Assembly (NCBI GenBank): GCA_049976445.1 | Contig: JBMFIF010000002.1 | Location: 5,115-69,114, forward strand | Source: Thermoprotei archaeon | GTDB lineage: Archaea; Thermoproteota; Thermoprotei; Gearchaeales; WAQG01 | DNA length: 64,000 nucleotides | Direction: 5' to 3' | Shown here: positions 1 to 64,000 of the stretch, piece after piece | Layout of the letters: each line of letters begins with the position of its first letter | Numbering within the stretch: position 1 is the first letter of the stretch | Program-made: the position numbers and the translations under genes | The notes under the pieces: generated by a model | What the model saw: only the letters and a program-made list of their open reading frames with translations | The model's database searches: none | Told to the model about the DNA's origin: nothing

Positions 1-46
1 TGAGAAGTGATCCATTATTTAAAGGATAATAAAAGTGTAGGGTTTT

Positions 47-322
47 TTATTTTGTTTTTTGTGTTTTTTGTGCTGTGAGTGTTTTGTGTTTTGTGAGGTA
101 CCAGTATCTTAGGGCTATTGTTTTTCTGTTGTTTGTTGTTTTTGTTGGTTCTATGATTACTTTTCTTGGTATTTCTGTCGAGAGTCTTGTCCTGCATCTT
201 GGGCATCGACCGTTAATACTGTACCTCTTAATCACATCAACGGGACTGATAGCCTCCTCAGTATCATAATACAAAAGATAACCACAAGCCCTACACACAA
301 CACTCATCGGCATCCAACACAC
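47..322 (-). CDS. small zinc-ribbon protein (CxxC-x25-CxxC)
   Basis: 91-aa ORF with two CxxC pairs (CRACG...CPRC). The plus-strand ORF at 75..269 overlaps it and is low-complexity. Confidence 0.35.
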   Translation of the reverse strand: MCWMPMSVVCRACGYLLYYDTEEAISPVDVIKRYSINGRCPRCRTRLSTEIPRKVIIEPTKTTNNRKTIALRYWYLTKHKTLTAQKTQKTK

Positions 323-496
323 CTTGAGGTATTATAAAAATTTCCAAAAAACTACTTATACTTAATCGCATGAAATAATATGATTTTTGATGATAGAAGT
401 TTTGCAGATTCGGTCTACTCTAATAAAATTTTGATGTGAATTAAGTTGAATTTATTCAAATAATATTTAGTTATTTGCTAAATTTTTTTGTAGTAA

Positions 497-1420
497 TTAT
501 ACTAGTCTAGGGCAAACGATGTATAATGGGCATGAAGAACAATATTTAACTTTATCACGGCACCAATATTTTCCAACAAGTTCTAATGCGGAGAGTATTT
601 TTGGGTTTTCAGGGAAAAGTTTGTCGCTTATTTTTTTAACTATTGTTGATATTTTCTCTTTATCCTGTATTTTTGCGTCTTCTTGTGTTATGAAGCCAAG
701 TTCTGTTAATGGTCTTAGTAGGGAATTGGTGATTGGTATTCTGATTTCATTGTGAACGTTCTCCCATAGCCCGTAGACCATTGTTATCTGCCAGATTGTC
801 ATGTCTGCAAATTCTGAATCGCAACTGGGTAGTGTGCTTAATGCTTGGCGAAGTATGTTGAGTGCATCTTTTTGATTTTTGGGTTTTCCATTTGAAATGA
901 TATTATTTATTATTTGCTTTTTTTCATTATATTCTAGATCTGTGTATTGGTTGATATCATCTTTTATTGTATTTACGAGATTCCATGAAAAGTCTATTAA
1001 ATCTTCGACATTACTATTTATTATCCATTTGGCAATTATGCTTAGTGTTTTGGATACTTTTTTAATCTGAGTTTCGTTCATGTTTTTTGCTTGTTTAATT
1101 GTTGAGAATGCTAAAAATACGTGTTCCTCATCTGTATATGATTCGATTGATGATGCAATATCGCCTATCTTATTCATTAATTTCCATGCAATGTGAAGTG
1201 TTTTATTTTTCATGATGTTATTTTGATGGTCTAGAAGGTTCACGAGCATTATTCCGAAGATTAAAGATTCTTTTGATAAGGAAATTTTATTAATACCTAT
1301 TTTACTCATTCGTTTCTCTATTCTATCGTTATTCTTCTCGTTCAACTCATATAATCTTTCTCTGAGATAACTGATGGTTCCATTTTTGATGTTAATCATT
1401 CCTTTGTCTGTTAGAAACAT
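497..1420 (-). CDS. HhH-GPD / endonuclease III-like protein with [4Fe-4S] cluster loop, probably catalytically inactive
   Basis: The C-terminus has VGKYWC-x6-C-x2-C-x5-C, the EndoIII/MutY Fe-S cluster loop. The preceding segment aligns to the HhH-GPD region but lacks the catalytic Lys/Asp equivalents. It lies 75 bp downstream of cdvC on the same strand. Confidence 0.55.
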   Translation of the reverse strand: MFLTDKGMINIKNGTISYLRERLYELNEKNNDRIEKRMSKIGINKISLSKESLIFGIMLVNLLDHQNNIMKNKTLHIAWKLMNKIGDIASSIESYTDEEHVFLAFSTIKQAKNMNETQIKKVSKTLSIIAKWIINSNVEDLIDFSWNLVNTIKDDINQYTDLEYNEKKQIINNIISNGKPKNQKDALNILRQALSTLPSCDSEFADMTIWQITMVYGLWENVHNEIRIPITNSLLRPLTELGFITQEDAKIQDKEKISTIVKKISDKLFPENPKILSALELVGKYWCRDKVKYCSSCPLYIVCPRLV

Positions 1421-1495
1421 AATTAAATCTAAATATAAACCTTCCTGATAATCTAGGATTTTAATCTCAGATTTTGGAAAGTATGAAAGTATAAT

Positions 1496-2638
1496 TTAGA
1501 GTGCTTTATGTTGTTCAAACCATTTTTGATAGCGCTCTATCATATCTTTAGTTATGCTTGGCTTTCTGTTTTTGATCACAATTTTAAAATCTTCCATCGT
1601 AATGCTTCTAGGCTCATTTCTGTTATTATGTTCAAAGAATTCTTCGATAACCTTTATGTGAGCATCTCTACACACATCTAGAATATCGCTAGCTGAGTAA
1701 CCCTCAGTCATTTTAGCTAACTCCTCAAGATCTATGGAAGGGTCTAGTTTAAGTTTTGATGTATAGAATTTAAATAACTCAATCCTAGACTTAAAATCTG
1801 GAGGAGGTACTAGTATTCTTTTTTGGAATCGTCTTATAAAAGCTTCATCTAACATCCAAGGTTTATTAGTAGTTCCGATAACAAATATGAGCCGATCTCT
1901 ATCTTTTTCCATTAATCCATCCATTTCTTTGAGTAGTTGTGTGCGCATTCTAGTCTCACCACCAACTTCCTGAAAATGTATTGATGCTAACGCGTCGACC
2001 TCATCTATAAGAATTATTACTGGCTTGTTCTGTGATTCTAGTCTCCTTGCTTCTTTGAATACTCTAGCAATATTTTTTTCTGATTCGCCAAGCCATTTTG
2101 ACATAACATTAGAACTATCAATAAGCATTACTATAGCGTTAATTTCATTTGCAACAGCTGCCATTAACATAGTCTTACCACAACCAGGTGGACCAAAGAG
2201 AAGAATACCCCTTGGCCAACCCAACGGAAAAAGATCACGTCTCTTTATTGGATACACTATTGAATGAATTATTGCTCTCTTTGCATCTTCAAGACCGATT
2301 ATATCCTCCCATCTAATATTCGGCCTGCTCCCCAAGATATACTCTGCATCAATGTTAGATCTTTCCTTTTCACTACTATAATAATAGTTACCAATTTCTT
2401 CTGGTTGATCTTCTAATAATTTTTCAAGCTCTTCGACTTTATTTCTATACATCATTATGTAACGTGCATAGTTCCTATTCATTATGCTATCTGGATATAA
2501 CTCAATTAATTTCGATAGTGCATCTATAGCTCTTCTATAATATCTAATTGCTTCACTATATTGTTTGTTATTTTCATATTGGATAGCTTTAGTGGCATTT
2601 TCCCGTGCATAATCTAACAGTTCTTTACTCGCATACAT
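1496..2638 (-). CDS. cdvC: Vps4-like AAA+ ATPase CdvC (N-terminal MIT domain + AAA domain)
   Basis: N-terminal helical MIT-like region, Walker A GPPGCGKT, Walker B ILIDEVD, 380 aa, immediately downstream of an ESCRT-III gene. Confidence 0.9.
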   Translation of the reverse strand: MYASKELLDYARENATKAIQYENNKQYSEAIRYYRRAIDALSKLIELYPDSIMNRNYARYIMMYRNKVEELEKLLEDQPEEIGNYYYSSEKERSNIDAEYILGSRPNIRWEDIIGLEDAKRAIIHSIVYPIKRRDLFPLGWPRGILLFGPPGCGKTMLMAAVANEINAIVMLIDSSNVMSKWLGESEKNIARVFKEARRLESQNKPVIILIDEVDALASIHFQEVGGETRMRTQLLKEMDGLMEKDRDRLIFVIGTTNKPWMLDEAFIRRFQKRILVPPPDFKSRIELFKFYTSKLKLDPSIDLEELAKMTEGYSASDILDVCRDAHIKVIEEFFEHNNRNEPRSITMEDFKIVIKNRKPSITKDMIERYQKWFEQHKAL

Positions 2639-2662
2639 TTGCTATCTACTCCTTCAGGTGAT

Positions 2663-3511
2663 TTACTCAGGTTTCAACTTACCGGCACGACTTAAACTGT
2701 CTATTGCCCTCCTTACATCATCAGGAGAAACGCCTAAATATCTAGCACAGTCCATTACATTAAGCTCACCATTATGTTCTAAAACCCACAAATAAACTTT
2801 ATCTTCCAGAGAGAGAAGTTTCTCAGTTCTCACGTTTATAACTTTATTTTGGGTACTTGAACTTTTATCAGACCTTGAAAGCGGGCCCTCTCCTATACTA
2901 ATAGACTCAGCAACCTTTTGAACTTTATCGGTAATCTTCTCTTTAGAAGCTGTAGGAGGTTCAGGTAATAAAGACCTTTCTTTTATCATAGTACCTGCAA
3001 CTGCAGCGGCTTCTTTCAGGATCTTATTCAGATCTGCATCACTTGTATCTAAGGGTAATGTTTCAAATGTATCTGGATATTTTGCACCTAACTGTTCAAG
3101 TACAGCGTTTGATAAGACATTAAGATCGTTTTCAAGTTCTGGTGCGATTTGTGGTATTACAGTACGAACATCGCTTATAAGACCTTGTAATGAGGAAAGT
3201 AGACTAGCAGCATCACCTAACTCAATAATTGTCTCAAGTCGTAACAGTAGTTGCTCTAATGAAATACTTGCACTTTCAACAGATTTAACTAGCTTCCTTA
3301 ATTCAGCTACCTCATTAGCATATATTGTAGCATATTGAGCATTTCCTGATGCTTGAGCTGTTACAACCTTGTCAAACATCTCTTTCTCTTTTTTCCTCAA
3401 CCTGTATTTGGCTAATTCTAAACGTGAAACATAACTTCTAAGTTTTATTATAGTATCATTAATTATATCTTTAAGATCACGCCTTCTTTTTAAAAAATTT
3501 ATTCTAACCAT
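2663..3511 (-). CDS. cdvB: ESCRT-III (Snf7-family) protein CdvB with C-terminal winged-helix domain
   Basis: Snf7-like helical hairpin (YANEVAELRKLVK...), acidic linker and C-terminal wH-like segment (MDCARYLGVSPDDVRRAIDSLSRAGKL). Positioned 24 bp upstream of cdvC. Confidence 0.8.
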   Translation of the reverse strand: MVRINFLKRRRDLKDIINDTIIKLRSYVSRLELAKYRLRKKEKEMFDKVVTAQASGNAQYATIYANEVAELRKLVKSVESASISLEQLLLRLETIIELGDAASLLSSLQGLISDVRTVIPQIAPELENDLNVLSNAVLEQLGAKYPDTFETLPLDTSDADLNKILKEAAAVAGTMIKERSLLPEPPTASKEKITDKVQKVAESISIGEGPLSRSDKSSSTQNKVINVRTEKLLSLEDKVYLWVLEHNGELNVMDCARYLGVSPDDVRRAIDSLSRAGKLKPE

Positions 3512-3635
3512 GATGAATCAGCTCCTTCCCCATAATTAGGGGAAATAAACGAAGAAAAAGTGAGAAAAAATGATTGTTAATAAAAAAGAAAAAATGATAT
3601 GAAAATAAAAAATTATTTAGGCTATTTATATCATC

Positions 3636-3666
3636 CGCCGCTGAGGCATGTTCATAGCCTGCGGCG
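3636..3666 (-). terminator. GC hairpin (CGCCGC-19 nt-GCGGCG) followed on the minus strand by a T-run
   Basis: 6-bp GC stem located 21 bp after the stop of the ESCRT-III paralog, followed by a T-rich tract in transcript sense. Confidence 0.3.
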
Positions 3667-3686
3667 TCCATATTATGCACCTAGTT

Positions 3687-4325
3687 TTATGTAGTTGAGG
3701 GGCCTTTCTCTTTTTCTGGACTTGGAAGCTCTGAAAACTCTTTGCTTCTACTTTCAGCAACAGCCTGTGCTTCTTTGAGTATTTTTTCAGCTTCTTCACT
3801 CTGTGGACCGAAGGCTCCAAAGTGAACGCCTGAGATCTCTCCAGCTTCAGTGAGTACAGATGTTAGTGCTTCGCCTATGTCGCCTAGTTCTCTCTCAGCT
3901 TCAGGTAATATGCCTATTAATTGTCTCTTAACAGCGTTCACAACACCTATTGCAGGTTCGATTGCAGCAACAACATCACCTATCTCTTTAATCGTACCAA
4001 GTCTTAATATTACGGATTCTAGTGCTATCTTACTCTGAAGTACTACTTTGGCAACTTTTCTTACTCCAGCTACTTCGTTAGCATACATGTATGCACGATC
4101 AGAATCATTCTTTATGTACGCGTTAACCAATTGCTCGAAAAGTCTGCGATCTCGCTCTTGTAAACGGTGATAAAGTTGGTCGAGTTTCATAGTTTGAGTT
4201 TCAAGTTTTCTTGTAACTTGGTCGATTTTATTCTTTAACGGTGGTGATGGATATACTGCATCCCTTATTCTTCCCGAAAGGGGCTCTTTCGGCTCCCTTT
4301 CCCATCTTCTTGCGAAGTTTGCCAT
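3687..4325 (-). CDS. ESCRT-III (CdvB-family) paralog lacking the winged-helix domain
   Basis: 212 aa, same Snf7 core pattern as the neighbouring CdvB (YANEVAGVRKVAKVV...LRLGTIKEIGD) with an acidic C-terminus. It occupies the position where cdvA sits in Sulfolobales. Confidence 0.7.
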   Translation of the reverse strand: MANFARRWEREPKEPLSGRIRDAVYPSPPLKNKIDQVTRKLETQTMKLDQLYHRLQERDRRLFEQLVNAYIKNDSDRAYMYANEVAGVRKVAKVVLQSKIALESVILRLGTIKEIGDVVAAIEPAIGVVNAVKRQLIGILPEAERELGDIGEALTSVLTEAGEISGVHFGAFGPQSEEAEKILKEAQAVAESRSKEFSELPSPEKEKGPSTT

Positions 4326-4565
4326 TTATTTATCACCAAATCTATGATAACAAAATACTAAAATAAAAGAGAAGTATTTTGCATACCTCAAAGCATAAAT
4401 GAAAATATGCTATAAAATGTTCATTAAATAACAGCAAAACATTTCATGTATGGGTTATAAAATGGGAATGAAGCATTATGATAAGCAATAAATTAGTTTA
4501 GAATTATTCGTACGTTAAACACTACAAAATCTCGTGTACTTTAAAAAGACACTCATTAGCTTATT

Positions 4566-5957
4566 TTATCCTAACATAAGTTTAATGCTTCTGAGGAAAT
4601 CTGAAAAGCATTCGCGAGCAATGTTTGTTATTGATAAATCTTTTTTACTGATGTTTTTGGATAATCGTTCTATTCTATATGATACAGGTGGATGTGCATC
4701 AAACCATTTTAACCACGAATAGGCTCTAGTAGAGTAATCTTGTTCATACTTGAGTCTTCTATATCCTATCCTCTTTAATGCCTCTATGAGGGAATCAGCG
4801 CTATTTGTATAAAATGCTCCTACTAGGTCAGCTCTTTCCTCAAAAAATTTTGCGATGAAAAATACTGTTGTGAAGGAGAGCATTAGGTATAAGTAAGCTA
4901 ATATGATTGGTATGTTTAATGTTATGAGAATTCTTATGATGTATTCAATAGAGAATAATGTTGATACTATTATAGGATCGTAATTGACTATGTGACTAAA
5001 TTCGTGAGCAATGACAGCCTTGATCTCATTTTCTTTTAATGTCATCAGTAGACCAATCGTTATTGCTATGGTAGCATATCTTTTTGAGATACCTGTTGCT
5101 GCAGCGTTTGATATTGTTGTATTTATTAGAGTGATTTTAGGCATGTTGATACGAAAGTTTTTTCTTACTTCATCAACTAGTCCGTATACATCTATACTAG
5201 TTATCTTAACATTCAGAACGTTTATGCCATATTTGTTTAGTATGTTTGTTACTGTCAGGTTGTCTATGGAGTTGTTTATTTTTATTGTTTGTTCGTAGAT
5301 TTCTTTTTTAATTTGTGCTTTATTTTTAGATATTATGTTAATGCTTTTTATGTATTCATTTTCTGGTATCCAGCATTCGACTATGTATGCGTGTCGATTA
5401 TCTTGAGTGATTTTGTAGTCACTAATTTTTAGCATTATCTTATCTGAGAATAGCAAGATTACATATTGACTTAGAACTAATAATATTGGTAAATAATATC
5501 CTAAAAAGTAAAAGCCGATTGTAGCTATTAGAATTAATATACCAATCATAGCGATTGGGTTTCCTAAAAGAAGTTTTAGTATAATATTTTCTGTTCTCGA
5601 TTTTTCTGTTAAGTAATACTTATCTGTGAAAAGGAAAGCGACGGATTTTGCAGGTTGTTGTAATGTGAGAGCTGGATAGAGTAAGCCTTTTATTATCTCA
5701 TACGCCTTGTTAGCAATTTTAATATCCCCGTTTGACCAGATTACTACCATTGGTTCTTCTTCAGGGACTATTATTGCTCGTGCATTTATTTGTTGTAAGG
5801 ATATCTCTATTGCACTGTAATTCTGGAAAGTTGTTTCTGTAAAAGGTATGTTTTTTTCTTCAATTTTTTTCTTTACATCATTTTTGTTTAAGGATTCTGG
5901 TAATCGATATATGAATGGTATGTTGCTATCTTCTGGACTAGCCAGCATCAAAGTCAC
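4566..5957 (-). CDS. membrane Zn-metalloprotease, M48/HtpX-like (HEXXH)
   Basis: IAHEFSHIV (HExxH) embedded in a multi-TM region, with an N-terminal soluble domain; 463 aa. Confidence 0.55.
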   Translation of the reverse strand: MTLMLASPEDSNIPFIYRLPESLNKNDVKKKIEEKNIPFTETTFQNYSAIEISLQQINARAIIVPEEEPMVVIWSNGDIKIANKAYEIIKGLLYPALTLQQPAKSVAFLFTDKYYLTEKSRTENIILKLLLGNPIAMIGILILIATIGFYFLGYYLPILLVLSQYVILLFSDKIMLKISDYKITQDNRHAYIVECWIPENEYIKSINIISKNKAQIKKEIYEQTIKINNSIDNLTVTNILNKYGINVLNVKITSIDVYGLVDEVRKNFRINMPKITLINTTISNAAATGISKRYATIAITIGLLMTLKENEIKAVIAHEFSHIVNYDPIIVSTLFSIEYIIRILITLNIPIILAYLYLMLSFTTVFFIAKFFEERADLVGAFYTNSADSLIEALKRIGYRRLKYEQDYSTRAYSWLKWFDAHPPVSYRIERLSKNISKKDLSITNIARECFSDFLRSIKLMLG

Positions 5958-6228
5958 CTAAGTAGTTTAGGCTTCTTGAAATGCTAAATTGACCATAAAT
6001 TGTTAATAATTGTGATTGTATGTATGAGATTAGTTCATTAAAGTTTTCTATGAGTTGTTTCTCTGCATTATCAGCTGAGGTTTCACTCCGAACTATATGA
6101 TAATACGCTTTCAAACTTAAGTATCGTGCTGATCTGCTGTTTATTTTTAATCCCATCATGCGTGCCTCGTGTCTTATGAGCTTCTCAATATCTTTAATAA
6201 AATAATGCCAAAATGTCATTTTTCCCAC
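5938..6228 (-). CDS. hypothetical small protein, translationally coupled to the M48-like protease
   Basis: 96-aa ORF whose stop overlaps the protease start by 20 bp; no recognisable motif. Confidence 0.3.
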   Translation of the reverse strand: MGKMTFWHYFIKDIEKLIRHEARMMGLKINSRSARYLSLKAYYHIVRSETSADNAEKQLIENFNELISYIQSQLLTIYGQFSISRSLNYLGDFDAG

Positions 6229-6231
6229 TCT

Positions 6232-7563
6232 TCAGGGGTATATTCGTGTCGGTGTTCTTGGGAACATAATAGCATCTCTAACATGTGGAAGACCAGCTAT
6301 CCATTTTATAAATCTTTCTATTCCAAGGCCAAATCCAGCATGTGGAACAGATCCATACCTGCGAAGATCAATGTACCACTCATAATCTTCTGGTTTAAGA
6401 TCAAAATCCTTAATTCTCCTAAGGAGTAGATCTAGGTCATGTATTCTTTGACCACCACTAGTTATTTCTCCTAATCCAGGGGCGTAGAAATCTGATGAAA
6501 GAGTAACATCTGGCCTTTGAGGATCAGGCATATGATAAAATGACCTAGTAGAGACTGGGAATTTCGTTACAAAAAACGGTGTATCAAAACTGTTTGCTAA
6601 AACTTTTTCAGCTTCAGCACCAAAATCTTCACCCCACTTCATAGAAATCCCTTTAGAAGAAAGTAGGTCCAAGGCTTCATCGTAAGTAATTCTTGGATAT
6701 GGTGGTTCAGAAATCTTTATGCTATCTCTTCCTAAAACTGTTAGCTCACGCTTTCTCTCTTCAATAACCTTCTTCGCAGCATGATATACAAGCTCCTCCT
6801 CTACACGCATTATATCATCATGATCAGCAAAAGCTACCTCAGCCTCTAAATGCCAAAATTCAGTAAGATGTTTAGGTGTTCTGGATTTCTCGGCTCTGAA
6901 TGACGGTTCTAACGAATAAACTTTTTCGAACGCAAAAATAGCAGCTTCTAGATAAAACTGCGAACTCTGTGTTAGATAAGCTGTTTTACCAAAATATCTC
7001 ACAGGAAATAACGTTGCACCACCTTCAACAGCTGCAGTAATAAATATAGGAGCCTGTACTTCTACAAATCCATTTGCATCAAGCCACTCTCTAAAACCCT
7101 TTATAGCCGTTTCTCGTATTCTTAAAACAGCAATGATCTTAGGTCTCCGAAGCTGTAAATGCCTATGATCAAGCAAAAACTTCTTACCAACACCCTTCCT
7201 TATAGGAAAATCATGAGAAACACCAATAATCTCAACAGACTTAGCACTAATCTCAACACCACCAGGAGCCCTAGGATCTTTCCTTAACGTACCAATAACT
7301 TTCAAAGATGCCTCCCTATCCAATTGCGCAATCATATTATAAACATCTTCGCCTACAATATTCTTTCTAACAGCAACCTGTATAGACCCAGTACTATCCC
7401 TTAAATTAATAAAAGTTAGACCACCATGAACCCTTAAATTTTCAGCCCAACCTAATAACTCAACCTCTGAACCTTCATCCTTAGAAACGATATCCGATAC
7501 AAACATCCTCTTACCTAATGCAATCCTTCTTACATTATTTGCCACACTTAACCACTCCACCAC
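6232..7563 (-). CDS. aspS: aspartyl-tRNA synthetase (class IIb, archaeal type; AsnRS not fully excluded)
   Basis: Class II motifs FRAEKSRTPKHLTEFWHLEAE, GGQRIHD and GFGLGIERF; N-terminal OB fold; 443 aa. Confidence 0.8.
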   Translation of the reverse strand: MVEWLSVANNVRRIALGKRMFVSDIVSKDEGSEVELLGWAENLRVHGGLTFINLRDSTGSIQVAVRKNIVGEDVYNMIAQLDREASLKVIGTLRKDPRAPGGVEISAKSVEIIGVSHDFPIRKGVGKKFLLDHRHLQLRRPKIIAVLRIRETAIKGFREWLDANGFVEVQAPIFITAAVEGGATLFPVRYFGKTAYLTQSSQFYLEAAIFAFEKVYSLEPSFRAEKSRTPKHLTEFWHLEAEVAFADHDDIMRVEEELVYHAAKKVIEERKRELTVLGRDSIKISEPPYPRITYDEALDLLSSKGISMKWGEDFGAEAEKVLANSFDTPFFVTKFPVSTRSFYHMPDPQRPDVTLSSDFYAPGLGEITSGGQRIHDLDLLLRRIKDFDLKPEDYEWYIDLRRYGSVPHAGFGLGIERFIKWIAGLPHVRDAIMFPRTPTRIYP

Positions 7564-7593
7564 TTCAGCTCATTCCTATCTGATACAAACAAA

Positions 7594-7601
7594 AATATTT
7601 A
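7594..7601 (-). promoter_or_regulatory. TATA-like box for aspS
   Basis: AAATATTT about 30 bp upstream of the aspS ATG on the minus strand. Confidence 0.3.
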
Positions 7602-7723
7602 TCGCTTTCAAAACATCTTCACAAAAAATAAAATAGTAAGTCATTCATAAAAATTTGTACGCTTTGCTAAATAATTCGGAATTACTTCTTAAAGTTATTA
7701 TATCATTCAAGAATAGTAAAGTA

Positions 7724-7731
7724 TTTATAAA
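7724..7731 (+). promoter_or_regulatory. TATA box (TTTATAAA) for the DUF47 gene
   Basis: Consensus archaeal TATA about 26-30 bp upstream of the ATG at 7757, consistent with a leaderless transcript. Confidence 0.45.
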
Positions 7732-7756
7732 TGTTGTGCTATGAAAATGTTGCATT

Positions 7757-8431
7757 ATGATGAAAAGTATTAAAAGTCTGTTACATAGTAGAGAGCATGA
7801 TATTTTACGAATGGTAGTGGAACAAACTACGATTGTGCGTGATTCTATCTTTTTACTTGAGGATTTATTTCAGAAATTAAAGAATGGAGATTGGGGATAT
7901 GCGATAGAAAAAAGTTTAGAAATTGCTAGGGAAGAGCATAAGACTGATGTCAAGCGGGAAGAGATAGCTACTAAAATCTTTAAAGAAGCCTATATGCCAG
8001 ATTTCAGAGAAGCAATATTAATGCTAATTGAGAAAATAGATGAAGTAATAGATTCAATAAAGGATACTTCCAGAATTATAACGCAGAGAAAATTTGATGA
8101 AAAAATATTGAATGTTTTAGAGCCGGAGTTCACTGCTTATGTTAAATTATGCGTGAAAGCTGTTGAAACGATGTATTTTTCAATAAGCAAGCTTATTATT
8201 AACATTGATGAATCTATAAAACTTATAAATGAGATTAAATCGTTAGAGGTTCAAGTTGATGAGATGAAAATGTTATTGATAAAGCGCATATATAACATAG
8301 ATGAGAAAACAATCAGCATATTAACACTACTTCAAATTAAGGATGTTATTCTCTTTATGGATAATATTGTTGATAATGCTGAGGATGTCGGTGATGTTCT
8401 TCAACTCTTATACTTTACTATAAAAAGTTAA
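7757..8431 (+). CDS. PhoU-like DUF47 family protein (Pit accessory protein)
   Basis: 224-aa all-helical protein typical of the DUF47/PhoU_div family, adjacent to a PiT-family permease. Confidence 0.5.
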   Translation: MMKSIKSLLHSREHDILRMVVEQTTIVRDSIFLLEDLFQKLKNGDWGYAIEKSLEIAREEHKTDVKREEIATKIFKEAYMPDFREAILMLIEKIDEVIDSIKDTSRIITQRKFDEKILNVLEPEFTAYVKLCVKAVETMYFSISKLIINIDESIKLINEIKSLEVQVDEMKMLLIKRIYNIDEKTISILTLLQIKDVILFMDNIVDNAEDVGDVLQLLYFTIKS

Positions 8432-9266
8432 GTATCAAATACACGAATAAGGAAATAGTTGTTCCAATAATTGGTGCTATGATCCAGTTCTTAAACATTT
8501 TCATAGAGCTGCCAACACGTAGGCTTCCCTTGGCAAGGTTTATACCGATTAGACTTCCTGTTATTGTTTGAGTTACTGATATTGGTATACCTATTGCTGT
8601 GAAAAATTGTATTATGATATTGGACGAAAGGAGAGCTGAGACAGTTGCTATACGACCTAATCTGCTGAGACGAAAACCAACTTCAATAAATATTCTTTTG
8701 CTCATTATAAGTAATCCTAGTGCACCAGCGATACCATTGATTAATAAAAGTTCAGTATAACCAATCTGTATTGAAGAAACCCTAATAATAGATATAATAA
8801 AACCAATCACATTCGCACCAACCAAATACGAATTATATAAACTCATAAACACGATTAGAAATTTTATCTTAAAACTTAAACCTACATCAGGCTTTAAAAA
8901 TGAATACCTATAAAAGATATTATAAAAAAACGCTGACAAAAATACTGATACTACAACACTAACTATCCATGATATAACAGTAAACAAAAAATAATTCCAA
9001 TTGATCATAAATATTCCTGCTGCTGCAAACCCCGCTATAGAAACTATCACCAATTGAGATACTGAAGTAGGAACACCAATTGCACTCAATAATATAAGAG
9101 TGACTATTGATGAAATCATTATGGATAAGAGCTCATCAGGTTTGCCATTAACTATCAACGTACTACCATAATTAATCATTAACGTTGCGTTTATTATAAC
9201 ACCAGCAAGAATCCCTAAAGCACAAAAAAACACAGCAGTCTTTCTCTTTAAAATGCCTGAACCCAT
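8418..9266 (-). CDS. PiT-family inorganic phosphate/sulfate permease
   Basis: Two GxPxS(V/T)(S/T)Q...G...G signatures (GVPTSVSQLVIVSIAG; GIPISVTQTITGSLIG), multi-TM, 282 aa. Confidence 0.55.
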   Translation of the reverse strand: MGSGILKRKTAVFFCALGILAGVIINATLMINYGSTLIVNGKPDELLSIMISSIVTLILLSAIGVPTSVSQLVIVSIAGFAAAGIFMINWNYFLFTVISWIVSVVVSVFLSAFFYNIFYRYSFLKPDVGLSFKIKFLIVFMSLYNSYLVGANVIGFIISIIRVSSIQIGYTELLLINGIAGALGLLIMSKRIFIEVGFRLSRLGRIATVSALLSSNIIIQFFTAIGIPISVTQTITGSLIGINLAKGSLRVGSSMKMFKNWIIAPIIGTTISLFVYLILNFL

Positions 9267-9367
9267 AAGAACAGCCGGATTAATAGCAGAATTGTTTCCA
9301 CCACTTGTTAAGCTTAAAATAATACCCGCAGATAAAATTATAATCTCTTTAATAATTCCTATTCACC

Positions 9368-10051
9368 TCAAATAAAAGGAACTCCATACAATATTGACAT
9401 CAACGCCCTAACTATTATAATCCTCACACCAATCCATGCTGAAATTAACATAAATGTGGCAGCCAGTCTATTAGCACTTAAAATCTCACTTGCAGCATAA
9501 GATTGAAGAACAATACACCAAGTTATCGGTACAACATCAGCAATAAAAACATCTAATATATAATAAACACTATTAGACTGTGCCCATTTAATTAATGCCT
9601 CTTGAAATTGAATAGATAATGGAATACCAGCCTCATAATTGTACTGTATCCTTGGGAGAAAAAGTATTATAATTCCAGAAATTAACCGTCCAAGACCAAG
9701 TAATAACAGCAAATAAAACGAGAACAGCACGAATATCTTATAATACTCGTGCTTTACAGAAACAAGAACAAGAAGCATAGTCGAGAACAATATTAATCCA
9801 GACCCCTCAATAAGATATATAATAAATTCAGAAGAATAATACTGAAAAGTATTACCAAAAATCCCATTAATTTCTATGATCTTCGACGCAGAAGCATACG
9901 ACTTAAACATGGAAAAGAATAGAAATATCATGAAAGCCATCATCGGGCTTAGTAGATCCGGTGCTACTCGTTCTTCCTCCATTAATGCGCGTGGATTATA
10001 AACAATCCTCGCCAACCGCCTTATCATTCGTTTAACGATAATTAATGACAT
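9368..10051 (-). CDS. integral membrane protein (Yip1-like?)
   Basis: 227 aa with 5-6 predicted TM helices; no catalytic motif recognised. Confidence 0.35.
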   Translation of the reverse strand: MSLIIVKRMIRRLARIVYNPRALMEEERVAPDLLSPMMAFMIFLFFSMFKSYASASKIIEINGIFGNTFQYYSSEFIIYLIEGSGLILFSTMLLVLVSVKHEYYKIFVLFSFYLLLLLGLGRLISGIIILFLPRIQYNYEAGIPLSIQFQEALIKWAQSNSVYYILDVFIADVVPITWCIVLQSYAASEILSANRLAATFMLISAWIGVRIIIVRALMSILYGVPFI

Positions 10052-10204
10052 ACATTCTCTTTAATTGTAATTATCGAAGTATAAATAAATTTATTCAACA
10101 AAAATAATACTCCTTTGGTAGCGTTAAGAAAGTAAGCTTAAACATCAAGAATAAATATGTCATTCTCTTTCTTCTTCTAAGGTAAACTTTATTTTGCAGA
10201 GTAA

Positions 10205-10214
10205 GATAAAAATA
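10205..10214 (+). promoter_or_regulatory. TATA-like box for cdc48
   Basis: GATAAAAATA about 20-28 bp upstream of the ATG at 10233. Confidence 0.3.
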
Positions 10215-10226
10215 AGTGGTTAGTGA

Positions 10227-12443
<2,217 letters not shown>

Positions 12444-12476
12444 AAGTATTCTATTTCATTTTATTTAGAAATTATG

Positions 12477-12680
12477 TGCTTTGTTGCATAATTCGTGCAT
12501 GATTTTGTGGAGCGTTTCACACATTCCCCCAAATTTCATGATACTTACTGATGTGGTTTTATGTATGCTAGTTAGGAGTACTCATTAAAATTGTGAGAAA
12601 ACATCATCAAACTCTCAACACACAAGAATCCTATACATAAAAAACACATCAAAAACACATCAGAATTATGCAACAAAGCA
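12477..12680. mobile_element. MITE-like element: 18-bp perfect terminal inverted repeats (TGCTTTGTTGCATAATTC) around about 168 bp of non-coding sequence, flanked by AAATTAT direct repeats
   Basis: IR arms at 12477-12494 and 12663-12680. AAATTAT lies at 12469-12475 and 12681-12687. The interior contains a tandem AAAACACATCA. Confidence 0.4.
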
Positions 12681-12818
12681 AAATTATAAAAAGAATTTCG
12701 TAGAACTTAGTTTGTGAAAATATTCTTAGATAGCAAAATTTTAATATGCTTATCCTGACCTTATTATCATTTTATTATATCTTAAAAATATTTAAGTAGC
12801 GCACCATATTAGTTATCG

Positions 12819-14201
12819 TTGGTGAGGATATTGGATGTTTATGGTAAGAAGCGAAAACGGGTTGTGATAATGGGTGCTGCAGGTCGAGATTTTCATAATT
12901 ATAATATTCTTTATCGTAATAATACAGATTACGAAGTTGTTGCGTTTACTGCAACACAGATACCGGGCATTGCTGGTCGTAAATATCCACCTGAATTAGC
13001 TGGCCCACTTTATCCTCAAGGAATACCTATTATGAGCGAAAATGAATTATCTCAAATAATAAAAAAGTATAATGTTGACGAAGCTGTATTTTCGTACAGT
13101 GATGTGCTTTATAATGACATAATGCATAAATCTTCAATAGTGTTGAGTTCCGGAGCGAACTTTAAGCTGATAGCTCCAGAAAAAACCATGATAAAGTCGA
13201 ATAAACCTGTTATAGCAGTTACTGCTTCGCGTACTGGTGCTGGAAAAAGTACAGTGTCTCGTAAGCTTGTCTCGCTGTTTAAGGAAGAAGGAATACGTAT
13301 TGTAGTTGTGAGACATCCTATGCCTTATGGAGACCTTTTAAATAGTGTTGTTATAAGACTTGAAAAGCTTGAAGATTTAGATAGATTAAATCTAACAATA
13401 GAAGAGAGGGAGGAGTTTGAACATTACATGAAAATGGGTATTGTAGCATATGAAGGTGTTGATTATGAAAAAATACTTAAGAACGCTGAAAGCGAGGCTG
13501 ACATAATTATTTGGGATGGAGGAAATAATGATACACCATTTTATAAGCCAGATCTTTACATAACAGTGGTCGACCCTACCAGACCAGGGCATGAAACGGG
13601 CTCGTATCCTGGAGAAATAAATGTTATGATGGCTGATTTAATAGTAATCAGTAAGATTAATACTGCAAAACCTGATGATGTAGATACTGTAGAGAAAAAT
13701 GTGCGTAAGCTTAATCCTAAGGCTACTATAGTTAAAGCAAAATTTGAAATTTCGGTTGACAACCCTCAAATGATAAAAGGTAAGAAAGTTGTAGTTGTTG
13801 AGGATGGGCCTTCTGTAACGCATGGTCACATGCCCTTTGGAGCTGGTTACATTGCTGCAAAACAATATGGGGCTTCAGAAATTGTTGATCCTAAACCATA
13901 TGCACAAGGCATATTTAAAGAAATCTATGAAATGTATAAACATACAGCCAATGTAGTACCAACAATAGGTTATGGTGCAGAACAAATGAAACAGTTACAA
14001 GAATTCATTAATAAAATACCTGGGGATACAGTAATATTGGGGTCGCCATCAGATATAAGCCGATATCTCAAGTTAAATAAGCCTGTTGTTCATGTAAAAT
14101 ATGAGATGGTTGATGTAGGAGAACCAAACTTCAGCTCTATAATAAAACAATGGATAGCTAAAAAAATTAAGAAAGCAAAATTGATAGCTTCTCAGTCATG
14201 A
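12819..14201 (+). CDS. P-loop protein, possibly cyclic 2,3-diphosphoglycerate synthetase family
   Basis: 460 aa; N-terminal GAAGRDFHNYN-type segment and internal P-loop ASRTGAGKST. Length and layout resemble cDPG synthetase, but the family assignment is from memory only. Confidence 0.35.
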   Translation: MVRILDVYGKKRKRVVIMGAAGRDFHNYNILYRNNTDYEVVAFTATQIPGIAGRKYPPELAGPLYPQGIPIMSENELSQIIKKYNVDEAVFSYSDVLYNDIMHKSSIVLSSGANFKLIAPEKTMIKSNKPVIAVTASRTGAGKSTVSRKLVSLFKEEGIRIVVVRHPMPYGDLLNSVVIRLEKLEDLDRLNLTIEEREEFEHYMKMGIVAYEGVDYEKILKNAESEADIIIWDGGNNDTPFYKPDLYITVVDPTRPGHETGSYPGEINVMMADLIVISKINTAKPDDVDTVEKNVRKLNPKATIVKAKFEISVDNPQMIKGKKVVVVEDGPSVTHGHMPFGAGYIAAKQYGASEIVDPKPYAQGIFKEIYEMYKHTANVVPTIGYGAEQMKQLQEFINKIPGDTVILGSPSDISRYLKLNKPVVHVKYEMVDVGEPNFSSIIKQWIAKKIKKAKLIASQS

Positions 14202-14240
14202 AAATCTCTTTTCGATTGTAATAATTTTTAGTAATTGCTC

Positions 14241-14564
14241 TTAAATTTTTGGTTTGTAAATAGGATTCCTATCATCATGTGCTATAAGCTCTACAGCACC
14301 CTCACTTTCGAGTCTTTTAAGTAACCTTTTTGCCTCCCCCATTTTCACACTAAATTGGCTGGAGATCACCCATGGAGACAAATATTTAAAATTCTTTAAC
14401 TCCGCTTTTACCCTGCCCATCAATGATGTGTCAACGATTGCTGTAGTAGTTTTGCTCTCTTTCTTTGTTTCTTTGACTTCTTTAGCTTTTTTCTCCTTCT
14501 TCATCTGTTCTTTTAGCTGTTCTTTCTCAAGTTGTTTTATACTTTTCTTTCCTTTACCTCCCAT
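14241..14564 (-). CDS. rps25e: ribosomal protein S25e
   Basis: MGGKGKK Lys-rich N-terminus and C-terminal winged-helix segment (YLSPWVISSQFSVKMGEAKRLLKRLESEGAVELI) matching archaeal S25e; 107 aa. Confidence 0.7.
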   Translation of the reverse strand: MGGKGKKSIKQLEKEQLKEQMKKEKKAKEVKETKKESKTTTAIVDTSLMGRVKAELKNFKYLSPWVISSQFSVKMGEAKRLLKRLESEGAVELIAHDDRNPIYKPKI

Positions 14565-14589
14565 ATTACTCCCTTAATTATTTAGACGA

Positions 14590-14994
14590 TCACGTAAATA
14601 AGCTTATTTCTTCATCAGAAAGAGGCGACCATGTACTCTTCATCTCTGAATTTATTACATAATCTCGTATCTCGTTCATTTTAATAAAAACCCACTTGCG
14701 TGCTTTAGTAAACCGTACAGCACCTACAGCTTCTCTTATAGGATAGTAAGAAAAATATTCTAACCAATCATAAAGCCTCTTAACCTGTTCTCTAGGTATT
14801 TTAACGTTATTGTTTTTGGTGGTCTTAACCTCAAAGAATACTATTCTGTTATTTTTTGTGGCGAAACCATCAACGATGGAAGCTGGTATTCTACGTCCTT
14901 TCCAACCAAATTTTGAAAGATATAAAAACAGATCGCGTTCTCCACGCTTACCCTTATATTTTCCGCTTACTTTCTTTAGGCTCCGTTTTTTCAT
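14590..14994 (-). CDS. hjc: Holliday junction resolvase Hjc
   Basis: GERDLFLYLSKFGW...RIPASIVDG...VFFEVKTTK: the nuclease-fold E-x-D-x-EVK pattern of archaeal Hjc/Hje; 134 aa. Confidence 0.7.
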   Translation of the reverse strand: MKKRSLKKVSGKYKGKRGERDLFLYLSKFGWKGRRIPASIVDGFATKNNRIVFFEVKTTKNNNVKIPREQVKRLYDWLEYFSYYPIREAVGAVRFTKARKWVFIKMNEIRDYVINSEMKSTWSPLSDEEISLFT

Positions 14995-15075
14995 GTCAGC
15001 ACTATGTTTAAATAATGCTTAAACTTAAATATTCTTTGTCTTTCAAAGATAAACTAGGTTTAGGTTGGATGCTCT

Positions 15076-18000
15076 ATGGGCAGGATAAATCAACTACCCC
15101 AAAAATATACGCCAGTTAATTATGAGCTAGAGATCTTTGACTTTTGGGATAAAAATAACGTCTATCACAAAGTTGTGGAATCAAGAAAAAATAGACCGAA
15201 ATTTTACTTTCTTGATGGTCCTCCATATGTAACAAACCCTATACATGTGGGAACTGCATGGAACAAAATAATTAAAGATGCATTCCTCAGGTTTTACAGA
15301 ATGAGAGGCTACATGGTTTGGGATAGACCTGGTTATGATATGCACGGATTACCAATAGAAGTTCAAGTCGAAAAAAACCTAGGATTAAAAACTAAGCGCG
15401 ATATTTTAAAACTCGGCGTAGAAAAGTTCGTTAACGAATGCAGGGAATGGGCTTTAAAAAATCTGAAAATACAAGAAAGACAGTTCAAGGAACTGGGAGT
15501 TTGGATGGACTGGGAACACCCTTACAGAACAATAGAAAATGAGTACATAGAAGCAGCATGGCTTTTTATAAAACGAAGTTCAGAAAAAGGATTACTTGAA
15601 CATGGTGAAAAAGTTGTCTTCTGGTGTCCAAGATGCCAAACAGTACTTTCTGGATATGAAGTAACAGAAGAATATAGAGAGGTGAAAGATCCATCAATTT
15701 ACGTAAAATTTAAAGCAAAAGAAATAAACGCAAATCTTCTCATATGGACAACTACGCCGTGGACATTACCTGGTAACGTAGCAGTAATGGTTCACCCAAA
15801 AGAAACTTATGTGAAAGCAAAAGATAAAAAAACTGGAGAAATCCTAATCGTCGCAAAGAAAAGACTTGAACCCATCGAAAAAGAAACTGGGGTAACTTTA
15901 GAAATAATTGATGAATTCCCAGGTTCAAGACTCGAAGGCATTACATATGAACACCCACTTAGAGATCTTATTCCAATACAATCAGACCTAATCCATAAAG
16001 TTGTATTAAGTGAAGAATATGTAAGTATGGAGGAAGGAACTGGCTTAGTTCACTCTGCACCTGGTCATGGTAGAGAAGACTTTGAGGTCGGTATGAGATA
16101 TAAACTCCCCGCACTAAGTCCTGTTGACGATGCTGGAATATTCACACTCGATGCTGGACGTTATTCTGGAATGTACGTTAAAGACGCTGACAAAATAATA
16201 ATCGAGGATTTAAAAAATAAAGGAGCATTATTATATGCTGGCGAAATAATCCACAGGTATCCGCATTGTTGGCGATGTAAAACACCATTGATACAAAGAT
16301 TATCTAAACAGTGGTTTATTACTGTGAGCAAAATTAAGGATGAATTGGTCAAGTTATCAGATCAACCAATATGGGTACCACAATGGGCCCTTGAAACTAG
16401 GTTTAAACCATGGTTACGGAATGCACATGATTGGGCCATATCAAGACAAAGATATTGGGGAATCCCGTTACCAATATGGAAATGTGAATCGTGCGAACAT
16501 AACATAGTAATAGGTTCGCTCGATGAACTAAAGAATTTAGCTATGTCAATACCGAATGAACCAATGGACTTACATAGACCATGGGTTGATAAGGTTACAC
16601 TAAGATGTCCAAAATGCGGTGGTCCAGCAAGAAGAGTACCTGATGTTATCGACGTATGGATAGATTCGGGAGTAGCTCCATGGGCTAGTTTAAAGTATCC
16701 ATCAAAAAAGGAGGATTGGGAATACTTAAAACCAGTCGATTTAGTAATAGAAGGACAAGATCAAATTAGAGGATGGTTTTATTCTCTCTTCACATCTGGA
16801 TATATTACGTGGAACATACCAATCTATCGTAAAGTAATAATGCACGGTTTTGGTCTTGATGAGACAGGTAGAGCAATGCACAAAAGCTTAGGTAATGTAA
16901 TCAATCCTGATGACGTGATTCCAAAGTATGGCCGCGATGCATTAAGATTATTCGAATTATCAAACGTGATATGGGAGGACCTAAGGTTTTCAATGAATGG
17001 TGTAAAAGAAGCATTCAGAACATTAGGCATAATATGGAACACATTCTATTTTGCATCATTATATATGAATCTTGATAAATTTGACCCCATAACGAACAAT
17101 ATAGATCGTTTAGGAAAATATCTACGTAATGAAGATAAATGGTTATTATCAAGATATCAGAAAATCATAAAATATATGACAGAAAGCATGGAAGAAGGTA
17201 GAATACATGACGCTGTCAGGACGATAATAAACTTTCTAGTGGAAGATGTCAGCCGATGGTATGTGAAATTAATAAGAAGAAGAGTTTGGATAGAACCTAA
17301 TGATCCTGATAAACTTGCTGCTTATACAACACTATACACAGTATTGGAAGGATCATTAAGATTACTCGCACCTTATGTGCCGTTTATAACGGAGAAGATT
17401 TATCAATCGATGTTCCGTAATGCACAATCACCACTTAGCGTCCATATGCTAGACTGGCCCTCTCCTCGTGAAGACTTAATAAACGAGAAACTTGAAAGGT
17501 TGATGGATATAGCAAAACAAATCGTAACAGCATCAAGCATGGCAAGACAAACAAAGGGTATGAAATTAAGAAAACCAGTTCAAAGAGTTATAATAGTTTC
17601 TAAACAGAGTGAAGTCTTAGACACCATAGAAACTTATGAGAATATGTTAAAAACACAGATGAATACCAAAAACATCCTCCTGGCACAGAGTGAAGAAGTT
17701 GAGAAAAAATTAAAGACAATAGAAGTCAAACTTAATCTTTCAAAAGCTGGGCCTATACTTAGAGAAAATGTAAATTCAGTAATCGAAGCATTAAAGAATA
17801 TGAACGGGTGGGAAGTATTAGATGTTATAAACAAAAACGGATTCATAGAACTTAGTACTAAAAAAGGTGTAATTAAGCTTGACAAAGAAATGCTCATCTT
17901 TGAGGAAAAAGTTTCTGGTGACTTTGCAGTAGGACAATTCGATGGAGGATGGGTATATGTTGATTTAAGAATACCAAAAGAGCTTGAAGCGGAAGCTTTA

Positions 18001-18294
18001 GCAAGAGAGATAGTAAGGAGAGTACAAACAATGCGAAAACAGCTCAATCTACCAGTAGACGCTTTCATTAAGGTTCACATAGCAGTTCCAAGCCAAGATG
18101 AAACAGAATTACTTCGTAAAACAAGAAAATACATAGCAAGTGAAGTTCGAGCACGAAACCTCAGAATCTCCTTAAGAAAGCCAAGTAAAAAAATGAATCT
18201 AGTACAAGAATGGGAAATAGAAAACGATACGTATATCATTGGAATTTCACTTATAATAGAAAATCCTGCACTCCAAAACAAAGTTGAAGGATAA
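15076..18294 (+). CDS. ileS: isoleucyl-tRNA synthetase
   Basis: Class I HIGH-type motif (PIHVGTAWN), KMSKS-type motif (AMHKSLGN), editing-domain insert, zinc-finger-like WCPRCQT and CPKCGG; 1072 aa, typical of archaeal IleRS. Confidence 0.9.
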   Translation: MGRINQLPQKYTPVNYELEIFDFWDKNNVYHKVVESRKNRPKFYFLDGPPYVTNPIHVGTAWNKIIKDAFLRFYRMRGYMVWDRPGYDMHGLPIEVQVEKNLGLKTKRDILKLGVEKFVNECREWALKNLKIQERQFKELGVWMDWEHPYRTIENEYIEAAWLFIKRSSEKGLLEHGEKVVFWCPRCQTVLSGYEVTEEYREVKDPSIYVKFKAKEINANLLIWTTTPWTLPGNVAVMVHPKETYVKAKDKKTGEILIVAKKRLEPIEKETGVTLEIIDEFPGSRLEGITYEHPLRDLIPIQSDLIHKVVLSEEYVSMEEGTGLVHSAPGHGREDFEVGMRYKLPALSPVDDAGIFTLDAGRYSGMYVKDADKIIIEDLKNKGALLYAGEIIHRYPHCWRCKTPLIQRLSKQWFITVSKIKDELVKLSDQPIWVPQWALETRFKPWLRNAHDWAISRQRYWGIPLPIWKCESCEHNIVIGSLDELKNLAMSIPNEPMDLHRPWVDKVTLRCPKCGGPARRVPDVIDVWIDSGVAPWASLKYPSKKEDWEYLKPVDLVIEGQDQIRGWFYSLFTSGYITWNIPIYRKVIMHGFGLDETGRAMHKSLGNVINPDDVIPKYGRDALRLFELSNVIWEDLRFSMNGVKEAFRTLGIIWNTFYFASLYMNLDKFDPITNNIDRLGKYLRNEDKWLLSRYQKIIKYMTESMEEGRIHDAVRTIINFLVEDVSRWYVKLIRRRVWIEPNDPDKLAAYTTLYTVLEGSLRLLAPYVPFITEKIYQSMFRNAQSPLSVHMLDWPSPREDLINEKLERLMDIAKQIVTASSMARQTKGMKLRKPVQRVIIVSKQSEVLDTIETYENMLKTQMNTKNILLAQSEEVEKKLKTIEVKLNLSKAGPILRENVNSVIEALKNMNGWEVLDVINKNGFIELSTKKGVIKLDKEMLIFEEKVSGDFAVGQFDGGWVYVDLRIPKELEAEALAREIVRRVQTMRKQLNLPVDAFIKVHIAVPSQDETELLRKTRKYIASEVRARNLRISLRKPSKKMNLVQEWEIENDTYIIGISLIIENPALQNKVEG

Positions 18295-18327
18295 TTTTTT
18301 ATTTTTATAAAAACATATTCAAGACAA

Positions 18328-18951
18328 ATGCTAAATGATTTAATAAGAAAAATACTTTGGGACCTAGCGCTAAAAAGAACTTTAAACAAAAATGACCTAG
18401 AAACATTAGGAATAACTGATGAAAACAACCCGGCATTAATAATAAGCACAGCATTAAGAAACGGATTCCAACTTAACGAAATATTAGAAATATTAACATG
18501 GCAAAATTTTGAACTTATAGTAGCTGGAGTTTATGAACTAAATAATTTCACTACAATAAGAAACTTTCACTTCATGTCGCAAAATAAAAGAAATGAAATT
18601 GATATTATAGCAATCAGAGACAAATATGTTCACGTGATAGAGTGCAAGCATTGGATAAGAACTAGAATATCAAGCAATATATCACGTATTGTGAATAACC
18701 ATTTATCAAAAACACTACTCTTCAAAAACATTGCAGAAAAAATTTTAGCGCCATTAACCATAAACAAATCAATGATGATATTAATACCAGTAATAGTCAT
18801 ACCACCAAAAAGTGTGCCAGAAAACGTTTCAGGTATTCCAATTGTAACATTGTACCAATTACAAGATTTCATAAACAAATTTGAGGATTATATAGATGAA
18901 ATCGAACATATACCAATAAAAATTACAAAAGATGAGAGCCTTGTCCTTTAG
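18328..18951 (+). CDS. PD-(D/E)xK nuclease-fold protein
   Basis: DIIAIRDKYVHVIECKHW matches the D...E-x-K restriction-endonuclease-like core; 207 aa. Confidence 0.4.
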   Translation: MLNDLIRKILWDLALKRTLNKNDLETLGITDENNPALIISTALRNGFQLNEILEILTWQNFELIVAGVYELNNFTTIRNFHFMSQNKRNEIDIIAIRDKYVHVIECKHWIRTRISSNISRIVNNHLSKTLLFKNIAEKILAPLTINKSMMILIPVIVIPPKSVPENVSGIPIVTLYQLQDFINKFEDYIDEIEHIPIKITKDESLVL

Positions 18952-18985
18952 GGCAATGAAGTATTGTAAAAATGAACGAATAACT

Positions 18986-19738
18986 TTATTCACGTTTTGA
19001 CCATTGCAATAGCAAATTCTGTATAAAAACTTGAGAATCCTTTTTAGTGAAGTCTATACTATACCTTGCTAACTTAATTCTAACAGCATGCACGATACTT
19101 CCTGTTAACTGATTTACTCCTTCTTTAACATACTGCTCTCTAATTACAACAGTTCCAAATTTTTCCCAACTATCGATCGAATTAATGTCAATACCTAAAG
19201 TATATAATTTAGAAACGATTTCTGGTCCCTTAACATTAGTTAAATCTTCATGGATGTATGCTTGTGCATATGAGTTCAAAAAATTTCTATATGAATGTGC
19301 TGATCTCCATATTAAATAATTTATTATATCGTTTATACCATCAACCTTAACAATACGTCCATCAAAACCGATAGATCTTTTAGTAAGATCTTCTATTTTG
19401 TTAGCAAAGATTGATGCTGTATACGATGCTGTTATGGTAAGCAATTTCTCAACTCTACCATTAAAAGGAACATTGCCCAAGTATAAGTAATTTATTTCGT
19501 CAGAGAATGTATAAGCAAGAACTACATTAAAACCAATATTTCTCATGAAATCCTCAACCACTTGTATCATCAGTTCGTGAAAGCGTTTATCGAATGGTTT
19601 TTTAAGATTAAGATCTTTAGCCAATTTATGAAAATTATTACCATCAACTCTTATTATAAATGGTGCATCTACACGTAATCCACTAAATATTTCTTTAGAC
19701 CTAAAATATTGTTCTAAATAATTAAAATCAATTGTCAC
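18986..19738 (-). CDS. thg1: tRNA(His) guanylyltransferase Thg1-like
   Basis: 250 aa with the Thg1 signature IIRVDGNNFHKL near the N-terminus. Confidence 0.55.
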   Translation of the reverse strand: MTIDFNYLEQYFRSKEIFSGLRVDAPFIIRVDGNNFHKLAKDLNLKKPFDKRFHELMIQVVEDFMRNIGFNVVLAYTFSDEINYLYLGNVPFNGRVEKLLTITASYTASIFANKIEDLTKRSIGFDGRIVKVDGINDIINYLIWRSAHSYRNFLNSYAQAYIHEDLTNVKGPEIVSKLYTLGIDINSIDSWEKFGTVVIREQYVKEGVNQLTGSIVHAVRIKLARYSIDFTKKDSQVFIQNLLLQWSKRE

Positions 19739-19806
19739 AAAAATATTTACTCACTTCATCGATATTAATTTATTATAGTAGGTAGTAATATTGTTGTGAT
19801 TAGCTA

Positions 19807-20748
19807 ATGTATCAGGTGAAAATAATTAGTATCAATGAAAAGGATGAGATGGTCCAGAATTATCCGTCCAGAATACTTTATGAAGAAAAAGCTGATATAT
19901 ATGGTGTAGCTGTAAAACTTCTTACTGATTTAGATTGGGTTGACGAAAATTGGAGACGCAACTTCTATGCAATGTCAGATAGAATACGAAGTCATGCAAG
20001 ACTTTATGTCACGTTTAACAAGGAATATCCAGAGAATAGTGTATATTATGACCCTTTCACAAAGACAGCTTTCCTTTTTAACTTTGACTATTATGGTTGG
20101 ATTAAATCAATAGCATTAAGTTTAGCAGGTGATGTGTTGGAAGATGAACATGGAATATATTCAATACATGGCGCGTGTGTTGATGTAGATGGTTTAGGAG
20201 TAGTAATACTTGGGGCTTCTGGTGCAGGTAAGACAACACACACTTATGGTTTAATGAGAAGGGAAAAAGTTAGAGTAATAGCCGACGATTGGTTCTTCGT
20301 AAGAGGTGAAGAAAACCTTTTAGCATTCAGTAGTGAGAAGAATTTCTATATAAGAGCTGATATTGCCTCAATATGGCCTGAATATAAAATGCTAGTTGAA
20401 AAAGCTCAATTTGATAATAAAGGAAGAGCAATAGTGGATCTTCGATGGGTTGTCGGTAAGTATCGAATCCTACCTTTCACAACACTTAAGAAAACAATCA
20501 TCCTAATTAGAGATCAAAATGAACCAAGAATAATCATAAGGCCTTCATCAGATGATGCATTACAGCTATTAAAAGCTCAAGGATACGGTAATCCTCATTT
20601 CTTAGTTAACGATGAGAGAAAACAACGTATAAGAGAAGCATTTTTCAGAAAATTACTCAACATGACTGACGTATACATAGTCAATACAAGAAAAACTCCA
20701 GAGGAAACACAATCAGAGATAGCTAAAATTCTCAATTTAACCATCTAA
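19807..20748 (+). CDS. HPr-kinase C-domain-like P-loop protein (putative Ser/Thr kinase)
   Basis: IHGACVDVDGLGVVILGASGAGKTT closely resembles the HprK Walker-A/capping region; 313 aa with an unrelated N-terminal region. Confidence 0.45.
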   Translation: MYQVKIISINEKDEMVQNYPSRILYEEKADIYGVAVKLLTDLDWVDENWRRNFYAMSDRIRSHARLYVTFNKEYPENSVYYDPFTKTAFLFNFDYYGWIKSIALSLAGDVLEDEHGIYSIHGACVDVDGLGVVILGASGAGKTTHTYGLMRREKVRVIADDWFFVRGEENLLAFSSEKNFYIRADIASIWPEYKMLVEKAQFDNKGRAIVDLRWVVGKYRILPFTTLKKTIILIRDQNEPRIIIRPSSDDALQLLKAQGYGNPHFLVNDERKQRIREAFFRKLLNMTDVYIVNTRKTPEETQSEIAKILNLTI

Positions 20749-21738
20749 AGGACTCGCTTTTATATTAAGCTTCCTATTAATGTATCCTGCTAACTCAGAA
20801 GAGAAACCATATAATGTATAAACCATCTTTGGCCTAGACTCCTCAACATACTTCAGCAATCCCTTAAAATCAGAATGAGAACTTAACGGAAAATACTGTA
20901 AACCATTGTTAGAATTATGATAGTTCAAAGACCAACCAGTACATACTGACCCAACTGCCTTACCAATACTTTTTGAATTTATCATACTAACAATTTTAGA
21001 CACTTCTGATGTCGCAGCAATGATGAGCTCGCCACCATCAAAGACAGACTTTATTTTGTGTTCAATCAGCTCATAATCAAGTTTAAACTTATGTTTATCG
21101 AACACTTTATTAATATTATAAATTCTTTCGGTAACAACCACTCTGCCAAATTCTTTATTAAAAAGATATGTAAGTTCCTGAGCTTTACCTAATGGATACA
21201 CACCAATAACAACTGTACGTCCATCCTTAATATTAGCAGCAACCCATGATAATATTTTTTCATAAATAAAAGAACGTGGAGGAAAAATATAATCCGGACG
21301 ACCATATGTACTCTCAATTATTAATACATCAAGATCTTTCATTATGTATGCAGGATCATCAACGATAGAACCGTAAATATTAAAATCACCAGTATAACCG
21401 ATTCTTAAATTATAAAACTCCAATAAAAATTCTAACGAACCTAAAACATGACCAGCATTATAAGCCTCTACGATAATATCATCATAACTCTTAAAATCGT
21501 TTGGCCGAATAGTACTAACACCTCGGCGCATCTTCCTAACCCTTTGGAAGACTATATCCATAGTAGGAGGAGATAACAATAATACAGAATTGTCATTACC
21601 GTTAACACCTTTAACATGGTCAGAATGAGCATGTGAGATTAAAATCAAGTCACCACTAAACCCTTGCATCGAATCAAAAACAATCCGTTTGCCGCTTAAC
21701 TCCAATAACAACTTTCCATTGTACTCAAGCCTATACAC
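20737..21738 (-). CDS. metallo-beta-lactamase fold nuclease, beta-CASP family (small)
   Basis: HAHSDHVKG (HxHxDH), a later D/H motif and a C-terminal SHSDF...VYTLYGFSSE resembling beta-CASP motif C; 333 aa. Confidence 0.5.
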   Translation of the reverse strand: MYRLEYNGKLLLELSGKRIVFDSMQGFSGDLILISHAHSDHVKGVNGNDNSVLLLSPPTMDIVFQRVRKMRRGVSTIRPNDFKSYDDIIVEAYNAGHVLGSLEFLLEFYNLRIGYTGDFNIYGSIVDDPAYIMKDLDVLIIESTYGRPDYIFPPRSFIYEKILSWVAANIKDGRTVVIGVYPLGKAQELTYLFNKEFGRVVVTERIYNINKVFDKHKFKLDYELIEHKIKSVFDGGELIIAATSEVSKIVSMINSKSIGKAVGSVCTGWSLNYHNSNNGLQYFPLSSHSDFKGLLKYVEESRPKMVYTLYGFSSELAGYINRKLNIKASPLDG

Positions 21739-21937
21739 GCGTTATATCCTCCCTTAACAAATATTTAGCATAATAATCTAAAAAACTTATCGAAGAATTA
21801 ACTTTCATTATAGACTCTAGAAATGAAAAATGAGAGAACAATAAACATTTAAAGATTAGATCATCGCACATTTTTGCTAATTATTAAATACACTAGAATA
21901 TATAACCTCATCAGACGAATAAAACTTGGTGTAAAAA

Positions 21938-22240
21938 ATGATAGATACATATCTGATAAACATGGTGTTTTGGATAACAGTATTCGCTGTAGCAGGAGCA
22001 ATCCTACAGATGAAAACAAAGGCATTCGGAATAACAATAGGCTTAGGTGGTGTAATGTACACACTCTTATCAGCAGTACAAGACGCAGTAAACGCAGGCC
22101 CAACAATACTCGACTACTTCCCATTCCCAGCAGCCGAAGCATTAATAATACCCTCATGGTTCATCTCAATATTACTATTCGTAGTCTCAATGGTAGTAAG
22201 CTTTACAGTAGAACGATCAGTACACCAACCAACATTCTAA
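21938..22240 (+). CDS. small membrane protein (3 predicted TM helices)
   Basis: 100-aa hydrophobic ORF. The overlapping ORFs 21861-22251 on both strands look like shadow frames. Confidence 0.3.
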   Translation: MIDTYLINMVFWITVFAVAGAILQMKTKAFGITIGLGGVMYTLLSAVQDAVNAGPTILDYFPFPAAEALIIPSWFISILLFVVSMVVSFTVERSVHQPTF

Positions 22241-22373
22241 CAGCGTACTAAAATTTTTTGTAAAAACTTTTTGTTTTCTAATATCAGGTATTTAAAATTA
22301 ATTTTACTAATATTGTATCACATTTTAATAACAATTTAAATATACTGCTACGTTAAATATTTATTTCACCATT

Positions 22374-22383
22374 TTTTTATATA
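22374..22383 (+). promoter_or_regulatory. TATA box (TTTTTATATA) for the oxidoreductase operon
   Basis: About 20-26 bp upstream of the porG ATG at 22400. Confidence 0.4.
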
Positions 22384-22399
22384 CCTTGAGGGTAATGTA

Positions 22400-22957
22400 A
22401 TGCTAGTTGAGTTTAAGTTTCATGGAAGAGGCGGTCAAGGTGCCGTGACCGCCGCAGATCTTCTCGTAAAAGCTGCTTATTTGGAAGGCAAATGGGGGCA
22501 ATCATACCCATTCTTTGGTGCTGAACGCAGAGGCGCACCCGTAACCGCATATGCAAGAATTTCAGATAAACCATTAAAAGTTCATTACCAAATTTATGAA
22601 CCTGACGTAGTAGTTGTCTTAGACCCTTCAATACCCAAACTAGTAAACGTAACAAGTGGACTCAAGCAAAACGGCATCATAATAATAAACACTGGAGGAA
22701 GAGAAATAGAATCATTAAAAATAGAACGTGGAACAGTATATACCGTGAACGCAACGGCTATAGCAATAAAACTAAACTTAGTCGTTGCCGGATGGCCAAT
22801 AGTAAATACAGGAATATTAGGCGCCGTAGCAAAAGCAACCAACATAATAAAAATTGAATCACTAGTGAAAGCAATTAAAGACACCTGGAAAGGAAACGCA
22901 GGAGAATCAAACGCTAAAGCAGCACTAATAGCATATGAGGAGGTAACAAAACTATGA
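22400..22957 (+). CDS. porG: 2-oxoacid:ferredoxin oxidoreductase gamma subunit
   Basis: FHGRGGQG N-terminal signature; 185 aa; first gene of a four-gene operon with 4-bp overlaps. Confidence 0.8.
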   Translation: MLVEFKFHGRGGQGAVTAADLLVKAAYLEGKWGQSYPFFGAERRGAPVTAYARISDKPLKVHYQIYEPDVVVVLDPSIPKLVNVTSGLKQNGIIIINTGGREIESLKIERGTVYTVNATAIAIKLNLVVAGWPIVNTGILGAVAKATNIIKIESLVKAIKDTWKGNAGESNAKAALIAYEEVTKL

Positions 22958-23217
22958 GCATTAAAATACCATTGACACCAATCTCACACCCCACTGTAGG
23001 TGCATCAGGTAAGACTGGCTCATGGAGAACAACAAAACCCATCATTAATTATGATAAATGTAAAGATTGTCTTATATGCTGGATGTACTGCCCCGAAAGC
23101 TCCATAATAAGAACTGAGAAAGATAAAGTATTGATAGAATATGAATACTGTAAAGGTTGTGGAATATGTGCTAATGTCTGTCCATTTAAAGCTATTGATA
23201 TGGTTGAGGAGGAGTGA
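22954..23217 (+). CDS. porD: 2-oxoacid:ferredoxin oxidoreductase delta subunit (2x[4Fe-4S] ferredoxin)
   Basis: CKDCLICWMYCP and CKGCGICANVCP motifs; 87 aa. Confidence 0.85.
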   Translation: MSIKIPLTPISHPTVGASGKTGSWRTTKPIINYDKCKDCLICWMYCPESSIIRTEKDKVLIEYEYCKGCGICANVCPFKAIDMVEEE

Positions 23218-23220
23218 AAG

Positions 23221-24408
23221 ATGGCACAAACATTAGTCATAAATGGTAATCATGCAGCAGCCTATGGTGCAAAAGTTTCAAAAGTTCAGTTCATATCAGC
23301 ATACCCTATAACACCACAAACTGTTATAGTAGAACGATTAGCGCAAATGGTAGAAAGTGGTGAATTAAACGCAAAATTTATCAGAGTTGAGTCAGAACAC
23401 AGCGCACTCGCAGCATGCATAGGTGCCGCCTCAGCAGGACTTAGAACATTCACAGCAACATCCTCACATGGATTAGCATACATGCATGAAATGATCATTT
23501 GGGCTGCTGGTGCACGATTACCAATAGTAATGCCAGTAGTAACACGAGCTTTCGCACCACCATGGAGTATCTGGGATGAACACACAGACATACTATTAGA
23601 AAGAGATACCGGATGGATAGTATTTATGGCTGAAAACAATCAAGAAGTCTTCGATACAATAATACAAGCTTACAAGATTGCAGAAAACGAAAACGTTCTC
23701 TTACCAGTTATGATAGGAATGGATGCATTCATACTCTCACACACAACAACACCAGTCGAGATACCAGACCAAGAACTTATAGATAACTTCCTCACGCAAG
23801 AGAGCAAAAGACCATTTATCCTAGACCCAAACAACCCGATAACACATGGAAGCCTTACATACCCAGAATGGTATATGGAATTCAGATACCTTCTTTATAA
23901 AGCAATGATAAATGCAAAATCAGTAATAAAAGATACTTCAAACCAATGGGCAAAACTTACCGGAAAATACCATGGAGATCTGATAGATTGTTACAAGTGC
24001 GCAGATGCCGATGTAAACATAATAACAATAGGAGCACCATCCGGTGATGCAAAAGAGGCTGCTGACATACTTAGATCAGAAGGATATAGAACAGGTGTGA
24101 TAAGATTACGCGTGATAAGACCATTTCCATCAGAAGAACTTAGGCAAGCAGCACATAATTCAAAAGTTCTCATAGTAGTAGATAGAAACTTATCACCAGG
24201 AATAGGCGGAATACTATTAAACGAAGTAAAAGCAGCACTACAAACGATGAAAAAACAACCCTTAGTACATGGGTTCATAGCAGGATTAGGAGGACGCGAT
24301 ATAACACTCCAAAACTTTATATCAATGTTCAAGAGAGGTTACGAAATACTAGAAAAAGGTGAAGAGCCAGGTACAGAATGGATCAACCTTAGAAAGGAGG
24401 TGCTCTAA
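23221..24408 (+). CDS. porA: 2-oxoacid:ferredoxin oxidoreductase alpha subunit
   Basis: 395 aa, pyruvate-flavodoxin/ferredoxin oxidoreductase domain I and II pattern, operon context. Confidence 0.8.
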   Translation: MAQTLVINGNHAAAYGAKVSKVQFISAYPITPQTVIVERLAQMVESGELNAKFIRVESEHSALAACIGAASAGLRTFTATSSHGLAYMHEMIIWAAGARLPIVMPVVTRAFAPPWSIWDEHTDILLERDTGWIVFMAENNQEVFDTIIQAYKIAENENVLLPVMIGMDAFILSHTTTPVEIPDQELIDNFLTQESKRPFILDPNNPITHGSLTYPEWYMEFRYLLYKAMINAKSVIKDTSNQWAKLTGKYHGDLIDCYKCADADVNIITIGAPSGDAKEAADILRSEGYRTGVIRLRVIRPFPSEELRQAAHNSKVLIVVDRNLSPGIGGILLNEVKAALQTMKKQPLVHGFIAGLGGRDITLQNFISMFKRGYEILEKGEEPGTEWINLRKEVL

Positions 24409-24498
24409 ATTACATCAATAAGAGAAATTCCTAGAGAAGAATACCTATTACCAGGCACAGCAGCATGCCCAGGATGTGGTTTTACAATAGGATTAAGA

Positions 24499-25308
24499 AT
24501 GGCACTAAAAGCATTAGGACCAAAAGTAATAATGGTTGTACCAGCAGGATGCACCTCAATAATACAAAGCCCATATCCATACGTTTCTATAGGAGTACCA
24601 CTATTAAACATCGCATTTGCTGCAGCAGCATCAACAGCATCAGGAATAGCAGCAGCACTAGAATACAAAGGGGATAAGGAAACCACAGTCCTAGTATGGG
24701 CAGGAGATGGAGGAACAGCAGACATAGGAATACAAGCGCTCAGCGGAGCAGCAGAAAGGGGCGATAATTTCATTTACATATGCTATGACAATGAAGCATA
24801 CATGAATACTGGAATACAAAGAAGCGGAGCAACACCATTCGGAGCATGGACAACAACCACATGGACTGGCAAAAAAGAATTCAAAAAAGACATCCCCATG
24901 ATTATGGCAGCACATAAAATACCTTACATTGCAACAGCATCAATAGCATACCCAATAGACTTCTACGATAAACTAAAGAAAGCCAAAACATACAAAGGAT
25001 TAAAATACTTACACATACACGCACCATGTCCACCAGGCTGGAAAATCCCAACAGACAAAACAGTAGAAATAGCAAAACTCGCAGTAGAAACAGGATTATG
25101 GGTACTCTACGAAATAGAAAACGGAGAGTTTAGACTCACAGGCCCTAGCAAAATACTCATAGACAAAAACAGAAGAAAATCAATAGAACAATACATCAAA
25201 ATACAAGGAAGATTCTCACACATGACAGACGAAGATATAAAAACACTCCAAGAATGGATAGATAAACAATGGGAACAATATACAGAAATGCTTAAACAAC
25301 GAAAATAA
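24499..25308 (+). CDS. porB: 2-oxoacid:ferredoxin oxidoreductase beta subunit (TPP-binding); true start probably upstream
   Basis: WAGDGGTADIG TPP motif. The conserved N-terminal LPGTAACPGCG motif lies in frame upstream of the first ATG (24409-24498) with no ATG/GTG/TTG available. Confidence 0.8.
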   Translation: MALKALGPKVIMVVPAGCTSIIQSPYPYVSIGVPLLNIAFAAAASTASGIAAALEYKGDKETTVLVWAGDGGTADIGIQALSGAAERGDNFIYICYDNEAYMNTGIQRSGATPFGAWTTTTWTGKKEFKKDIPMIMAAHKIPYIATASIAYPIDFYDKLKKAKTYKGLKYLHIHAPCPPGWKIPTDKTVEIAKLAVETGLWVLYEIENGEFRLTGPSKILIDKNRRKSIEQYIKIQGRFSHMTDEDIKTLQEWIDKQWEQYTEMLKQRK

Positions 25309-25571
25309 ACAAATAACTGACAAAACAATACAGAAACATCACAATGAGTTATCTAAATATATAGCCCATGCATTAACGAGCTGGCTTCATCTGCTGGTTC
25401 AGGGAGTGTCACGATTTCCTCGTCACATAGAGAATGCAACACTGAAAAACATGCTAAACGTTGGAACCTTGAACCGTAAGGTGTGCTTTCAACAAACGGA
25501 TTGGAGAACGACCAATGAAGCCTAACCGAAGAAAAAGCTGGAAGCTCTCAACTTAAGTCGAGGAGAGGACG

Positions 25572-25952
25572 TTACATACTAAGACTTAATAATGTTAATT
25601 CATCAATTGTTTGATTAAACAATGCCTCATAAAGACCAGCGACCCTCTCTAAAATAATAATACCTTTAGTTAACACGTTATACCTAAACTTTACTTGCAA
25701 CTCATCTATTGGAACAACATCAAAAGGAATTCTTAAAAACTCTTCTAATCTAGCAGAAAGTAATGCATAATATTTAAACTCCTTATTCATAGAATAAATG
25801 GCAATATCAACATCCCTAAAACTTTTTAACTCCACAAAACTACCAAATATGATTGCTAGAAGCACATCTTTTTCACTCTCAAAAAACTCTCTAATGGAAT
25901 TCATGACAGTTTTCTTATCAATCCTATAATACTTAAATCTTGAAAGCATCAC
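25572..25952 (-). CDS. minimal nucleotidyltransferase (MNT), antitoxin-type
   Basis: GSFVELKSFRDVDIAIY (GS...DxD) pol-beta-type NTase motif; 126 aa; overlaps the HEPN gene by 20 bp. Confidence 0.7.
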   Translation of the reverse strand: MMLSRFKYYRIDKKTVMNSIREFFESEKDVLLAIIFGSFVELKSFRDVDIAIYSMNKEFKYYALLSARLEEFLRIPFDVVPIDELQVKFRYNVLTKGIIILERVAGLYEALFNQTIDELTLLSLSM

Positions 25953-26355
25953 TAATCCTCCTAATAAAATTCATAACATTAACAAAATCACTTCTAATAT
26001 TCTCATATATCTTCTCGTCAATAATAATCCAATATCTATGAACAAGTAAATTTCGCAACTTAAACATGCTCACAAAATCCTTATACTCTTCATCAATCAA
26101 AAGACCCTTATCTCTTAAAATATTTAAGGCATGAATTGAAGATTCAGGTTCAACATTATAAAATCTCCTAACAATGTGAAGAGCTAAAGCACTCAAAGCT
26201 TCAGCAATCACAATGATATGATATCTAACTGCATACCTCTCAGTAAGACTTATTTCTTCAAACGACTTACTAACATAATCACTAATAATATTTATAGATT
26301 CCATAATATCTTTAATAAGTTTCTTAATAAAATCTCTATTAACATCCACTCTCAA
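25933..26355 (-). CDS. HEPN domain protein, toxin-type
   Basis: RNLLVHRY (R-x4-HR HEPN motif); 140 aa; upstream partner of the MNT gene. Confidence 0.65.
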   Translation of the reverse strand: MRVDVNRDFIKKLIKDIMESINIISDYVSKSFEEISLTERYAVRYHIIVIAEALSALALHIVRRFYNVEPESSIHALNILRDKGLLIDEEYKDFVSMFKLRNLLVHRYWIIIDEKIYENIRSDFVNVMNFIRRISDAFKI

Positions 26356-26526
26356 TTCACTCCAAGAAAACTAAGAAACCACAATTTAAAAAGATATTCA
26401 ACAAACTCTCATAAAAACCAAAATAAATAAAAATTAACGGGAATAAGCAAGACGCTCATACAAAAAAGAAGAAAACCAACAGAGCAATACATAAAGATAC
26501 AAGGCGTGTTCTCAAGCATGACTAAT

Positions 26527-26673
26527 GATAAAAGAAGGACAAACTTCACCCTTCAGGGTGGAGTAAATTTAAATACTCAGACACACTATACTCTACAGTA
26601 GCACCCATAAAGGGGTGTAACCCTCAAGACCTCGGGGAACCCTCGCACCTTCAGGGCGGGGAAGAGGTCAGAC
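26527..26673 (+). repeat. GC-rich repeat element, long form (two CTTCAGGGYGG cores 98 bp apart)
   Basis: GATAAAAGAAGGACAAACTTCACCCTTCAGGGTGG ... CCTTCAGGGCGGGGAAGAGGTCAG. Related to 35193-35241 in inverted orientation. Confidence 0.5.
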
Positions 26674-26983
26674 AAAAATTTAACTATCAATAAAATAATT
26701 AACAATTTTTGAAATATAATATTATTTTGTTATCCTGAATATCCTGCTGTGAGTATAAATAAGTATGTGCTGTTTGTATTAGTTATTATGACTAATGTAT
26801 GATTGCTATTGACCTGTTGTGGTCCTACATCGGCATAAAGTGTTATTAATGTTTTTGGTGTTACGGATTGGGAGTCTTGTCGAATATTATAATATCTGTA
26901 CGGTGGAAATATTATATCGTTTGTGGGTATGTTTGGTATATTTTGGGATGCGTTAGAAGTGTAAATTCTAGTTCTCATGATAA

Positions 26984-28093
26984 CTAAATGAGTTCGTTAA
27001 TTTTAGTAGTAAGTCTTTTATATTCATCTTCAATTTTAAGTGCTAGTTCATCTGGGTTTAATTTCATCTTTATTTGTGCTATTAATGCTGTTCCGCCTGC
27101 TCCTACTCCTTCCTTCACATAACCATTTTCGTACGCTTTAAGTCCATAAAATTTTGATTTCGAAAAATTTAGTGTTGTGGCAATTATTGGTATTTTTTCG
27201 ATTTGGCTTACTAAACCTATAATATCGGAACTCCTGTCTTCTATAATCCATTTAGTGGTTCCAATTGCTACCTTGTCTAAATTAATATTCTTATGTTTCA
27301 ATAGTGCTAGCACTGAAGACATTTGAGTTCCACCGGCTAATAATACATGAGAGTTTATTTTTACTATGCCCTCAGTTAATCCTGCCATAGCTATCATCAC
27401 AGGATCACCAACTTTGCTCGCAGCAAGTAAAGGATTTTCTTTAGCTTGCTTGATACTTAGGTTAGCATTTTTTAAGCTCTCCTCAGCTATCCTTATTTTT
27501 AGATCATGCGGGTTATTAGCATCTGCACTACTTATTTTGTATCTAGCGTCATAACCAAGGGCTAAGAGAAAAGTTAGAGTGGTTGTAGTGCCACCTGGTA
27601 TACTTTCACCGATGAGAACAGTATCAGCTAATAATCCCAACTCTTTACCAAAAAGTTTAGCATTTTCATATATTGTGATCGCATCATCATATTTCATGGC
27701 GTTTCCAGTCCTTATATCATTACCGACAACACCACCTACATCTATGAAAGGAACTTTAGGTTTTACATAACAACCAGCGTTTACTACAAAGAAGGGTATG
27801 TTGAGTAGTTGTAATACTGTCCTAGTTATTATTGCGGGTGTTGGAATACCATCAGGCGTTGTTGGTATTACGTTGAAACTGATAACCTTACCATAAAAAA
27901 GATACTCTATATCACCAGTCGGAGTATATAGTGTTGCTTCGGGGTTAGCCCCAGCTATACTAAGACCAGGAATTTTTGATGTTAATGTTGATCCTATTAC
28001 ATAGACAGCTAGCAGGTTAGATTTTTCTATACGTTTAGTGAATTGTTCTCCTTTTTCAGGCATGTACGCATACATAATACTCATACAAACCAC
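26984..28093 (-). CDS. cobT: CobT-like nicotinate-nucleotide--dimethylbenzimidazole phosphoribosyltransferase (archaeal type)
   Basis: IGESIPGGTTT glycine-rich loop and overall archaeal CobT-like layout; 369 aa; cobamide gene neighbourhood. Confidence 0.6.
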   Translation of the reverse strand: MVCMSIMYAYMPEKGEQFTKRIEKSNLLAVYVIGSTLTSKIPGLSIAGANPEATLYTPTGDIEYLFYGKVISFNVIPTTPDGIPTPAIITRTVLQLLNIPFFVVNAGCYVKPKVPFIDVGGVVGNDIRTGNAMKYDDAITIYENAKLFGKELGLLADTVLIGESIPGGTTTTLTFLLALGYDARYKISSADANNPHDLKIRIAEESLKNANLSIKQAKENPLLAASKVGDPVMIAMAGLTEGIVKINSHVLLAGGTQMSSVLALLKHKNINLDKVAIGTTKWIIEDRSSDIIGLVSQIEKIPIIATTLNFSKSKFYGLKAYENGYVKEGVGAGGTALIAQIKMKLNPDELALKIEDEYKRLTTKINELI

Positions 28094-29035
28094 CTAAACA
28101 GGATATGCTCCACATGTTCTACAATATTTTGAATCCGCTGGCACTCCAGCACCACAAAATGAGCATCTTTTTTCATTAGATTTGGGTTTAGGTATATTAC
28201 CGATAATCTCTTTGAACAATTTATAATAATATGCCTGTTCATAATCTCTTAGAATTATTTCTTTGCCCAATTTTTCGAACTCTTCTTTATTAATCATTTT
28301 ACTAATTATCTGTGTGAGGGTTGTGGAACCACTGCCAATTTCGATGGGATCTTTAGTTCTCCATACAATTTCGTCAGGTAGTAATCCTTCTATTGCTTTT
28401 CTGACAATCCATTTTCCATAAATACTGTTTCTTTCTTCATGAACCTTAAATTCAGGAGGAATGCTCAATGCAAAATCCACGAATTCACGATCAATATAAG
28501 GTTGTTCAATCTTTAACCCTAGGCTTTCACCTAGAGGAACAGCTGAAAAGAACCAACGTTCTGATAATTCTTTAATATATTTTTCAAGTTCTTGTGGTTT
28601 CATTTTATACATGTATGAGTAGCCGGCAAACAATTCATCACCACCATCACCTGTTACTATTGATTTGAGACCTAGCTGTTTCGCATAGGATAGTGCTATA
28701 TAAATTGTAATACTATTACGTATTTCCATCGGATCAAAAGTCCTAAGCACGTGAATGACATTTCTAACAGCCTCAAGGGCTTCATCCAATTTGAATATTT
28801 TTATCTTATGATCAAACCCTAAAAATTCTGTTACACGCTTAGAATAATAAAGATCAGGCCCAGGATTTTGTTCAAAAATTGCAGTAATAGCAACCGGTTT
28901 TAGGTTTTTCATTAAAAAGGCTAAAACACTGGTGTCAAGACCCCCAGAAAGAAGTATTGCTTCTCCTTGATGTCTTTTGACTGAAGCTTCCAGCTTATTA
29001 AGAAGTTCTTTTGTTAAAATATTCACTGTAATCAT
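28094..29035 (-). CDS. asparagine-synthase-related PP-loop ATP pyrophosphatase with C-terminal zinc ribbon
   Basis: LSGGLDTS PP-loop (SGGxDS); C-terminal CSFCG...CRTCG; 313 aa; immediately upstream of cobT with a 1-bp gap. Confidence 0.55.
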   Translation of the reverse strand: MITVNILTKELLNKLEASVKRHQGEAILLSGGLDTSVLAFLMKNLKPVAITAIFEQNPGPDLYYSKRVTEFLGFDHKIKIFKLDEALEAVRNVIHVLRTFDPMEIRNSITIYIALSYAKQLGLKSIVTGDGGDELFAGYSYMYKMKPQELEKYIKELSERWFFSAVPLGESLGLKIEQPYIDREFVDFALSIPPEFKVHEERNSIYGKWIVRKAIEGLLPDEIVWRTKDPIEIGSGSTTLTQIISKMINKEEFEKLGKEIILRDYEQAYYYKLFKEIIGNIPKPKSNEKRCSFCGAGVPADSKYCRTCGAYPV

Positions 29036-29037
29036 AT

Positions 29038-29054
29038 GGTTGGATTATCCAATC
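29038..29054. promoter_or_regulatory. operator-like repeat copy 1 (GGTTGGATTATCCAATC)
   Basis: Starts 3 bp from the ATG of the minus-strand PP-loop gene; near-palindromic TGGATTATCCA core. Confidence 0.4.
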
Positions 29055-29124
29055 AAGTATTTAAACTTTTTGTATCCTCATGAAGATTAAACAATATGTC
29101 AGAAACGTTAGCTTTAAATTCTTT

Positions 29125-29139
29125 GGTTGGATTATCCAG
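29125..29139. promoter_or_regulatory. operator-like repeat copy 2 (GGTTGGATTATCCAG)
   Basis: Overlaps the annotated TTG start of the btuF-like gene; 87 bp from copy 1 with TATA-like boxes between. Confidence 0.4.
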
Positions 29140-30383
29140 ACTTGGTGAATAACTTGAGTGATAGGAATACTCGTTACTTATTAAGTCTAATAATTATAAT
29201 AGTGATAGTACTGGGAGTTACTATACCTCTTTATATGGAAATTAATTCTTTAAGAGATGAAATTTCTAGATTACGTAATGATATATCAGCACTTAGTTTA
29301 AGTTCTAAGCAACTTACCTCACAGTTTAATAGTAGTCTCACACAATTAAATGCAGCTTATAAGAGCCTTGAAGATAGGTATAATAAATTATTTCAACAGT
29401 ATTCATCATTGTCTGAAAGTATTAAGTATCCTTTTACAATTACTGATGCTCTTGGAAGAACTGTAACGATAGTTTCAAGGCCAGTTCGAGTTATAAGTAC
29501 GGCACCTAGTGTGACAGAAATGCTTTTTGCTATAAATGCAGAAAAACTTATTGTAGGTGTTGATAAGTATTCAGATTATCCGCCTACAGTAAAAGATTTA
29601 GTTAAAAATAGTACAATTAAGCTGGTTGGTGGTTTTTCGACTGTTGATGTGGAGGCTATTGTAGCACTAAAGCCTGATATTGTATTTATGACACCGGGCG
29701 TGCAAACACCTTTCGTATATAGGTTAGCAGAACTTGGACTAACCGTCGTCGCTTTAAAGGAAGATAGTATATCGGATGTGTTTGATTCGATAATGCTCGT
29801 AGGGAGAATTCTTGATAAGATTGATGGGGCATTAAACGTTGTCGCATCTATGAAGTCTAAAATCACTTATGCGTTCTCAAAGGTTGAGAATTATATTAAA
29901 TCTGTTAATATTACAAGGGTTAAAGTGTATTGGGAAGTATGGCCTGAACCAATATATACCGTTGGTTCACAAAATTTTATAAATGATATAATTACACTAG
30001 CAGGAGGGGTTAATATTTTTGGTGATATAAAATCAGGCTATCCAGTCGTAAGTTCTGAGGAAGTTATAAACAAAACTCCTGATGTTATAATAACAACTGA
30101 TCATGGTGGGGTTTATGGATCGCCACAGGATGTATTAAATATGATCAGGAATAGAACTGGATGGAATGTAATACCAGCTATAAAAAGTAATAGAGTTTAT
30201 GTGTTAACGGGCCAGTTTGGGTCTATGTTTATAAGGCCTGGTCCAAGAGTTGCAGATGCAATTCTTCAACTTGCCGTAATATTATATCCTGAGGCATTTG
30301 GTATGAGTAAAATCATGATACCGAACATAATAAGCACATCGTTTAACGTTACAACATATATTAGTTTGTTAATTGTTTCATAA
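29127..30383 (+). CDS. btuF: ABC transporter substrate-binding protein, BtuF/FhuD-like (cobalamin/siderophore class)
   Basis: Signal-anchor TM, then class III SBP pattern (RVISTAPSVTEMLFAI...GVDKYSDYP); start ambiguous (TTG 29127 or GTG 29145). Confidence 0.65.
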   Translation: MDYPDLVNNLSDRNTRYLLSLIIIIVIVLGVTIPLYMEINSLRDEISRLRNDISALSLSSKQLTSQFNSSLTQLNAAYKSLEDRYNKLFQQYSSLSESIKYPFTITDALGRTVTIVSRPVRVISTAPSVTEMLFAINAEKLIVGVDKYSDYPPTVKDLVKNSTIKLVGGFSTVDVEAIVALKPDIVFMTPGVQTPFVYRLAELGLTVVALKEDSISDVFDSIMLVGRILDKIDGALNVVASMKSKITYAFSKVENYIKSVNITRVKVYWEVWPEPIYTVGSQNFINDIITLAGGVNIFGDIKSGYPVVSSEEVINKTPDVIITTDHGGVYGSPQDVLNMIRNRTGWNVIPAIKSNRVYVLTGQFGSMFIRPGPRVADAILQLAVILYPEAFGMSKIMIPNIISTSFNVTTYISLLIVS

Positions 30384-31410
30384 TACAATGAGCAGTAATT
30401 ATATACAAAGGAGATATTCCCGCCTTATTTTTTCTGTTATTGTTCTAATCATGTTAGTAGGAGTTTTAAGTATATTATCCATTAGTGTTGGTTCTGCGTT
30501 TATAAATCTGCCGGAATCTTTAAAAGCTTTGGTTGATTCTGATAACGTTGATGTATATACAAGAATTATAATATGGGAGATTAGAGTTCCTAGGACATTA
30601 AGCGCTATTTTTATAGGAATGTTGATGGCTTTAGCTGGGCTTTTTATGCAGACTGTTACTCTGAATCCTCTTGCTGATCCTTATTTAACAGGTATGGCTT
30701 CTGGTGCACTGTTAGGTGTTAGTATAACTATTGTGCTTTCACCTTTAATCGTTAGTCCTTATGTTATAGTTATCTCAGCGTTCTTTGGAGCCTTGTGCGC
30801 CATGATATTAACACTTCTAATTGCAAGTAAATTTCGCTTAGATCCAATAGGACTCATACTGGGAGGTGTTGCAGTCTCTATGATTTTTTACTCATTTTCT
30901 GCGATACTTCAGTTTATTGGAGGTGAAAAGATGGTTATGATAATTATATGGAGTCTTGGAAGCTTGAGTACTGCATCATGGTCAAGAACATGGTTTACTG
31001 GCATTACTGCAATAATTCTTATACCCCTTTCTATAATTATGTACAAATCGTTGAATGCTTTATTACTTGGTGATGAGAATGCACAAAGTATTGGTGTAAG
31101 TCCGAAGTTAACACGATCATTTTCCTTGCTAATATCCTCAATTGCCACGGCAATCTCAGTGTCAATGTTTGGTGTGATAGGCTTTGTTGGATTAGTAGCA
31201 CCTCATTTAGCACGTCTCGCATTAAGGAGCGGTGATCATTTAATAGTCATACCAGTCACATGTCTTGTTGGATCCGCTATCATGCTTTTAAGTGATGTGA
31301 TAGCTAGAATAATAGGTTCTCCTGGAGAATTTCCGTTAACTCCTATAATGAGTTTAATTGGTGCTCCGCTACTTATTTATTTAATGAGTAGGAGGTTTAA
31401 AAATGGTTAA
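30373..31410 (+). CDS. btuC: ABC permease BtuC/FecCD family
   Basis: 345 aa, about 9-10 TM helices, FecCD-type conserved glycine-rich segments. Confidence 0.8.
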   Translation: MFHNTMSSNYIQRRYSRLIFSVIVLIMLVGVLSILSISVGSAFINLPESLKALVDSDNVDVYTRIIIWEIRVPRTLSAIFIGMLMALAGLFMQTVTLNPLADPYLTGMASGALLGVSITIVLSPLIVSPYVIVISAFFGALCAMILTLLIASKFRLDPIGLILGGVAVSMIFYSFSAILQFIGGEKMVMIIIWSLGSLSTASWSRTWFTGITAIILIPLSIIMYKSLNALLLGDENAQSIGVSPKLTRSFSLLISSIATAISVSMFGVIGFVGLVAPHLARLALRSGDHLIVIPVTCLVGSAIMLLSDVIARIIGSPGEFPLTPIMSLIGAPLLIYLMSRRFKNG

Positions 31411-32179
31411 ACTAATCATAGATAATCTTTCTGTTAATTATGGTTCAATAAAAGCATTAGAAGATATTAGTATAAAACTTGACAAAGGCATGATGGTATC
31501 AATAATAGGACCTAACGGTTCTGGAAAGACAACACTTCTCAGATCTATAGCAAGAATAGTAAAACCAGTAAAAGGTGTAATCTATATTGATGGAAAAAAT
31601 ACTAACGAACTATCATTAAAAGATCTAGCTCATCATGTATCATACACATCTACATTGAAAGTAAAAGAGGGTTTTGAACTCACAGTGGGCGATATAGTTT
31701 TTATGGGTAGATATCCAAGAACTGGATTTATGATGAGTCATACTGATGAAAGAATTGTGAACGATGTATTAAATAAGTTTCGCATTACTCATTTAATGAA
31801 TAGAAAAATAGATGAGCTTAGCGATGGTGAACGGCAAAAAACCTTTTTAGCAAGAGCCTTAGCTCAAGAATCAGAAATAATACTTGTAGATGAACCATTA
31901 GCGCATCTTGATCTAAAAGCACAACTTGAAGTCTTAAAAATACTTAAAAATGAAGCAAACGATGGAAAGCTTGTAATAATGACCTCACACGAGATAGACT
32001 TACCGATTAAATACAGTGATGTATTAATAGTAATGAAAAAAGGAGAAATATTAGCAGCAGGAAAACCTAATGAAATACTAACAGAAAAAATAATAGAAAA
32101 TGCTTATGGTGTTAAATGTCGTATAATCAAAGATAAAGAATATTCACTTATAGTACTTCTTGACACACTCAGTGATTAG
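31403..32179 (+). CDS. btuD: ABC ATPase BtuD/FepC-like
   Basis: Walker A GPNGSGKTT, signature LSDGERQ, Walker B ILVDEP; 258 aa. Confidence 0.8.
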   Translation: MVKLIIDNLSVNYGSIKALEDISIKLDKGMMVSIIGPNGSGKTTLLRSIARIVKPVKGVIYIDGKNTNELSLKDLAHHVSYTSTLKVKEGFELTVGDIVFMGRYPRTGFMMSHTDERIVNDVLNKFRITHLMNRKIDELSDGERQKTFLARALAQESEIILVDEPLAHLDLKAQLEVLKILKNEANDGKLVIMTSHEIDLPIKYSDVLIVMKKGEILAAGKPNEILTEKIIENAYGVKCRIIKDKEYSLIVLLDTLSD

Positions 32180-32181
32180 TA

Positions 32182-33282
32182 ATGAAGGAATTAAAACAAC
32201 CAGTACACGGTGGTAGAGTATGGGATGCAGCAGAAAAACTCAACATAAACGTTGAAAAGATTATAGATTTTAGTACAAATACAAATCCATTAGGACCTCC
32301 AAAACAATTAATAACAACATTAATAAAAAATATTAACACTGTTGCTTATTATCCAGATCCTGACTATAGAACATTAAGGATGGAATTGGCAAGGTTTTAT
32401 AACATTAATGAAGAGAATATTATAGTTGGTAATGGTGCAACTGAACTTATACATCTATTTGCACAAACATTCATCTCAGAAAATGACAGAGTAATAATAC
32501 CAATACCCACGTTTGAAGAATACCAATATGCATCACAGAAAGTTAGCGCAAGAATTATTTATATAAAGTCAAAAAACAATATGCACATAAACATAGACAA
32601 AATAATATCAAAAATGAACAATACAAAGGTCATATTTGTATGTAATCCAAATAACCCAACAGGAATATTAGAAAAACAAGAAGATATACTCAATCTAATA
32701 AAAGAGGCTAATAAGAGAAACGTACTAGTTTTTCTTGATGAAAGCTTTATGGATCTAGTAGTTACAAAAAAGCCGTACACGTTAATAAGATCAGTAAACA
32801 TGTTTGATAATCTTTTTATAATAAGATCACTAACAAAAATCTTCAGCATACCCGGATTAAGGATAGGTTTTGGTGTATCTTCAAAGTACTTAATAAAAGA
32901 ACTTAATAAACATAAAATACCATGGAATGTCTCAACACTTATTGAAAAAACTATTCCAGAAGCACTAAAATATGCAAGACAATATCTAAAAACATCAAGA
33001 AAAATAATCAAACAAGAAAGAAACTATATGATAAGTGAACTATCGAAAATTGATGGTATTAAAGTAATAAGCGGTGATGCTAATTTTCTCTTCATAGATA
33101 TAAGTGAAACTGGACTCACATCATCAGAATTAGCAGATCAATTAATAAAACATCGTATACTAATACGAGATTGTAGCACTTTTACAGGACTGAACAACTC
33201 GTACATAAGAATAGCAATAAAGAAACACCGAGAAAACATACTACTAATAAATGCTCTGAAAACAATAGTGATAAGAAAATGA
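32182..33282 (+). CDS. cobD: L-threonine-O-3-phosphate decarboxylase CobD-like (class II aminotransferase fold)
   Basis: HisC-like PLP enzyme with Lys in IRSLTKIF; 366 aa; cobamide cluster context. Confidence 0.6.
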   Translation: MKELKQPVHGGRVWDAAEKLNINVEKIIDFSTNTNPLGPPKQLITTLIKNINTVAYYPDPDYRTLRMELARFYNINEENIIVGNGATELIHLFAQTFISENDRVIIPIPTFEEYQYASQKVSARIIYIKSKNNMHINIDKIISKMNNTKVIFVCNPNNPTGILEKQEDILNLIKEANKRNVLVFLDESFMDLVVTKKPYTLIRSVNMFDNLFIIRSLTKIFSIPGLRIGFGVSSKYLIKELNKHKIPWNVSTLIEKTIPEALKYARQYLKTSRKIIKQERNYMISELSKIDGIKVISGDANFLFIDISETGLTSSELADQLIKHRILIRDCSTFTGLNNSYIRIAIKKHRENILLINALKTIVIRK

Positions 33283-34235
33283 ACTCCTTCCACACAAGTA
33301 TAATAATTTTAGTATTAGCAGTACTCATAGATATATTATTTGGAGAACCTCCACTCAAAGTTCATCCAGTAGTTTGGGTTGGTAGATTAATTAAATATTT
33401 GGAACGTTACTGTCATGGAGGAAGCACTCAACTAGAGAAAATTAAAGGTACGATGATGGCTATATCAGTAATTATAATATCCATCACAATAACATACATC
33501 GCTTTAAAAATAGTACAGTCTTATCTCGGTTTATATGGATACATAATAATAGCATCTATAATATTCAAAACAACTTTTTCAATACGATCCATGAAAGATC
33601 ACATAAAACCAATAGCTATCTCGTACGAGAAAAATAATAAAGAAAAGGCCAAAGTATTATTGTCACGAGTCGTAAGAAGAAATCCCTGGCAACTCACTGA
33701 TGAACAAATAATCTCAGCTGCAATAGAGACGACAGCAGAAGGCATAGTAGATGGTATAACATCAGCATTGTTCTATTACAGTATACTTGGAATACCAGGT
33801 GCAATAATGCAACGAGTTATAAACACATTGGACTCAATGGTTGGGTATAAAGATGAATATTATAAGAATGTAGGATGGTTCTCAGCAAAATTAGATACAA
33901 TAATAAACTTTATACCAGCTCGTCTCACAGCAATTACTATAGTACTGGCATCATTAATTTTAAAAAAAGATTATAAATTAAGCTTTAAAATAGCATTAAC
34001 AGACCATAAAAATACTGAAAGTCTTAATGCGGGATGGCCAATGTCAGCAATGGCAGGCGCTCTAAGAATACAACTAGAAAAACCCGGACATTACAAACTT
34101 GGGATTCCAATGCAAAAACTAAAGCCAGAACTCATATACGATGCATTAAACATAATGTATACATCAACAACACTTTTCATAATAACAATAATAATTCCTA
34201 TACTTATTCTCTTTAATATCTACCTATTTTTATAA
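33279..34235 (+). CDS. cbiB: adenosylcobinamide-phosphate synthase CbiB
   Basis: LDSMVGYK...GWFSAKLDTIINFIPARLTA matches the CbiB/CobD-membrane family signature; 318 aa, multi-TM. Confidence 0.7.
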   Translation: MNSFHTSIIILVLAVLIDILFGEPPLKVHPVVWVGRLIKYLERYCHGGSTQLEKIKGTMMAISVIIISITITYIALKIVQSYLGLYGYIIIASIIFKTTFSIRSMKDHIKPIAISYEKNNKEKAKVLLSRVVRRNPWQLTDEQIISAAIETTAEGIVDGITSALFYYSILGIPGAIMQRVINTLDSMVGYKDEYYKNVGWFSAKLDTIINFIPARLTAITIVLASLILKKDYKLSFKIALTDHKNTESLNAGWPMSAMAGALRIQLEKPGHYKLGIPMQKLKPELIYDALNIMYTSTTLFIITIIIPILILFNIYLFL

Positions 34236-34342
34236 TTAAAAAACTTACCAGAAAGCACGTGTTCACAAAATGAAATGATCTGATTTTTCGTTATCATTTA
34301 GTTATTTGCGTTAATTTTAAAATATAAGTTTTATAAATTATT

Positions 34343-35158
34343 TTGATAAAAATGTGGTATTTAGATACTCTAGACCGTAAACCTTTAGGTAGAACAAGAG
34401 AAACTGTACCTGCGATCGGTATTGGAACATGGGCTGTAAGGGACTTTAATAAAGCCGAAACAGCTTTAGTTAAAGCAGTAGAGCTTGGGCTTAATATGAT
34501 AGATACTGCAGAAATGTACCACACAGAAGAACTTGTAGGTAAAGTTATCAAAAAGGTTGGTAAAGAGAACGTTTTCATAACAACTAAACTTTTACCTGAA
34601 CACTTTTCAGATGTTGACAATGCATTAAATGCAGCTAAATTAAGCCTTTCAAGATTAGGAATTAATATTGTCGATTTAATTCTAATACACTGGCCTAGAA
34701 CCTTCACACCCATCGAAAAACAAGTCAGAATACTAGAGGCAATAGCCAACGCAGGGTATTCCAGATACATAGGTGTGAGTAATTTTAATGTTAACCAGCT
34801 TTCAAAAGCAACACAATCAACCAAAAAACATGAAATAGTAGTAAACCAAGTAAAATATAGCGTGTTAGATCGAACAATAGAGGATAACTTATTATTATAT
34901 GCTATAGAGCATGGTATAACAATACAAGCATACACACCATTAGAGAAAGGTAAGGTTTCAAACAATAAAATTTTATCTGAAATAGGTAAAAAATACAATA
35001 AGACACCAACACAAGTAGCATTAAATTATCTTATCTCTAACCCCATGGTGACTGCAATACCAAAAACAGAAAAAATCGAAAGAGTATTAGAATTTAAAGG
35101 ATCATTAGGATGGAGACTTATGAAAGAGGACATAGAATTCATTAAGAGCAAAATTTAA
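34343..35158 (+). CDS. aldo/keto reductase
   Basis: AKR motifs (IDTAEMYHTEELVG; LIHWP); 271 aa. The overlapping minus ORF 34294-34998 is a shadow frame. Confidence 0.8.
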   Translation: MIKMWYLDTLDRKPLGRTRETVPAIGIGTWAVRDFNKAETALVKAVELGLNMIDTAEMYHTEELVGKVIKKVGKENVFITTKLLPEHFSDVDNALNAAKLSLSRLGINIVDLILIHWPRTFTPIEKQVRILEAIANAGYSRYIGVSNFNVNQLSKATQSTKKHEIVVNQVKYSVLDRTIEDNLLLYAIEHGITIQAYTPLEKGKVSNNKILSEIGKKYNKTPTQVALNYLISNPMVTAIPKTEKIERVLEFKGSLGWRLMKEDIEFIKSKI

Positions 35159-35192
35159 CCCTAAAAACCTTTAGCTTATCCAGCTATCCTTT

Positions 35193-35241
35193 CTCTGACC
35201 TCTTCCCCACCCTGAAGGGCGAAGTTTGTCCTTCTTTTATC
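35193..35241 (-). repeat. GC-rich repeat element, short form (inverted relative to 26527-26673)
   Basis: Reverse complement GATAAAAGAAGGACAAACTTCGCCCTTCAGGGTGGGGAAGAGGTCAGAG equals the long form with the segment between its two CTTCAGGGYGG cores deleted. Confidence 0.5.
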
Positions 35242-35298
35242 AACGAAGAGTGAAGCTTAAATAAATTTTTCAAATAGAAGAATCGTAAGTGAACAAAA

Positions 35299-36411
35299 AT
35301 GAATAACACTCAAAACGTAAAAATCTATTTTAAAGATAATACACTCATCATCGAATCAGCATCAGAAATGGAAGTACTGAGTAGTGCTGTATTCAATGGT
35401 GGAAGACAAAAAGCACAATATATAATAAACTATAAGGTTTCTAAAACCTTTGATGATCCAAAACCAGCACTATACCTAAAAAATGTAATAGAAAAACTAG
35501 GATTACCTCACGATTCAACAATAGGATTAATGACAGCTGCTGATGTTCACAATGCTTCAATAATTAATGAAGGACCAGTTACAGCAATAATTACTGCAGG
35601 CCTTTCAAATACAGCAACCGCCGGTGATGATATAGCAGTACAAAACATCGGAACGATTAATATGATTATTATAGTAAATGGATTACTAAACGAAAACGCT
35701 TTTGTAGATGCAATAATAACTGCCACAGAAGCAAAAACAGTAGCACTTGATCAATTAGATATTATAAGTAGAGTATCAAGAAAAAGAGCAACAGGAACAA
35801 CAACTGATTCTATAGTAATAGCATGCACACAACAAGGTGAAAGATATGAATATGCAGGCACAGCGACAAAAATAGGTAATATGATAGCTAAAAGTGTCAT
35901 AAAAGGTGTTTTAGAAGCCATAAAACTCCAGGAAAATATAACATCATCTAGACCAATATTAAAAAGATTAGAAGAAAGAGGAATTACACTAAAGGATCTC
36001 GTAGAAACGGGTATGGAACTTTATATACATCACCCAAGCATGGGAACAATAGAGAACGCAAGAAAAACATTAGAAGAAATATTGATAGAATCAATGAATG
36101 ATATAAATGTTGCATCATTAATTATTGCCGGAATAAGGATAGAGGAGGAAGGAAGAAAGGGTTTAATACCTGGTCTTACAAGAGAAGAATTTGAAAAAGA
36201 TCCTGTAAATCTAGTGGCTGATGAGTTAATAGGAATGGCTATAGCTGATTACATAGCAGGTTCAAGAGGTATTTTTGAATATGTCAGGTTTGATAGAATA
36301 AAACCAGGCATTATCAGAAATCTAGGGCCCTTCATGGATGACATAATCGGAGCATTAATAGGTGGAGCGTCATCACTCATGTATACAAAATTACTTAAAA
36401 AACAGAAGTGA
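35299..36411 (+). CDS. cbiZ: CbiZ-like adenosylcobinamide amidohydrolase domain protein (extended)
   Basis: N-terminal region resembles the CbiZ family; 370 aa, longer than canonical CbiZ; directly upstream of cobS/cobY with overlapping stops and starts. Confidence 0.4.
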   Translation: MNNTQNVKIYFKDNTLIIESASEMEVLSSAVFNGGRQKAQYIINYKVSKTFDDPKPALYLKNVIEKLGLPHDSTIGLMTAADVHNASIINEGPVTAIITAGLSNTATAGDDIAVQNIGTINMIIIVNGLLNENAFVDAIITATEAKTVALDQLDIISRVSRKRATGTTTDSIVIACTQQGERYEYAGTATKIGNMIAKSVIKGVLEAIKLQENITSSRPILKRLEERGITLKDLVETGMELYIHHPSMGTIENARKTLEEILIESMNDINVASLIIAGIRIEEEGRKGLIPGLTREEFEKDPVNLVADELIGMAIADYIAGSRGIFEYVRFDRIKPGIIRNLGPFMDDIIGALIGGASSLMYTKLLKKQK

Positions 36412-37151
36412 TCAAGTTGATAAAACAATTAAAAGCCCTCTTATCATTTCTTACAATAATACCAGTAAAAGAGGAACACGATCTAAAAACAATTGCAGAA
36501 GGTATACACCTCTTTCCATTGATAGGATTTTTCACCGGAATCCTAACAGGATTTATAGCATACCTTATCTCAAGAGTATACCTAAGTCTTTTAACGGGAA
36601 TAATAGCAGTATCATTCCTGGAATTTATAACAGGACTTCACCATTTTGACGCATTGTTAGATTTTGGTGATGGTATTATGGCTAAAACAACACCAGAAAA
36701 GAAAATAGAAATTATGCATGATAAACAAACAGGAAGCGGCGGATTCTGGTTAGGTATTACAATAATTGGAATAAAAATATTTTCAATATCACAATTACAT
36801 GGATTACAACTCTTTACAGCAATAATTCTTTCAGAAATCTCCGCAAAACTTTCAATGGTAATAGGAATGTGGCTAGGCAACCCAGCTTACCCCTCTAGTA
36901 CAGCAGTACCGTTCATAGAAGAAGCACATAAAAACCCTAAAAAACCATTAATAGCTCTTATATTCTCATTATTCATAGCATTACTCTTCATGACAGAAGG
37001 AATATTAATGATAATTACAAGCATAATAGTGGCAGTAATCATTGAACATCTATCACAAAAACATTTTAAAGGTATAACTGGCGATGTATTGGGATCCATG
37101 GATGAAATAACATCAGCTCTCTCATTATTAGTATTAGTGAGCATAATATGA
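36408..37151 (+). CDS. cobS: adenosylcobinamide-GDP ribazoletransferase (cobalamin synthase) CobS
   Basis: 247-aa polytopic membrane protein of CobS size and topology, in an operon with cobY. Confidence 0.6.
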   Translation: MIKLIKQLKALLSFLTIIPVKEEHDLKTIAEGIHLFPLIGFFTGILTGFIAYLISRVYLSLLTGIIAVSFLEFITGLHHFDALLDFGDGIMAKTTPEKKIEIMHDKQTGSGGFWLGITIIGIKIFSISQLHGLQLFTAIILSEISAKLSMVIGMWLGNPAYPSSTAVPFIEEAHKNPKKPLIALIFSLFIALLFMTEGILMIITSIIVAVIIEHLSQKHFKGITGDVLGSMDEITSALSLLVLVSII

Positions 37152-37768
37152 TAAAAATTAAAGCTCTAATCATGGCAGGAGGAAAAGCAACCAGAATGAA
37201 TAACATAGAAAAACCCCTCATAAAAATATGCGGAACCACAATGATAGAAAGAATACTCAATGCACTAAAGAACACTAAGTGCATAGAAGATGTATATATA
37301 ACAACAAGTAAAAATACGAAAAACACAGAAATCCTACTTAAAACCTTAGGATATAAAACAATAACAACTTCAGGAGAAGATTATGTAGAAGACTTAAAAA
37401 ACACAATTATAAAACTAAACATAAAAGATCCCATATTAGTATTACCATCCGATCTACCATTAATAACACCAAATACAATAGAACAATTAATCAATATTTA
37501 CATACAAAACAACTCTCCACCAACAACGACGTTTTACATACCATTGCAACTACTAAAAACAAAAATACGAACAAACTACATAGAACAAATAAATAATATA
37601 AAAGTAATACCATCTGGCATTAGTATAATAAAAGGATCATACATTACGCAAAATGTAATACCGCAAATAAACATAATAGTCGAAAACACAGAATTAAGCG
37701 TTAACGTGAATACGTTATTAGATATAAAAATTGCACAATCAATTTTATGCAAAAGAAATAATAAGTAG
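37148..37768 (+). CDS. cobY: adenosylcobinamide-phosphate guanylyltransferase CobY (archaeal NTP-transferase type)
   Basis: MAGGKATRM nucleotidyltransferase G-loop; 206 aa, as in archaeal CobY. Confidence 0.6.
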   Translation: MIKIKALIMAGGKATRMNNIEKPLIKICGTTMIERILNALKNTKCIEDVYITTSKNTKNTEILLKTLGYKTITTSGEDYVEDLKNTIIKLNIKDPILVLPSDLPLITPNTIEQLINIYIQNNSPPTTTFYIPLQLLKTKIRTNYIEQINNIKVIPSGISIIKGSYITQNVIPQINIIVENTELSVNVNTLLDIKIAQSILCKRNNK

Positions 37769-37802
37769 TTAAATCAAAGATAAATTTGACATATTATTTA
37801 TT

Positions 37803-37903
37803 TTATACTCAAGAAGATACTAATGAAATTAAAGAAACATTACTAAAAATTAATACCATGGTCAATGAACCGAAAAATAGCTCGATGATACTTAAAACAA
37901 TAT
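37803..37903 (+). repeat. direct repeat copy A (about 100 bp), containing a truncated 5' fragment of an ABC permease gene
   Basis: About 80% identical to 40488-40590. Encodes MVNEPKNSSMILKTIF*, a decayed copy of the N-terminus MIVNELANSSMILKTIEE of the permease at 40543. Confidence 0.65.
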
Positions 37904-38278
37904 TCTAGGATGTTCATTGCAGAAACAGTGTACCACTATTCGTTATCCCTACCCCTCCATGAGGGATTACGGTTCCATCCTTCAGTACTATGTTTAAGAC
38001 TCCAACGATATCTGAATTCATTACTTAATTACAGTTTGGACAATAAATAATCCTTTATGCAATGCTCTTTAGTCCAAAAATTTCAATCGGTTTTGATTAT
38101 TTTCTCAGTAAATTATAAAATAAGTTCAATTTCAAGATAACTCATATATAGGTCAGTAATTATAGTAAAAATTTAAACACTAAACTTTTCACTAATAAAC
38201 AACTAGATAATTATTGTCTTGAAAAACATTTAGAAAACATTTAAATGCAGTTTCTTACACAATACTACGGGAAAGTTC

Positions 38279-38530
38279 GTGGAGAAATCAATTGAAGAGT
38301 TTGAGAAAGAAATCGAGAAAGTAAGTAGATACAAGATTAAAGCCATGATTGCATTACTTAAGCTCAGAGAAGAATATGGTGCGGAATATTTAAAAAAGAA
38401 ACGTGGAGCTATACGAAATAAGGATGAACTTCGTAAACTTGCTGAAGCCTGTAAATTAAACTGGAAATTTATGGAAGAGGTGGGAATAATACGACGCATC
38501 AACAACAAGGAAATAATAATAGCAATATGA
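38279..38530 (+). CDS. small helical protein (GTG start), possible antitoxin/regulator
   Basis: 83-aa ORF overlapping the downstream NTase-fold gene by 4 bp (ATGA). Confidence 0.3.
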   Translation: MEKSIEEFEKEIEKVSRYKIKAMIALLKLREEYGAEYLKKKRGAIRNKDELRKLAEACKLNWKFMEEVGIIRRINNKEIIIAI

Positions 38531-39120
38531 TCTCAGAATTTAGAAATCAATTTAAATTGTTTAGTGAAAAACTATTATTCATCAAAGATACTACTATGAG
38601 ATTTCTTATGTTATTGGCATTCATTAATACTTTTTTAGAAAAACATGCCTTAGGCAAAATAATAATCTCTAGAGGTTTTGCTGCTGAATTTTATAGCGGG
38701 GGTGGGTACAAAACTTTAGATGTTGATGTGATAGTTGAAGGAAAAACTGAAACCGTAAACCTGTTAAAAGAACTTTTAAAATCAATTGGCTATATTGAAT
38801 CTGGCAGATTTTATGTAGCAACACTATCAAGTTTAGTTGATAAAGCGCTCGACATAGTCGGAGTAGTTTATGACAAACCTAAACCACCCATAAAAATAAA
38901 AACAAACGAATACCATGTTTACATGATACCACCTGAAGAAGCAATAATTTATGCTTTAGCAGCAGCTAAATACTGGCTCTCAGTTTCAGATTTTGAAAGA
39001 GCTGTCTTAGTTTATGTAGTACAAAAAGAAAACCTTGATATCGAATACCTTAAAAAACGAGCTAGAGAAGAAAATGTTACAGAGTATCTAACCAAAATTA
39101 TAGAAATCGCAGAAAAATAA
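38527..39120 (+). CDS. nucleotidyltransferase-fold protein (GGG...DVDV motif), function unknown
   Basis: SRGFAAEFYSGGGYKTLDVDVIV resembles a G[GS]-x-DxD minimal NTase core; 197 aa. Confidence 0.3.
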   Translation: MISEFRNQFKLFSEKLLFIKDTTMRFLMLLAFINTFLEKHALGKIIISRGFAAEFYSGGGYKTLDVDVIVEGKTETVNLLKELLKSIGYIESGRFYVATLSSLVDKALDIVGVVYDKPKPPIKIKTNEYHVYMIPPEEAIIYALAAAKYWLSVSDFERAVLVYVVQKENLDIEYLKKRAREENVTEYLTKIIEIAEK

Positions 39121-39206
39121 TCCTATCTATATCACCTGTGGGTCTTATAATTGTGTAATTTCTTATAAAAATTAACAAAAAAGAGAAGATCGAAAAACTA
39201 TGAAAA

Positions 39207-39452
39207 GTGAAGAATAAAGAATATAATGACCTATCTCCTAAAGATCGGAATATAGCTATGGTTTTTCAAAATTATGCTCTCTATCCTCATATGAGTGTTT
39301 ATGATAATATTGCATTTCCTTTAAAAATGAAAAATTTTCTAAACTTGAAATTGATAAGAAGGTTAAGTATGTTGCTGAACTATTCAGGGCGGAGAGCTCT
39401 CCGACGAGTTTCGTGCTCATGGAGGTCAACGGCCTACACCCCAGTCAGTTCT
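39207..39452 (+). pseudogene. MalK-type ABC ATPase remnant (lacks Walker A, frameshifted after KMK)
   Basis: [29 protein letters not shown] is the Q-loop region of sugar ABC ATPases. No upstream Walker A. A shifted frame continues [18 protein letters not shown] and then diverges. Confidence 0.6.
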
Positions 39453-39470
39453 GTAAACACAGAACTGACT
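39443..39470. terminator. perfect 12-bp stem / 4-nt loop hairpin (AGTCAGTTCTGT-AAAC-ACAGAACTGACT) followed by a T-rich tract
   Basis: Read directly from the sequence; lies between convergent genes. TTTTATTTTTTAT at about 39513-39525. Confidence 0.45.
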
Positions 39471-39559
39471 AATATGTTATATAAGGAGGTCAGAATTCAT
39501 TATTACCAGCTATTTTATTTTTTATAGAAAAAAGCAAGGAATGTTTATTCTTAATGAGA

Positions 39560-40354
39560 TTATTTCCTAGTTACATAGAAGCTGGTTCCATCTGTAGTTA
39601 ATGGTGATGGTTGGGCTAACACTTTTCCATTGTTACTTACCATTATTACATATTCGTGTGGTAGGTCTCCTATTCGAGCAGTTATGCCACCGATGGTAGC
39701 ATAGTTTGTGTTCTGAATGTTTGTATAATCATAACCGTAATATGCTGTTCCAAAATTAGCGAGTATAGTTAAGCTTCCAGCTATTGCTGGCCTTTCTTCT
39801 ATCCATTCTGCAGATAGCATGGATGAAGTGTAGTTAACAAGTATTGAAAAGTGTTCGTTTTGTGTTAAATCATTTAGTGTTATGTTCCATTCTTGTGTTG
39901 TAGTATTTATTATTCTTACCATGAATATCATGGCAAACATATAGTCTCCTGGTTTCACAACATAACCTGATATTCTGGTTTCCGAAGCTGGCAGTAATTC
40001 ATACCATGCATAATAGAAAGTTTGGCTTTGCCATGAATCGGATTCGGTACCTGTTTGGATTAAAGAATTATCTCCTGAAAAGAAACCACCTATACCAATC
40101 CACTGAGATGAGTAAACAGGCTTTTTGCTTGGTTGGACTGTTTGAACTATCCATGAACCATTAACTGCAGTAACGGAGGGTGTGGGATTAGTAAAGCTTG
40201 ATGCTACAACATATCCTGCCCAATTTAAAGAATATACTTGATTTTTCGGAACATTATGCGATGCTGTTACATCTGTAGTTGGTGAGAAGCTCGGTATTAA
40301 AAGTAGTAATATTACTATGCTTATTATGTTCACGTAACGATTTTTATAGCTCAT
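39560..40354 (-). CDS. secreted G1-family (eqolisin / scytalidoglutamic-type) peptidase homolog
   Basis: Signal peptide; SLNWAGYVV near the mature N-terminus; SSQWIGIGG (catalytic Gln context) and SAEWIEERP (catalytic Glu context) match the peptidase G1 family; 264 aa. Confidence 0.65.
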   Translation of the reverse strand: MSYKNRYVNIISIVILLLLIPSFSPTTDVTASHNVPKNQVYSLNWAGYVVASSFTNPTPSVTAVNGSWIVQTVQPSKKPVYSSQWIGIGGFFSGDNSLIQTGTESDSWQSQTFYYAWYELLPASETRISGYVVKPGDYMFAMIFMVRIINTTTQEWNITLNDLTQNEHFSILVNYTSSMLSAEWIEERPAIAGSLTILANFGTAYYGYDYTNIQNTNYATIGGITARIGDLPHEYVIMVSNNGKVLAQPSPLTTDGTSFYVTRK

Positions 40355-40487
40355 GATTTATTTTAGTTTTACAAGTTAATAAGCTTACTTGTTAATTGGT
40401 TAATAGTGAAGTTACAAAAGAATGAAGTCCTAAGCTTTAAAGGGCGAGAAGATCATATATTAAACTCTGGAAATTTGTAATTTGATA

Positions 40488-40590
40488 TTATACTCAGGAA
40501 GATATTAATAAAATTAAAGATAACTCACTATCAAAAATTGGTATGATAGTTAATGAGCTGGCGAATAGTTCGATGATACTTAAAACAATA
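40488..40590 (+). repeat. direct repeat copy B (about 100 bp), forming the promoter and 5' end of the ABC permease gene
   Basis: See copy A; spacing between copies is about 2.7 kb. Confidence 0.65.
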
Positions 40591-41436
40591 GAGGAGAATT
40601 ATGATAGTTTCATAGAAACTGTTCTGAGCGATGTGAGCAGTGAGATTAGTAGGTTGTCTATTCATTTCGTTGGATTACAAAATTTTGCAACACTCTTTAC
40701 TGATTCTAGATTTCCATATTCAATTTTTAAAACAATTCTCTTCGTGTTAACCAGCGTACCTTTAAAGGTTATTTTTGGAATTATAATAGCATTTCTTTTT
40801 TCAAGTCCACTAATTTACGGTAGAAAAATTATGCGAGCAATGTTATTAATTCCATGGGCTCTACCAGTACTCCTCTCAGTAACAACATGGAGAATGCTAT
40901 TTGCCCCCGATGGCCCATTAGCCTTGATTCTCAGTCAGATGTTAAATTATAAATTCAGCATCTATACTCATGAATGGGATGCATTTTTTGTGTATAATAT
41001 TGTAGAGATGTGGTTAGCATACCCATTCATAATGACTATAACAATGGGTGCAATAGCAAGTGTACCTAAAGAATTTATAGAGGCATCATATATGGATGGG
41101 ATAAGCGTTTTCTCTCGGTTTAGAAAAATCATGTTACCTTTAACAATTAAACCTATACTCTTTGCAACAATACTTACTAGTGGCGCATCGTTACAGGCGT
41201 TTATGGTACCGTTACTTATAAACGATGGTGGACCAACAACTATGATAAAGTTACCAGGATTTACTTCAACCCTTGGAAATGCAAACGAATTAATGATCCT
41301 TTATGGATACAATAGAGCCTGGCTAGATCAACAATATGGTCTTTCGACAGCTACATTTCTCGTAGTCGTCGCTATTCTATTCATATATGCATTAATATGG
41401 TTTTACTTCATCTATAGAAGAGGTACCACAAAATGA
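40543..41436 (+). CDS. ABC sugar transporter permease (MalF-like)
   Basis: EAA-type motif region (FIEASYMDGISVFSRFRKIMLP), 6 TM helices, 297 aa. Confidence 0.75.
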   Translation: MIVNELANSSMILKTIEENYDSFIETVLSDVSSEISRLSIHFVGLQNFATLFTDSRFPYSIFKTILFVLTSVPLKVIFGIIIAFLFSSPLIYGRKIMRAMLLIPWALPVLLSVTTWRMLFAPDGPLALILSQMLNYKFSIYTHEWDAFFVYNIVEMWLAYPFIMTITMGAIASVPKEFIEASYMDGISVFSRFRKIMLPLTIKPILFATILTSGASLQAFMVPLLINDGGPTTMIKLPGFTSTLGNANELMILYGYNRAWLDQQYGLSTATFLVVVAILFIYALIWFYFIYRRGTTK

Positions 41437-42287
41437 AAGTATTCAAATTTAGGTATTATATTATCAAACTGACATTAACATTAGTTGCAATACTAATAGT
41501 CTTTATGATTCTTTATCCATTGATGTATGATATCATGACTTCAATAGTAAGTGGACAAACATTAGTGACAAGCATTAATGATATGACAAAACGTGGTCTA
41601 TCAGTATCGCATTATTTATCAGCCATAACTGATCCACATTTCATTAACGCAACAATAATAAGTATTATGGTAGCATTAGTGAATATCATATTATCACTAC
41701 TAATAATAACACCAGCAGCCTATGCATTTTCAAGGTTTGAGTTTTTCGGAAAGAACACATTACTAATACTTTATCTAATACTTAGTCAAATAGGTGGAGG
41801 GTTTGGAATTGCAAGCGTAATAGCATTGTACGTATTTTTATTAAAACTTAATGCATTAGGGTTACCTGTAATAGGTAATCCATTAGTCTTACCAATCATA
41901 TACACATCCACAGCAGTGCCATTCCAGACGTGGTTAATCAAAAACTATTTTGACTCATTACCTAAAAGTTTAGATGAAGCTGCATTTATAGATGGTGTTA
42001 GATGGAATGATATAATATTCAGAGTGATCTTGCCAGCATCAAAACCAGCTATTATAATCATAGCATTATTTGCATTCATGGGGGCATGGGGAGAATTCAT
42101 AATAGCCAATTTTCTAAGAATTGAGACATTAGCGGCATACATTTATGAAACAGCCACAGGACAAACAATATATTGGAGTGACTTCGCTGCAAGAACACTA
42201 CTTTTCGCAATACCAATAATCATAATGTACGTGTTGACACAAAAATACATAGGAGAAGCAATGAAGTACGGAGCTGGAAAACTCTAA
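41433..42287 (+). CDS. ABC sugar transporter permease (MalG-like)
   Basis: LDEAAFIDGVRWNDIIFRVILPASKP EAA motif; 284 aa. Confidence 0.8.
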   Translation: MKVFKFRYYIIKLTLTLVAILIVFMILYPLMYDIMTSIVSGQTLVTSINDMTKRGLSVSHYLSAITDPHFINATIISIMVALVNIILSLLIITPAAYAFSRFEFFGKNTLLILYLILSQIGGGFGIASVIALYVFLLKLNALGLPVIGNPLVLPIIYTSTAVPFQTWLIKNYFDSLPKSLDEAAFIDGVRWNDIIFRVILPASKPAIIIIALFAFMGAWGEFIIANFLRIETLAAYIYETATGQTIYWSDFAARTLLFAIPIIIMYVLTQKYIGEAMKYGAGKL

Positions 42288-42362
42288 ATACTTATAACTA
42301 AAATTAAAATCTTATTCTTTATACTAAGTAAGAGTTACCTGTGTTTATGTTTATATTTATTT

Positions 42363-43319
42363 GTGTTTTTGTGTTATGTGGTGCTAGAAATGGTTAGAAT
42401 TTTGGTTACTGATCAAGTTCATGAAAGTGGTTTAAAATTGCTCAAAGAAAATAATTTTGATGTCGATGTTTTACTGGGAATTGATGAGGGTAATCTTGCG
42501 AGAATTGTTGGTAATTATGATGGATTGATCGTAAGAGGGAGGACTAAAGTTACTGAAAGAGTTTTAGAAAATTCTGGTAAACTTAAAATCATAGTACGAG
42601 CAGGTGTAGGACTTGATAATATAGATTTAAATGTTGCAAAGAAAAAGGGTATTTTTGTATATAATACACCTGGTGCGCCTTCTGTCGCTGTCGCGGAATT
42701 AACTGTTGGTTTAATTGTATGTGTTTTGAGAGGTATTGGTAAGGGTTATTATGATCTCAGGCATGGTAAATGGAGTAAAAATGAACTCATGGGTCGTGAG
42801 ATTCGTGGTAAGGTTGTGAGTATTATAGGGTTTGGGAGGATCGGTTATGAAGTTGCTAAACGTCTTAAAGCGTTTGATGCAAAAATTGTAGTCTATGATG
42901 TAGATAGGAATAGAGAAATTCTTGCAAGAAGTCTTGGTGTTGATTTTGCTAATAGTTTAGAAGAAGCTCTTTCAGTTGGTGATATAGTTACACTTCATGT
43001 GCCTTTATTGCCTGAGACTAGACATTTAATTAATGCTGAGAAAATAAAAATTATGAAACGCGGGGCTTATTTAATCAACGTAGCACGTGGTGAAGTTATT
43101 GATGAAAAAGCTCTACTTGATGCACTAAAGAACGGTCAGTTATCTGGCGTAGCATTGGATGTTTTTTCAGTTGAGCCTCCTAAAGAACCTTGGGAGCTTG
43201 AATTACTTTCTCTTCCAAACGTGATCGCAACGCCACACATAGGAGCTCAAACAATTGAAACTCAAGAGGCTGAATCATTAGAAGCTGCAAAAATCATTAT
43301 AGATTTCTTTAAAAAATAA
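42363..43319 (+). CDS. D-isomer-specific 2-hydroxyacid dehydrogenase (phosphoglycerate dehydrogenase / glyoxylate reductase family, no ACT domain)
   Basis: GFGRIGYEVAKR NAD-binding motif, catalytic R (NVARGEVID) and H (PHIGAQT); 318 aa. Confidence 0.8.
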   Translation: MFLCYVVLEMVRILVTDQVHESGLKLLKENNFDVDVLLGIDEGNLARIVGNYDGLIVRGRTKVTERVLENSGKLKIIVRAGVGLDNIDLNVAKKKGIFVYNTPGAPSVAVAELTVGLIVCVLRGIGKGYYDLRHGKWSKNELMGREIRGKVVSIIGFGRIGYEVAKRLKAFDAKIVVYDVDRNREILARSLGVDFANSLEEALSVGDIVTLHVPLLPETRHLINAEKIKIMKRGAYLINVARGEVIDEKALLDALKNGQLSGVALDVFSVEPPKEPWELELLSLPNVIATPHIGAQTIETQEAESLEAAKIIIDFFKK

Positions 43320-43432
43320 TTTTTTATTAAATTTTGCAAAATTAAAGTGGTTATTGGTTTGCATATACATGATTGTTATTTTATCGTTTGTAAAAATATA
43401 TTAATCAATTAATTTATTTTCAGTATGCTGAA

Positions 43433-44152
43433 ATGAGTGTTGTAGAGCTAAAGAATGTGACAAAGGTTTATAGGTTGCCTGGCGCACCAGAGGTTTGGGC
43501 ATTAAGGAATATAAACTTGAAAGTAAGGAGAGGGGAATTTCTATCTATAATGGGACCTTCAGGTCATGGGAAAACTACATTGCTTCAGATTATAGGTCTG
43601 CTTGATAAACCAACATCTGGAACTGTTATTATAAATGGTGTTGAAGTTAATGGTCTTAGTGATAATGAGCTTGCAAGGTTTAGAAATAAAGTATTAGGAT
43701 TTGTTTTTCAACAGTATAATTTGATTAATAGAATGAGTGTCCTAGAAAATATAGAGATACCATTAATAATAAGAGGGATTCCTAGGAGTAAAAGAATTGA
43801 GATTGTGAAAGAAGCATTAATGATGGTTGGCGGGGATCTTACATGGCTTACTAAAAAGCCTTCTCAATTATCAGGTGGTCAACAACAGAGAGTAGCAATA
43901 GCAAGAGCTATCGTGGGTAATCCAGAAATAATATTAGCGGATGAACCGACTGGTAATCTCGATTCAGAATCTTCTAAGATAATAATGGAAACATTTGTGA
44001 AACTTAATAAAACTGGTAAAACAATAATCATGGTCACGCATAATCCTGAAATTGCCATGTGTAGCGAAAGGATAGTATTAATTAGAGATGGTATCATAGT
44101 TGGTGAAGAAAGATCAGACCCTAGTAAAAGCATTCTTTATGTTAAACGTTAA
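43433..44152 (+). CDS. ABC ATPase, MacB/LolD/FtsE-like
   Basis: GPSGHGKTT, LSGGQQQRVAIARA, ILADEPTGNLD; 239 aa. Confidence 0.8.
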   Translation: MSVVELKNVTKVYRLPGAPEVWALRNINLKVRRGEFLSIMGPSGHGKTTLLQIIGLLDKPTSGTVIINGVEVNGLSDNELARFRNKVLGFVFQQYNLINRMSVLENIEIPLIIRGIPRSKRIEIVKEALMMVGGDLTWLTKKPSQLSGGQQQRVAIARAIVGNPEIILADEPTGNLDSESSKIIMETFVKLNKTGKTIIMVTHNPEIAMCSERIVLIRDGIIVGEERSDPSKSILYVKR

Positions 44153-44220
44153 CCTCCTATATTTTGTGAAGATAAACTAAAAACTTAAATTTATCTGAGA
44201 ATTATTAATTTGAGTAAAAA

Positions 44221-47200
44221 ATGAAAAATCGATTTATTGCTGCATTTTTGATGATTTTTATTTTATTGGAGATTCCGCTGTATCTTCAATCTGTGTTTGC
44301 TTCAGGTAATTTTACGTTAGTATCTACATTATGGGGTTCTCAATCTAACCCTCAAAAGGTTTATCCTGGAAGTAGTAATGTAAGATTTATTGTTCTAATT
44401 AGGAATGATTATTCAAATTTAGTCAGTGTTGTTGGGTATCTCAGCTTACCTTATGGATTTTCTGGTACGAATGGTGGAAATGTTTTAAGTGCTGTCGGTT
44501 ACATATCAACAAATAACACTATAAGATATAATATAAATAAGGGGGAAATCTTTGAACTTGATTATTTCTTAAATATAGCTGGCTTTTTAGCTCCGGGCAC
44601 TTATTACGGTAATTTGACCTTGAATTTTACTAACTCTACATTTTCAAACGGTAATTTTACTATGAATGTGCCAATGACAGTTAGTAGTTTTCCAACATTT
44701 AATTTTCAAATTATTAGTGTATACTGGTCAACAACTGGAGGTACTATAGTTAACGCTGTACCTGGCACAAGAAACGTTGAACTTAACGTTATTCTTAAAA
44801 ATATTGGCACTGACAATATCAATAGTATATCGGCTCAACTAATTCTAAACAAGCCATTTAATCCTAATAAAGTTATGAGTAGTGCACAGCAAGTAAATAA
44901 AGGCAGCACGTTTACGCTAACGTTTACAGGTATTTCAATTGATTTTGCCAGCGCACCTGGTAACTATATGGAACAGTTAATGATTAACTCTACTTTTATT
45001 GGATACGGAGGAGCTACTAGCACATACACAAATATGATTAATTTATCATTAGTAATAGGGAACTATTCAAATGCAGGAATACAAATTGTTAGTGTTCAGT
45101 GGAATGGTGGTGAAAAGGTTTATTCCGGATCTAGGAAAGTTTCATTAGATGTAGTAATACAAAACATGGGAAGCTACACAATAAGTAATATGTTATCACG
45201 TATAATTCTTCCTAGTGGTTTCACCAATGCATATGGTTCAAACATAATTAATACAACATCTACTGCTGTCCTAAATTACGGAAATAGTATTACATTAAAC
45301 TTTAGTCCAATATACATAGGTGACTCTACAAAACCTGGTATTTATTATGTTAGACTTGTTATTATGTCAGTTGTTTCAATAGATAACACAAATCTGATAG
45401 CAAAGGATAATTTTACCATACCGATTTATGTTAATGATTTAATAACACCAATTGATCTGGTAAGTGTAGATTGGTCTTATAATGGAAATCCAGCACCTGC
45501 TTTACCAGGATCGCAATATGTAATACTGTCAATCACTTTTGTAAATAGAGGAGAAGATACATATTCAGGTTTTCAACCGAGGTTAATACTACCCCGAGGT
45601 TTTACGGTCTTTGGAACTAGTGCAGATCCTGGTCCTATTACGCCAGGTTCAATATTTACGGTTAGATCTTATGTGAATGTTAGTGATACCGTATTACCAG
45701 GGAATTATATTGCGAATTTAACTTTAAGGTTTAGTGTAAATCCATCAGGTATAAATACTGTTGGATCGATGAACTTCTCAATACCACTTTACATAATGGA
45801 TCCTAAAGGTTTTGATACCAAAATATCCATAGTAAATGCTTATTGGGGCACTGGTACCCCTAATCCAGTTTATCCAGGATCTAAAAATGTACCTTTAACT
45901 GTTGAGATTGTTAATGTTGGACTTTATACAGCACAAGCTGTTCAAATAGGTATTTCTGCTCCTGAAACTTTCACACCAATAATTAATTCAACTAGCGTCA
46001 CATCTACATTACCTTCAGGTTCCTTTGCCTCTGCTGTCTTGTATTTTGATATATCACCACATACTACTCCAGGATCTTATGTGTTCTTAGTGAACGTGAA
46101 ATATTTTATAAGTGTTTATGGTGCAACAATATATAGATATGTTAAATTTGTTTTTGTATTGTATGTATCTCAACCAACTTCAGGGCCTCCATATATTAAT
46201 GTAGTTAATTCGGGTTGGCTTAATAATTATCCTGTATATCCTGGGACTCAGAATGCTACATTCAGTTTAACTATAAACAATGAGGCGCCATTTCCGATTG
46301 CTGGGATTCATTTAAAACTTGTTTTACCTAGAGGATTTACACCTGGAGTCAATGGAGTAGAATCATACATAGGAGGCCCAATACAGCAATGGCAAACAGC
46401 GTCTGCAAGTTTTAGTATAAATGTTAATGCGAGCACATTACCTGGATTATATACTGCATCCTTAAAAATTGATTATATTTTATTGAGTGGAGGAAATAAC
46501 TTAAAGAATAGCGAAGAGAAAGAGATAGTACTACGTGTAAACTCGTTAAAAGGTTTTGAATATATTACATATAATTGGGTCGGATATGCTCCGAACCCGG
46601 GTAATGTAGGAGCTACTTTGATTGTTCTTGTCAGAAATACAGAGGTGCCAACTATGAAGGGAATCGTTGCAGAGATTCAGTTACCAAAAGGTTTTAACTC
46701 TACAATAACTGGGACAAGAGTTTTTAATGTAACACCTTATATATTTACTTCTATAAATCAGGTTCAGAATTTATTACAACGCACACCTGTTTCTAGCTTA
46801 CAATTTATGGTTCCTCAACAAGCAACACAAGCAAATCTCGGAGATTTCCTGGCAATACCTATATCAGTATCTATTAACAAAAATGTAACCCCAGGCTATT
46901 ATCCGATAATAATAAAGCTTAATTTTTTAGATCAATGGAATGTTGTTAGGAACGTTATAGTTAATGGAGACTTCTGGCTACCAGGTTCATCAAACATTAT
47001 TCAAGTTGTAGAAGGAAAATCTAAGTTATTAGTTGGTAATAGGACTGCAGAAATCAATATATATCTTAGGAATAATGGTTCATCGTCAGTTTACAACGTG
47101 TATGTTGCAATAACTAACATGGAAGCACCAATCTCGATATCGTCAACTGTGAAATATATACCTATAATTGGGCCCAATTCTGAAGTGCCCGTATCATGGG

Positions 47201-47799
47201 TTGTATCCGTAAGCCCTTCAATCAGTTATTTGGGGTCAGTACCGATAGTACTTTCAATTACTTTTGTAGATCCTGCAGGCTTCAGGCATAATATTACTCA
47301 GACAGCAATTCTTTTCATAGAAGGTCTTGCTGAAATAAAGTTCGTTGATGTAACCGTGGAGCCAAAACCTATCTATTTAGGTTCCACAATAACAATATCG
47401 GCAACATTAATCAACTTAGGAACTTATAAGGCCGGAAACGTTGAGGCATGGTTAGAGGGTAATGACATAATTACACTTTCTAATTCATATACGTTTGTGG
47501 GTGATATAGATGTTGGTTCGCAAATACCGATAAGTTTATCAGCTAATATAAGCAACAAAGCTGTAAATAAAACAATCGTGTATATAGTAATTAAATTTAA
47601 GAATGTTTTTAATGAAATAACGACTGAACGGTATCCGATAGTTCTGAACATTACATATAAACCTCCACAGACGCAAACACAAGCGCAGAGTCTTATTTTA
47701 CCAAATGTATACGAACTTTTAATAATTGTAGCTACTGTTATATTCCTATCAGTAAGTGGATATATGATCTATCTCTTGTATAAGAAAACAAAGCATTAA
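44221..47799 (+). CDS. large secreted surface protein with about 8-9 repeated beta-sandwich (CARDB-like) modules and a C-terminal TM anchor
   Basis: Signal peptide; recurring (V/I)YPGS/T-x-NV...L/V-x-N-x-G modules about 110-130 aa apart; C-terminal hydrophobic helix + KKTKH; 1192 aa. Confidence 0.6.
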   Translation: MKNRFIAAFLMIFILLEIPLYLQSVFASGNFTLVSTLWGSQSNPQKVYPGSSNVRFIVLIRNDYSNLVSVVGYLSLPYGFSGTNGGNVLSAVGYISTNNTIRYNINKGEIFELDYFLNIAGFLAPGTYYGNLTLNFTNSTFSNGNFTMNVPMTVSSFPTFNFQIISVYWSTTGGTIVNAVPGTRNVELNVILKNIGTDNINSISAQLILNKPFNPNKVMSSAQQVNKGSTFTLTFTGISIDFASAPGNYMEQLMINSTFIGYGGATSTYTNMINLSLVIGNYSNAGIQIVSVQWNGGEKVYSGSRKVSLDVVIQNMGSYTISNMLSRIILPSGFTNAYGSNIINTTSTAVLNYGNSITLNFSPIYIGDSTKPGIYYVRLVIMSVVSIDNTNLIAKDNFTIPIYVNDLITPIDLVSVDWSYNGNPAPALPGSQYVILSITFVNRGEDTYSGFQPRLILPRGFTVFGTSADPGPITPGSIFTVRSYVNVSDTVLPGNYIANLTLRFSVNPSGINTVGSMNFSIPLYIMDPKGFDTKISIVNAYWGTGTPNPVYPGSKNVPLTVEIVNVGLYTAQAVQIGISAPETFTPIINSTSVTSTLPSGSFASAVLYFDISPHTTPGSYVFLVNVKYFISVYGATIYRYVKFVFVLYVSQPTSGPPYINVVNSGWLNNYPVYPGTQNATFSLTINNEAPFPIAGIHLKLVLPRGFTPGVNGVESYIGGPIQQWQTASASFSINVNASTLPGLYTASLKIDYILLSGGNNLKNSEEKEIVLRVNSLKGFEYITYNWVGYAPNPGNVGATLIVLVRNTEVPTMKGIVAEIQLPKGFNSTITGTRVFNVTPYIFTSINQVQNLLQRTPVSSLQFMVPQQATQANLGDFLAIPISVSINKNVTPGYYPIIIKLNFLDQWNVVRNVIVNGDFWLPGSSNIIQVVEGKSKLLVGNRTAEINIYLRNNGSSSVYNVYVAITNMEAPISISSTVKYIPIIGPNSEVPVSWVVSVSPSISYLGSVPIVLSITFVDPAGFRHNITQTAILFIEGLAEIKFVDVTVEPKPIYLGSTITISATLINLGTYKAGNVEAWLEGNDIITLSNSYTFVGDIDVGSQIPISLSANISNKAVNKTIVYIVIKFKNVFNEITTERYPIVLNITYKPPQTQTQAQSLILPNVYELLIIVATVIFLSVSGYMIYLLYKKTKH

Positions 47800-47809
47800 G
47801 TGATTATTT

Positions 47810-49027
47810 ATGATAAGGGTTAGTGATATTTTTAGATTCGCTTTCTCGATACTAACTGAAAAGAAATTAAGAGCTATTTTAACTATTATAGGAATAGCAA
47901 TAGGCCCTGCTGCTATGGTCACGATAATAGGTACAACCCAAGGATACTCGTTAACTATAGTAAATAGTCTCACTTCATTAGGCCAGAACATTATTGTAGC
48001 TTTTCCTGAGAAAGGTTATAGTTTTACTGATAATACAGTTAACACTCTTAAATCATTAAGCTATGTGAAAACAGCAATACCATTTTATACTTCACAAGGT
48101 ATAATAAAAAGATCTGACGGATCACAACTTACTGTTTCAATTTATGCCACTAACCTAGATGAATTGTTTAAAGCCGTTTCTAGTTTAGAACTTGAAAGTG
48201 GTATTATTCCTAATCCTACATCATACACATCAGGCATATTAGGTCATGATATAGTATATAAGGATAATAATAAGTTGATCAATGTGGGCGATTCCGTAGG
48301 AATAAAGATTGTCATTGCAAAAGGTAATAATTTAGAAGTAAAAAATATCAATGTAAGGATTTCTGGTATATTAAGTAAATACGGCAGTGCATTAGTCCTT
48401 AACCCTGATTCAACACTATTTTTGCCTCTTCAAGCCGGTCGCTCATTACTATCGATGAACAACTACAGTGGAATATTGGTCGTTGCAGTAGATAGTTCGC
48501 ATGTGGTGAATATAGTCGATGAAATCAAAAATAAATATCAAGATTTAGTAACCACATTTGCATTCCAACAGATTGCTAATATAATTAGTTCAGTCGTAGA
48601 TACATTAAACTTTCTGCTTTTTGCTTTATCTTCATCAGCATTTAGTGTAGCAGTTACTGGAACAATGGCTACCATGTTCACATCTGTGATAGAAAGAAGC
48701 AAAGAGATAGGCGTGCTTAAAGCAATGGGATATTCGAATGCGCTTGTTCTATTGTTAATCACAACTGAGGCACTTTTAATGAGTTTATTAGGGGGCATAA
48801 TGGGAGTAATAATTGGAGCTATTGGAGCTAACATCCTTTCTTCGGCAGGTTCGTTTGTAATTAGGGGAGTAAGCGAATCAATAACAATAAAAGCAGGGCC
48901 TTTAATAACTATTGATCTAATATTAAGGTCTATAGGTATGGCTATAGTTGTTGGTATAATAGGGGGTTTCATACCAGCTTATAGAGCATCTAAGATACAA
49001 CCAGCTATTGCACTTAGATACGAGTAA
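47810..49027 (+). CDS. FtsX/MacB-like ABC permease (4 TM helices with a large extracytoplasmic domain)
   Basis: N-terminal TM, about 230-aa extracellular domain, three C-terminal TM helices of FtsX type; 405 aa; follows the ABC ATPase. Confidence 0.7.
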   Translation: MIRVSDIFRFAFSILTEKKLRAILTIIGIAIGPAAMVTIIGTTQGYSLTIVNSLTSLGQNIIVAFPEKGYSFTDNTVNTLKSLSYVKTAIPFYTSQGIIKRSDGSQLTVSIYATNLDELFKAVSSLELESGIIPNPTSYTSGILGHDIVYKDNNKLINVGDSVGIKIVIAKGNNLEVKNINVRISGILSKYGSALVLNPDSTLFLPLQAGRSLLSMNNYSGILVVAVDSSHVVNIVDEIKNKYQDLVTTFAFQQIANIISSVVDTLNFLLFALSSSAFSVAVTGTMATMFTSVIERSKEIGVLKAMGYSNALVLLLITTEALLMSLLGGIMGVIIGAIGANILSSAGSFVIRGVSESITIKAGPLITIDLILRSIGMAIVVGIIGGFIPAYRASKIQPAIALRYE

Positions 49028-49038
49028 TAGTTTAATTT

Positions 49039-50127
49039 TTAAGTATCTTTCTCCATGCTTTTTATTTTCTTTAATATGTAACGGTCTATTATTGCTGTTA
49101 GACCGTATTTACTGAATGCTTCAAGTTCAGCTTTTAGGCCTATCTTCTTAAATGCTCTAAGTTGTTCTGCCCATATGCCATCGCTATATCTAGGGTCTCT
49201 TTCTAATGTTATTAAACGTTGTACATCGATAGTGTTTAGTTTAAGTGCAGGTAAGTCGTATTTTTTAATATCTGTTGCCCATATGCCCACCCACTTGGCA
49301 TTAGGTGTTGCTAGAAATGGTATATGAGCTGCTTGTGCTGATCCTGATGTGATGACCCTTGCGATGTGCATTCCCCATGGATCCGCATCGGTAAGAATGT
49401 ATACCGGTAGTCCTAATTCTTCATGTAATCTTCTTATGACAATTCTGGTAAATCTTGGTGCTTGGCCTCCGGTATCTATAAGGATTGCATTTAGTTTGTT
49501 GTAAAGCCCTTCTTCTATGAATCTTCTAAACATTGCTCCTTTTTCTACAGCTATAACCATTCTTGCGTTTGTTTCGATGAATTTTGCTGTTGCAATAGAA
49601 AGTCCTATGTTTTTGCCATCAGGATCTGACATTAAGTTTACCTTTAATCCTGCGTGGCTTTCAGGTGTTGTATATTCAATGGTCAAATCACCAAATATCG
49701 AGCTTTTCTCTTCAGGTAGAATGTTAAATGTTTCGCGTGGTACACCTAGTATGCTTTCTAGCTCAACAACTACATTATCTGATTCATCTTGTTCATCAAA
49801 CTTGATTGCTTCGTCGTTGAATGAATGATAGTATAGATCTCTGAGACTGCACGATTTGCCCTTATCTACTAGATTTGTTTTTGCAAAAGCTGCAACCCAC
49901 ATTAATCTTGCGAATGCCTTTGATTGTTTTATGTTTGAACTGCTCCTTATTGACATTTTTTCTCCTAATTTTACTACTCCTTTTTCTGGGTCATATATGA
50001 TGTTTGAAACGCTTCTTACAGGCAGTTTTATTTTTGGATATAAACCAGATTCTAACTGTTTATATACTTCAAGACCAAGAAGTCTTAATCGTTCCGATAT
50101 ATTCATTCTATCGTTATTCATACTCAT
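49039..50127 (-). CDS. top6A: DNA topoisomerase VI subunit A (Spo11 homolog)
   Basis: CAP/winged-helix region with the catalytic Tyr context and Toprim DxD (YILTDADPWGMHIA); 362 aa; stop overlaps the top6B start. Confidence 0.85.
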   Translation of the reverse strand: MSMNNDRMNISERLRLLGLEVYKQLESGLYPKIKLPVRSVSNIIYDPEKGVVKLGEKMSIRSSSNIKQSKAFARLMWVAAFAKTNLVDKGKSCSLRDLYYHSFNDEAIKFDEQDESDNVVVELESILGVPRETFNILPEEKSSIFGDLTIEYTTPESHAGLKVNLMSDPDGKNIGLSIATAKFIETNARMVIAVEKGAMFRRFIEEGLYNKLNAILIDTGGQAPRFTRIVIRRLHEELGLPVYILTDADPWGMHIARVITSGSAQAAHIPFLATPNAKWVGIWATDIKKYDLPALKLNTIDVQRLITLERDPRYSDGIWAEQLRAFKKIGLKAELEAFSKYGLTAIIDRYILKKIKSMEKDT

Positions 50128-51683
50128 TGTTTTGCTACCTCCTCTATTTGAGTTTCAGTAAGTACTGGTTCAGGTAATCCTGTAAGTTCAGAAGAATACT
50201 TGGCAATGAGCTTTAAATATTTACTTAAAACATTGAGTCGTGTACGATTTATCTCTTCAAAGCGTTTCTTATTTAGATATGCAGATAAGTGTCTTGCATT
50301 TTCTCTTAATCCAAGCTCTATTTCTCTTGCTACCTCAGGCTGTTCTGCGATGTACTCTTTTCCTACAGTCTTATAAGGTATTTTTGTGGAACAAATGTGG
50401 ACAAAGAATGCGATGGGTTCATTGTAGATTTTAATCTTGTAATTGTTCCAGTCAATCCTTTTAATAACTTTCATTGAGACATCACTGTATACATCATAAA
50501 GGAGTGGAATTTTATTAGCAAACCTGTAAAGATTTACCTCACCTTCGCCTGCAGGTTGTATTTTTCCTCCATAAGCAATTGCAGTTTCAACAATAAATGG
50601 ATGACCTTCATAAGATGATGGAGGTCTTTGAACAGCATGCACAAATTCTGCACCTGTAGATTCTTTAATGCCAATTTTTAATAGGTCTTCACCTATGGGT
50701 GAAAGACCAGATGCATCAGGAGGTAAAAATTCGCTAAAGTTTTTCATTGCCGCAGAAAGCTTTACTATCATATCCTGGTTTAATTTTTCAACACGCAGAT
50801 CTGGCTGAAAACCTACATACTCTAGGAATTTTTCTGCTTTCTTAGGACCCACACGCTGAAAATTCTCTATTAAAAATTCTTTTAGAGTCATACCTTTAGA
50901 TTTCGTTATCAACCTTTTTAATAACTCTACATCTACACCATGCGGATGTGGTAAGATTTCATGTGGTTTCTTTGGCATATTTTCTGTCTTTCTTTCAAAC
51001 GTATACATCACACCATCTGGATCAATAAACCTGATCGATGCGTAAGGTAGTATCATAGATGTTTGCCACAAATACTCTATTATACGATTTTTTGCTTTAT
51101 AATAATCTCCTATAAAAGAAAAGCTTATCATTGTTCCATGCCAATCATCCGTGTTCTCAAGTATTTTTCTTTTAAGTTGTAAAGGTTTATTTCTGGTTAT
51201 GTCTATCATTAATTCATAGTAATAAATAAACCGAGATCCTAATGTTGCGGATGCGACTTCAACTGTAGTATTAGTGGTAATTTGCCCATAAAGTATAGCC
51301 ATTTTGCCGCCTAGGCCAAATAATCCTCTGGCTTGTCTTAACCTGTATTTAGAACCATAAAAAACTTGCCCAAACGCTGAAGGAATATGCTCTTGAGGAA
51401 CTCCACCACCATTATCTATAACACGTATTTTAAGTAATTCTCCATTCTCCGTCATTTTGCTAGTAAGCACTCCGTTAGTGTCATCAACTTTTATCATGCG
51501 TATTTCAACATCAGGAGGTATTCCATTATTCTCACATGAATCTAAAGAATTCTCGACAAGTTCCCTGAGTATTGTATATGTAGCTCTGGCAGAATTGTCA
51601 AAGCCCGCTATTTCCTTGTTTCTATAGAAAAAATCAGCAGGAGAAATGGATTCATACTTTTCTTCTATCAAATCAAGCTTCAC
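50124..51683 (-). CDS. top6B: DNA topoisomerase VI subunit B (GHKL ATPase)
   Basis: Bergerat-fold motifs (ELVENSLDS; DNGGGV; GLGGKMAI); 519 aa. Confidence 0.85.
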   Translation of the reverse strand: MKLDLIEEKYESISPADFFYRNKEIAGFDNSARATYTILRELVENSLDSCENNGIPPDVEIRMIKVDDTNGVLTSKMTENGELLKIRVIDNGGGVPQEHIPSAFGQVFYGSKYRLRQARGLFGLGGKMAILYGQITTNTTVEVASATLGSRFIYYYELMIDITRNKPLQLKRKILENTDDWHGTMISFSFIGDYYKAKNRIIEYLWQTSMILPYASIRFIDPDGVMYTFERKTENMPKKPHEILPHPHGVDVELLKRLITKSKGMTLKEFLIENFQRVGPKKAEKFLEYVGFQPDLRVEKLNQDMIVKLSAAMKNFSEFLPPDASGLSPIGEDLLKIGIKESTGAEFVHAVQRPPSSYEGHPFIVETAIAYGGKIQPAGEGEVNLYRFANKIPLLYDVYSDVSMKVIKRIDWNNYKIKIYNEPIAFFVHICSTKIPYKTVGKEYIAEQPEVAREIELGLRENARHLSAYLNKKRFEEINRTRLNVLSKYLKLIAKYSSELTGLPEPVLTETQIEEVAKQ

Positions 51684-52317
51684 CTCCTAAACTTTTTAAT
51701 GATCTTATTTTCTGAGCTGACTTAAAGCGTTCTAAGAATCTATAAACTGCAGTATGCGGCGAACCATCAATCAACATTTCTATAGCCCTTTTAGCTGCTT
51801 GAAGTTGCTCAAAATTACCTATTATGACTACCTCATTATTGCTAATACTAATACTTGCACCAGTAAACTCGATTATTGTGGATTTAGTCTTACCACCAGC
51901 TCCGATAATTCTCCCCTTCACTCTAGTAATGTCATTAGACGATGATAAATAGTCCTTAAGATTTATTATTTCCATAAAAGTATCAGGGTCTCGTAACCTT
52001 AATGTATCGTTTGGATCAAATCCGTATCCGTAGGCTTGGATCATTTCTCTTGCTCTTATTATATCGCTCTGTCTAGAATCTTTATCAACATCAATAGTAA
52101 TTTCACCAGTCTCTCTCTTTACAGTAATTTTGGTTCCAGTAACTTTTTCTACCTCACGAATAAACCAAGAATCTTTACCTAGTATAGATTTAAGACGAGT
52201 CTCAGGAATACTAATAACAATCCTTGAAGGATACATACTGCTCACTGCCAATCCAAAATAAATTATACTTAATCTTATTTTTATCTTGTTACCACAACTG
52301 TTTAAAGGTACAGTCAA
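51673..52317 (-). CDS. KH-domain RNA-binding protein (two KH modules, Dim2/Krr1-like)
   Basis: IIGAGGKTKSTI GXXG loop and a second KH-like segment; 214 aa. Confidence 0.5.
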   Translation of the reverse strand: MTVPLNSCGNKIKIRLSIIYFGLAVSSMYPSRIVISIPETRLKSILGKDSWFIREVEKVTGTKITVKRETGEITIDVDKDSRQSDIIRAREMIQAYGYGFDPNDTLRLRDPDTFMEIINLKDYLSSSNDITRVKGRIIGAGGKTKSTIIEFTGASISISNNEVVIIGNFEQLQAAKRAIEMLIDGSPHTAVYRFLERFKSAQKIRSLKSLGGEA

Positions 52318-52336
52318 TGAATATAAATGAAATATT

Positions 52337-52906
52337 TTATCTTGAATCGCTTAATAATTCTTCTATTAAATGTTTTAATACGCTTAATTCTCCTTTTTCA
52401 ACAAGCTTTAAAGCTTCGGATGTACTATTATTTACAATATCGTTCACATTGTAACCAGACGACAAATATCTTCTACCTTGCAATACCGTGGATACATGAT
52501 CGGCCAGTTTTACTAATTGTGCCTCAATACTCTTTCTTTCTAAATATTCTGCAAAAAATTTCTTTATAATATCCATTTCATCCTTAAACATATCAGAGAG
52601 AATCATCATTTCTATGTTTTCCTTCATGCTCATTGGAAAGTACTTACCTAATGATTTAGGAATGTCTCCAGTGATTGCCTCAGCCCAATCATGAATTATA
52701 CTCATAGAAAGCGCCTTTGATAAATCAACTTGAACACCAGAATATATAACTCTTTGAGAAAACATGAGTACAAGACTTGAAACCTCAAAAATGTGTTCTG
52801 CAACAGTTTCACATAATTGCAATGGAACACCACGTTGAATCCATCCAATCCTAGGAATATTCTTCAAAACACCTATGAACTCAACAAAATCATGAAACTT
52901 TGACAT
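52337..52906 (-). CDS. HD-domain phosphohydrolase (YfbR-like)
   Basis: H...HD...D pattern (HIFEV; IIHDWAEAITGD); 189 aa. Confidence 0.6.
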   Translation of the reverse strand: MSKFHDFVEFIGVLKNIPRIGWIQRGVPLQLCETVAEHIFEVSSLVLMFSQRVIYSGVQVDLSKALSMSIIHDWAEAITGDIPKSLGKYFPMSMKENIEMMILSDMFKDEMDIIKKFFAEYLERKSIEAQLVKLADHVSTVLQGRRYLSSGYNVNDIVNNSTSEALKLVEKGELSVLKHLIEELLSDSR

Positions 52907-53083
52907 ATGAATACCTATTTAATCTTCGCATAAATATTTTACCATCAAATATGCAAAGCTAATCTCGTTATACGCTATGGGCATGATGGGGTTGTGAAGC
53001 ATGAAGCTCCCCAATTTTAGTTGGGAGTAGTTCACTTTAGAGTTAAGTTTATTTTTAATGGAGGTTTTAGTAAATAGATTAGA

Positions 53084-54721
53084 ATGATTGATGTAAGATA
53101 TTTAATTAATCAAATGAGCCTTGAAGAAAAAATTGGTAACCTGTTTATGTTTGGTTTTGACAGTACTGATGACAGTAGAGCTGTTACAGAAAGATTAAAA
53201 ATTATTATCGACCAGTATCATGTTGGAGGAATAATTTATTTTTCTAGAAATTTAAAGAGTGCTAAACAAGCTGCTGAACTTTCTAAATCAATACAATCGT
53301 TATCAAGGCGTAACAATTATGTGTTGCCCGTTATCATAGCAACGGATCAAGAAGGTGGTAATGTAGTCAGACTAAGAGATGGCACAATATTTCCTGGTAA
53401 TATGAGTCTTGGTGCTATAGGTTCTAAAAAGATTACTTATGAGGTAGGTCGTATTATTGGTAAGGAATTGATCTCAGTAGGAATAAACATGAACTTGGCA
53501 CCAGTTTTAGATGTGAACACAAATCCTGTAAATCCTGTGATAGGTATTAGATCGTTTGGTGGTGATCCTGAGATGGTCGCATCGTTAGGTGGAGCATACA
53601 TTGAAGGTCTTCATTCTGAAGGTGTACTAGCCGTAGCAAAACATTTTCCAGGACATGGTGACTCATCGTTGGATTCTCATTTGGATCTTCCAATAATAAA
53701 TAAAGATCTTGACGAATTAATGAAGATTCATATAAAACCATTCATGGATGCAATTAGTATGTTTAATGTTGATGCAATAATGACTGCACATGTAGTATAT
53801 CCAGCTCTCGACAAAGAAAATCCTGCAACGCTTTCTAGAAAAATATTAAGAGAATTTTTGCGCGAAAAATTAGGATTCAATGGGGTTATAATGACAGATG
53901 ATATGGAGATGAGAGCAATAAGTGATAGATATGCACCTGGTGATGCTTCTATTAAGGCATTAAAGGCTGGTGCAGACCTCATACTTTTCTCTCATACATA
54001 TTCTAAACAAATTGAGGCTTATAATACTGTTCTTAAGGCAGTAGAAAATGAGTATATTACAAATGATGAGTTAGATGAGAAGGTTAGAAGGATTCTTCAG
54101 CTTAAACTTCGCGTTATAGATCATATGAGTAAAATAGATCCATCGATTGTCGGTAAGAAGGAACATCGTGACTTTGAATTAGAAGTCGCTAGAAAGGCTG
54201 TAACATTGTTAAAAAATAATAATAGAGTATTACCAATTAAAGGTGAACGAGAGGTTATAATTGTTGAACCAAAAATAGGTATTTCATCACAAGTTGAAGA
54301 AAAATATCAACCATTATATTTATCTGAAATACTTAAGAATTATCTTAAAATAAAGAGTGTAGTAGTTAATAAGGATTTAAACGATGATTATTACAGTAAG
54401 TTTTCCAAACTCTTAGAAAGTAATAGTGCTGCTGTATTTTTAATCGTAATTTCGTCTAAAGATGGTGTTGAATTCTTTAATAAAATAGTGCAGAATAATA
54501 ACTATAATAATGATACTGTAGTGGTTCTTTTTAAGAATCCTTTTCTCATAAATTATTTAAATACTAATCGCAGTGATTCAATAATAATAGGATACGCTTA
54601 TACACAGTGTATGATTATTGCAATTAGTGAGCTTATCATAGGAAAAATTAAGCCTAATGGTAAATTGCCAGTTAACTTAAATGAAGAGTATAAAATTGGT
54701 TATGGTATGAGAGATTTTTAG
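53084..54721 (+). CDS. glycoside hydrolase family 3 beta-N-acetylhexosaminidase-like (NagZ-type N-domain plus C-terminal domain)
   Basis: KHFPGHGDSSLDSHLDLP signature; 545 aa. Confidence 0.7.
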   Translation: MIDVRYLINQMSLEEKIGNLFMFGFDSTDDSRAVTERLKIIIDQYHVGGIIYFSRNLKSAKQAAELSKSIQSLSRRNNYVLPVIIATDQEGGNVVRLRDGTIFPGNMSLGAIGSKKITYEVGRIIGKELISVGINMNLAPVLDVNTNPVNPVIGIRSFGGDPEMVASLGGAYIEGLHSEGVLAVAKHFPGHGDSSLDSHLDLPIINKDLDELMKIHIKPFMDAISMFNVDAIMTAHVVYPALDKENPATLSRKILREFLREKLGFNGVIMTDDMEMRAISDRYAPGDASIKALKAGADLILFSHTYSKQIEAYNTVLKAVENEYITNDELDEKVRRILQLKLRVIDHMSKIDPSIVGKKEHRDFELEVARKAVTLLKNNNRVLPIKGEREVIIVEPKIGISSQVEEKYQPLYLSEILKNYLKIKSVVVNKDLNDDYYSKFSKLLESNSAAVFLIVISSKDGVEFFNKIVQNNNYNNDTVVVLFKNPFLINYLNTNRSDSIIIGYAYTQCMIIAISELIIGKIKPNGKLPVNLNEEYKIGYGMRDF

Positions 54722-54729
54722 GTGATCTA

Positions 54730-55842
54730 ATGGAGTTGTATTATGGAACACCTGAAGAAGCCGGATTAAATAAGGTACGATTAGATAAGATTCATGAGTT
54801 TATGAAAAAATACGTTAATGATGCCTTTCCAGGTGCTGTAATACTTATTGCGCGTAAAAGTGTAATTGCATTTCATGAAGCATATGGCAGCTCACAGATT
54901 ATACCAGTAAAAAGAGAAATGACAAGGGAGACAATATTTGATCTAGCATCTCTTACTAAACCTCTAGCAACATCAATAATAACTATGAGACTAGTTGAAG
55001 ATGGTCTTATAAATCTAAGACAAAAAATTTCAACAATATTTGATGAAATAGGGAAAGATGAAATAAAGCGCGAAATTACATTATGGCATTTGCTCACTCA
55101 CACATCTGGGTTACCTGCATGGGAACCTTTTTACAAAGGCTTTAAAGACAAAAAAGAAATAATTAAAGCTGCACTTAGCGCATTTCCTTCAAGCAAACCC
55201 GGTGAGAAATATACATATAGTGATCTAGGCTATATTATTTTAACTGGTATTGCAGAAGAAGTTTCTGGTAAAACATTTGACAAATTATTCGAAGAATATG
55301 TAGCATCACCATTAAGCCTTAAAGATACAATGTTTAATCCACCGGATTATTTAAAATCCCGCATAGCAGCTACAGAATTATGCGAATGGAGAGGAGAAGT
55401 TTTAGTTGGTTCTGTTCATGATGAGAATGCATATGCAATGGGTGGTGTAAGCGGTCATGCTGGACTTTTCTCAACAGCATTGGATATCGCTAAGATAGCA
55501 CAAATGATGCTTAACGGTGGAATCTATGGATCAAAAGAAATCTTATCTAGATCTTCCGTTCAGATTATGATAAAAAATCATGTTAAAAATTTAGGTGCTG
55601 GTTATGGTTTAGGGTGGATGATAAATAATGCCCCCAATGGAACATCAGCTGGAGATCTGTTTTCTAAAGAATCTTTTGGACATACTGGCTTTACAGGAAC
55701 ATCTCTTTGGGTTGATCCGGAAAAGGAGTTAATAGCAGTTTTACTTACTAATAGAATACATCCCTCAAGACAAAATACAAAACTTATAGAACTAAGACCA
55801 AAAATACATAACCTGATAGCATCAACTTTAACAAGATATTAA
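54730..55842 (+). CDS. beta-lactamase-fold serine hydrolase (class C / D-aminopeptidase / esterase family)
   Basis: SLTK (SxxK), YSD and HTGFTG (K/HTG) motifs; 370 aa; 8 bp after the GH3 gene. Confidence 0.7.
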   Translation: MELYYGTPEEAGLNKVRLDKIHEFMKKYVNDAFPGAVILIARKSVIAFHEAYGSSQIIPVKREMTRETIFDLASLTKPLATSIITMRLVEDGLINLRQKISTIFDEIGKDEIKREITLWHLLTHTSGLPAWEPFYKGFKDKKEIIKAALSAFPSSKPGEKYTYSDLGYIILTGIAEEVSGKTFDKLFEEYVASPLSLKDTMFNPPDYLKSRIAATELCEWRGEVLVGSVHDENAYAMGGVSGHAGLFSTALDIAKIAQMMLNGGIYGSKEILSRSSVQIMIKNHVKNLGAGYGLGWMINNAPNGTSAGDLFSKESFGHTGFTGTSLWVDPEKELIAVLLTNRIHPSRQNTKLIELRPKIHNLIASTLTRY

Positions 55843-55870
55843 TTTCTGAAATTCACATACTTTCTGTTGG

Positions 55871-55960
55871 TAGTTGAATCATTTTAGGATAAATTTTATA
55901 CTGTTTTAAGAAATGATGGGTATGAATTGGTTCATACTAATCTGGTTCCACTACCGTTCT
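55871..55960 (+). repeat. about 90-bp direct repeat, copy 1
   Basis: GGTAGTTGAATCATTTTAGGATAAATTTTATACT...GTATGAATTGGTTCATAC...; about 85% identical to 60521-60610. Confidence 0.6.
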
Positions 55961-56204
55961 AGAGGGAAAAGAAATCAAATGCATAAGAGGACCCTACAAT
56001 CATATCAGGAGGAAGCTCCAGAAGAAGGGACTCCTAAAAAAGGATAGAGGAGGCATGAGCCCTCTTGAACTGGCAAATGAGGTTGGAGGATAAAGCCCCC
56101 AGCTGAACATCAGAAGCTCAGCCTTTTAGGAGTAGCTCATATAATCGACATTATTGTGTATAATGAATCTCAGTACTTAAGCTCACCAATTTTTCTATAA
56201 TTAT

Positions 56205-56576
56205 TTAATGTTGTTCATTATTGAGAAGGAATTCAATGTATTCTTTTATTACTGTAGCATTATTTCTTTCTTTGTCTTTGGTTGCATAAAGTAATGTTAT
56301 GCTATTTTTTTGTTTTATTATCTCGATTAATTTTTGTAATGAAGGATTATTTTCTAATTCTTTAATATACCTTTTTTTAAATTCATTCCATTTAGCGGGA
56401 TCATGAGAAAACCATTTCCTTAAATCATTTGAAGGTGCAATATCTCTAAGCCATAAATCTATTTTTGATTTCTTTTTGCTTAATCCTCTAGGCCATAGTC
56501 TATCTACTAAAATTCTGTAACCATCATCTTCAGATGGTTCTTCGTAAATTCTTTTTATTTTAATCATTTTTCTCAT
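56205..56576 (-). CDS. DUF488 family protein
   Basis: 123 aa; YRILVDRLWPRGLSK...LWLRDIAPS pattern typical of DUF488. Confidence 0.55.
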   Translation of the reverse strand: MRKMIKIKRIYEEPSEDDGYRILVDRLWPRGLSKKKSKIDLWLRDIAPSNDLRKWFSHDPAKWNEFKKRYIKELENNPSLQKLIEIIKQKNSITLLYATKDKERNNATVIKEYIEFLLNNEQH

Positions 56577-56711
56577 TAAAAAAGTGAATTCTCATCTAAA
56601 TATTTTTGACGGGCATTAAATAAAAATCATCATTAACCATTATTTGAGTGTTAAATCAGATAATATTAAAATTGATTAGTTAGATAAGTGAGTTTTGAGA
56701 TTTTTATTAGA

Positions 56712-57284
56712 TTATTGTACTTTAAATAAAACATCTATGATCTTTTGTATATATTCATAAGGTTGCTCTACGCGTTCAGCAAAATCCATAGAAATAACAT
56801 AATAAAATAAATTTCCAAGGAATATTTTTAAATAAAACTCATCGATCATTTTTCCAGTTAGGTTCTGTATTTTTTCTTTTAATTTGGTATAGTTTGAGTG
56901 ATGAATTTTTTTGAAGGTTTCTTTAATTTCACTGTATCTATTTGCTATTCCTATGGAATAAAGGAAAAGTTTTCTTTCAATGGGGTCATTGTATTTTAGA
57001 ATATATTTTAATGCTAGATCATTAAGCATTTCTTTAACATCATTATAATGTTTTTCTATTACATTGTTTAATACTTCAACTGGTGAAACACTGATAGCAA
57101 TCTCTTTGATTAATTGCTCTTTGCTTGTAAAATATGTATAAAATGTGCCTTTGGAGAGTTTAACTTTTTCCATTATTTCATCTACTGTAGTCAAGTCAAA
57201 ACCTTTTTCAGCGAATATTTGACGTGCAGCCATGATGATTAATTTCTTTTTTTCGTTATTGCTATTCCTCATAATCCTACACAT
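56712..57284 (-). CDS. TetR/AcrR-family transcriptional regulator
   Basis: N-terminal HTH (IMAARQIFAEKGFDLTTVDEIMEKVKLSKGTFYTYF); 190 aa; divergent from the radical-SAM genes. Confidence 0.75.
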   Translation of the reverse strand: MCRIMRNSNNEKKKLIIMAARQIFAEKGFDLTTVDEIMEKVKLSKGTFYTYFTSKEQLIKEIAISVSPVEVLNNVIEKHYNDVKEMLNDLALKYILKYNDPIERKLFLYSIGIANRYSEIKETFKKIHHSNYTKLKEKIQNLTGKMIDEFYLKIFLGNLFYYVISMDFAERVEQPYEYIQKIIDVLFKVQ

Positions 57285-57372
57285 AATTTAGTTCTGCATA
57301 GTTATATACTTTTTGGCTAACTAGTCAGTCAAAAATATAAGTATCTTTAAAGAAATATATAAGTGAGAAATT

Positions 57373-58896
57373 ATGGGTAATACTAATGGTTCGAATTCAA
57401 TGGTTAATGCTATAGAATCATTTAAGGGTATTGTAGATAATCCATTGAGTAAGTATTTATTAAGATATTTAACTGGTTATTGTGAGAAGGATCATGAGAA
57501 TCGGTTAGAGGTTGCTCTTGAACTTTACTTAGGAATTAGGAAAGATGCTTGTTTTTCTTGTCGATCAGCTTCTAAGGTTGTTAGTTACATTGTTAAAAAA
57601 GGTGCAAAGAGTTTTGGAGTTAGTGAGGATCAATTAAAAAGTACTATGAAAGATTCGTATTGGAGAAGAGGTCTTATTAGTGTACTTAAAGGTATAGCAT
57701 TTTTTGGTGTTCGCAAGCCGTTTGTACCAGGGGCTCCGTTTCAAGTCGTATGGAATATAACCAAAGCGTGTAATATGAACTGTTTGCATTGTTATGAAAG
57801 CGCTGGCATAAAGGGTAATGATGAACTCACTTCTGAACAAATTCATCAGGGAATAGATATACTTGCTGATGCTGGCGTAACTATCTTAGCGTTTTCTGGA
57901 GGTGAGCCAACAATACATCCTAATATAGTAGAATTCATTAGTCATGCTCACAATAGGGGAATGTACGTAGCTATTGCTACTAATGGTTATGTTTTAGCCA
58001 ATAAGTATGTTATAAGAAAATTAAAGAGTGCAGGTTTAGGATATGTACAGATTAGTCTAGATGGTCTGAATCCAAACACTCATGACTCATTTAGAAGGGT
58101 GAAGGGTGCTTGGGAACATGCTGTTCGTGCAATAAAAAATAGTATTGAGGAAGGATTATTTGTTGAAGTAGCTACTACTGTTACAAAATACAATATTAAT
58201 GAAATACCTGAAATGATTAAGTTTGTCAGAAATCTTAAAGCTAATTGGTTTATGTTATATAATTTTGTCCCTACAGGGCGTGGGAAAGAGATTATAGAAA
58301 GTGATCTTTCACCGAGAGAACGTTTTGATCTTTTAAAATTAGCCTATTCAGAAACAGGTGATGGTGGTTTGCAAGTGCTTTCCACAGCTCCTCAGTATGC
58401 TGCTGTTGCGCAAATGTTTAATAAGAATGGTAAGAATATAATACCAACTCATTTCTATAATCCTGAATATAATGATCCAAAAATACGTCAGTTAGCAGAA
58501 TTTATTGGTGGTTGTGGTGCTGGGAGGTTTTATATATCGATCGAGCCAAATGGAGACATATATCCATGCGTATTCTTTCCACATGTAGATGAAGTAAAAA
58601 TCGGTAATTTGTTAAAAGATGATTTCGAAAAACTTTGGAGGGAACATGAGTTATTATGGAAATTACGAAATAAGGATATTTTAGAAGGATTCTGTGGTAA
58701 ATGTGCGTTTAGATATACATGTGGGGGGTGTCGAGCTCGTGCATATAATTATTTTGGCAACGTATTAGCACCTGACCCAGGATGCATTTTTAATTCTAAA
58801 GAATGGAATAAATTAAGGTCTGAATTGCTTATTAAATATCATGCAGAGGAAACACCAGCAGGTAATATTCTCATAAGAATAAATGATACACCATGA
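57373..58896 (+). CDS. radical SAM enzyme with C-terminal SPASM domain and a Cys-bearing N-terminal extension (candidate tetraether-synthase / GDGT-MAS-like)
   Basis: CNMNCLHCY (Cx3Cx2C) at about residue 133; C-terminal CGAG...PC...CGKC...CGGC SPASM cysteines; N-terminal region with GYC/DAC/FSC; 507 aa. Confidence 0.75.
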
Positions 58897-60341
58897 CGCG
58901 CATTATTCTCATAAATCCTATAGATAGAACTCAGATCACTAATAGGCTTGGACTAAAAGCACCACCACTAAATTTAATGTACCTTGCGTCTGCGCTTGAA
59001 AAAGCTGGATTCTATGTTAAAATTATAGATGCTAATCTTTATAATATACTACCGCATCAAATAGCAAGAGTAATAAAAGGGTTTAGACCTGATATTATTG
59101 GTTTAACAGCTGCAACCGCTACCATAAAAACTGCTTTACATTATGTATCAGAAATCAAAAAGGCTATATCAAACGTATTTACCATAATAGGTGGACCTCA
59201 TGTTACTTTTCTTCCAACAGAAACATTGAATATGTCAAAAGATTTAGATGCGGTAGTTATAGGTGAAGGTGAAGAAACCATCGTCAAGATAGCAGAATCT
59301 TATGAAAAAAGTAATCCGGAATGGCTTTCTAACATAAGAGGAGTGGCTTATAGGATAAAAAATCATGATTCAAGTAAAATAAAAATCACACCCCCAAGGC
59401 CTTTTATTAAAAACTTAGATTTAATACCATTCCCGGCTCGTCATTTAGTACCGTTTAACGAATATAAGCTGTACAACAAGGATACACCCATAGGTAGTAT
59501 GATTACAAGTAGGGGTTGCGTTTTTGCATGTAATTATTGTTCATCCTCGCACCTGATGGGAAGAATGTTTCGAGCACGCAGTTCAAAAAATGTAGTTGAT
59601 GAAATCGAAGAATTAGTATACAAATACAATGTTGATACAATCGAATTTATTGATGATATTTTCACTCTAAACAAAAAACGTGCATTAGAGATTGCTAAGG
59701 AAATACGCTCTAGAAAAATTGATATAAACTTTGTTGCATCATCTAGAGTTGATACTATAAACCGTGAATTATTAACAGAATTAAAAAAAGCTGGGCTTTC
59801 AACAATGTATTATGGTGTAGAATCAGGTTCAGAACGCGTTTTAAAATTAATGAATAAAAGAATCACGTTATCACAAGCGGAAAAAGCCATAAATGAAACT
59901 AAAAACATTGGTGTTAGTACACTAGCATCATTCATACTAGGTTATCCAGGTGAAACTCTTAATGAGATGTGGGCCACTATAAAATTCTCTATAAAACTTA
60001 ACCCAGATTATGCACAATTCTCCATACTCACACCATATCCTGGGACACCAATATACTATGAACTTAAACAAAAAGGATTAATCGCTACAGAAGATTGGGA
60101 TAAATACACAGTATTAGACCCAGTTATAGAATATGAAAAATTAGGATTAAGCAAACACATAGTCTCAAAAATGCTCAGAGAAGCATATTTAAGATTTTAT
60201 CTAAGACCAAGATACTTATTAAAACGAATAACAATGTTAAAGGCTCTAATATATACAATGATCAATACTTATATCTTACCTATTTTTCAACACAAAGACT
60301 CATTAGGTTGGTATAAGGACCTAAGCACTCATCACGATTGA
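58893..60341 (+). CDS. B12-binding-domain radical SAM enzyme (class B)
   Basis: N-terminal Rossmann-like cobalamin-binding region; CVFACNYC (Cx3Cx2C); 482 aa; start overlaps the upstream radical-SAM stop by 4 bp. Confidence 0.75.
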
Positions 60342-60520
60342 AGACAGAAGATTTTCACTCCTAAAATGCTCACCAATCTGTTGTCACTCCTTTAAACCTT
60401 CATTATAGAAAACTGTTCAAAAATATTACTGATAGAAATTTAATGCTTTTTTACATAATTTTTGTCCCTTAATCTTCATAAAGTGATGATGAATCTTTCA
60501 TCGTTGAGCTTATTTATTGG

Positions 60521-60610
60521 GTAGTCGAATCATTTTAGGATAAATTTTATACTATCTTAAGAAAAGATGAGTATGGATTGGTTCATACTAACCTGACTCC
60601 ACCACATATT
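60521..60610 (+). repeat. about 90-bp direct repeat, copy 2
   Basis: See copy 1. The internal hairpin GTATGGATTGGTTCATAC differs from copy 1 by A to G, which keeps pairing as a G-U wobble. Confidence 0.6.
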
Positions 60611-60738
60611 TATCAAGTAGCATTTTTCAAACTACAACACACACAATTATGTAGCAAAGCAAAACTTAATTAATCTTTATAAATTGTTTACGATATCTAT
60701 TTATTCATAAAATGATAAATTCTCTTGAGGTGTTTTAA

Positions 60739-62775
60739 TTGAAAATATTACCGTGGATCATTATAGTGATGATCTTAAACTTAATGTTCGTAATGCAAGC
60801 ACCTATTCACGCACAAACGTTACCTCCAAACAGAGCAATAATATTCCCAACACCATTATCACCTGCGGTTGTTTTAGTTGGATCAACATTTAATGTTACA
60901 ATAAATGCGCCTCAAAGTGCATTAAATTGGACAGCCCAAGGATATGGTATTAAACTAGTAAATAATACATTAATATCTTTAAACACGACATTTTACATTA
61001 CCAACACTTATTATAATTCATCAAATAGCCTGTGGATCTTAAGTTTAAACGTACCTGATACTACGATACCCGGACTTTATACGCTTCAGGTTATCTTTCG
61101 TCTCGGTAATTCGATTTTAAAATATGTTCAGGAAAAAAGTGTATGGATTCTTGATAAATGGCCTGATAGGTTACGTATTGCTCAATTTACCGATGTTCAT
61201 ATAGGTGTTCCTGAGGCGATAAGTCTCTTTACTACTGGGATTATTAGTGCTCAACTATTTAATTCAACTGTAGTATTCATAACTGGAGATGATGGTGATA
61301 CTGCGGCTGAATGGCAAGAACTAACTTTTAGGCAGCTTTCATTACTTGCACCCACACTACCAACTTTTGCCATACCTGGAAATCACGATGCTAGAACAAC
61401 AGCCTATGATGATTATGTAGGGCCTCGTCAATACTTCACAAACTTAGGAAAATTCCTTGTAATAGGAATAGATACAGGTGAAAATGGAGCTATATCTTAT
61501 AACACACTACGATGGATGCAACAAGTACTAATGTTATATGGCGATAATAAAGTCAAAATACTCCTTATGCATCATCCCTTATTCAGTACCAAAGTACAAG
61601 GTTATCTCAGCACATCATTATCAAACGTTTCAACATCAATGCTATATTATAGCTGGGCTGCTAACCCTGACATCGCCAAGGCTCTTCTCAAGACTATAGA
61701 AGACTTTAACATCACATTAATCTTAGCTGGCCATGTGCACACAGACAGAATTGTTGTAGTAAATTCAACAGTAACAAAATCACTACACTGGTTTATAACC
61801 ACTACAACAACAGGAGAAGGAAGGCCTGAATATAATGGTTTTAGAATAATTGACATAGATAAAGAAGGCCATGTTAACATACCTTTCATGCCTCCATGGG
61901 GAAAAATCGAACAATATCCGAATAGTATTCCTATAGATAAAACATGGTCACAAGGATACTTAGATGCAAGACTCATATATAATAATAAAAAAATAGTAGT
62001 AACAGTTAACATTACTAATGCTCTAACTTACGTTAATTTAAATTCTGTAATAATACTTAACTCAAACAGTAGTGTTACGTTATCAAACTATAAAACATAT
62101 ACTAACTCTTATGGATCAAGCGCTTCAGCAACATTATTAAGCAGTACAAGTATTGCAGGATTAAACTATTATGCAGTAAAAATAAACGTTCCATCAAGAA
62201 GTGGTATAAGAATAACATTAGCACCATATGATGATACTGATGTACCAACAGGAAAAATAGTATACACATTACCACTTCAACCAGAACCTAATGCCCCAAT
62301 ATCGGTATACATACAAGCATCCGATACAGGCTGGGGTATCTTGAGAGTATATGCAGAATATTTATATCAAAATAAAGAAACTGTTATCGAATCAACATAT
62401 GAACAACCATACTATAAGATAACATTACCAGGATTTCCACCTGGAACAGTTATTAATATTACAATAAAAATTACTGATGTTGCAGGTCATGCTACAACAT
62501 TGACCCTGCCCATAAACTTCGGCATCATATCTACTACATCTACTACGACGTTAACCCTAACTACTACGACCACAACATCAACTACATCAAAAACCACTAC
62601 AACAATCACAACGACCACTACAACTATAACCACCACGAGTACACCATTATTAACAACCACTACAGAGACCTTAATAACGACCAGCCCAGTTAGTATTATT
62701 AATCCATTAACCGTTATAATAATAGCCATAGTAATAGGAGTGATACTATTTGTTATAATTGTCAGACGTAAATAA
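60739..62775 (+). CDS. surface-anchored calcineurin-like metallophosphoesterase with N-terminal beta domain, Thr-rich stalk and C-terminal TM anchor
   Basis: Signal peptide; GNHDARTT and GHVHTDR phosphoesterase motifs; about 60-aa Thr/Ser-rich linker; terminal hydrophobic helix + RRK; 678 aa. Confidence 0.6.
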   Translation: MKILPWIIIVMILNLMFVMQAPIHAQTLPPNRAIIFPTPLSPAVVLVGSTFNVTINAPQSALNWTAQGYGIKLVNNTLISLNTTFYITNTYYNSSNSLWILSLNVPDTTIPGLYTLQVIFRLGNSILKYVQEKSVWILDKWPDRLRIAQFTDVHIGVPEAISLFTTGIISAQLFNSTVVFITGDDGDTAAEWQELTFRQLSLLAPTLPTFAIPGNHDARTTAYDDYVGPRQYFTNLGKFLVIGIDTGENGAISYNTLRWMQQVLMLYGDNKVKILLMHHPLFSTKVQGYLSTSLSNVSTSMLYYSWAANPDIAKALLKTIEDFNITLILAGHVHTDRIVVVNSTVTKSLHWFITTTTTGEGRPEYNGFRIIDIDKEGHVNIPFMPPWGKIEQYPNSIPIDKTWSQGYLDARLIYNNKKIVVTVNITNALTYVNLNSVIILNSNSSVTLSNYKTYTNSYGSSASATLLSSTSIAGLNYYAVKINVPSRSGIRITLAPYDDTDVPTGKIVYTLPLQPEPNAPISVYIQASDTGWGILRVYAEYLYQNKETVIESTYEQPYYKITLPGFPPGTVINITIKITDVAGHATTLTLPINFGIISTTSTTTLTLTTTTTTSTTSKTTTTITTTTTTITTTSTPLLTTTTETLITTSPVSIINPLTVIIIAIVIGVILFVIIVRRK

Positions 62776-62804
62776 TTATTCTAATTTTTATTTGAAGCGT
62801 TTAC

Positions 62805-63758
62805 TTAAATTATTTTACTAAGAATCATTCCAATAATATAAAAAATACCGAAGAGTAAAGTAAATTTAGATGTTTGTGGTGCAGCAGTATTTGGAATTTG
62901 TTTTGAAAAGCGTTTTATAAGGCTTATTAATTTTGGAAGTGTTAAGAAGATTATAAGTGATGGAATTCCCAAAATGTTAATGATAATGAACAATATAACT
63001 AAAATGAGCGGTGATGTTACTAATATATAGTATAATTTTAATGCATTTTGTTTTCCAATAAGGATTGGTAGTGTCTTTATATTTGAAGATTTATCATATT
63101 CATAATCTCTTATTCCATCAATTAATAATACAGCTGCTACGAGTAATCCTATTGGGAATGAGATTAAAATTGGTTTGAAGGAGATTATTCCGGTTTGTGC
63201 ATAATAAGAACCTAAGAATATTAATGGTCCCCATACTATAAACACGGCTAGCTCTCCTAATCCTTTATACTTGTATTTTAATGGTGGACCAGTGTATTCT
63301 AACGATATTAATGCACCGATCAAGCCTAAAAATAAGATTAAAGGTCTTCTTAAGAGGTATAAAGAAAATCCTGCTAAGACTGCTACAAAAAAGTATCCTA
63401 TTGATATTTTAAGCGTGTGGTGCGGTTTAAAGATGCCTGATATTATAGGATGTGGTCTGTATCTTGTGGTTGGGGCATCGGGCTTATCTACCCCATAAAG
63501 AGTATCAAAATAGTCGTTTATTACATTCGTATAAGCGTGCAGTGAAATAGCACCTATTAAAGTAATTAGATAAATAATTGGATTAAAGATGTTAAGTTCA
63601 TAATAAGCATAAGCAATTCCTGATGTTACGGATGCGATTGTCATAAGGAAACTCCAAGGCCTAGTTATATACACTACATTTATAATAAATTTCCAAAGAT
63701 TATTAAAAGAACTTGGCATTATCATCACTTCTTTACAACAATATAGGAAAAATGACAA
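62805..63758 (-). CDS. UbiA-family membrane prenyltransferase
   Basis: NVINDYFD...D...P...RP.P..G first Asp-rich motif and a second motif later (LIDGIRDYEYD); about 8 TM helices; 317 aa. Confidence 0.6.
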   Translation of the reverse strand: MSFFLYCCKEVMIMPSSFNNLWKFIINVVYITRPWSFLMTIASVTSGIAYAYYELNIFNPIIYLITLIGAISLHAYTNVINDYFDTLYGVDKPDAPTTRYRPHPIISGIFKPHHTLKISIGYFFVAVLAGFSLYLLRRPLILFLGLIGALISLEYTGPPLKYKYKGLGELAVFIVWGPLIFLGSYYAQTGIISFKPILISFPIGLLVAAVLLIDGIRDYEYDKSSNIKTLPILIGKQNALKLYYILVTSPLILVILFIIINILGIPSLIIFLTLPKLISLIKRFSKQIPNTAAPQTSKFTLLFGIFYIIGMILSKII

Positions 63759-63984
63759 TAACTAACTCTAGCCAAATGATATGCGTAATCATTGATGGTA
63801 TAATACCAAATTGATAAGCTACGTATCCTGTGACTAATCCTACTATTAACGCTGCTATTACTAATATATAATTAAAAGTGGCTATGTGAACCATCGAATA
63901 GTAAATCGATGATAAAATCCATGGATATTGTACATTATTAATGAATATGCCTTGGATAAATCCTCTCCAATAGATTTCTTCCAT
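63733..63984 (-). CDS. CPBP (CAAX protease / Abi) family intramembrane protease, C-terminal part (gene continues beyond window end)
   Basis: EEIYWRGF (EExxxR) and later His-containing motif in hydrophobic context; the ORF probably continues to the right of the window. Confidence 0.45.
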   Translation of the reverse strand: MEEIYWRGFIQGIFINNVQYPWILSSIYYSMVHIATFNYILVIAALIVGLVTGYVAYQFGIIPSMITHIIWLELVIVIFPILL

Positions 63985-64000
63985 TATGCCTATTATTATT

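What the first reader, a model, noticed from the sequence alone, without database searches (positions are those of the whole stretch)
497..1420. Degenerate EndoIII/HhH-GPD Fe-S protein downstream of cdvC
The 307-aa protein ends with VGKYWC-x6-C-x2-C-x5-C, an exact endonuclease III/MutY [4Fe-4S] cluster-loop spacing. The preceding 60 residues align to the HhH-GPD motif region. The positions of the catalytic Lys and Asp are occupied by Glu and Ile/Pro, and there is an extra N-terminal extension of about 100 aa. It lies 75 bp downstream of cdvC on the same strand, so it may be co-transcribed. A catalytically dead, Fe-S-containing DNA-binding glycosylase homolog attached to the division operon could act as a nucleoid/division coupling factor; this is an inference.
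Basis: partly seen in the sequence, partly recalled or inferred. Interest (0 to 1): 0.55.

Follow-up and report, generated by a model that had tools for sequence, protein, structure and literature searches.

The report
Asp-less EndoIII-like Fe-S protein beside cdvC
The gene encodes a very divergent, unannotated relative of the DNA-repair enzyme endonuclease III that keeps the fold and the four iron-sulfur cysteines but has lost the catalytic residues; it sits beside the cell-division gene cdvC, but a functional tie to division is not supported.

Summary
The ORF is real: 497..1420 on the minus strand, with the true start probably at 1399 (300 aa). It ends in CX6CX2CX5C. No Pfam or NCBIfam model detects it.

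In the profile alignment EndoIII K120 is Glu196 and catalytic D138 is Thr224, the N-cap of the following helix. The HhH hairpin has no Gly-x-Gly.

The family is tiny: 19 clusters among 1.8 billion proteins, all unnamed, and the named members are MAGs of Thermoprotei and related archaea. Thirteen distant members keep the Asp (one has Glu) and the four looked up are not near cdv genes. A monophyletic Thr clade lies at the 3' end of cdvC in the three of its four lineages that could be checked.

In two of those lineages the gene is convergent with cdvC. In the window clade an invariant BRE/TATA-like block precedes it. Co-transcription is therefore not conserved, and the adjacency sits inside a longer syntenic block.

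dN/dS is about 0.1, so the protein is functional. The most likely reading is a non-catalytic (or TAG-like, weakly catalytic) Fe-S glycosylase homolog. A division role remains speculative.

The parts
497..1399 (-). CDS of the EndoIII-like Fe-S protein 'X' (300 aa from the conserved Met; stop codon at 497-499)
1400..1420 (-). Seven-codon upstream extension (MFLTDKG) of the mechanical ORF, probably not translated
   Evidence: The ATG at 1420 is not conserved in L001, L002, L004 or L006. It lies only ~12 nt downstream of the conserved TATA-like box, which is upstream of where a transcription start would be expected (inference from archaeal promoter geometry, own knowledge).
1427..1445 (-). Conserved BRE/TATA-like block GGAAGGTTTATATTTAGAT in the cdvC-X spacer (TATA-like TTTATATT = 1432-1439); putative own promoter of X
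   Evidence: It is almost the only invariant stretch in the spacer across five loci, while the rest of the spacer has a ~35-nt indel. Function as a promoter is inferred, not shown.
776..874 (-). Degenerate helix-hairpin-helix (residues 176-208; hairpin TLPSCD, no Gly-x-Gly); Glu196 (812-814) sits at the position of EndoIII Lys120
   Evidence: hhalign aligns LPSCDSEFAD with LPGVGRKTAN. AF2 secondary structure has H176-188 and H195-208. Per-sequence table.
728..730 (-). Thr224 at the position of the invariant catalytic Asp (EndoIII D138); N-cap of helix 225-233
   Evidence: hhalign aligns IPITNSLLRP with IAVDTHIFRV. Thr is invariant in the 9 Thr-type sequences; Asp (Glu in one) is found in the 13 others. 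The helix starts at residue 225.
512..562 (-). Fe-S cluster loop C280-x6-C287-x2-C290-x5-C296
   Evidence: Motif scan. Four Cys invariant in 22 sequences. Aligned to the EndoIII cluster cysteines. Actual cluster binding is not tested.
1496..2638 (-). cdvC (Vps4-like AAA ATPase), upstream neighbour; not part of X
   Evidence: NCBIfam cell_div_CdvC E 6e-151, below the curated cutoff (502.5 vs 650 bits). Pfam MIT + AAA + Vps4_C.
2663..3511 (-). cdvB-like ESCRT-III with C-terminal winged helix; context
   Evidence: NCBIfam CdvB1/B2 E 1e-30 and CdvB E 1e-27, both below cutoff; HTH hits at residues 235-280.
3687..4325 (-). cdvB1/B2-like ESCRT-III; context
   Evidence: NCBIfam CdvB1/B2 E 5e-56, below the curated cutoff.
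47..322 (-). Small Zn-ribbon protein with a basic tail, downstream neighbour conserved in all loci; context

Best explanation
X is a stand-alone gene for a highly divergent member of the endonuclease III/MutY branch of the HhH-GPD fold.

Shown:
- It keeps the complete two-domain fold and the four-cysteine [4Fe-4S] loop.
- A small monophyletic clade (the window clade plus three sister clusters) has Thr instead of the invariant catalytic Asp. Thr can still cap the helix but cannot act as the carboxylate.
- In the window protein the position of the EndoIII nucleophile Lys is Glu, and the HhH hairpin has no Gly-x-Gly.
- The protein is under strong purifying selection.

Inferred: it acts as a pseudo-glycosylase. 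That means an Fe-S-stabilised protein that still docks on nucleic acid, for example lesion, abasic-site or structure binding, in the manner of S. pombe Mag2 or the activity-less D. radiodurans EndoIII-3. It would not be the cell's EndoIII.

The evidence points to transcription from its own BRE/TATA-like promoter. Its place beside cdvC is best explained as a conserved piece of gene order in this Geoarchaeota-related lineage, not as membership of the cdv operon.

For: Sequence: the profile matched EndoIII-3 at E 1.7e-4, Bst EndoIII at 9e-4, and ROS1 and MutY in PDB. hhalign against EcNth gave 84% probability and E 7.7e-6. The Nth sequence was verified against 2abk.

Catalytic positions: K120 aligns to E196 and D138 to T224. 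Thr is invariant in 9 sequences. In the 13 deeper relatives the motif is VPID..(x4)R (one has Glu). The Thr clade is monophyletic in an NJ tree.

Selection: dN/dS is 0.075-0.126 for unsaturated pairs, similar to cdvB.

Own promoter and no operon constraint: an invariant GGAA[GA]GTTTATATTT block sits in a variable spacer. X is convergent with cdvC in L012/L013 and L015.

Precedents: Mag2 is non-catalytic and binds DNA weakly (PMC4433238). DrEndoIII3 binds DNA but has no detectable EndoIII activity (PMC10523315).
Against: No biochemical data exist. Loss of the Asp does not by itself prove loss of catalysis, because E. coli TAG is an Asp-less HhH glycosylase (own knowledge).

Nucleic-acid binding is itself uncertain. 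The hairpin lacks Gly-x-Gly and carries Asp and Glu. In part of the window clade the Fe-S loop has lost most basic residues (CLEDNKHC), and the C-terminal half is acidic, pI 4.8-6.3.

Adjacency to cdvC in three lineages that share only 27-28% identity in X is more persistent than expected for a random neighbour. The Thr-for-Asp change coincides with that adjacency.

Catalytic-residue assignment rests on profile alignment and predicted secondary structure. Model coordinates could not be inspected.
Confidence: 0.55

Rival explanations
1. X is still an active, monofunctional DNA glycosylase. It would use a different catalytic arrangement, or need little catalytic power because its substrate is a labile cationic lesion, as with TAG acting on 3-methyladenine.
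Against: Glu196 is not conserved across the Thr clade; P0008 and P0009 have Arg there. The Gly-x-Gly hairpin is missing. The basic character of the Fe-S loop erodes within the clade. In most HhH-GPD enzymes mutation of this Asp greatly reduces or abolishes activity (own knowledge).
Confidence: 0.2
2. One reading: X is a DNA-binding, catalytically dead glycosylase homolog that works with the Cdv machinery, for example by coupling the nucleoid or unsegregated DNA to ESCRT-III/Vps4-driven division.
For: X abuts the 3' end of cdvC in all three Thr-type lineages with readable context, despite 27-28% identity in X. Only the Asp-less clade is cdv-adjacent. An in-place inversion kept the position. In the window clade cdvA is missing from its usual slot between cdvB1/2 and cdvB.
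Against: Orientation is not conserved and a promoter-like element of its own is present. The syntenic block also includes unrelated IF-2B-family, Zn-ribbon, M48 and Asp/Asn-tRNA ligase genes, so adjacency has a simpler explanation. By eye, X has no proline-rich MIM-like segment and no C-terminal tail like the one on CdvA that binds the CdvB winged helix; its C-terminus is the Fe-S loop. The four Asp-type relatives looked up are elsewhere in their genomes. No literature links cdvC with endonuclease III.
Confidence: 0.12
3. X does not act on DNA at all. It could be a hydrolase or binder of a nucleotide, nucleoside or RNA ligand (as Qng1/DUF2419 uses this fold for queuosine monophosphate), or an Fe-S-based redox or iron sensor.
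Against: The best sequence and fold matches are to the Fe-S DNA glycosylases, including their cluster loop. Qng1 lacks the Fe-S cluster and, like the DNA glycosylases, depends on a conserved Asp, which X lacks (own knowledge).
Confidence: 0.08

Closest known systems
Endonuclease III (Nth), especially D. radiodurans EndoIII-3 (PDB 8a5g, 4uob) and E. coli EndoIII (2abk)
   Different: Only 13-17% identity. About 90 more residues. The hairpin has no Gly-x-Gly. Lys120 is Glu and Asp138 is Thr, whereas the review read describes the HhH motif and the catalytic Asp and Lys as features of the DrEndoIII structures (PMC10523315). No Pfam or NCBIfam model detects it.
MutY / MIG family of monofunctional Fe-S HhH-GPD glycosylases
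   Different: Lacks the catalytic Asp and has no MutY C-terminal domain. Whether a MutY-type catalytic Glu equivalent exists was not tested.
S. pombe Mag2 (non-catalytic HhH-GPD paralog)
   Same: A glycosylase-fold protein retained under selection without base-excision activity and proposed to bind or protect abasic DNA (PMC4433238). This is the functional analogy for a pseudo-glycosylase.
   Different: Mag2 belongs to the AlkA/Mag branch, has no Fe-S cluster and is eukaryotic. There is no sequence relationship beyond the fold.
E. coli TAG (3-methyladenine DNA glycosylase I)
   Different: TAG binds zinc rather than an Fe-S cluster, is much smaller, and is only distantly similar.
Asp-retaining members of the same unnamed archaeal family (for example P0010-P0016, P0020)
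   Same: Same family by profile search (E 6e-18 to 2e-6). Same Fe-S loop, the FPEDP motif and the degenerate LP-x3-Q-R-x2-N hairpin.
   Different: They keep the H-x-P-x-D motif, so they are probably active. The four looked up are not next to cdv genes; each follows a different upstream unknown gene at a gap of 2-3 nt or an overlap.

Membership tests
HhH-GPD superfamily (Pfam PF00730) | Two-domain all-alpha fold with a central helix-hairpin-helix | tested here: met
HhH-GPD superfamily (Pfam PF00730) | Significant match to the curated sequence model | tested here: not met
   PF00730 gave no hit at E <= 1 for X or for any of the 22 family members.
HhH-GPD superfamily (Pfam PF00730) | Hairpin with the Gly-hydrophobic-Gly signature (LPGVG) | tested here: not met
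   The hairpin is LPSCDS in X and LP-x3-Q-R in the wider family; there is no G-x-G.
HhH-GPD superfamily (Pfam PF00730) | Gly/Pro-rich loop followed by the invariant catalytic Asp | tested here: not met
   The Pro is present (P222), but the Asp position is Thr224 in all 9 Thr-type sequences. It is Asp (Glu in one) in the 13 deeper relatives.
Endonuclease III (Nth), bifunctional glycosylase/AP lyase | Nucleophilic Lys in the second HhH helix (Ec K120) | tested here: not met
   Glu196 aligns with K120.
Endonuclease III / MutY Fe-S subgroup | C-terminal C-x6-C-x2-C-x5-C ligands of a [4Fe-4S] cluster | tested here: met
   C280, C287, C290 and C296 have exact spacing and are invariant in 22 sequences. 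They align to the EndoIII cysteines. Pfam EndIII_4Fe-2S is only sub-threshold, in 3 members.
Endonuclease III / MutY Fe-S subgroup | Actual binding of a [4Fe-4S] cluster and base-excision activity | not testable with these tools
   Requires purified protein with UV-vis or EPR spectroscopy and glycosylase assays.
cdv (ESCRT-III/Vps4) division operon | Conserved co-orientation and co-transcription with cdvB-cdvC | tested here: not met
   Co-directional only in the window clade. Convergent with cdvC in L012/L013 and L015. A conserved BRE/TATA-like block lies in the spacer.
cdv (ESCRT-III/Vps4) division operon | Conserved neighbourhood with cdv genes across the protein family | tested here: inconclusive
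   Adjacent to cdvC in 3 of 3 readable Thr-type lineages, inside a longer syntenic block. Not adjacent in 4 of 4 Asp-type loci.
cdv (ESCRT-III/Vps4) division operon | Recognisable interaction motif for CdvC MIT or the CdvB winged helix | not tested
   Reading the sequence by eye shows no Pro-rich MIM-like segment or free C-terminal tail. No formal motif search or complex prediction was run.

The most novel reading that the evidence does not exclude
In a Geoarchaeota-related lineage, an EndoIII-like Fe-S protein lost its catalytic Asp at the time it settled beside cdvC. It would now serve the Cdv division machinery as a DNA sensor. For example, it could detect DNA trapped in the division plane and hold back CdvB/CdvC-driven abscission, or partly replace the DNA-binding role of CdvA, whose gene is missing from the cdv cluster in the window clade.
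Probability: 0.1. Interest if true: 0.8.

Novelty: new variant of a known kind. Interest (0 to 1): 0.35.

Why it matters
The finding defines a small, previously unannotated branch of the endonuclease III/MutY Fe-S glycosylase fold in thermophilic TACK archaea. Every member with a name is called 'hypothetical protein', or is named only for a fused terpene-cyclase domain. Within that branch is a clade that has become a probable pseudo-enzyme.

Non-catalytic Fe-S glycosylase homologs are rare. They are useful for separating the structural, DNA-scanning and redox roles of the cluster from catalysis.

If the persistent position next to cdvC reflected function, it would offer a first candidate for a link between DNA surveillance and ESCRT-type division in archaea. 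The present evidence makes that unlikely. The practical value is mainly better annotation and a defined Asp/Thr pair of subfamilies for biochemical comparison.

Tried and rejected
- Pfam, NCBIfam and PADLOC scans of X and of all 22 family members gave no significant family. The only hits were sub-threshold: DUF2400, EndIII_4Fe-2S, mutY and the DR2438 glycosylase.
- A single-sequence search of PDB gave only E ~0.6 MutY hits.
- The first AF2 model, built from 6 close sequences, was mediocre (pLDDT 67). It was superseded by the 22-sequence model.
- With the Thr-clade alignment, the genome collection returned only the Geoarchaeota MAG. The metagenome collection returned only more window-clade loci with identical synteny. 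No further independent lineage could be added.
- The P0008 contig was too short for context.
- The afdb50 fold library was unavailable.
- I searched for cdvA elsewhere in the window clade. tblastn found none in the window or in L001-L006. The last homolog search returned only the two query proteins. Genome-wide presence of cdvA is therefore unresolved.
- The sigma-70 promoter and intrinsic-terminator scan is not informative for an archaeon.
- Net charge as a proxy for DNA binding proved weak, because E. coli EndoIII is itself only +2 over the same region.
- Literature searches for DUF2400, cdvC with endonuclease III, and Geoarchaeota with CdvA gave nothing relevant.
- I considered and rejected a decaying pseudogene (dN/dS ~0.1) and a defence-system component (housekeeping context, no PADLOC hit).

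Full report
**1. What is in the sequence**

The minus strand of the window carries an ORF at 497..1420 (307 aa). It ends ...VGKYWCRDKVKYCSSCPLYIVCPRLV, which is exactly C-x6-C-x2-C-x5-C. A six-frame scan of all 64 kb finds this motif only once inside an ORF.

Upstream on the same strand lie three division genes:
- cdvC at 1496..2638 (NCBIfam CdvC E 6e-151; Pfam MIT + AAA + Vps4_C)
- a cdvB-like ESCRT-III with a C-terminal winged helix at 2663..3511
- a cdvB1/B2-like gene at 3687..4325

All five close homologs begin at the window's Met8, and the ATG at 1420 is not conserved in their DNA. The likely protein is therefore 300 aa (497..1399) and the spacer is 96 bp. Residue numbers below use the 300-aa form.

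**2. Family and fold**

Pfam, NCBIfam and PADLOC give nothing for the protein, here called X. A single-sequence PDB search gives only E ~0.6 matches to MutY.

The word-indexed search of 5.8 billion proteins found six proteins: X itself and five homologs at 65-83% identity. All are 'hypothetical protein' in Thermoprotei MAGs or unnamed. An exhaustive profile search of 1.84 billion cluster representatives found only 19 clusters at E <= 1e-3.

In the 22-sequence alignment the four cysteines are the only invariant columns.

- The profile matches D. radiodurans EndoIII-3 (E 1.7e-4), G. stearothermophilus EndoIII (9e-4), ROS1 and MutY in PDB.
- hhalign against E. coli Nth gives 84% probability and E 7.7e-6, with X 184-300 on Nth 108-208.
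- AlphaFold2 with six sequences gave a mediocre model (pLDDT 67). With 22 sequences it gave pLDDT 90 and pTM 0.88.

X is therefore one expanded EndoIII-like fold. It is not an EndoIII domain with a separate 100-residue N-terminal appendage.

**3. Catalytic positions**

In both the HMMER and the hhalign alignments, LPSCDSEFAD pairs with LPGVGRKTAN and IPITNSLLRP pairs with IAVDTHIFRV.
- EndoIII Lys120 corresponds to Glu196.
- The invariant Asp138 corresponds to Thr224.
- The hairpin has no Gly-x-Gly.

In the model the next helix starts at residue 225, so Thr224 occupies the helix N-cap position that the Asp holds in EndoIII. That Thr can cap a helix but cannot supply the carboxylate is inference from general structural knowledge.

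Across the family the column splits cleanly. The six window-clade sequences and P0007, P0008 and P0009 have Thr. The 13 more distant members have the classical H-x-P-x-D...R motif, with Glu in one. The Thr sequences form one clade in a neighbour-joining tree, so the Asp was lost once.

X is not decaying. dN/dS is 0.126 (window vs L001) and 0.075 (L002 vs L006), comparable to cdvB.

**4. Genomic context**

In the window clade the order is M48 peptidase, cdvB1/2, cdvB, cdvC, X, Zn-ribbon gene, then an IF-2B-family gene on the other strand. This holds in every locus read.

Two sister Thr-type lineages share 53-57% identity in CdvC but only 27-28% in X. In both, X is again at the 3' end of cdvC, but convergent with it:
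- P0007, in 'Ca. Geoarchaeota archaeon S146_104_esom' (loci L012, L013, L016): the two genes overlap by 4 nt.
- P0009 (locus L015): a 23-bp gap.

In L012 the flanking genes keep their orientation, so X alone was inverted in place. The L015 contig ends just beyond X on that side.

In the window clade the cdvC-X spacer contains one invariant block, GGAA[G/A]GTTTATATTT (window 1427-1445), amid indels. It looks like an archaeal BRE/TATA element. Its distance to the ATG at 1399 fits a transcription start about 10 nt upstream of that ATG. This is inference from the usual -26/-27 TATA position.

Four Asp-type relatives were looked up, and none is near cdv genes:
- P0020 and P0025 overlap an upstream winged-helix gene and lie near HSP20 and an Lhr helicase.
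- P0012 follows a 131-aa unknown gene, with topoisomerase VI genes a few kb upstream.
- P0014 follows a 499-aa unknown gene.

So adjacency to cdvC is real and specific to the Thr clade. Co-transcription is not conserved, and the conserved block also includes functionally unrelated genes.

**5. Interpretation**

Shown:
- An EndoIII/MutY-like Fe-S fold.
- Loss of the canonical Lys, Asp and Gly-x-Gly.
- Purifying selection.
- A narrow distribution among TACK-archaeal MAGs.
- No curated annotation anywhere.

Inferred: X is a pseudo-glycosylase that retains some nucleic-acid or lesion binding. Two precedents exist:
- S. pombe Mag2 is non-catalytic and binds DNA weakly (PMC4433238).
- D. radiodurans EndoIII-3 binds DNA but shows no detectable EndoIII activity (PMC10523315). 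It is also the best sequence and fold match.

Caveats:
- E. coli TAG shows that an HhH glycosylase can work without the Asp (own knowledge), so residual activity on labile lesions cannot be excluded.
- DNA binding is itself uncertain. The hairpin is acidic. In P0004-P0006 the cluster loop has lost most basic residues (CLEDNKHC, for example), and in P0003-P0006 the C-terminal half is acidic (pI 4.8-6.3). Charge is a weak proxy, though, because EcNth is only +2 over the same region.
- The good fold match to Qng1 keeps a non-DNA substrate possible.

Its only support is neighbourhood, and it is weakened by the orientation flips and the separate promoter-like element. By eye there is also no MIT- or winged-helix-interaction motif. 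I put it near 0.1.

**6. Comparison and novelty**

X works like, and folds like, the Fe-S branch of the HhH-GPD superfamily. It fails three defining sequence tests: the Pfam model, the Gly-x-Gly hairpin and the catalytic Asp. It also fails the EndoIII-specific Lys test. I therefore do not file it as an endonuclease III. I call it a new variant: an unannotated archaeal subfamily whose Thr clade is probably non-catalytic.

Interest is moderate to low. The finding is a sound annotation gain and provides a natural Asp/Thr pair for biochemistry. There is no strong evidence for a new biological system.

**7. Dead ends**

These are listed under 'tried and rejected'. Briefly:
- The genome and metagenome scans added no new independent lineage.
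- The P0008 contig was too short for context.
- afdb50 was unavailable.
- The search for cdvA elsewhere in the window clade was inconclusive.
- Literature searches found nothing that links cdvC with EndoIII-like genes.

Noticed in passing
window 3512-3686 (gap between cdvB1/2 3687-4325 and cdvB 2663-3511); compare L012 10897-11526 and L015 3065-3703: In the two sister lineages a cdvA gene (PF18822, 209-212 aa) sits between cdvB1/2 and cdvB. In the window clade that slot is a 175-bp spacer. tblastn finds no CdvA in the 64-kb window or in loci L001-L006, although CdvB keeps its CdvA-binding-type winged helix. Whether cdvA moved elsewhere or was lost is unresolved.
   Followed up: partly
window 47-322 (-): A small protein (about 85-91 aa) with a four-Cys Zn-ribbon and a Lys/Arg-rich tail lies next to X in every locus read on that side: in tandem in the window clade, head-to-head in the Geoarchaeota MAG (32% identity). 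It has no significant Pfam family.
   Followed up: partly
P0017 (592 aa) and P0023 (552 aa), not in the window: In Culexarchaeia and Methanomethylicota MAGs the X-family domain is fused to an N-terminal squalene-hopene-cyclase/prenyltransferase-like alpha/alpha toroid. NCBI names these proteins 'terpene cyclase/mutase family protein'. It is an odd partner for a DNA glycosylase fold.
   Followed up: partly
L007 7463-8041, L011 2359-2964, L017 7603-7998, L019 6498-7997: Each Asp-retaining relative follows a different upstream gene of unknown function, separated by 2-3 nt or overlapping it. The partners are a 192-201-aa winged-helix protein (overlap 41-62 nt), a 131-aa protein and a 499-aa protein. 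This suggests two-gene modules.
   Followed up: partly
window 4566-5957 (-): An M48 (HtpX-like) peptidase with a long N-terminal extension lies directly upstream of cdvB1/2 in the window clade and in the Geoarchaeota MAG. It is absent from that position in L015.
   Followed up: no
window 44221-47799 (+): A 1192-aa ORF has no NCBIfam match at E <= 1e-5. ORFs 12819-14201 and 60739-62775 are also unassigned.
   Followed up: no

Follow-up and report, generated by a model that had tools for sequence, protein, structure and literature searches.

We analysed a window of 64,000 nt from the Thermoprotei archaeon assembly GCA_049976445.1 (contig JBMFIF010000002.1, forward strand positions 5,115 to 69,114). 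Three ORFs, all in the same direction on the minus strand, encode in this order an ESCRT-III paralog of the CdvB1/B2 type (212 aa, 3687..4325), CdvB (282 aa, 2663..3511), and the AAA+ ATPase CdvC/Vps4 (380 aa, 1496..2638). Only 24 nt separate cdvB from cdvC, and a spacer of 175 nt (3512..3686, delimited by the sequence and the alignment with relatives) lies between the paralog and cdvB, where other lineages have cdvA. The three gene identities and coordinates proposed in the initial annotation agree with the ORFs and with the NCBIfam, Pfam, and PDB matches. Downstream, also on the minus strand, are genes for a 300-aa protein (497..1399; the longest ORF starts at 1420) and for a conserved 88-aa zinc-ribbon protein (CxxC...CxxC; 47..310), both syntenic in all relatives. 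Upstream, the lineage has a conserved gene (4566..5957, minus strand; Pfam Peptidase_M48, 9.8e-18; synteny) for an M48/HtpX-like membrane metalloprotease that is extended at its N-terminus; in no other lineage examined was this gene seen beside the cdv genes.

CdvC has a single AAA+ cassette and the Pfam domains MIT (residues 8-72, 2.5e-8), AAA (145-278, 1.7e-34, with Walker A at 149 and Walker B at 211), AAA_lid_3, and Vps4_C (342-376, 1.4e-6). It scores 502.5 bits against the NCBIfam CdvC equivalog model (NF041006), below the curated cutoff of 650 bits, and is 47-54% identical to the CdvC of loci L003, L006, L013, L015, and L016.

The paralog matches the NCBIfam CdvB1/B2 model (NF041005) over its full length (residues 3-202 of 212) with 189.5 bits, which is under the curated cutoff of 350 bits and the highest score among the three Cdv ESCRT-III models (CdvB, 111.7 bits; CdvB3, 40.5 bits). 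Its top PDB match, over the same residues, is 'Cell division protein B2' (9s97, 1.5e-43). It has no winged helix and carries a C-terminal MIM2-like motif, FSELPSP (residues 197-203, nt 3717-3737); the tail KE.F.ELP is common to this protein and to Desulfurococcales paralogs in the alignment. Identity reaches 94-99% in the lineage and 37-44% with the cdv-adjoining paralogs of L006, L013, L015, and L016. When genome contigs were scanned with the paralog alignment, the closest identity outside the lineage was 47%, and a metagenome scan, with the paralog as query, added a single member to the lineage. The initial annotation had presented this gene as an unusual occupant of the cdvA slot, a view it held to be incompatible with an ordinary CdvB1/2 paralog. 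An ordinary CdvB1/B2-type protein is what the full-length match of the NCBIfam profile search revealed, and this paralog does not replace cdvA.

CdvB consists of an ESCRT-III core (approximately residues 12-180), a MIM2 (181-186), a disordered linker, and a winged helix (233-282; nt 2666-2815). Both prolines of the MIM2, LLPEPP (nt 2954-2971), are invariant or nearly so in an alignment of 19 CdvBs. The protein scores 107 bits with the NCBIfam CdvB1_B2 model and 97 bits with the CdvB model (NF041008), under the 370-bit curated equivalog cutoff of the latter. Because we take NF041008 to have been trained on Sulfolobales sequences, this low score points to a distant ortholog rather than to a non-member. 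The PDB matches are CdvB2 (9s97, 4.4e-25) and CdvB (9s9j, 9.4e-20), and CdvB2 and CdvB are also the best Foldseek matches of the AF2 model, whose helices span residues 12-53, 57-117, 122-141, and 157-179.

The presence of a winged helix on CdvB only, suspected at the outset, is supported by four lines of evidence: the alignment, hhalign, the PDB profile, and AF2. The C-terminal domain of the lineage's CdvB aligns with the winged helix of other CdvBs in hhalign (99% probability, E 2.5e-18), the CdvB alignment profile reaches the CdvA-binding winged helix of PDB 2xvc (8.9e-10), and AF2 predicts a three-helix module with pLDDT 85-94. Searches with the single CdvB sequence or with a lineage-only profile gave no match to PF27303 (CdvB_HTH) or 2xvc, only to generic wHTH families at approximately 1e-3. 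Across the lineage, the domain is 77-91% identical to that of the window and is as conserved as the ESCRT-III core. Its last strand, which reportedly pairs with the E3B peptide of CdvA, reads KLKPE in the window's species. Its Pro takes the position of an I, V, or L found in other CdvBs and in relatives within the lineage; three of the lineage's CdvBs have this Pro. The substitution could reflect a relaxed constraint on the putative E3B-pairing strand.

By homology to Sulfolobales, the locus would code for the central part of an ordinary cytokinesis machine of the Cdv (archaeal ESCRT-III/Vps4) type. The template-ring subunit would be CdvB, which has a MIM2 for Vps4 and the winged helix to which, in Sulfolobales, CdvA binds through its E3B tail. 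Constriction and abscission would fall to the polymer of the CdvB1/B2-type paralog, with its own MIM2-like tail. The MIT domain of CdvC/Vps4 would bind the MIM2 tails, and the polymers would then be disassembled. In S. islandicus, deletion of the winged-helix domain leads to the loss of CdvA binding and of ring formation, and ESCRT-III-1 and -2 use their C-terminal MIM2 (PMC11796394). The latter two proteins also drive budding in this species (PMC11796394), which would fit a cluster devoted to vesicle budding or to other membrane remodelling, with division left to a different system. However, the proteins of the window are orthologous to the division set and lie in a division-type cluster, and the window showed no gene for FtsZ, SepF, or crenactin; we regard this scenario as very improbable.

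We searched for cdvA with an HMM built from 99 sequences and run on all six-frame ORFs. It found none in the window or in loci L001, L002, L005, and L009-L011 (best E approximately 1; positive controls, 1e-88 to 1e-103), none in approximately 69 kb of the contig (the window plus the 5 kb before its start), and none within 10 kb of the locus in the relatives. There was no Pfam match to CdvA or PRC among the main ORFs from 497 to 58896; the three ORFs past 58.9 kb (317-678 aa) lie outside this set. The HMM and the Pfam scans thus confirm the earlier observation that cdvA is neither upstream of cdvB nor elsewhere in the 64 kb. A search of 1.84 billion representatives with the CdvA profile gave 523 matches, with approximately 69 groups among the best 150, and none could be assigned to the window's MAG. 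Two candidates for the lineage's CdvA, P0131 and P0137, were rejected: their contigs belong to other lineages with canonical loci. Single-protein 7-mers cover at most approximately 10% of the CdvA groups, and degenerate DNA patterns for the CdvA motif would, by our estimate, match thousands of times by chance.

At least four species-level relatives have this order, paralog-cdvB-cdvC without cdvA. Their assemblies are independent (the NCBI MAGs GCA_049973215.1, GCA_049700375.1, and GCA_038881895.1, JGI metagenomes, and an ENA assembly), and their CdvB are 77-100% identical to that of the window. The arrangement is rare elsewhere. In our survey of 80 other TACK loci, 62 have a co-oriented paralog-cdvA-cdvB-cdvC cluster, the paralog is divergent in 7, and cdvA is missing in 2. 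The paralog is divergent from cdvABC in Desulfurococcales; L006, L013, and L017 have this version, and L015 and L016 have the four-gene cluster with cdvA. The locus had been placed between a Sulfolobales-type organisation and one of the Thaumarchaeota/Asgard type. This does not hold, since the paralog is already next to cdvA in most of the TACK lineages surveyed: the locus is the common four-gene cluster minus cdvA. A CdvB1/2-like paralog linked to cdvABC is therefore the common state and no oddity.

Sulfolobales (for example Metallosphaera, L003) likewise have an orthologous CdvB with MIM2 and winged helix, a CdvC with MIT, AAA, and Vps4_C, and a CdvB1/B2-type paralog, with cdvB and cdvC adjoining in the same orientation, even if identities to the window's proteins are only 29-49%. 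In these organisms cdvA-cdvB-cdvC form an operon and cdvB1/B2/B3 are unlinked, whereas in the window the paralog is linked and cdvA is missing upstream of cdvB. The four-gene TACK cluster, found in Bathyarchaeia, Marsarchaeota, and some Thermoprotei (L015, L016, L019-L067, and others), shares its genes with the window in identical order and orientation (paralogs 37-47% identical), and differs in having cdvA where the window has the 175-nt spacer with a k-turn-like hairpin. Two loci of Bathyarchaeia MAGs, L080 and L083, resemble the window in having paralog-cdvB-cdvC without cdvA and a CdvB that keeps the winged helix; unlike in the window, the junction in L083 is only 13 nt long and has no hairpin. 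Their proteins (CdvB 30%, paralog 42% identity) are no closer to those of the window than the proteins of cdvA-containing loci, and the loss of cdvA was thus probably independent. Methanomethylicia and Caldarchaeales also have CdvB and CdvC with no CdvA detected, an absence assessed genome-wide there (PMC9723716) and here over the locus and approximately 69 kb. In short, the locus is an uncommon gene-order variant of a well-known system, with ordinary machinery, rather than a demonstrated new mechanism.

Where, then, is CdvA? Most TACK genomes encode CdvA, CdvB, and CdvC. Nearly all Thermoproteota have CdvA, even Thermoproteales, and so do lineages formerly thought to be without it (PMC10936438). 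Bathyarchaeia have additional cdvA-like genes away from the cdv locus (PMC10936438), and CdvABC has been reported for Geoarchaeia. This near-universality and the CdvA-binding winged helix kept by CdvB make a cdvA encoded elsewhere in the genome the likelier reading, with good though prior-based odds. We accordingly favour, with nearly as much confidence, a standard Cdv core whose cdvA has been relocated: the widespread TACK cluster paralog-cdvA-cdvB-cdvC would have lost cdvA, leaving behind the 175-nt spacer with its k-turn-like hairpin and oligo-T tracts, and cdvA would most likely have moved and still be encoded elsewhere, so that CdvB would be recruited as in other Thermoproteota. The locus would then be a data point on the rearrangement of TACK cdv clusters. 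All NCBIfam scores of the locus's Cdv proteins lie below the Sulfolobales-trained equivalog cutoffs, and we counted this against the relocation reading.

A lineage truly devoid of CdvA, in which CdvB and the paralog reach the membrane, for example, through basic or amphipathic N-termini or a new partner of the winged helix, seems to us unlikely. TACK lineages with CdvB and CdvC and without CdvA have been described (Methanomethylicia with CdvBC, Caldarchaeales with FtsZ2 and CdvBC; PMC9723716), no member of the lineage has cdvA in the cluster or anywhere else in the sequence inspected, three of the CdvBs have the Pro in place of a hydrophobic residue in the last winged-helix strand, and the paralog is much more conserved (94-99%) than CdvB (77-88%). 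Against this, the sequence inspected amounts to only about 5-10% of the genome, the winged helix is kept and matches the ESCRT-III core in its degree of conservation, and nearly all Thermoproteota have CdvA (PMC10936438). The question of what recruits CdvB is real only if cdvA is missing genome-wide. In that case the lineage would be a natural experiment in the CdvA-independent placement of the ring by an ESCRT-III that still has a CdvA-binding domain, and would bear on ESCRT-III membrane targeting in archaea.

We give very little credit to a CdvA substitute, nonhomologous or too divergent to be recognised, among the conserved neighbours, i.e., the 300-aa, 88-aa, and 93-aa proteins and the N-terminal domain of the M48 protease. 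All relatives show synteny of these with the cdv genes, and no family could be assigned to them, but none matches the CdvA profile. No E3B-like C-terminus was found in them with a crude regex, whose sensitivity of 61% and background of 7.5% make the result uninformative. The 300-aa protein is all-helical, has no Pfam or PDB match, and gave an unusable AF2 single-sequence model (pLDDT 43); its ending, C-X6-C-X2-C-X5-C, presumably resembles that of Fe-S DNA glycosylases, which argues against a CdvA-like role. On the other side, the CdvA-like proteins of Thermoproteales have an N-terminal zinc ribbon (PMC10936438).

The spacer itself contains a GC hairpin, GACGCCGC..GCGGCGGA (3634-3668, minus strand), which is unique in the window and has a folding z-score of -3.5. 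Alignment and folding delimit a conserved element at 3625..3675 (minus strand) with a k-turn-like base, AUAUG-GA-CGCCGC ... GCGGCG-GAU-GA-UAUA. After the hairpin come five runs of at least 5 T (3555-3559, 3565-3570, 3582-3587, 3589-3594, and 3607-3612) and a strong Shine-Dalgarno-like sequence, GGAAGGAGCTGAT (3517-3529), which belongs to cdvB. In four relatives neither the flanks of the hairpin nor its 6-bp GC stem change; the inner stem varies in sequence and keeps its pairing when each sequence is folded separately, which is weaker than true covariation. In two sequences of the MAFFT alignment the 3' arm is off by one column, and for this reason a column-wise covariation count gave no compensatory pairs. 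There was no Rfam family match for the hairpin. The k-turn pattern (helix, 3-nt bulge, tandem G:A/A:G pairs, second helix), as defined in PMC6298567, occurs in all four relatives, and by its sequence the hairpin fits the k-turn consensus.

The hairpin and T-runs had been taken as a sign that the paralog and cdvB are transcribed separately. Both features exist, but the k-turn fit and the Shine-Dalgarno of cdvB speak against this use of the hairpin. Archaeal termination depends on oligo-T, and strong Shine-Dalgarno sequences are known chiefly for genes inside operons or on leadered mRNAs. A scan for bacterial-type terminators passed over the hairpin because its stem and the T-run do not adjoin; the hairpin is not a classical terminator and is no evidence for one. 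Separate transcripts are still possible because of the T-runs.

L7Ae-binding k-turns are known from archaeal mRNA leaders, such as the l7ae 5'-UTR (PMC5539422, PMC6298567). Like these, the window's hairpin would be a stem-loop of an untranslated region in which tandem G:A pairs come after a 3-nt bulge; unlike the l7ae leader k-turn, it lies approximately 105 nt before the cdvB start, clear of the Shine-Dalgarno. It is doubtful, if conceivable, that this is a thermophilic Thermoproteota lineage without CdvA, with an intact CdvB winged helix, and with a k-turn hairpin that acts as a post-transcriptional control element. If it were, the winged helix would have a new partner or ESCRT-III membrane targeting would be CdvA-independent, and the putative L7Ae-dependent hairpin would determine how much of the paralog is made, or when, in relation to CdvB and CdvC. 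If bound by L7Ae, the hairpin would be a candidate for RNA-level control of an archaeal division operon.

Three co-oriented ORFs make up the cdv locus on the minus strand of the window, whose GC content is ~33%: an ESCRT-III paralog (212 aa, 4325..3687), cdvB (282 aa, 3511..2663), and the gene encoding CdvC/Vps4 (380 aa, 2638..1496). The initial annotation had named them as such, with a C-terminal winged helix (wH) in CdvB, and NCBIfam, PDB, domain, and AF2 matches uphold these identities. The paralog matches the NCBIfam CdvB1/B2 family over its full length (189.5 bits), ahead of CdvB (111.7) and CdvB3 (40.5), and its residues 3-202 match the structure of the CdvB2 filament protein (9s97, 1.5e-43). 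CdvB combines the ESCRT-III core with a MIM2 rich in proline ('LLPEPP', residues 181-186) and a C-terminal domain alignable, column by column, with the wH of other CdvBs. When the wH profile of the lineage alone (the organism of the window and its species-level relatives with the same gene order) was compared with that of cdvA-containing lineages, the profile-profile match reached 99% probability (E 2.5e-18); a mixed CdvB profile matched 2xvc, the structure of CdvB-wH with the CdvA tail E3B (8.9e-10). In the AF2 model of CdvB, a disordered linker joins the four-helix core to a three-helix module predicted with confidence; the top Foldseek matches are CdvB2 and CdvB. CdvC/Vps4 shows the domains MIT, AAA, AAA_lid_3, and Vps4_C. 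All three proteins score below the NCBIfam equivalog cutoffs, which marks them as distant orthologs of their Sulfolobales counterparts.

The paralog had been thought to occupy the slot of cdvA, a reading refuted by loci in which the same paralog lies next to cdvA. In two other lineages (L015, L016), a paralog of 212-214 aa (37-40% identical) immediately precedes cdvA-cdvB-cdvC in the same orientation, whereas in Desulfurococcales-type loci (L006, L013, L017) it adjoins cdvA divergently, between enolase and cdvA. We scanned one genome per GTDB species with the paralog alignment and classified 80 loci using custom HMMs. These are the best matches to the paralog, mostly from Bathyarchaeia, and their frequencies are indicative only: 62 have co-oriented paralog-cdvA-cdvB(wH)-cdvC (Bathyarchaeia, Marsarchaeota, and some Thermoprotei), 7 have the paralog divergent from cdvA-cdvB-cdvC, 9 have the paralog alone (Sulfolobales-like or short contigs), and 2 have paralog-cdvB-cdvC without cdvA (L080 and L083, Bathyarchaeia MAGs). 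Given this recurrent position of the paralog upstream of cdvA, the window locus is, judging from gene order, the common TACK cluster from which cdvA has been excised. The initial interpretation is thus upheld in part, but the paralog is ordinary in type and ancestral-like in position. The missing cdvA is the sole unusual feature, rare among the other loci (two of the 80) and precedented. L080 and L083 are no closer in sequence to the window than the cdvA-containing loci, which suggests that the absences are independent events; the paralog-cdvB junction of L083 is just 13 nt.

The survey (L019-L098) showed the four-gene cluster to be dominant in Bathyarchaeia and Marsarchaeota. Some Bathyarchaeia loci (L079, L081, L084, L088, L091) have extra cdvA-like and ESCRT-III genes nearby. 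In L083, tandem paralogous genes (4575-5763, plus strand; 189 and 208 aa), with N-termini of ribbon-helix-helix-like appearance, lie directly upstream of the ESCRT-III paralog.

The relatives share the order AsxRS, 93 aa, M48 protease, paralog, cdvB, cdvC, 300 aa, and 88-aa Zn ribbon. It recurs in GCA_049700375.1 (CdvB identity 100%), in a 601-kb contig of GCA_038881895.1 (88%), and in several JGI metagenomes and an ENA assembly (77%); an assembly artefact is therefore excluded as the source of the cdvA-less order. The paralog, 94-99% identical among relatives, is far more constrained than CdvB. The two genes always found 3' of cdvC are lineage-specific, and neither product has a Pfam or PDB match: an all-helical protein of 300 aa (497-1399, minus), and a zinc-ribbon protein of 88 aa (47-310, minus). 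The former ends in C-X6-C-X2-C-X5-C, presumably akin to the Fe-S cluster loop of EndoIII/MutY-type glycosylases.

The biological meaning of the missing cdvA hinges on whether the gene is present elsewhere in the genome. Its absence from the 64 kb, as initially proposed, is upheld. A CdvA profile, seeded with CdvA sequences from cdv loci in Metallosphaera and in an uncultured lineage and expanded to 99 sequences, found none among six-frame ORFs of at least 30 aa, whether in the window, in a further 5 kb of contig past its start, or in the relatives' loci (best E ~1, versus 1e-88 to 1e-103 for true CdvAs). Pfam scans of the main ORFs between 497 and 58896, a range that stops short of three ORFs (317-678 aa) past 58.9 kb, revealed solely housekeeping genes and no PRC barrel, CdvA, FtsZ, or SepF. 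The window's ORFs without family assignment do not resemble CdvA. Genome-wide, cdvA is probably encoded elsewhere, because the wH is retained (77-91% identical to that of the window within the lineage, the same range as the 77-88% of whole CdvB), because its deletion in S. islandicus abolishes CdvA binding and ring formation (PMC11796394), and because most TACK genomes have CdvA, Thermoproteales included (PMC10936438). Bathyarchaeia have cdvA-like genes outside the cdv locus (PMC10936438). A true loss of CdvA, which we consider unlikely, would be in line with reports of Methanomethylicia and Caldarchaeales having only CdvB and CdvC (PMC9723716), and with the last wH strand, where three CdvBs of the lineage have Pro and others I, V, or L. 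The lineage is not represented in the paralog survey of GTDB-species genomes, where patterns exact to the window gave a best match of 47% identity; the CdvA profile found 523 relatives in 1.84 billion representative proteins, recorded without source genomes.

By homology, CdvB would form a template ring, presumably recruited via its wH. The CdvB1/2-like paralog would co-assemble and power constriction and abscission, and CdvC, gripping both MIM2 tails with its MIT domain, would disassemble the polymers.

A gap of 24 nt separates cdvB from cdvC, and the two are almost certainly transcribed together. The 175-nt spacer between the paralog and cdvB contains a hairpin, GACGCCGC...GCGGCGGA (3634-3668, minus), found once in the 64 kb (folding z-score -3.5). 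With its k-turn-like flanks it spans 3625-3675 (minus), and equivalents occur in relatives at about L005:9840-9890, L009:7860-7905, and L111:1700-1750. The 6-bp GC stem and both flanks, UAUGGA and GGAUGA, do not vary among four species-level relatives, whereas the inner stem differs in sequence yet pairs in each (AGGC/GCCU, AGCC/GGCU, ACC/GGU). This covariation is suggestive rather than formal, because column-wise counting in the MAFFT alignment misses the pairing changes through a one-column shift. The 5' to 3' order of helix, GAU bulge, G:A/A:G, and helix fits the definition of k-turns as helix, bulge, G:A/A:G, and helix (PMC6298567). L7Ae binds k-turn hairpins in archaeal mRNA leaders (PMC5539422). 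The hairpin, which matched no Rfam family, could be an element through which L7Ae regulates the division operon. Five T-runs, each at least five T long, lie 3' of it (3555-3612), and a strong Shine-Dalgarno-like GGAAGGAGCTGAT is found upstream of the cdvB ATG. The hairpin and T-runs from which separate transcripts had been proposed are both present, but archaeal termination is signalled by oligo-T tracts, not hairpins, so it is the T-runs that might separate the paralog from cdvB.

Elsewhere in the window, overlapping genes for a Pol-beta-type nucleotidyltransferase (126 aa) and a HepT-like RNase (140 aa) look like an MNT/HepT toxin-antitoxin module (25572-26355, minus). A cobalamin salvage and late-synthesis cluster (33279-37768, plus; 26984-28093, minus) encodes CobD/CbiB, a CbiZ-PgpA fusion, CobS, and a MobA-like NTP transferase, and adjoins an ABC transporter of iron/cobalamin type (29127-32179) in otherwise small-genome-looking surroundings. 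A 1192-aa protein (44221-47799, plus) matches only an NPCBM-associated NEW3 domain; it is followed by a MacB/FtsX-type permease and is probably a large cell-surface protein.

Follow-up and report, generated by a model that had tools for sequence, protein, structure and literature searches.

Two inverted repeats around a cobamide salvage block

The window, by which we mean the whole 64-kb (64,000-nt) stretch of archaeal DNA analysed here, carries a short GC-rich element twice, in inverted orientation, on either side of an 8.6-kb block of cobamide uptake and salvage genes. This layout raises the question of whether the two copies bound, delivered or regulate the genes between them, or whether they came to lie there independently.

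The pair consists of a 142-nt element on the plus strand (26530-26671) and a 44-nt element on the minus strand (35238-35195), with common ends. They are connected by two inverted arms, one of 36 nt (26526-26561 and 35207-35242; 97% complementary), longer than any other inverted repeat in the window, and one of 29 nt (26648-26676 and 35190-35218; 93%). The core motif CTTCAGGGYGG occurs exactly at 26551 and 26649, with 98 nt between these sites, and at 35217-35207 on the minus strand. Allowing up to one mismatch yields four sites, the fourth at 39382 with one mismatch, as compared with a mean of 0.40 in shuffled sequence; 0/100 shuffles gave four, and a chance origin of the two copies can be excluded. 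When the 98 nt that separate the two cores are deleted from the long copy, the remaining 44-mer matches the short copy at all but two positions, or at all but one if the crossover is placed 3' of the T in GGGT.

Both the existence of inverted copies with common ends and the equivalence of the short copy to a between-core deletion of the long one had been proposed in a sequence-only reading of this DNA, and both hold. The extents given there (26527-26673 and 35193-35241) are corrected to those above, the boundaries of the long element having been set by the empty site of the short copy (see below) together with full-length elements. That reading also counted the (T)GAT 5' of the copies as shared sequence; it is the insertion target and lies outside the element, because the empty site of relatives retains it. 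For the hairpin, the reported A-T versus G-T difference between copies stood, whereas the 5-bp stem became one of 9 bp at the left end of the long copy and of 8 bp in the short copy. The long copy can be divided as follows (PATE is explained below).

26526..26529, plus strand: TGAT target, or transposon-adjacent motif, directly 5' of the long element
26530..26671, plus strand: putative long PATE of 142 nt, a left end joined to the 3'-terminal ~75 nt of a TnpB-type IS200/IS605 element
26539-26542, plus strand: ACAA before the left-end hairpin, by analogy with IS608 a possible guide tetranucleotide for cleavage at TGAT
26543..26564, plus strand: left-end subterminal hairpin ACTTCACCC-TTCA-GGGTGGAGT, 9-bp stem by folding
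26562..26575, plus strand: AGTAAA-TTTAAATA, a predicted BRE/TATA-like promoter that came with the left end; transcription predicted to start near 26597
26598..26624, plus strand: relic of the last tnpB codons (VAPIKGCNP), also folding as hairpin 1 of what is left of the guide-RNA scaffold
26641..26661, plus strand: right-end subterminal hairpin CCTCGC(A)CC-TTCA-GGGCGGGG with a UUCA tetraloop, by folding and alignment
26662..26671, plus strand: right-end tail AAGAGGTCAG; the element stops after TCAG, 10 nt 3' of the hairpin foot, where similarity between the copies also stops
26672..26687, plus strand: flank, which would supply the guide if a guide-RNA-like transcript is made from the long copy, as extrapolated from the TnpB model

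That model takes the guide from the DNA lying 3' of the right end (PMC8612924). The left-end hairpin folds at -6.0 kcal/mol as DNA (z -2.1) and at -13.9 kcal/mol as RNA (z -3.6).

Homology of both ends to TnpB-type IS200/IS605 elements

The right end, TTCAGGGYGGGGARGAGGTCAG, was found in more than 117 stretches among the matches listed, all archaeal and, by record title, mostly from thermophilic lineages, with multiple copies in several genomes; over these more than 117 archaeal loci, its hairpin motif does not vary. This shared 3' end, a UUCA-loop hairpin followed by GAGGTCAG, sits just after tnpB in many thermophilic archaea: at 15 loci it closely follows the end of a TnpB ORF of 300 aa or more, and six of these ORFs match Pfam OrfB_IS605 (E 1e-18 to 1e-32) as well as Cas12f1-like_TNB. 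The long copy aligns over 76 nt to the 3' ends of class-A elements, including the tnpB-bearing loci L028, L072 and L102. Within it, 26598..26624 translates to LYSTVAPIKGCNPQD, as compared with the TnpB C-termini ...GVAPVKGCNP* (L072) and ...RVAPVKGV* (L028).

The left end is likewise homologous to that of TnpB-bearing elements. Its organization, TGAT followed by AAAAGAAGGACAAAC, the hairpin and AGTAAATTTAAATA, parallels that of full-length Caldisphaera elements (L028, L093 and L074) and of other archaeal PATEs. A TTAAAT(A/C) box occupies the same place after the left-end hairpin in these Caldisphaera elements, where it lies upstream of tnpB, and in other archaeal PATEs; in the long copy, the corresponding predicted box may function as a promoter that starts transcription at the position given above. 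Left-end junctions of the class at other loci read NTGAT in 19/21 and CGAT in 2/21, with TTGAT in 8, the upstream-flank counts being approximate as they were taken from listings. Inverted repeats are lacking at the very termini, which read AAAAGAAGG... and ...GAGGTCAG; the hairpins are subterminal. A single-hairpin architecture was seen in ~38 of the 115 right-end matches listed, from many archaeal genomes, each beside a TTAC or TGAT target.

A metagenome scan with the left-end pattern gave four matches, of which only L121 and L122 are true relatives; L124, with TnpA/TnpB similarity nearby, could represent a distant left end of IS605 type, and L123 looks like a chance match. Viral contigs held no match to the left-end pattern and two to the right-end pattern. 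No tnpA or tnpB similarity was detected in the 64-kb window or in the contigs of the relatives, and elements of 142 and 44 nt are too short to encode a transposase; tnpA occurs beside related elements only in other archaea (L078, L029 and L100). Judged by these similarities, both copies are very probably non-autonomous IS200/IS605 derivatives, or PATEs, of the IS1341/TnpB type. PATEs are the MITE-like elements of the IS200/IS605 group.

A truncated guide-RNA scaffold in the long copy

The 3' ends of five tnpB genes match the Rfam HgcC model (31.8 bits for L072 and 40-46 bits for the four others), and 4/5 also match sot0042. The long copy itself reaches 25.4 bits (E 8e-4; 26558-26684) and the short copy 14.5 bits, both below the gathering score of 50. 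At the gathering threshold, nothing in the whole window was reported by Rfam, nor was HgcC in ten tnpB-bearing or related loci, where sub-threshold matches emerged with an E-value setting only. The UUCA-type hairpin at the 3' end of the long copy and the following GAGGAGGUCAG align to HgcC model positions 88-118 with high posterior probability. The Rfam alignment also places the 5' part of the long copy on the first HgcC hairpin; we rejected this portion as spurious, as its pairs are non-canonical and it overlaps the left-end promoter region.

A UUCA tetraloop is common to tnpB 3' RNAs, HgcC and PATEs (PMC4615843), and guide RNAs are often carried by PATEs (PMC10055086). Together with our own matches, the published data identify HgcC-type RNAs as the guide-RNA scaffold region at the 3' end of IS200/IS605 tnpB genes (PMC4615843). 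The window copies share with HgcC (RF00062), sot0042 (RF02656) and the TnpB omegaRNA (reRNA) the UUCA-loop hairpin at the 3' side, the GAGGUCAG tail and the position at the right end, and their full-length relatives overlap the tnpB 3' end. They differ from HgcC in scoring under the Rfam threshold, and from the TnpB omegaRNA in how little is retained: the long copy keeps roughly the last 75 nt of the scaffold and nine relic codons with no adjacent tnpB, and the short copy only the terminal hairpin and tail. In an alignment of 21 sequences, the relic-codon hairpin showed AU-to-UA exchange (in either direction) in 5/21 and a CG-to-UA change in 1/21; support for the RNA structure is thus thin, amounting to two covarying pairs, with the remaining stems invariant.

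The short copy and its empty site in near-identical genomes

Exact look-up of BtuD in public assemblies recovered three relatives of the window (L001, L002 and L003), 99.93% identical to it (14-17 mismatches in 20.7 kb); an exact look-up of CbiZ had no match. The long copy is present in the window and in 3/3 relatives. The short copy, which lies 57 nt upstream of the cbiZ start codon and, like the long copy, is intergenic and antisense to the adjacent genes, has the following parts.

35195..35238, minus strand: putative short terminal-only PATE of 44 nt, the 5' part of the left end and the 3' part of the right end fused at one hairpin
35205..35224, minus strand: single hairpin CTTCGCCC-TTCA-GGGTGGGG, 8-bp RNA stem, -13.3 kcal/mol
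35239..35243, minus strand: TTGAT target, or transposon-adjacent motif, of the short element, kept in the empty site

As DNA, this hairpin is weakened by G-T pairs and is not the minimum-energy fold. All three relatives lack exactly these 44 nt, with flanks otherwise 100% identical; their empty site reads CGTTGAT/AGAAAGG (slash, junction), and target duplication is absent. The placement of the 44 nt carries a 1-nt register ambiguity (A). The window sequence is the outgroup among the four genomes, and the difference may reflect an insertion or a precise excision. This precise gain or loss, between genomes 0.07% apart, bears on the mobility of the 44-nt form. Short-form equivalents occur at L046, L049, L088, L119 and L122, and the CGCCC hairpin variant of the short copy is also found in the short copy of the unrelated metagenome contig L122, but not in the long copy of the window.

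A model for the origin of the two copies

We propose that the long copy is a core-deleted element, in which a left end (hairpin and predicted BRE/TATA promoter) and the last nine tnpB codons are followed by a right end corresponding to the 3' ~75 nt of a TnpB guide-RNA (omegaRNA, HgcC-like) scaffold. The short copy would be the terminal-only form, generated when the near-identical end hairpins recombine or slip and the intervening DNA is lost; it may have arrived as the 44-nt form, or as a longer element that later lost its core. Movement presumably occurs as single-stranded DNA, by peel-and-paste, with a Y1 TnpA encoded elsewhere acting in trans and inserting the elements 3' of (T)TGAT with no target duplication. 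If its left-end promoter is active, the long copy would be transcribed into a truncated guide-like RNA.

Known single-strand transposons offer several parallels. ISDra2 of Deinococcus radiodurans also inserts 3' of TTGAT without duplication (PMC8612924), and in IS608 of Helicobacter pylori the right cleavage site also lies 10 nt 3' of the hairpin foot (PMC3201880). As TTAC pairs with AAAG in IS608 (PMC3201880), the TGAT and ACAA found here appear to form a parallel set, and ACAA would pair with TGAT as the guide at the left cleavage site. The left cleavage site, in contrast, is 13 nt from the hairpin foot here and 19 nt in IS608, and, unlike ISDra2 and IS608, the window copies encode no transposase or TnpB and have end sequences unrelated to those of the bacterial elements. 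Bacterial REP and REPIN sequences (mobilized by the TnpA-like RAYT) resemble the window copies as very short, single-hairpin intergenic repeats from IS200/IS605-type ends; they differ in that the ends here correspond to those of bona fide TnpB elements, and a RAYT-like gene was not found. REPINs are inverted doublets with a domesticated single-copy RAYT.

The closest precedent is found in the PATEs of Haloquadratum walsbyi, which lack terminal inverted repeats and carry a subterminal palindrome at each end, with a 4-5-nt target that is not duplicated and ends homologous to IS1341/TnpB elements; deletion of the core between similar palindromes there leaves a single-palindrome form of ~50 nt that can be strain-specific (PMC3119063). 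These 52-bp terminal-only PATEs arise by repeat-mediated core deletion, and some are strain-specific insertions (PMC3119063). The present form differs in length (44 nt), in its end sequences and in its target (TGAT), and its host is AT-rich (34% GC) and not a haloarchaeon, the element family occurring mostly in thermophilic-lineage archaea. Terminal-only forms produced by end-hairpin deletion are thus already described in Haloquadratum.

It is conceivable, although we lean against it, that the 44-nt single-hairpin element is itself an active transposable unit, among the smallest known, rather than a dead deletion product; TnpA would then use one hairpin as both left and right end, pasting it 3' of TTGAT. 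Room for this reading comes from the precise gain or loss between near-identical genomes, from the share of single-hairpin forms among the right-end matches listed (roughly a third) and from the hairpin variant in common with L122. The short form lacks the right-end guide tetranucleotide of the IS608 model, and its own mobility is therefore doubtful. Dyall-Smith et al. reportedly suggested such mobility for the 52-bp forms in 2011 and left the matter open.

Alternative functions of the pair

Alternatively, each copy could be a small-RNA gene of the HgcC family that stands on its own and serves the host, for example as a regulator, its transposon ancestry no longer being relevant. The long copy matches HgcC, folds well as RNA over its whole length (-31.1 kcal/mol, z -2.9) and has a good predicted BRE/TATA ~25 nt upstream of the scaffold; both copies run antisense to their neighbours, as expected of independent genes; and a PATE-derived RNA is expressed in Halobacterium, where its overexpression alters growth (PMC4615843). 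The short copy, however, is dispensable, being absent from three near-identical relatives, and the Rfam scores fall below threshold. Within its 142 nt, the long copy has two SNPs in L002 and a 3-nt deletion with further changes in L003; it is over-represented among the few differences of the four genomes, which argues against strong constraint. We consider a host small-RNA role improbable, and it would in any case be compatible with a transposon origin rather than exclusive of it. Among the three ideas of the sequence-only reading, a small ncRNA family came closest, on account of the weak HgcC match, its sub-threshold scores notwithstanding.

The other two ideas, an inversion substrate and an integration event that delivered the transporter half of the pathway, were contradicted by the relatives. 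Family assignments confirm the gene labels proposed for the bracketed block, which contains CobT (TIGR00303), an Asn-synthase-like PP-loop protein, BtuF-like, FecCD and ABC ATPase proteins, CobD (TIGR01140), CbiB (TIGR00380) and an AKR; CbiZ, CobS and a CobY-like nucleotidyltransferase lie outside. The idea that the copies delimit 8.6 kb of DNA that integrated in one piece, or that can invert by recombination between them, has the geometry in its favour, with inverted copies flanking a functionally coherent set of genes. We regard it as extremely unlikely: when block orientation was compared, as had been suggested, all three relatives, which have just one copy of the element here, proved to share the block with its gene order and orientation unchanged, so the pair neither delivered the block nor bounds an invertible segment. 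Moreover, the common sequence amounts to just 36 + 29 nt, and cbiZ-cobS-cobY, of the same pathway, fall outside the pair. Single-strand transposition of IS200/IS605 elements requires left and right ends on the same strand (PMC3201880), and inverted copies are therefore unable to mobilise the DNA between them. A tRNA/tmRNA scan found nothing, which rules out a tRNA fragment or integration (att) site.

Equally slight is the chance that the copies, intergenic beside cobamide genes and in one case just upstream of cbiZ, act on these genes as a cis-regulatory RNA (riboswitch, attenuator or terminator), as both run antisense to the genes beside them, the same elements adjoin unrelated genes in many archaeal genomes, and the relatives keep the cbiZ upstream region without the short copy. 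A cobalamin or other riboswitch gave no Rfam match, whether at the gathering threshold or with E allowed up to 10, and was rejected on this result together with the antisense orientation and the polymorphism.

The copies are thus best read as PATEs, independent insertions and ordinary mobile-DNA remnants that stand outside the cobamide pathway. They landed independently on either side of the genes. The pair shows no link to the cobamide genes in the relatives, and its bracketing of the block is coincidental, since the relatives share gene order and orientation.

Implications

These repeats neither bound nor delivered the cobamide salvage block and do not regulate it, and a tempting but wrong story is thereby removed. 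What the locus reveals is an AT-rich archaeon with unannotated IS200/IS605 miniatures, and HgcC-type GC-rich, "ncRNA-like" islands in AT-rich archaeal genomes should be read first as the right ends of TnpB elements. The long copy, with its predicted promoter and truncated guide scaffold, may be a candidate trans-acting guide-RNA gene, which we offer as conjecture. The strain-specific 44-nt copy offers a natural marker for recent activity of the element in this lineage and a small test case for the mobility of terminal-only PATEs.

An inverted repeat pair around the cobamide genes

The longest inverted repeat returned by a repeat finder for the whole window (36 nt at 97%, with a second arm of 29 nt at 93%) consists of two copies of a GC-rich element lying on either side of a cobamide uptake and salvage block (cobT/PP-loop/btuFCD/cobD/cbiB/AKR, about 8.6 kb).

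26530-26671, plus strand: long copy, 142 nt
35238-35195, minus strand: short copy, 44 nt
25572-26355, minus strand: HepT-like RNase/MNT nucleotidyltransferase toxin-antitoxin pair, directly adjoining the long copy
26730-26978, minus strand: 82-aa ORF between the long copy and cobT
55869-55954 and 60520-60605: 86-nt intergenic repeat, 88% identical
~37800-37902 and ~40490-40590: ~100-nt intergenic segment, ~77% identity

The motif CTTCAGGGYGG occurs exactly three times in the window (26551, 26649 and, on the minus strand, 35217-35207). With one mismatch allowed it is observed four times, as compared with a mean of 0.4 in dinucleotide-preserving shuffles, none of which (0/100) equalled the observed number. 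In the long copy the cores are spaced 98 nt apart; subtracting this from its 142 nt leaves 44 nt, the size of the short copy, bearing out the earlier proposal that the short copy is the long one minus its inter-core stretch. The two elements are a genuine repeat pair, which the sequence-only reading described and related correctly, together with the gene labels of the block; the core hairpins it noted are also present, although folding gives stems of 8-9 bp rather than 5.

Similarity between the 86-nt repeats ends sharply on both sides; their termini are inverted (GGTAGT...ACTACC) and enclose a palindrome (GTATGAA-TTGG-TTCATAC), and the repeat may represent either a further miniature mobile element or a small RNA. 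The ~100-nt segment lies downstream of a cobY-like gene in one copy and upstream of an ABC permease operon in the other; both copies precede plus-strand genes, for which the segment might serve as a common promoter or leader. The 82-aa ORF had no match in Pfam or NCBIfam, and appears among the gene calls of two of three near-identical relatives (L001 and L002, not L003).

The right end matches TnpB elements of other archaea

Rfam models at their gathering scores matched nothing anywhere in the window, and a tRNA scan of the window found none. At permissive Rfam settings the long copy matched HgcC (RF00062; 26558-26684, 25.4 bits, E 8e-4, below the gathering score), nearly all of the signal coming from its 3’ hairpin and ...GAGGUCAG tail, and the short copy scored 14.5 bits. 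A UUCA-tetraloop hairpin is common to the RNAs overlapping the 3’ ends of IS1341-type tnpB, the HgcC family and palindrome-associated transposable elements (PATEs), gene-less miniatures that are, in that comparison, fused left and right ends of IS200/IS605 (Gomes-Filho et al., PMC4615843); RNAs overlapping tnpB 3’ ends are currently viewed as TnpB guide RNAs (PMC12558985). Among our scan loci, tnpB 3’ ends matched HgcC at 31.8 bits (L072) or 40-46 bits (L096, L014, L078, L084), and the latter four, not L072, also matched the haloarchaeal sot0042 model. Because tnpB 3’ ends match HgcC, the HgcC-like sequence in these data represents the TnpB guide-RNA scaffold.

Scanning one genome per species with the exact right-end pattern TTCAGGGYGGGGARGAGGTCAG retrieved at least 117 stretches. 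Among the matches listed, all were archaeal, and by record title most were from thermophilic lineages (Caldisphaera, Desulfurococcales, Ignisphaera, Thermococci, Archaeoglobales, Nitrososphaeria, Marsarchaeota, Acidianus and others), and several genomes held multiple copies. Of the listed matches, 91 could be assessed, having 1.3 kb or more of upstream sequence; a TnpB of 300 aa or longer ended just upstream of the motif in 15/91, and 69/91 had no TnpB. All six ORFs checked carried OrfB_IS605 and Cas12f1-like TNB domains, and at some loci (L078, L029, L100) an IS200-type tnpA lay directly upstream. The long copy falls in scaffold class A, whose 76-nt alignment takes in tnpB-bearing elements from Caldisphaera (L028, L074, L093) and Marsarchaeota (L072) and from a Nitrososphaeria MAG (L102). 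In these elements AGTAGCACCCGTAAAGGGGTGTAA encodes the TnpB C-terminus (...VAPVKGV* or ...VAPVKGCNP*), and on translation the long copy still encodes ...TVAPIKGCNPQ. Two IMG/VR contigs classed as viral likewise contain the right-end motif (L125, 4369-4390; L126, 1379-1400).

The left end and the build of the long copy

After the target TGAT, a full-length Caldisphaera left end reads AAAGAAACAACAAAC-CTCGCCCC-TTCT-AGGGGCGG-AATAAAATTTTTTAAATC..., then tnpB, and that of the long copy reads AAAAGAAGGACAAAC-TTCACCC-TTCA-GGGTGG-AGTAAATTTAAATAC... In both, the target is followed by an A-rich leader with ACAAAC at its end, a hairpin and a BRE/TATA-like box, in that order. The long copy thus consists of a left end, including its predicted promoter, fused to the final ~75 nt of the element. 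The same build recurs as a ~165-nt form in a Nitrososphaeria MAG (L009, L073, L090) and as ~200-nt and ~330-nt forms in Caldisphaera, and the left-end pattern yielded only two further relatives among the metagenomes scanned.

With the usual archaeal BRE/TATA spacing, the TATA box at 26568-26575 would place the transcription start near 26597, at the scaffold junction. In folding, the predicted 75-nt RNA adopts the class A consensus: two pairs of the first hairpin covary, the closing stem is invariant (GACCUC/GAGGUC), and the UUCA hairpin completes the structure. Use of PATE RNAs in trans by a TnpB has been proposed (PMC10055086), and by analogy any RNA from the long copy might be used in this way.

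Many PATE copies (Caldisphaera sp. F8S.bin.6) keep a conserved tnpB 5’-leader segment, CATGAGGAGCGGGAGCCGATTTCTCCCGCAATATCGGCTTGG, between their left and right ends (L010, L011, L041, L080, L094, L099, L107, L114 and others). The segment includes a GC hairpin and perhaps a pseudoknot, and its retention suggests a function in the RNA or in transposition. One metagenome contig (L121, ERZ1669248 NODE-6210, ~1006-1140) has a near-identical left end, TGAT followed by AAAAGAAGGACAAACTTCACCCTTCAGGG, whose hairpin is split by an insert of ~100 nt bounded by 17-bp terminal inverted repeats (GAGACTGTCCACATAAG...CTTATGTGGACAGTCTC), an arrangement reminiscent of Haloquadratum, where small repeats target the palindromes of PATEs (PMC3119063).

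The short copy is a terminal-only element at a clean target site

A look-up with the BtuD protein of the window found three relatives (two NCBI MAGs and one JGI metagenome), each with 14-17 mismatches over 20.7 kb and with identical gene order and orientation. The long copy is present in all three with a few internal changes, and exactly the 44-nt short copy is absent from all three with identical flanks: on the element strand, the filled site CGTTGAT-[44 nt]-AGAAAGG corresponds to an empty CGTTGAT-AGAAAGG. Comparison of the window with these relatives revealed no target duplication or scar at the site. The 44-nt difference is a gain or a precise loss, and the clean TTGAT joint is a hallmark of IS200/IS605 peel-and-paste transposition, TTGAT being also the target and transposon-adjacent motif of ISDra2 (PMC8612924). 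Of 21 left-end junctions collected for the class, 19 were NTGAT (TTGAT in 8) and two CGAT. The distance from the foot of the right hairpin to the 3’ end of the element is 10 nt, as in IS608 (PMC3201880), and a pairing of TGAT with the ACAA located 5’ of the left hairpin may be possible, much like that of TTAC with AAAG in IS608; the combination of TTAC and AAAG is precisely what a second class of short elements in the scan shows. No tnpA or tnpB was found in the window or the relatives’ contigs. Of the few differences that separate the four near-identical genomes, disproportionately many fall in the long copy: within 26567-26640, L002 has two G-to-A changes, and L003 has a 3-nt deletion and TATA-region changes.

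In Haloquadratum, deletion between near-identical subterminal palindromes of PATEs produced 52-bp terminal-only elements, for which strain-specific insertions were noted and mobility of their own was left open (Dyall-Smith et al., PMC3119063). The short copy represents this type of element in a different lineage of archaea, as a terminal-only PATE of 44 nt rather than 52 bp. By an approximate count, about 38/115 right-end matches listed (roughly a third) have this single-hairpin build; among those listed (L004-L120) such elements measure 40-45 nt, most commonly TTAC followed by AACTGAAAGCCTCGCCC-TTCA-GGGCGGGGAGGAGGTCAG. Examples come from Caldisphaera (L046, L049), Marsarchaeota (L088, L119), a metagenome contig (L122) and many TTAC-class copies, and the single-hairpin form may itself be mobile. 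Because its hairpin has CGCCC, as in L122, whereas the long copy has CACCC, the short copy is not a direct product of its neighbour.

Relation to the cobamide genes

The sequence-only reading had also raised an inversion substrate and an integration event that delivered the block. The former fails on orientation, the block lying the same way round in 3/3 relatives, which lack the short copy; delivery by integration is contradicted by genomes in which the block is intact with only one of the two elements. Single-strand transposition, moreover, requires both ends on one strand (PMC3201880), so two copies in opposite orientation are unable to move the DNA that they enclose. The bracketing is coincidental, because the block is intact with one element, cbiZ-cobS-cobY of the same pathway lie just outside the pair, and elements of the same kind adjoin unrelated genes in other genomes. 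Both elements are very probably ordinary miniature IS200/IS605 (TnpB-family) derivatives, and they take no part in the assembly or regulation of the cobamide genes. Locally, the one point of possible consequence is the position of the short copy, 57 nt ahead of the cbiZ start codon and immediately upstream of a TATA-like TTAAATAA.

Follow-up and report, generated by a model that had tools for sequence, protein, structure and literature searches.

Conserved palindromes at the divergent promoters of an archaeal cobamide uptake and salvage locus as predicted operators of a winged-helix repressor

The 64-kb stretch of DNA analyzed here, referred to below as the window, comes from a Thermoprotei archaeon and encodes a complete cobamide salvage pathway, most of which is arranged as two divergent operons. 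The minus-strand operon opens with the gene for a 313 aa asnS-like PP-loop protein with a C-terminal zinc ribbon (28094..29035; Pfam Asn_synthase, E = 1.6e-40), homologues of which are found in archaeal cobamide-salvage clusters as well as directly upstream of genes for DUF4443 regulators. It continues into an archaeal-type CobT, the nicotinate-mononucleotide-dependent phosphoribosyltransferase (26984..28093, minus strand; NCBIfam TIGR00303, 354 bits where the cutoff is 240). The plus-strand operon, btuFCD-cobD-cbiB, begins with a BtuF-like substrate-binding protein (29145..30383; Pfam Peripla_BP_2), which is followed by a BtuC-like permease of the FecCD family and a BtuD-like ABC ATPase (30373..32179), and then by a CobD-like class I/II aminotransferase and CbiB, a member of the adenosylcobinamide-phosphate synthase family (32182..34235). 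Further along the same strand, the pathway is completed by cbiZ (in fusion with a PgpA-like domain), by cobS and by a gene for a cobY-like nucleotidyltransferase (35299..37768), three genes for which no separate operator was detected. When the BtuF-like protein is compared with solved structures, its best matches include several B12-binding BtuF proteins (E-values 7e-24 to 1e-17), which outscore the listed enterochelin and haem binders, and its top match is annotated as an iron-binding protein.

An earlier note on this DNA drew attention to GGTTGGATTATCCA as a direct repeat with a nearly palindromic core flanking the divergent promoter region. The repeat is indeed present exactly twice in the window, at 29038-29051 and 29125-29138, with 87 bp between the copies, and the identity of the two extends by one further 5' base (T) to 15 nt. 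The description of the elements can, however, be sharpened: the core TGGATTATCCA is a perfect, rather than a near, 5-1-5 palindrome, which in orthologues is seen in the extended 17-bp form GGTTGGATWATCCAACC, and each copy of the repeat is part of one 17-bp palindrome with the consensus GGWTGGATWATCCAWCC, so that the elements are more than direct repeats. The first predicted operator (29038..29054, no strand assigned; GGTTGGATTATCCAATC) matches the consensus at 16/17 positions and, in the minus-strand promoter of asnS-like/cobT, spans about -19 to -3. The second (29125..29141, likewise without strand; GGTTGGATTATCCAGAC) matches at 15/17 and, in the plus-strand promoter of btuF, spans about -18 to -2, with both of its deviations, at positions almost invariant in sites elsewhere, falling in the half closer to the start codon. 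These scores refer to the consensus GG[T/A]TGGAT[W]ATCCA[A/T]CC, which was built from loci chosen solely for encoding a regulator with a winged helix-turn-helix (wHTH) and a DUF4443 domain. Within the 64 kb there is no further site with three or fewer mismatches to the 17-mer and a single one with four mismatches, at 25036; the core TGGATNATCCA has no additional exact match in the window either. The genes downstream of both sites, asnS-like/cobT and btuFCD-cobD-cbiB, belong to cobamide uptake and salvage.

The position of the palindromes relative to the promoter elements is the same on both sides. Two TATA-like boxes, TTTAAATA at 29058..29065 on the minus strand (read 29065-29058) for asnS-like/cobT and TTTAAATT at 29113..29120 on the plus strand for btuF, are located between the two copies, as the earlier reading of the region had it, and both are conserved in the alignment of related lineages. 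At each copy about 3-4 nt separate the end of the TATA box from the palindrome, and 2-3 nt separate the palindrome from the start codon. On the minus strand, the ATG of the asnS-like gene occupies 29035-29033 and the first copy starts 2 nt past it; the A of this ATG, at 29035, lies 26-27 nt downstream from the center of TTTAAATA, a distance that implies a leaderless asnS-like/cobT mRNA. The assignment of TATA function follows from the canonical archaeal distance between TATA box and transcription start site (TSS). On the plus strand, the mechanically annotated TTG start of btuF (29127) falls inside the second copy, and among the btuF start codons only the GTG at 29145 is shared by all five lineages compared, which supports the previously suggested revision of the start to this codon. 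Transcription of btuF is predicted to begin at about 29142-29145, and both start codons are very probably also the transcription starts of leaderless mRNAs. With the predicted TSS set 26-27 nt from the center of the TATA box, the sites would overlap approximately the -20 to +1 region. At both promoters the palindrome falls in the interval from TATA box to start codon, where archaeal repressors block RNA polymerase recruitment, a geometry that supports the earlier proposal of a repressor acting at both divergent promoters.

The motif was sought at orthologous promoters in four related lineages whose proteins are 73-90% identical, and it is present in all of them. The block comprising TATA box, palindrome and start codon is invariant in the window and these lineages, with the first operator invariant and the second conserved in all five, whereas the remainder of the spacer has diverged so far as to be unalignable; this contrast excludes a chance origin of the palindromes. 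The distance between the two operators is not constant (about 75, 84 and 87 bp in different lineages); in some lineages an EamA gene has been inserted between the two operons, with each gene still retaining its own palindrome. Because the spacing is variable and the copies are kept even when more than 1 kb apart, cooperative looping between them can be ruled out as a requirement, and each operator appears to serve its own promoter. The conservation is nevertheless lineage-restricted: promoters of asnS-like orthologues with 52-59% identity lack the palindrome, indicating that the system is not universal.

A genome-wide scan for the perfect palindrome, in a collection of which archaea make up a small share, returned 114 loci, 58 archaeal and 56 bacterial. 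The bacterial count compares with roughly 70 expected by chance, and the palindrome is strongly over-represented in archaeal genomes, the carriers being mostly Bathyarchaeia with some Nitrososphaeria. The two sets also differ in their placement: 5/58 archaeal sites as against 30/57 bacterial ones lie deep within ORFs, and a TATA-like box adjoins the palindrome at 42/58 archaeal sites as against 6/57 of the bacterial chance sites. Downstream of the archaeal sites are found BtuF-BtuC-BtuD (22 loci), an ECF S-component followed by a DUF4430 protein (9-11 loci), a CobD-like aminotransferase, a BtuF-like gene followed by CobN, and a NicO transporter; genes for CbiZ, CobS and a CobY-like protein occur in the same clusters. 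Some downstream genes in other archaea, namely PurS/PurL, TFB and PQQ-like propellers, are not obviously B12-related. A cation-efflux gene, NicO and CobN lie close to some of the sites. The DUF4430 protein has no match among solved structures. The earlier note proposed to look for the motif upstream of other B12 genes: in other archaea it is strongly enriched at transport and salvage genes, and in the window itself the B12-radical-SAM cassette has no copy in front of it.

Following the motif outward leads to a candidate regulator. Genes coding for a wHTH fused to DUF4443 (Pfam PF14544) are present in six loci selected by the motif. Conversely, among metagenome loci chosen solely for encoding DUF4443, the palindrome (two or fewer mismatches) occurs in 38/80, against 0.07 expected from shuffles, and in 38/38 of these it lies 5' of the DUF4443 gene, either heading the operon of that gene or positioned at -54 to -94 nt. 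An additional locus, picked only by AT-rich protein composition, again displays the palindrome with DUF4443, together with a PduO-type adenosyltransferase in the divergent operon. The family comprises about 875 clusters at 50% identity and includes PH0730 of Pyrococcus horikoshii, whose structure (2P8T) is a structural-genomics entry without assigned function. This structure appears solely as a wHTH family in PMC6316755, and our literature search found no paper on DUF4443/PF14544 or on an archaeal B12 regulator. In the window itself there is no DUF4443 gene by tblastn or hmmsearch --max, nor is there one in the three nearest of the related lineages examined, whose flanks were covered up to 10 kb to either side; in other lineages where the gene can be seen, it frequently lies several kb away from some of the sites or has no linkage to them. 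Other candidates for the regulator of this lineage were set aside. The most AT-rich DUF4443 representative (P0290, from the locus picked by AT-rich composition, with its palindrome and B12 operon) comes from a different organism with 26% GC; the TetR gene at 56712-57284 is part of the radical-SAM cassette, which is devoid of the palindrome; and a small wHTH gene near cobY in one relative (L212) has no counterpart in the window.

Taken together, these observations make it likely that the two copies are operators of a dimeric winged-helix repressor, most likely of the wHTH + DUF4443 family, which is probably autoregulated and cobamide-responsive. From the promoter geometry we infer binding at the palindromes and repression rather than activation: a dimer bound at about -19 to -3 would keep RNA polymerase off the promoter. 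One site would control asnS-like/cobT and the other btuFCD-cobD-cbiB, their joint targets being cobamide uptake, nucleotide-loop assembly and cobinamide salvage. In the source organism the regulator would most likely be a wHTH + DUF4443 protein (PF14544, 2P8T/PH0730) encoded outside the window, which probably represses its own gene too. A fold search with DUF4443 recovered no known B12-binding fold, but only 2P8T, generic wHTH domains and a weak match to an AspRS domain, and the family has no invariant His or Cys; hence the ligand is a guess from the regulon content, a cobamide or corrinoid acting as co-repressor being the most likely. When the cofactor is plentiful, uptake and salvage would be switched off, the same role as that of B12 riboswitches in bacteria.

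The most serious competitor keeps the operator and the mechanism but assigns them in this lineage to a regulator of another family. Such a reading, which we regard as unlikely, could draw on the lack of a DUF4443 homologue in the window and the fetched flanks of its relatives, and on the small TrmB/ArnR1-like wHTH gene found beyond cobY in one relative (L212:888-1178). Yet the window sites fit the DUF4443-linked consensus at 16/17 and 15/17, the distance or lack of linkage between the DUF4443 gene and some sites is frequent elsewhere, and the small wHTH gene of L212 is missing from the window. More improbable still is a metal-responsive repressor (of cobalt, nickel or iron, with DtxR/MDR1- or NikR-like logic) in charge of a metal-chelate ABC transporter, rather than a cobamide sensor. 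Transporters of the FecCD/Peripla_BP_2 type carry siderophores and haem too, the NicO, CobN and cation-efflux genes near some sites would suit a metal regulon, and the wHTH of one DUF4443 protein gives a faint MntR-like match (E = 0.006). Against this, most of the regulated genes are cobamide-specific (cobT, cobD, cbiB, cbiZ, cobS, cobY, the PduO adenosyltransferase, and ECF-S followed by DUF4430), and the binding protein of the window, despite the iron-binding annotation of its top match, is closer to solved BtuF proteins than to the listed enterochelin and haem binders. DUF4443 proteins are also devoid of an invariant Cys or His, no DtxR-family gene was seen to adjoin the motif recurrently, and in a direct comparison the half-site GGWTGGAT with its 1-nt center does not match the half-site and spacing of the 19-bp DtxR/IdeR-type palindrome TWAGGTWAGSCTWACCTWA.

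Least probable of all, and in our estimation very improbable, is that the palindrome serves as an activator site, as an RNA-level hairpin in a 5'-UTR, or is a chance or mobile repeat devoid of regulatory function. If transcribed, the palindrome could form a hairpin; the TATA geometry, however, puts both copies upstream of the predicted transcription starts, and with start codons 2-3 nt after the palindromes no leader is left. Known archaeal activators bind upstream of BRE/TATA and not downstream. While the initial observation was of a short direct repeat only, the palindrome is conserved in different archaeal classes at promoters and nowhere else, which excludes a chance or mobile repeat.

The expectation that B12 riboswitches would be absent was borne out, as there is no match to the cobalamin riboswitch (RF00174) or any other Rfam RNA in the window at gathering thresholds, and among 18 related archaeal motif loci no cobalamin riboswitch was found, the lone Rfam match being a tRNA. 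(A scan of the region for bacterial-type promoters and terminators was discarded as uninformative for an archaeon.) The logic of the regulon is the same as that of the bacterial riboswitch, which lies upstream of btuFCD and of cobamide biosynthesis and salvage genes; however, the latter is a cis-acting RNA on the transcript, whereas here a palindrome in the DNA precedes the predicted TSS. Replacement of riboswitches by proteins has parallels: ThiR is an archaeal transcription factor for thiamine genes where bacteria use riboswitches, and RbkR has the same relation to riboflavin genes (PMC5397151). Both resemble the proposed system in being vitamin-specific repressors found by comparative genomics, with palindromic operators at biosynthesis and transport promoters and frequent autoregulation, and differ from it in vitamin, protein family and motif. 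Moreover, each of these two factors descends from an enzyme of its own pathway, while no enzymatic relative of DUF4443 is known. With respect to operator position, MDR1, Phr and LrpA are archaeal repressors that bind between TATA and TSS, and so do TrmB/TrmBL1 at the promoters they repress (PMC4158304). By this likeness, RNA polymerase would be sterically excluded once TBP/TFB have bound, although MDR1, Phr, LrpA and TrmB belong to other protein families with other motifs and effectors (metals, heat, sugars). CggR, whose SorC-type N-terminal DNA-binding domain was compared, carries a sugar-phosphate-binding SorC domain as its effector domain where PH0730 has DUF4443.

Among the closest precedents is the 'CBL-box', which Rodionov, Vitreschak, Mironov and Gelfand reportedly predicted in J Biol Chem in 2003 as the DNA signal recognized by a hypothetical archaeal B12 regulator. 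It is said to have been proposed as a stand-in for the bacterial B12 riboswitch upstream of archaeal B12 biosynthesis and transport genes, with no regulator named. Our literature search found no full text containing the term 'CBL-box'. The CBL-box and the palindrome are both conserved DNA signals upstream of archaeal B12 genes and may be the same element; the CBL-box has, as far as we found, no protein assigned, whereas the present motif is statistically linked to DUF4443/PH0730.

To our knowledge, archaea are without B12 riboswitches, and their regulation of cobamide uptake and salvage is essentially uncharted. The window provides a clean, conserved operator example at a complete salvage locus, with a btuF start codon corrected through conservation analysis, and its motif leads to one specific uncharacterised protein family with a crystal structure already solved. 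The palindrome can further serve to flag B12-related genes in the genomes of uncultured Bathyarchaeia and Nitrososphaeria, and it points to the asnS-like PP-loop protein, the DUF4430 proteins and membrane-anchored beta-propellers as candidate new B12 players. More tentatively, it is possible that the palindrome is the operator of a wHTH + DUF4443 family which senses cobamides directly, via a fold so far not known for B12 binding. Such a family would be the protein equivalent of the bacterial B12 riboswitch throughout Thermoproteota (in Bathyarchaeia, Nitrososphaeria and this Thermoprotei lineage), and also in at least one unclassified metagenomic lineage of very high AT content. If true, this reading would give an identity to the 'hypothetical B12 regulator' of the 2003 prediction.

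As the earlier note had claimed, the window contains exactly two copies of the 14-mer GGTTGGATTATCCA (29038-29051 and 29125-29138). Its core, TGGATTATCCA, there described as nearly palindromic, is in fact a perfect palindrome with a central T as its axis. A scan of the 64 kb with the extended 17-mer GGTTGGATWATCCAACC, allowing up to four mismatches, returned three matches in total, namely 29038-29054 (copy 1, one mismatch), 29125-29141 (copy 2, two mismatches) and one at 25036 (four mismatches). The two TATA-like boxes said to lie between the copies are likewise present, TTTAAATA on the minus strand (29065-29058) and TTTAAATT on the plus strand (29113-29120).

Copy 1 begins 2 nt past the ATG (29035-29033, minus strand) of an asnS-like PP-loop gene (28094-29035, minus strand; 313 aa), which encodes a zinc-ribbon protein matching Pfam Asn_synthase and shares its operon with archaeal CobT (NCBIfam TIGR00303, 354 bits; cutoff 240). 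The divergent plus-strand operon encodes, in order, a BtuF-like Peripla_BP_2 binding protein, a FecCD permease, an ABC ATPase, a CobD-like aminotransferase and CbiB, and is followed on its 3' side by an aldo-keto reductase gene and then cbiZ, cobS and a cobY-like gene. Comparison of the BtuF-like protein with solved structures places several vitamin B12-binding BtuF proteins among the best matches, and in the match list these outscore the enterochelin and haem binders. Together these genes make up a complete locus for the salvage of cobinamide and cobamides; the G+C content of the window is about 33%. An MNT-like nucleotidyltransferase and HepT-like RNase toxin-antitoxin pair (25572-26355, minus strand) lies downstream of the cobT operon.

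The spacing of these elements bears on how they might act. Measured from the middle of the TATA box, the A of the ATG of the asnS-like gene is 26-27 nt away on the minus strand, and the TTG-GTG at 29142-29147 is 26-28 nt away on the plus strand. Archaeal transcription canonically starts at this distance from the TATA box, and both operons are accordingly predicted to yield mRNAs with little or no leader. The btuF start in the mechanical ORF finder and the public gene calls, TTG 29127, falls inside copy 2 and would give a product of 418 aa, as against 412 aa from GTG 29145; this TTG is rejected because the GTG is the sole btuF start codon common to all five lineages compared, which bears out the start proposed previously. 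The three bases upstream of the GTG are ATG in two lineages and AGG or AAG in two.

Given the predicted starts, the palindromes would cover approximately -19 to -3, upstream of the transcribed region, a position which argues both against a role at the RNA level and against activation. Instead, a protein bound there would still permit TBP to bind and would exclude RNA polymerase, which is the mode described for several archaeal repressors (see the TrmB review PMC4158304). In other archaeal loci, where the palindrome is divergent from cbiZ, cobS and cobY (L159, L165, L184, L187-L189, L194, L196, L198, L202 and L205), a single copy lies between two TATA-like boxes (GTTATAT ... AATATA), which suggests that two face-to-face promoters share one operator and that one dimer could close both.

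Conservation at orthologous promoters was assessed in contigs whose asnS-like proteins are 90%, 75%, 75% and 73% identical to that of the window. The motif is found at both promoters in all four of these lineages, and those at 73-75% have the full 17-bp palindrome GGTTGGATWATCCAACC without a mismatch. Two lineages carry an inserted EamA transporter gene that separates the operons; the copies are there more than 1 kb apart, and each operon retains its own palindrome. TATA box, palindrome and start codon form an invariant block in an otherwise unalignable spacer, and the distance between palindromes varies (87, 84 and about 75 bp). The palindrome is absent at asnS-like orthologues of 52-59% identity, from a Methanomethylicia-like lineage and a sediment archaeon. 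At the latter locus (L218; 59% identity) the GGTTGGAT palindrome is missing, and the cobD <-> asnS-like spacer contains another perfect palindrome of 18 bp, GTAGGATTTAAATCCTAC (about 4995-5012), which may be an alternative operator. The observation of the earlier note is confirmed and its interpretation supported, the revised btuF start included; on the sequence evidence the palindromes are very probably functional repressor operators of both cobamide operons.

An exact scan for the perfect palindrome in one genome per species (GTDB r232, 596 Gb) recovered 114 loci, 58 archaeal and 56 bacterial. The bacterial number is about the chance level (some 70 expected for a 17-mer in 596 Gb); by our own estimate archaea make up only a few percent of the collection. 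Five of the 58 archaeal sites lie deep within a long ORF and 42 adjoin a TATA-like box (at least 6/8 match); the corresponding figures for 57 bacterial sites are 30 and 6. The archaeal loci belong mainly to Bathyarchaeia, with some from Nitrososphaeria, Nitrosopumilales, Methanomethylicia-related genomes and others. Behind 22 archaeal sites the first gene encodes a BtuF-like protein, followed by FecCD and ABC ATPase genes. At the B12-radical-SAM cassette of the window (56712-60341), which the earlier note had named as a place to check, the palindrome is absent. That interval holds a TetR-family gene divergent from radical-SAM/SPASM and B12-binding radical-SAM genes. Other sites precede an ECF-transporter S component followed by a protein whose Pfam score for DUF4430, a transcobalamin-like C-terminal domain, is just below threshold (9-11 loci), CobD-like aminotransferases, a BtuF-like gene followed by CobN, or a NicO nickel/cobalt transporter, and the clusters also hold CbiZ, CobS and CobY-like genes. 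In line with the expectation that no B12 riboswitch would be present, no Rfam match to a riboswitch or other known RNA was found in the window, and no riboswitch in 18 archaeal palindrome loci. The downstream gene families indicate that the motif marks a cobamide uptake and salvage regulon in several archaeal classes.

The genes behind the palindrome also include less obvious ones. At 11 Bathyarchaeia loci (among them L039, L045, L053, L059, L064, L066, L092, L113 and L121) the first gene encodes a membrane-anchored PQQ-like beta-propeller protein (roughly 400-440 aa), which, by analogy with the bacterial propeller BtuG, could serve in extracellular corrinoid capture. In independent lineages the palindrome is also directly followed by PurS-PurL(-PurM-like) operons (L112, L117, L092) or by genes for TFB and then an adenosine-specific kinase (L075, L109).

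Six motif-selected loci encode, either within the operon that has the site or divergently from the site, a protein of some 210 aa that combines a winged helix at the N terminus (Pfam CggR_N / PH0730-like_N) with DUF4443 (PF14544) at the C terminus; clustering of all ORFs of the motif-selected loci gave no other recurrent regulator family. In an independent set of 80 metagenome loci (568 kb), chosen solely for encoding a DUF4443 homologue, 38 contain the palindrome with at most two mismatches, against an average of 0.07 sites in shuffled sequences; where more than 2.5 kb of upstream sequence is available the count is 24 of 39. All 38 sites are 5' of the regulator gene, though 5' and 3' flanks are equally represented, and they either head a regulator-containing operon or stand at -54 to -94 nt, a placement which implies that the regulator would be directly autoregulated. 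Gene orders include site -> ECF-S -> DUF4430 -> regulator; DUF4430 <- ECF-S <- site -> regulator; cbiB <- cobD <- site -> btuFCD -> regulator; and cobY <- cobS <- cbiZ <- site -> ... -> asnS-like -> regulator, where a homologue of the window's asnS-like gene adjoins the regulator. The unbiased consensus from these DUF4443-selected loci is GG[T/A]TGGAT[W]ATCCA[A/T]CC. An additional DUF4443 gene, chosen only for its AT-rich composition (source organism 26% G+C), is transcribed divergently from an operon encoding DUF4430-like, ECF-S and PduO-type adenosyltransferase proteins, and the 52-bp spacer between them contains GGATGGATAAACCATCC.

Full-length homology links the regulator to Pyrococcus horikoshii PH0730 (PDB 2P8T, 'hypothetical protein'; E = 7.7e-10). 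At 50% identity the regulator's family forms about 875 clusters (E <= 1e-10); forty diverse members have the signature G-[IL]-E-Q-R-D, and none of their Cys or His residues is invariant. NCBIfam has no model naming the wHTH-DUF4443 protein and a full-text literature search returned no mention of DUF4443 or PF14544; PH0730 has a single mention there, in a P. furiosus transcription factor catalogue, where it labels a wHTH family (PMC6316755). In all likelihood the wHTH-DUF4443 family is cognate to the motif in general. A DUF4443 gene is absent from the window and from the flanks (up to 10 kb on each side) of the three closest related lineages examined, and for this organism we infer the regulator from the identity of the motif; it too is probably of this family. 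The asnS-like PP-loop/zinc-ribbon protein recurs in archaeal cobamide-salvage clusters (L184, L187, L194, L202, L215), and in several lineages the DUF4443 gene lies directly 3' of its gene. One contig labelled Candidatus Methylomirabilota bacterium (L071) carries the palindrome, cobS, cobY-like and DUF4443 genes in an archaeal-type arrangement, which could reflect mis-binning of an archaeal contig or horizontal transfer.

The effector is rather likely a cobamide or corrinoid, and the content of the regulon and the analogy with riboswitches make a corrinoid co-repressor the most economical reading. An inducer, for example an incomplete corrinoid, or a metal could also be the effector. Rodionov et al. 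(J Biol Chem 2003) reportedly described a 'CBL-box', to which a postulated B12 regulator of some archaea would bind; the term was not found in our full-text literature search. If it is this palindrome, the cis-element was already known and the assignment of its regulator is apparently new. Among characterised systems the nearest analogues are RbkR (PMC5397151) and ThiR, archaeal transcription factors for the riboflavin and thiamine genes respectively, for which bacteria use riboswitches. The feature in the window is, as judged from its sequence, an archaeal vitamin-regulon operator which would act by steric repression, and its link to DUF4443 is a specific, testable hypothesis that is apparently unpublished.
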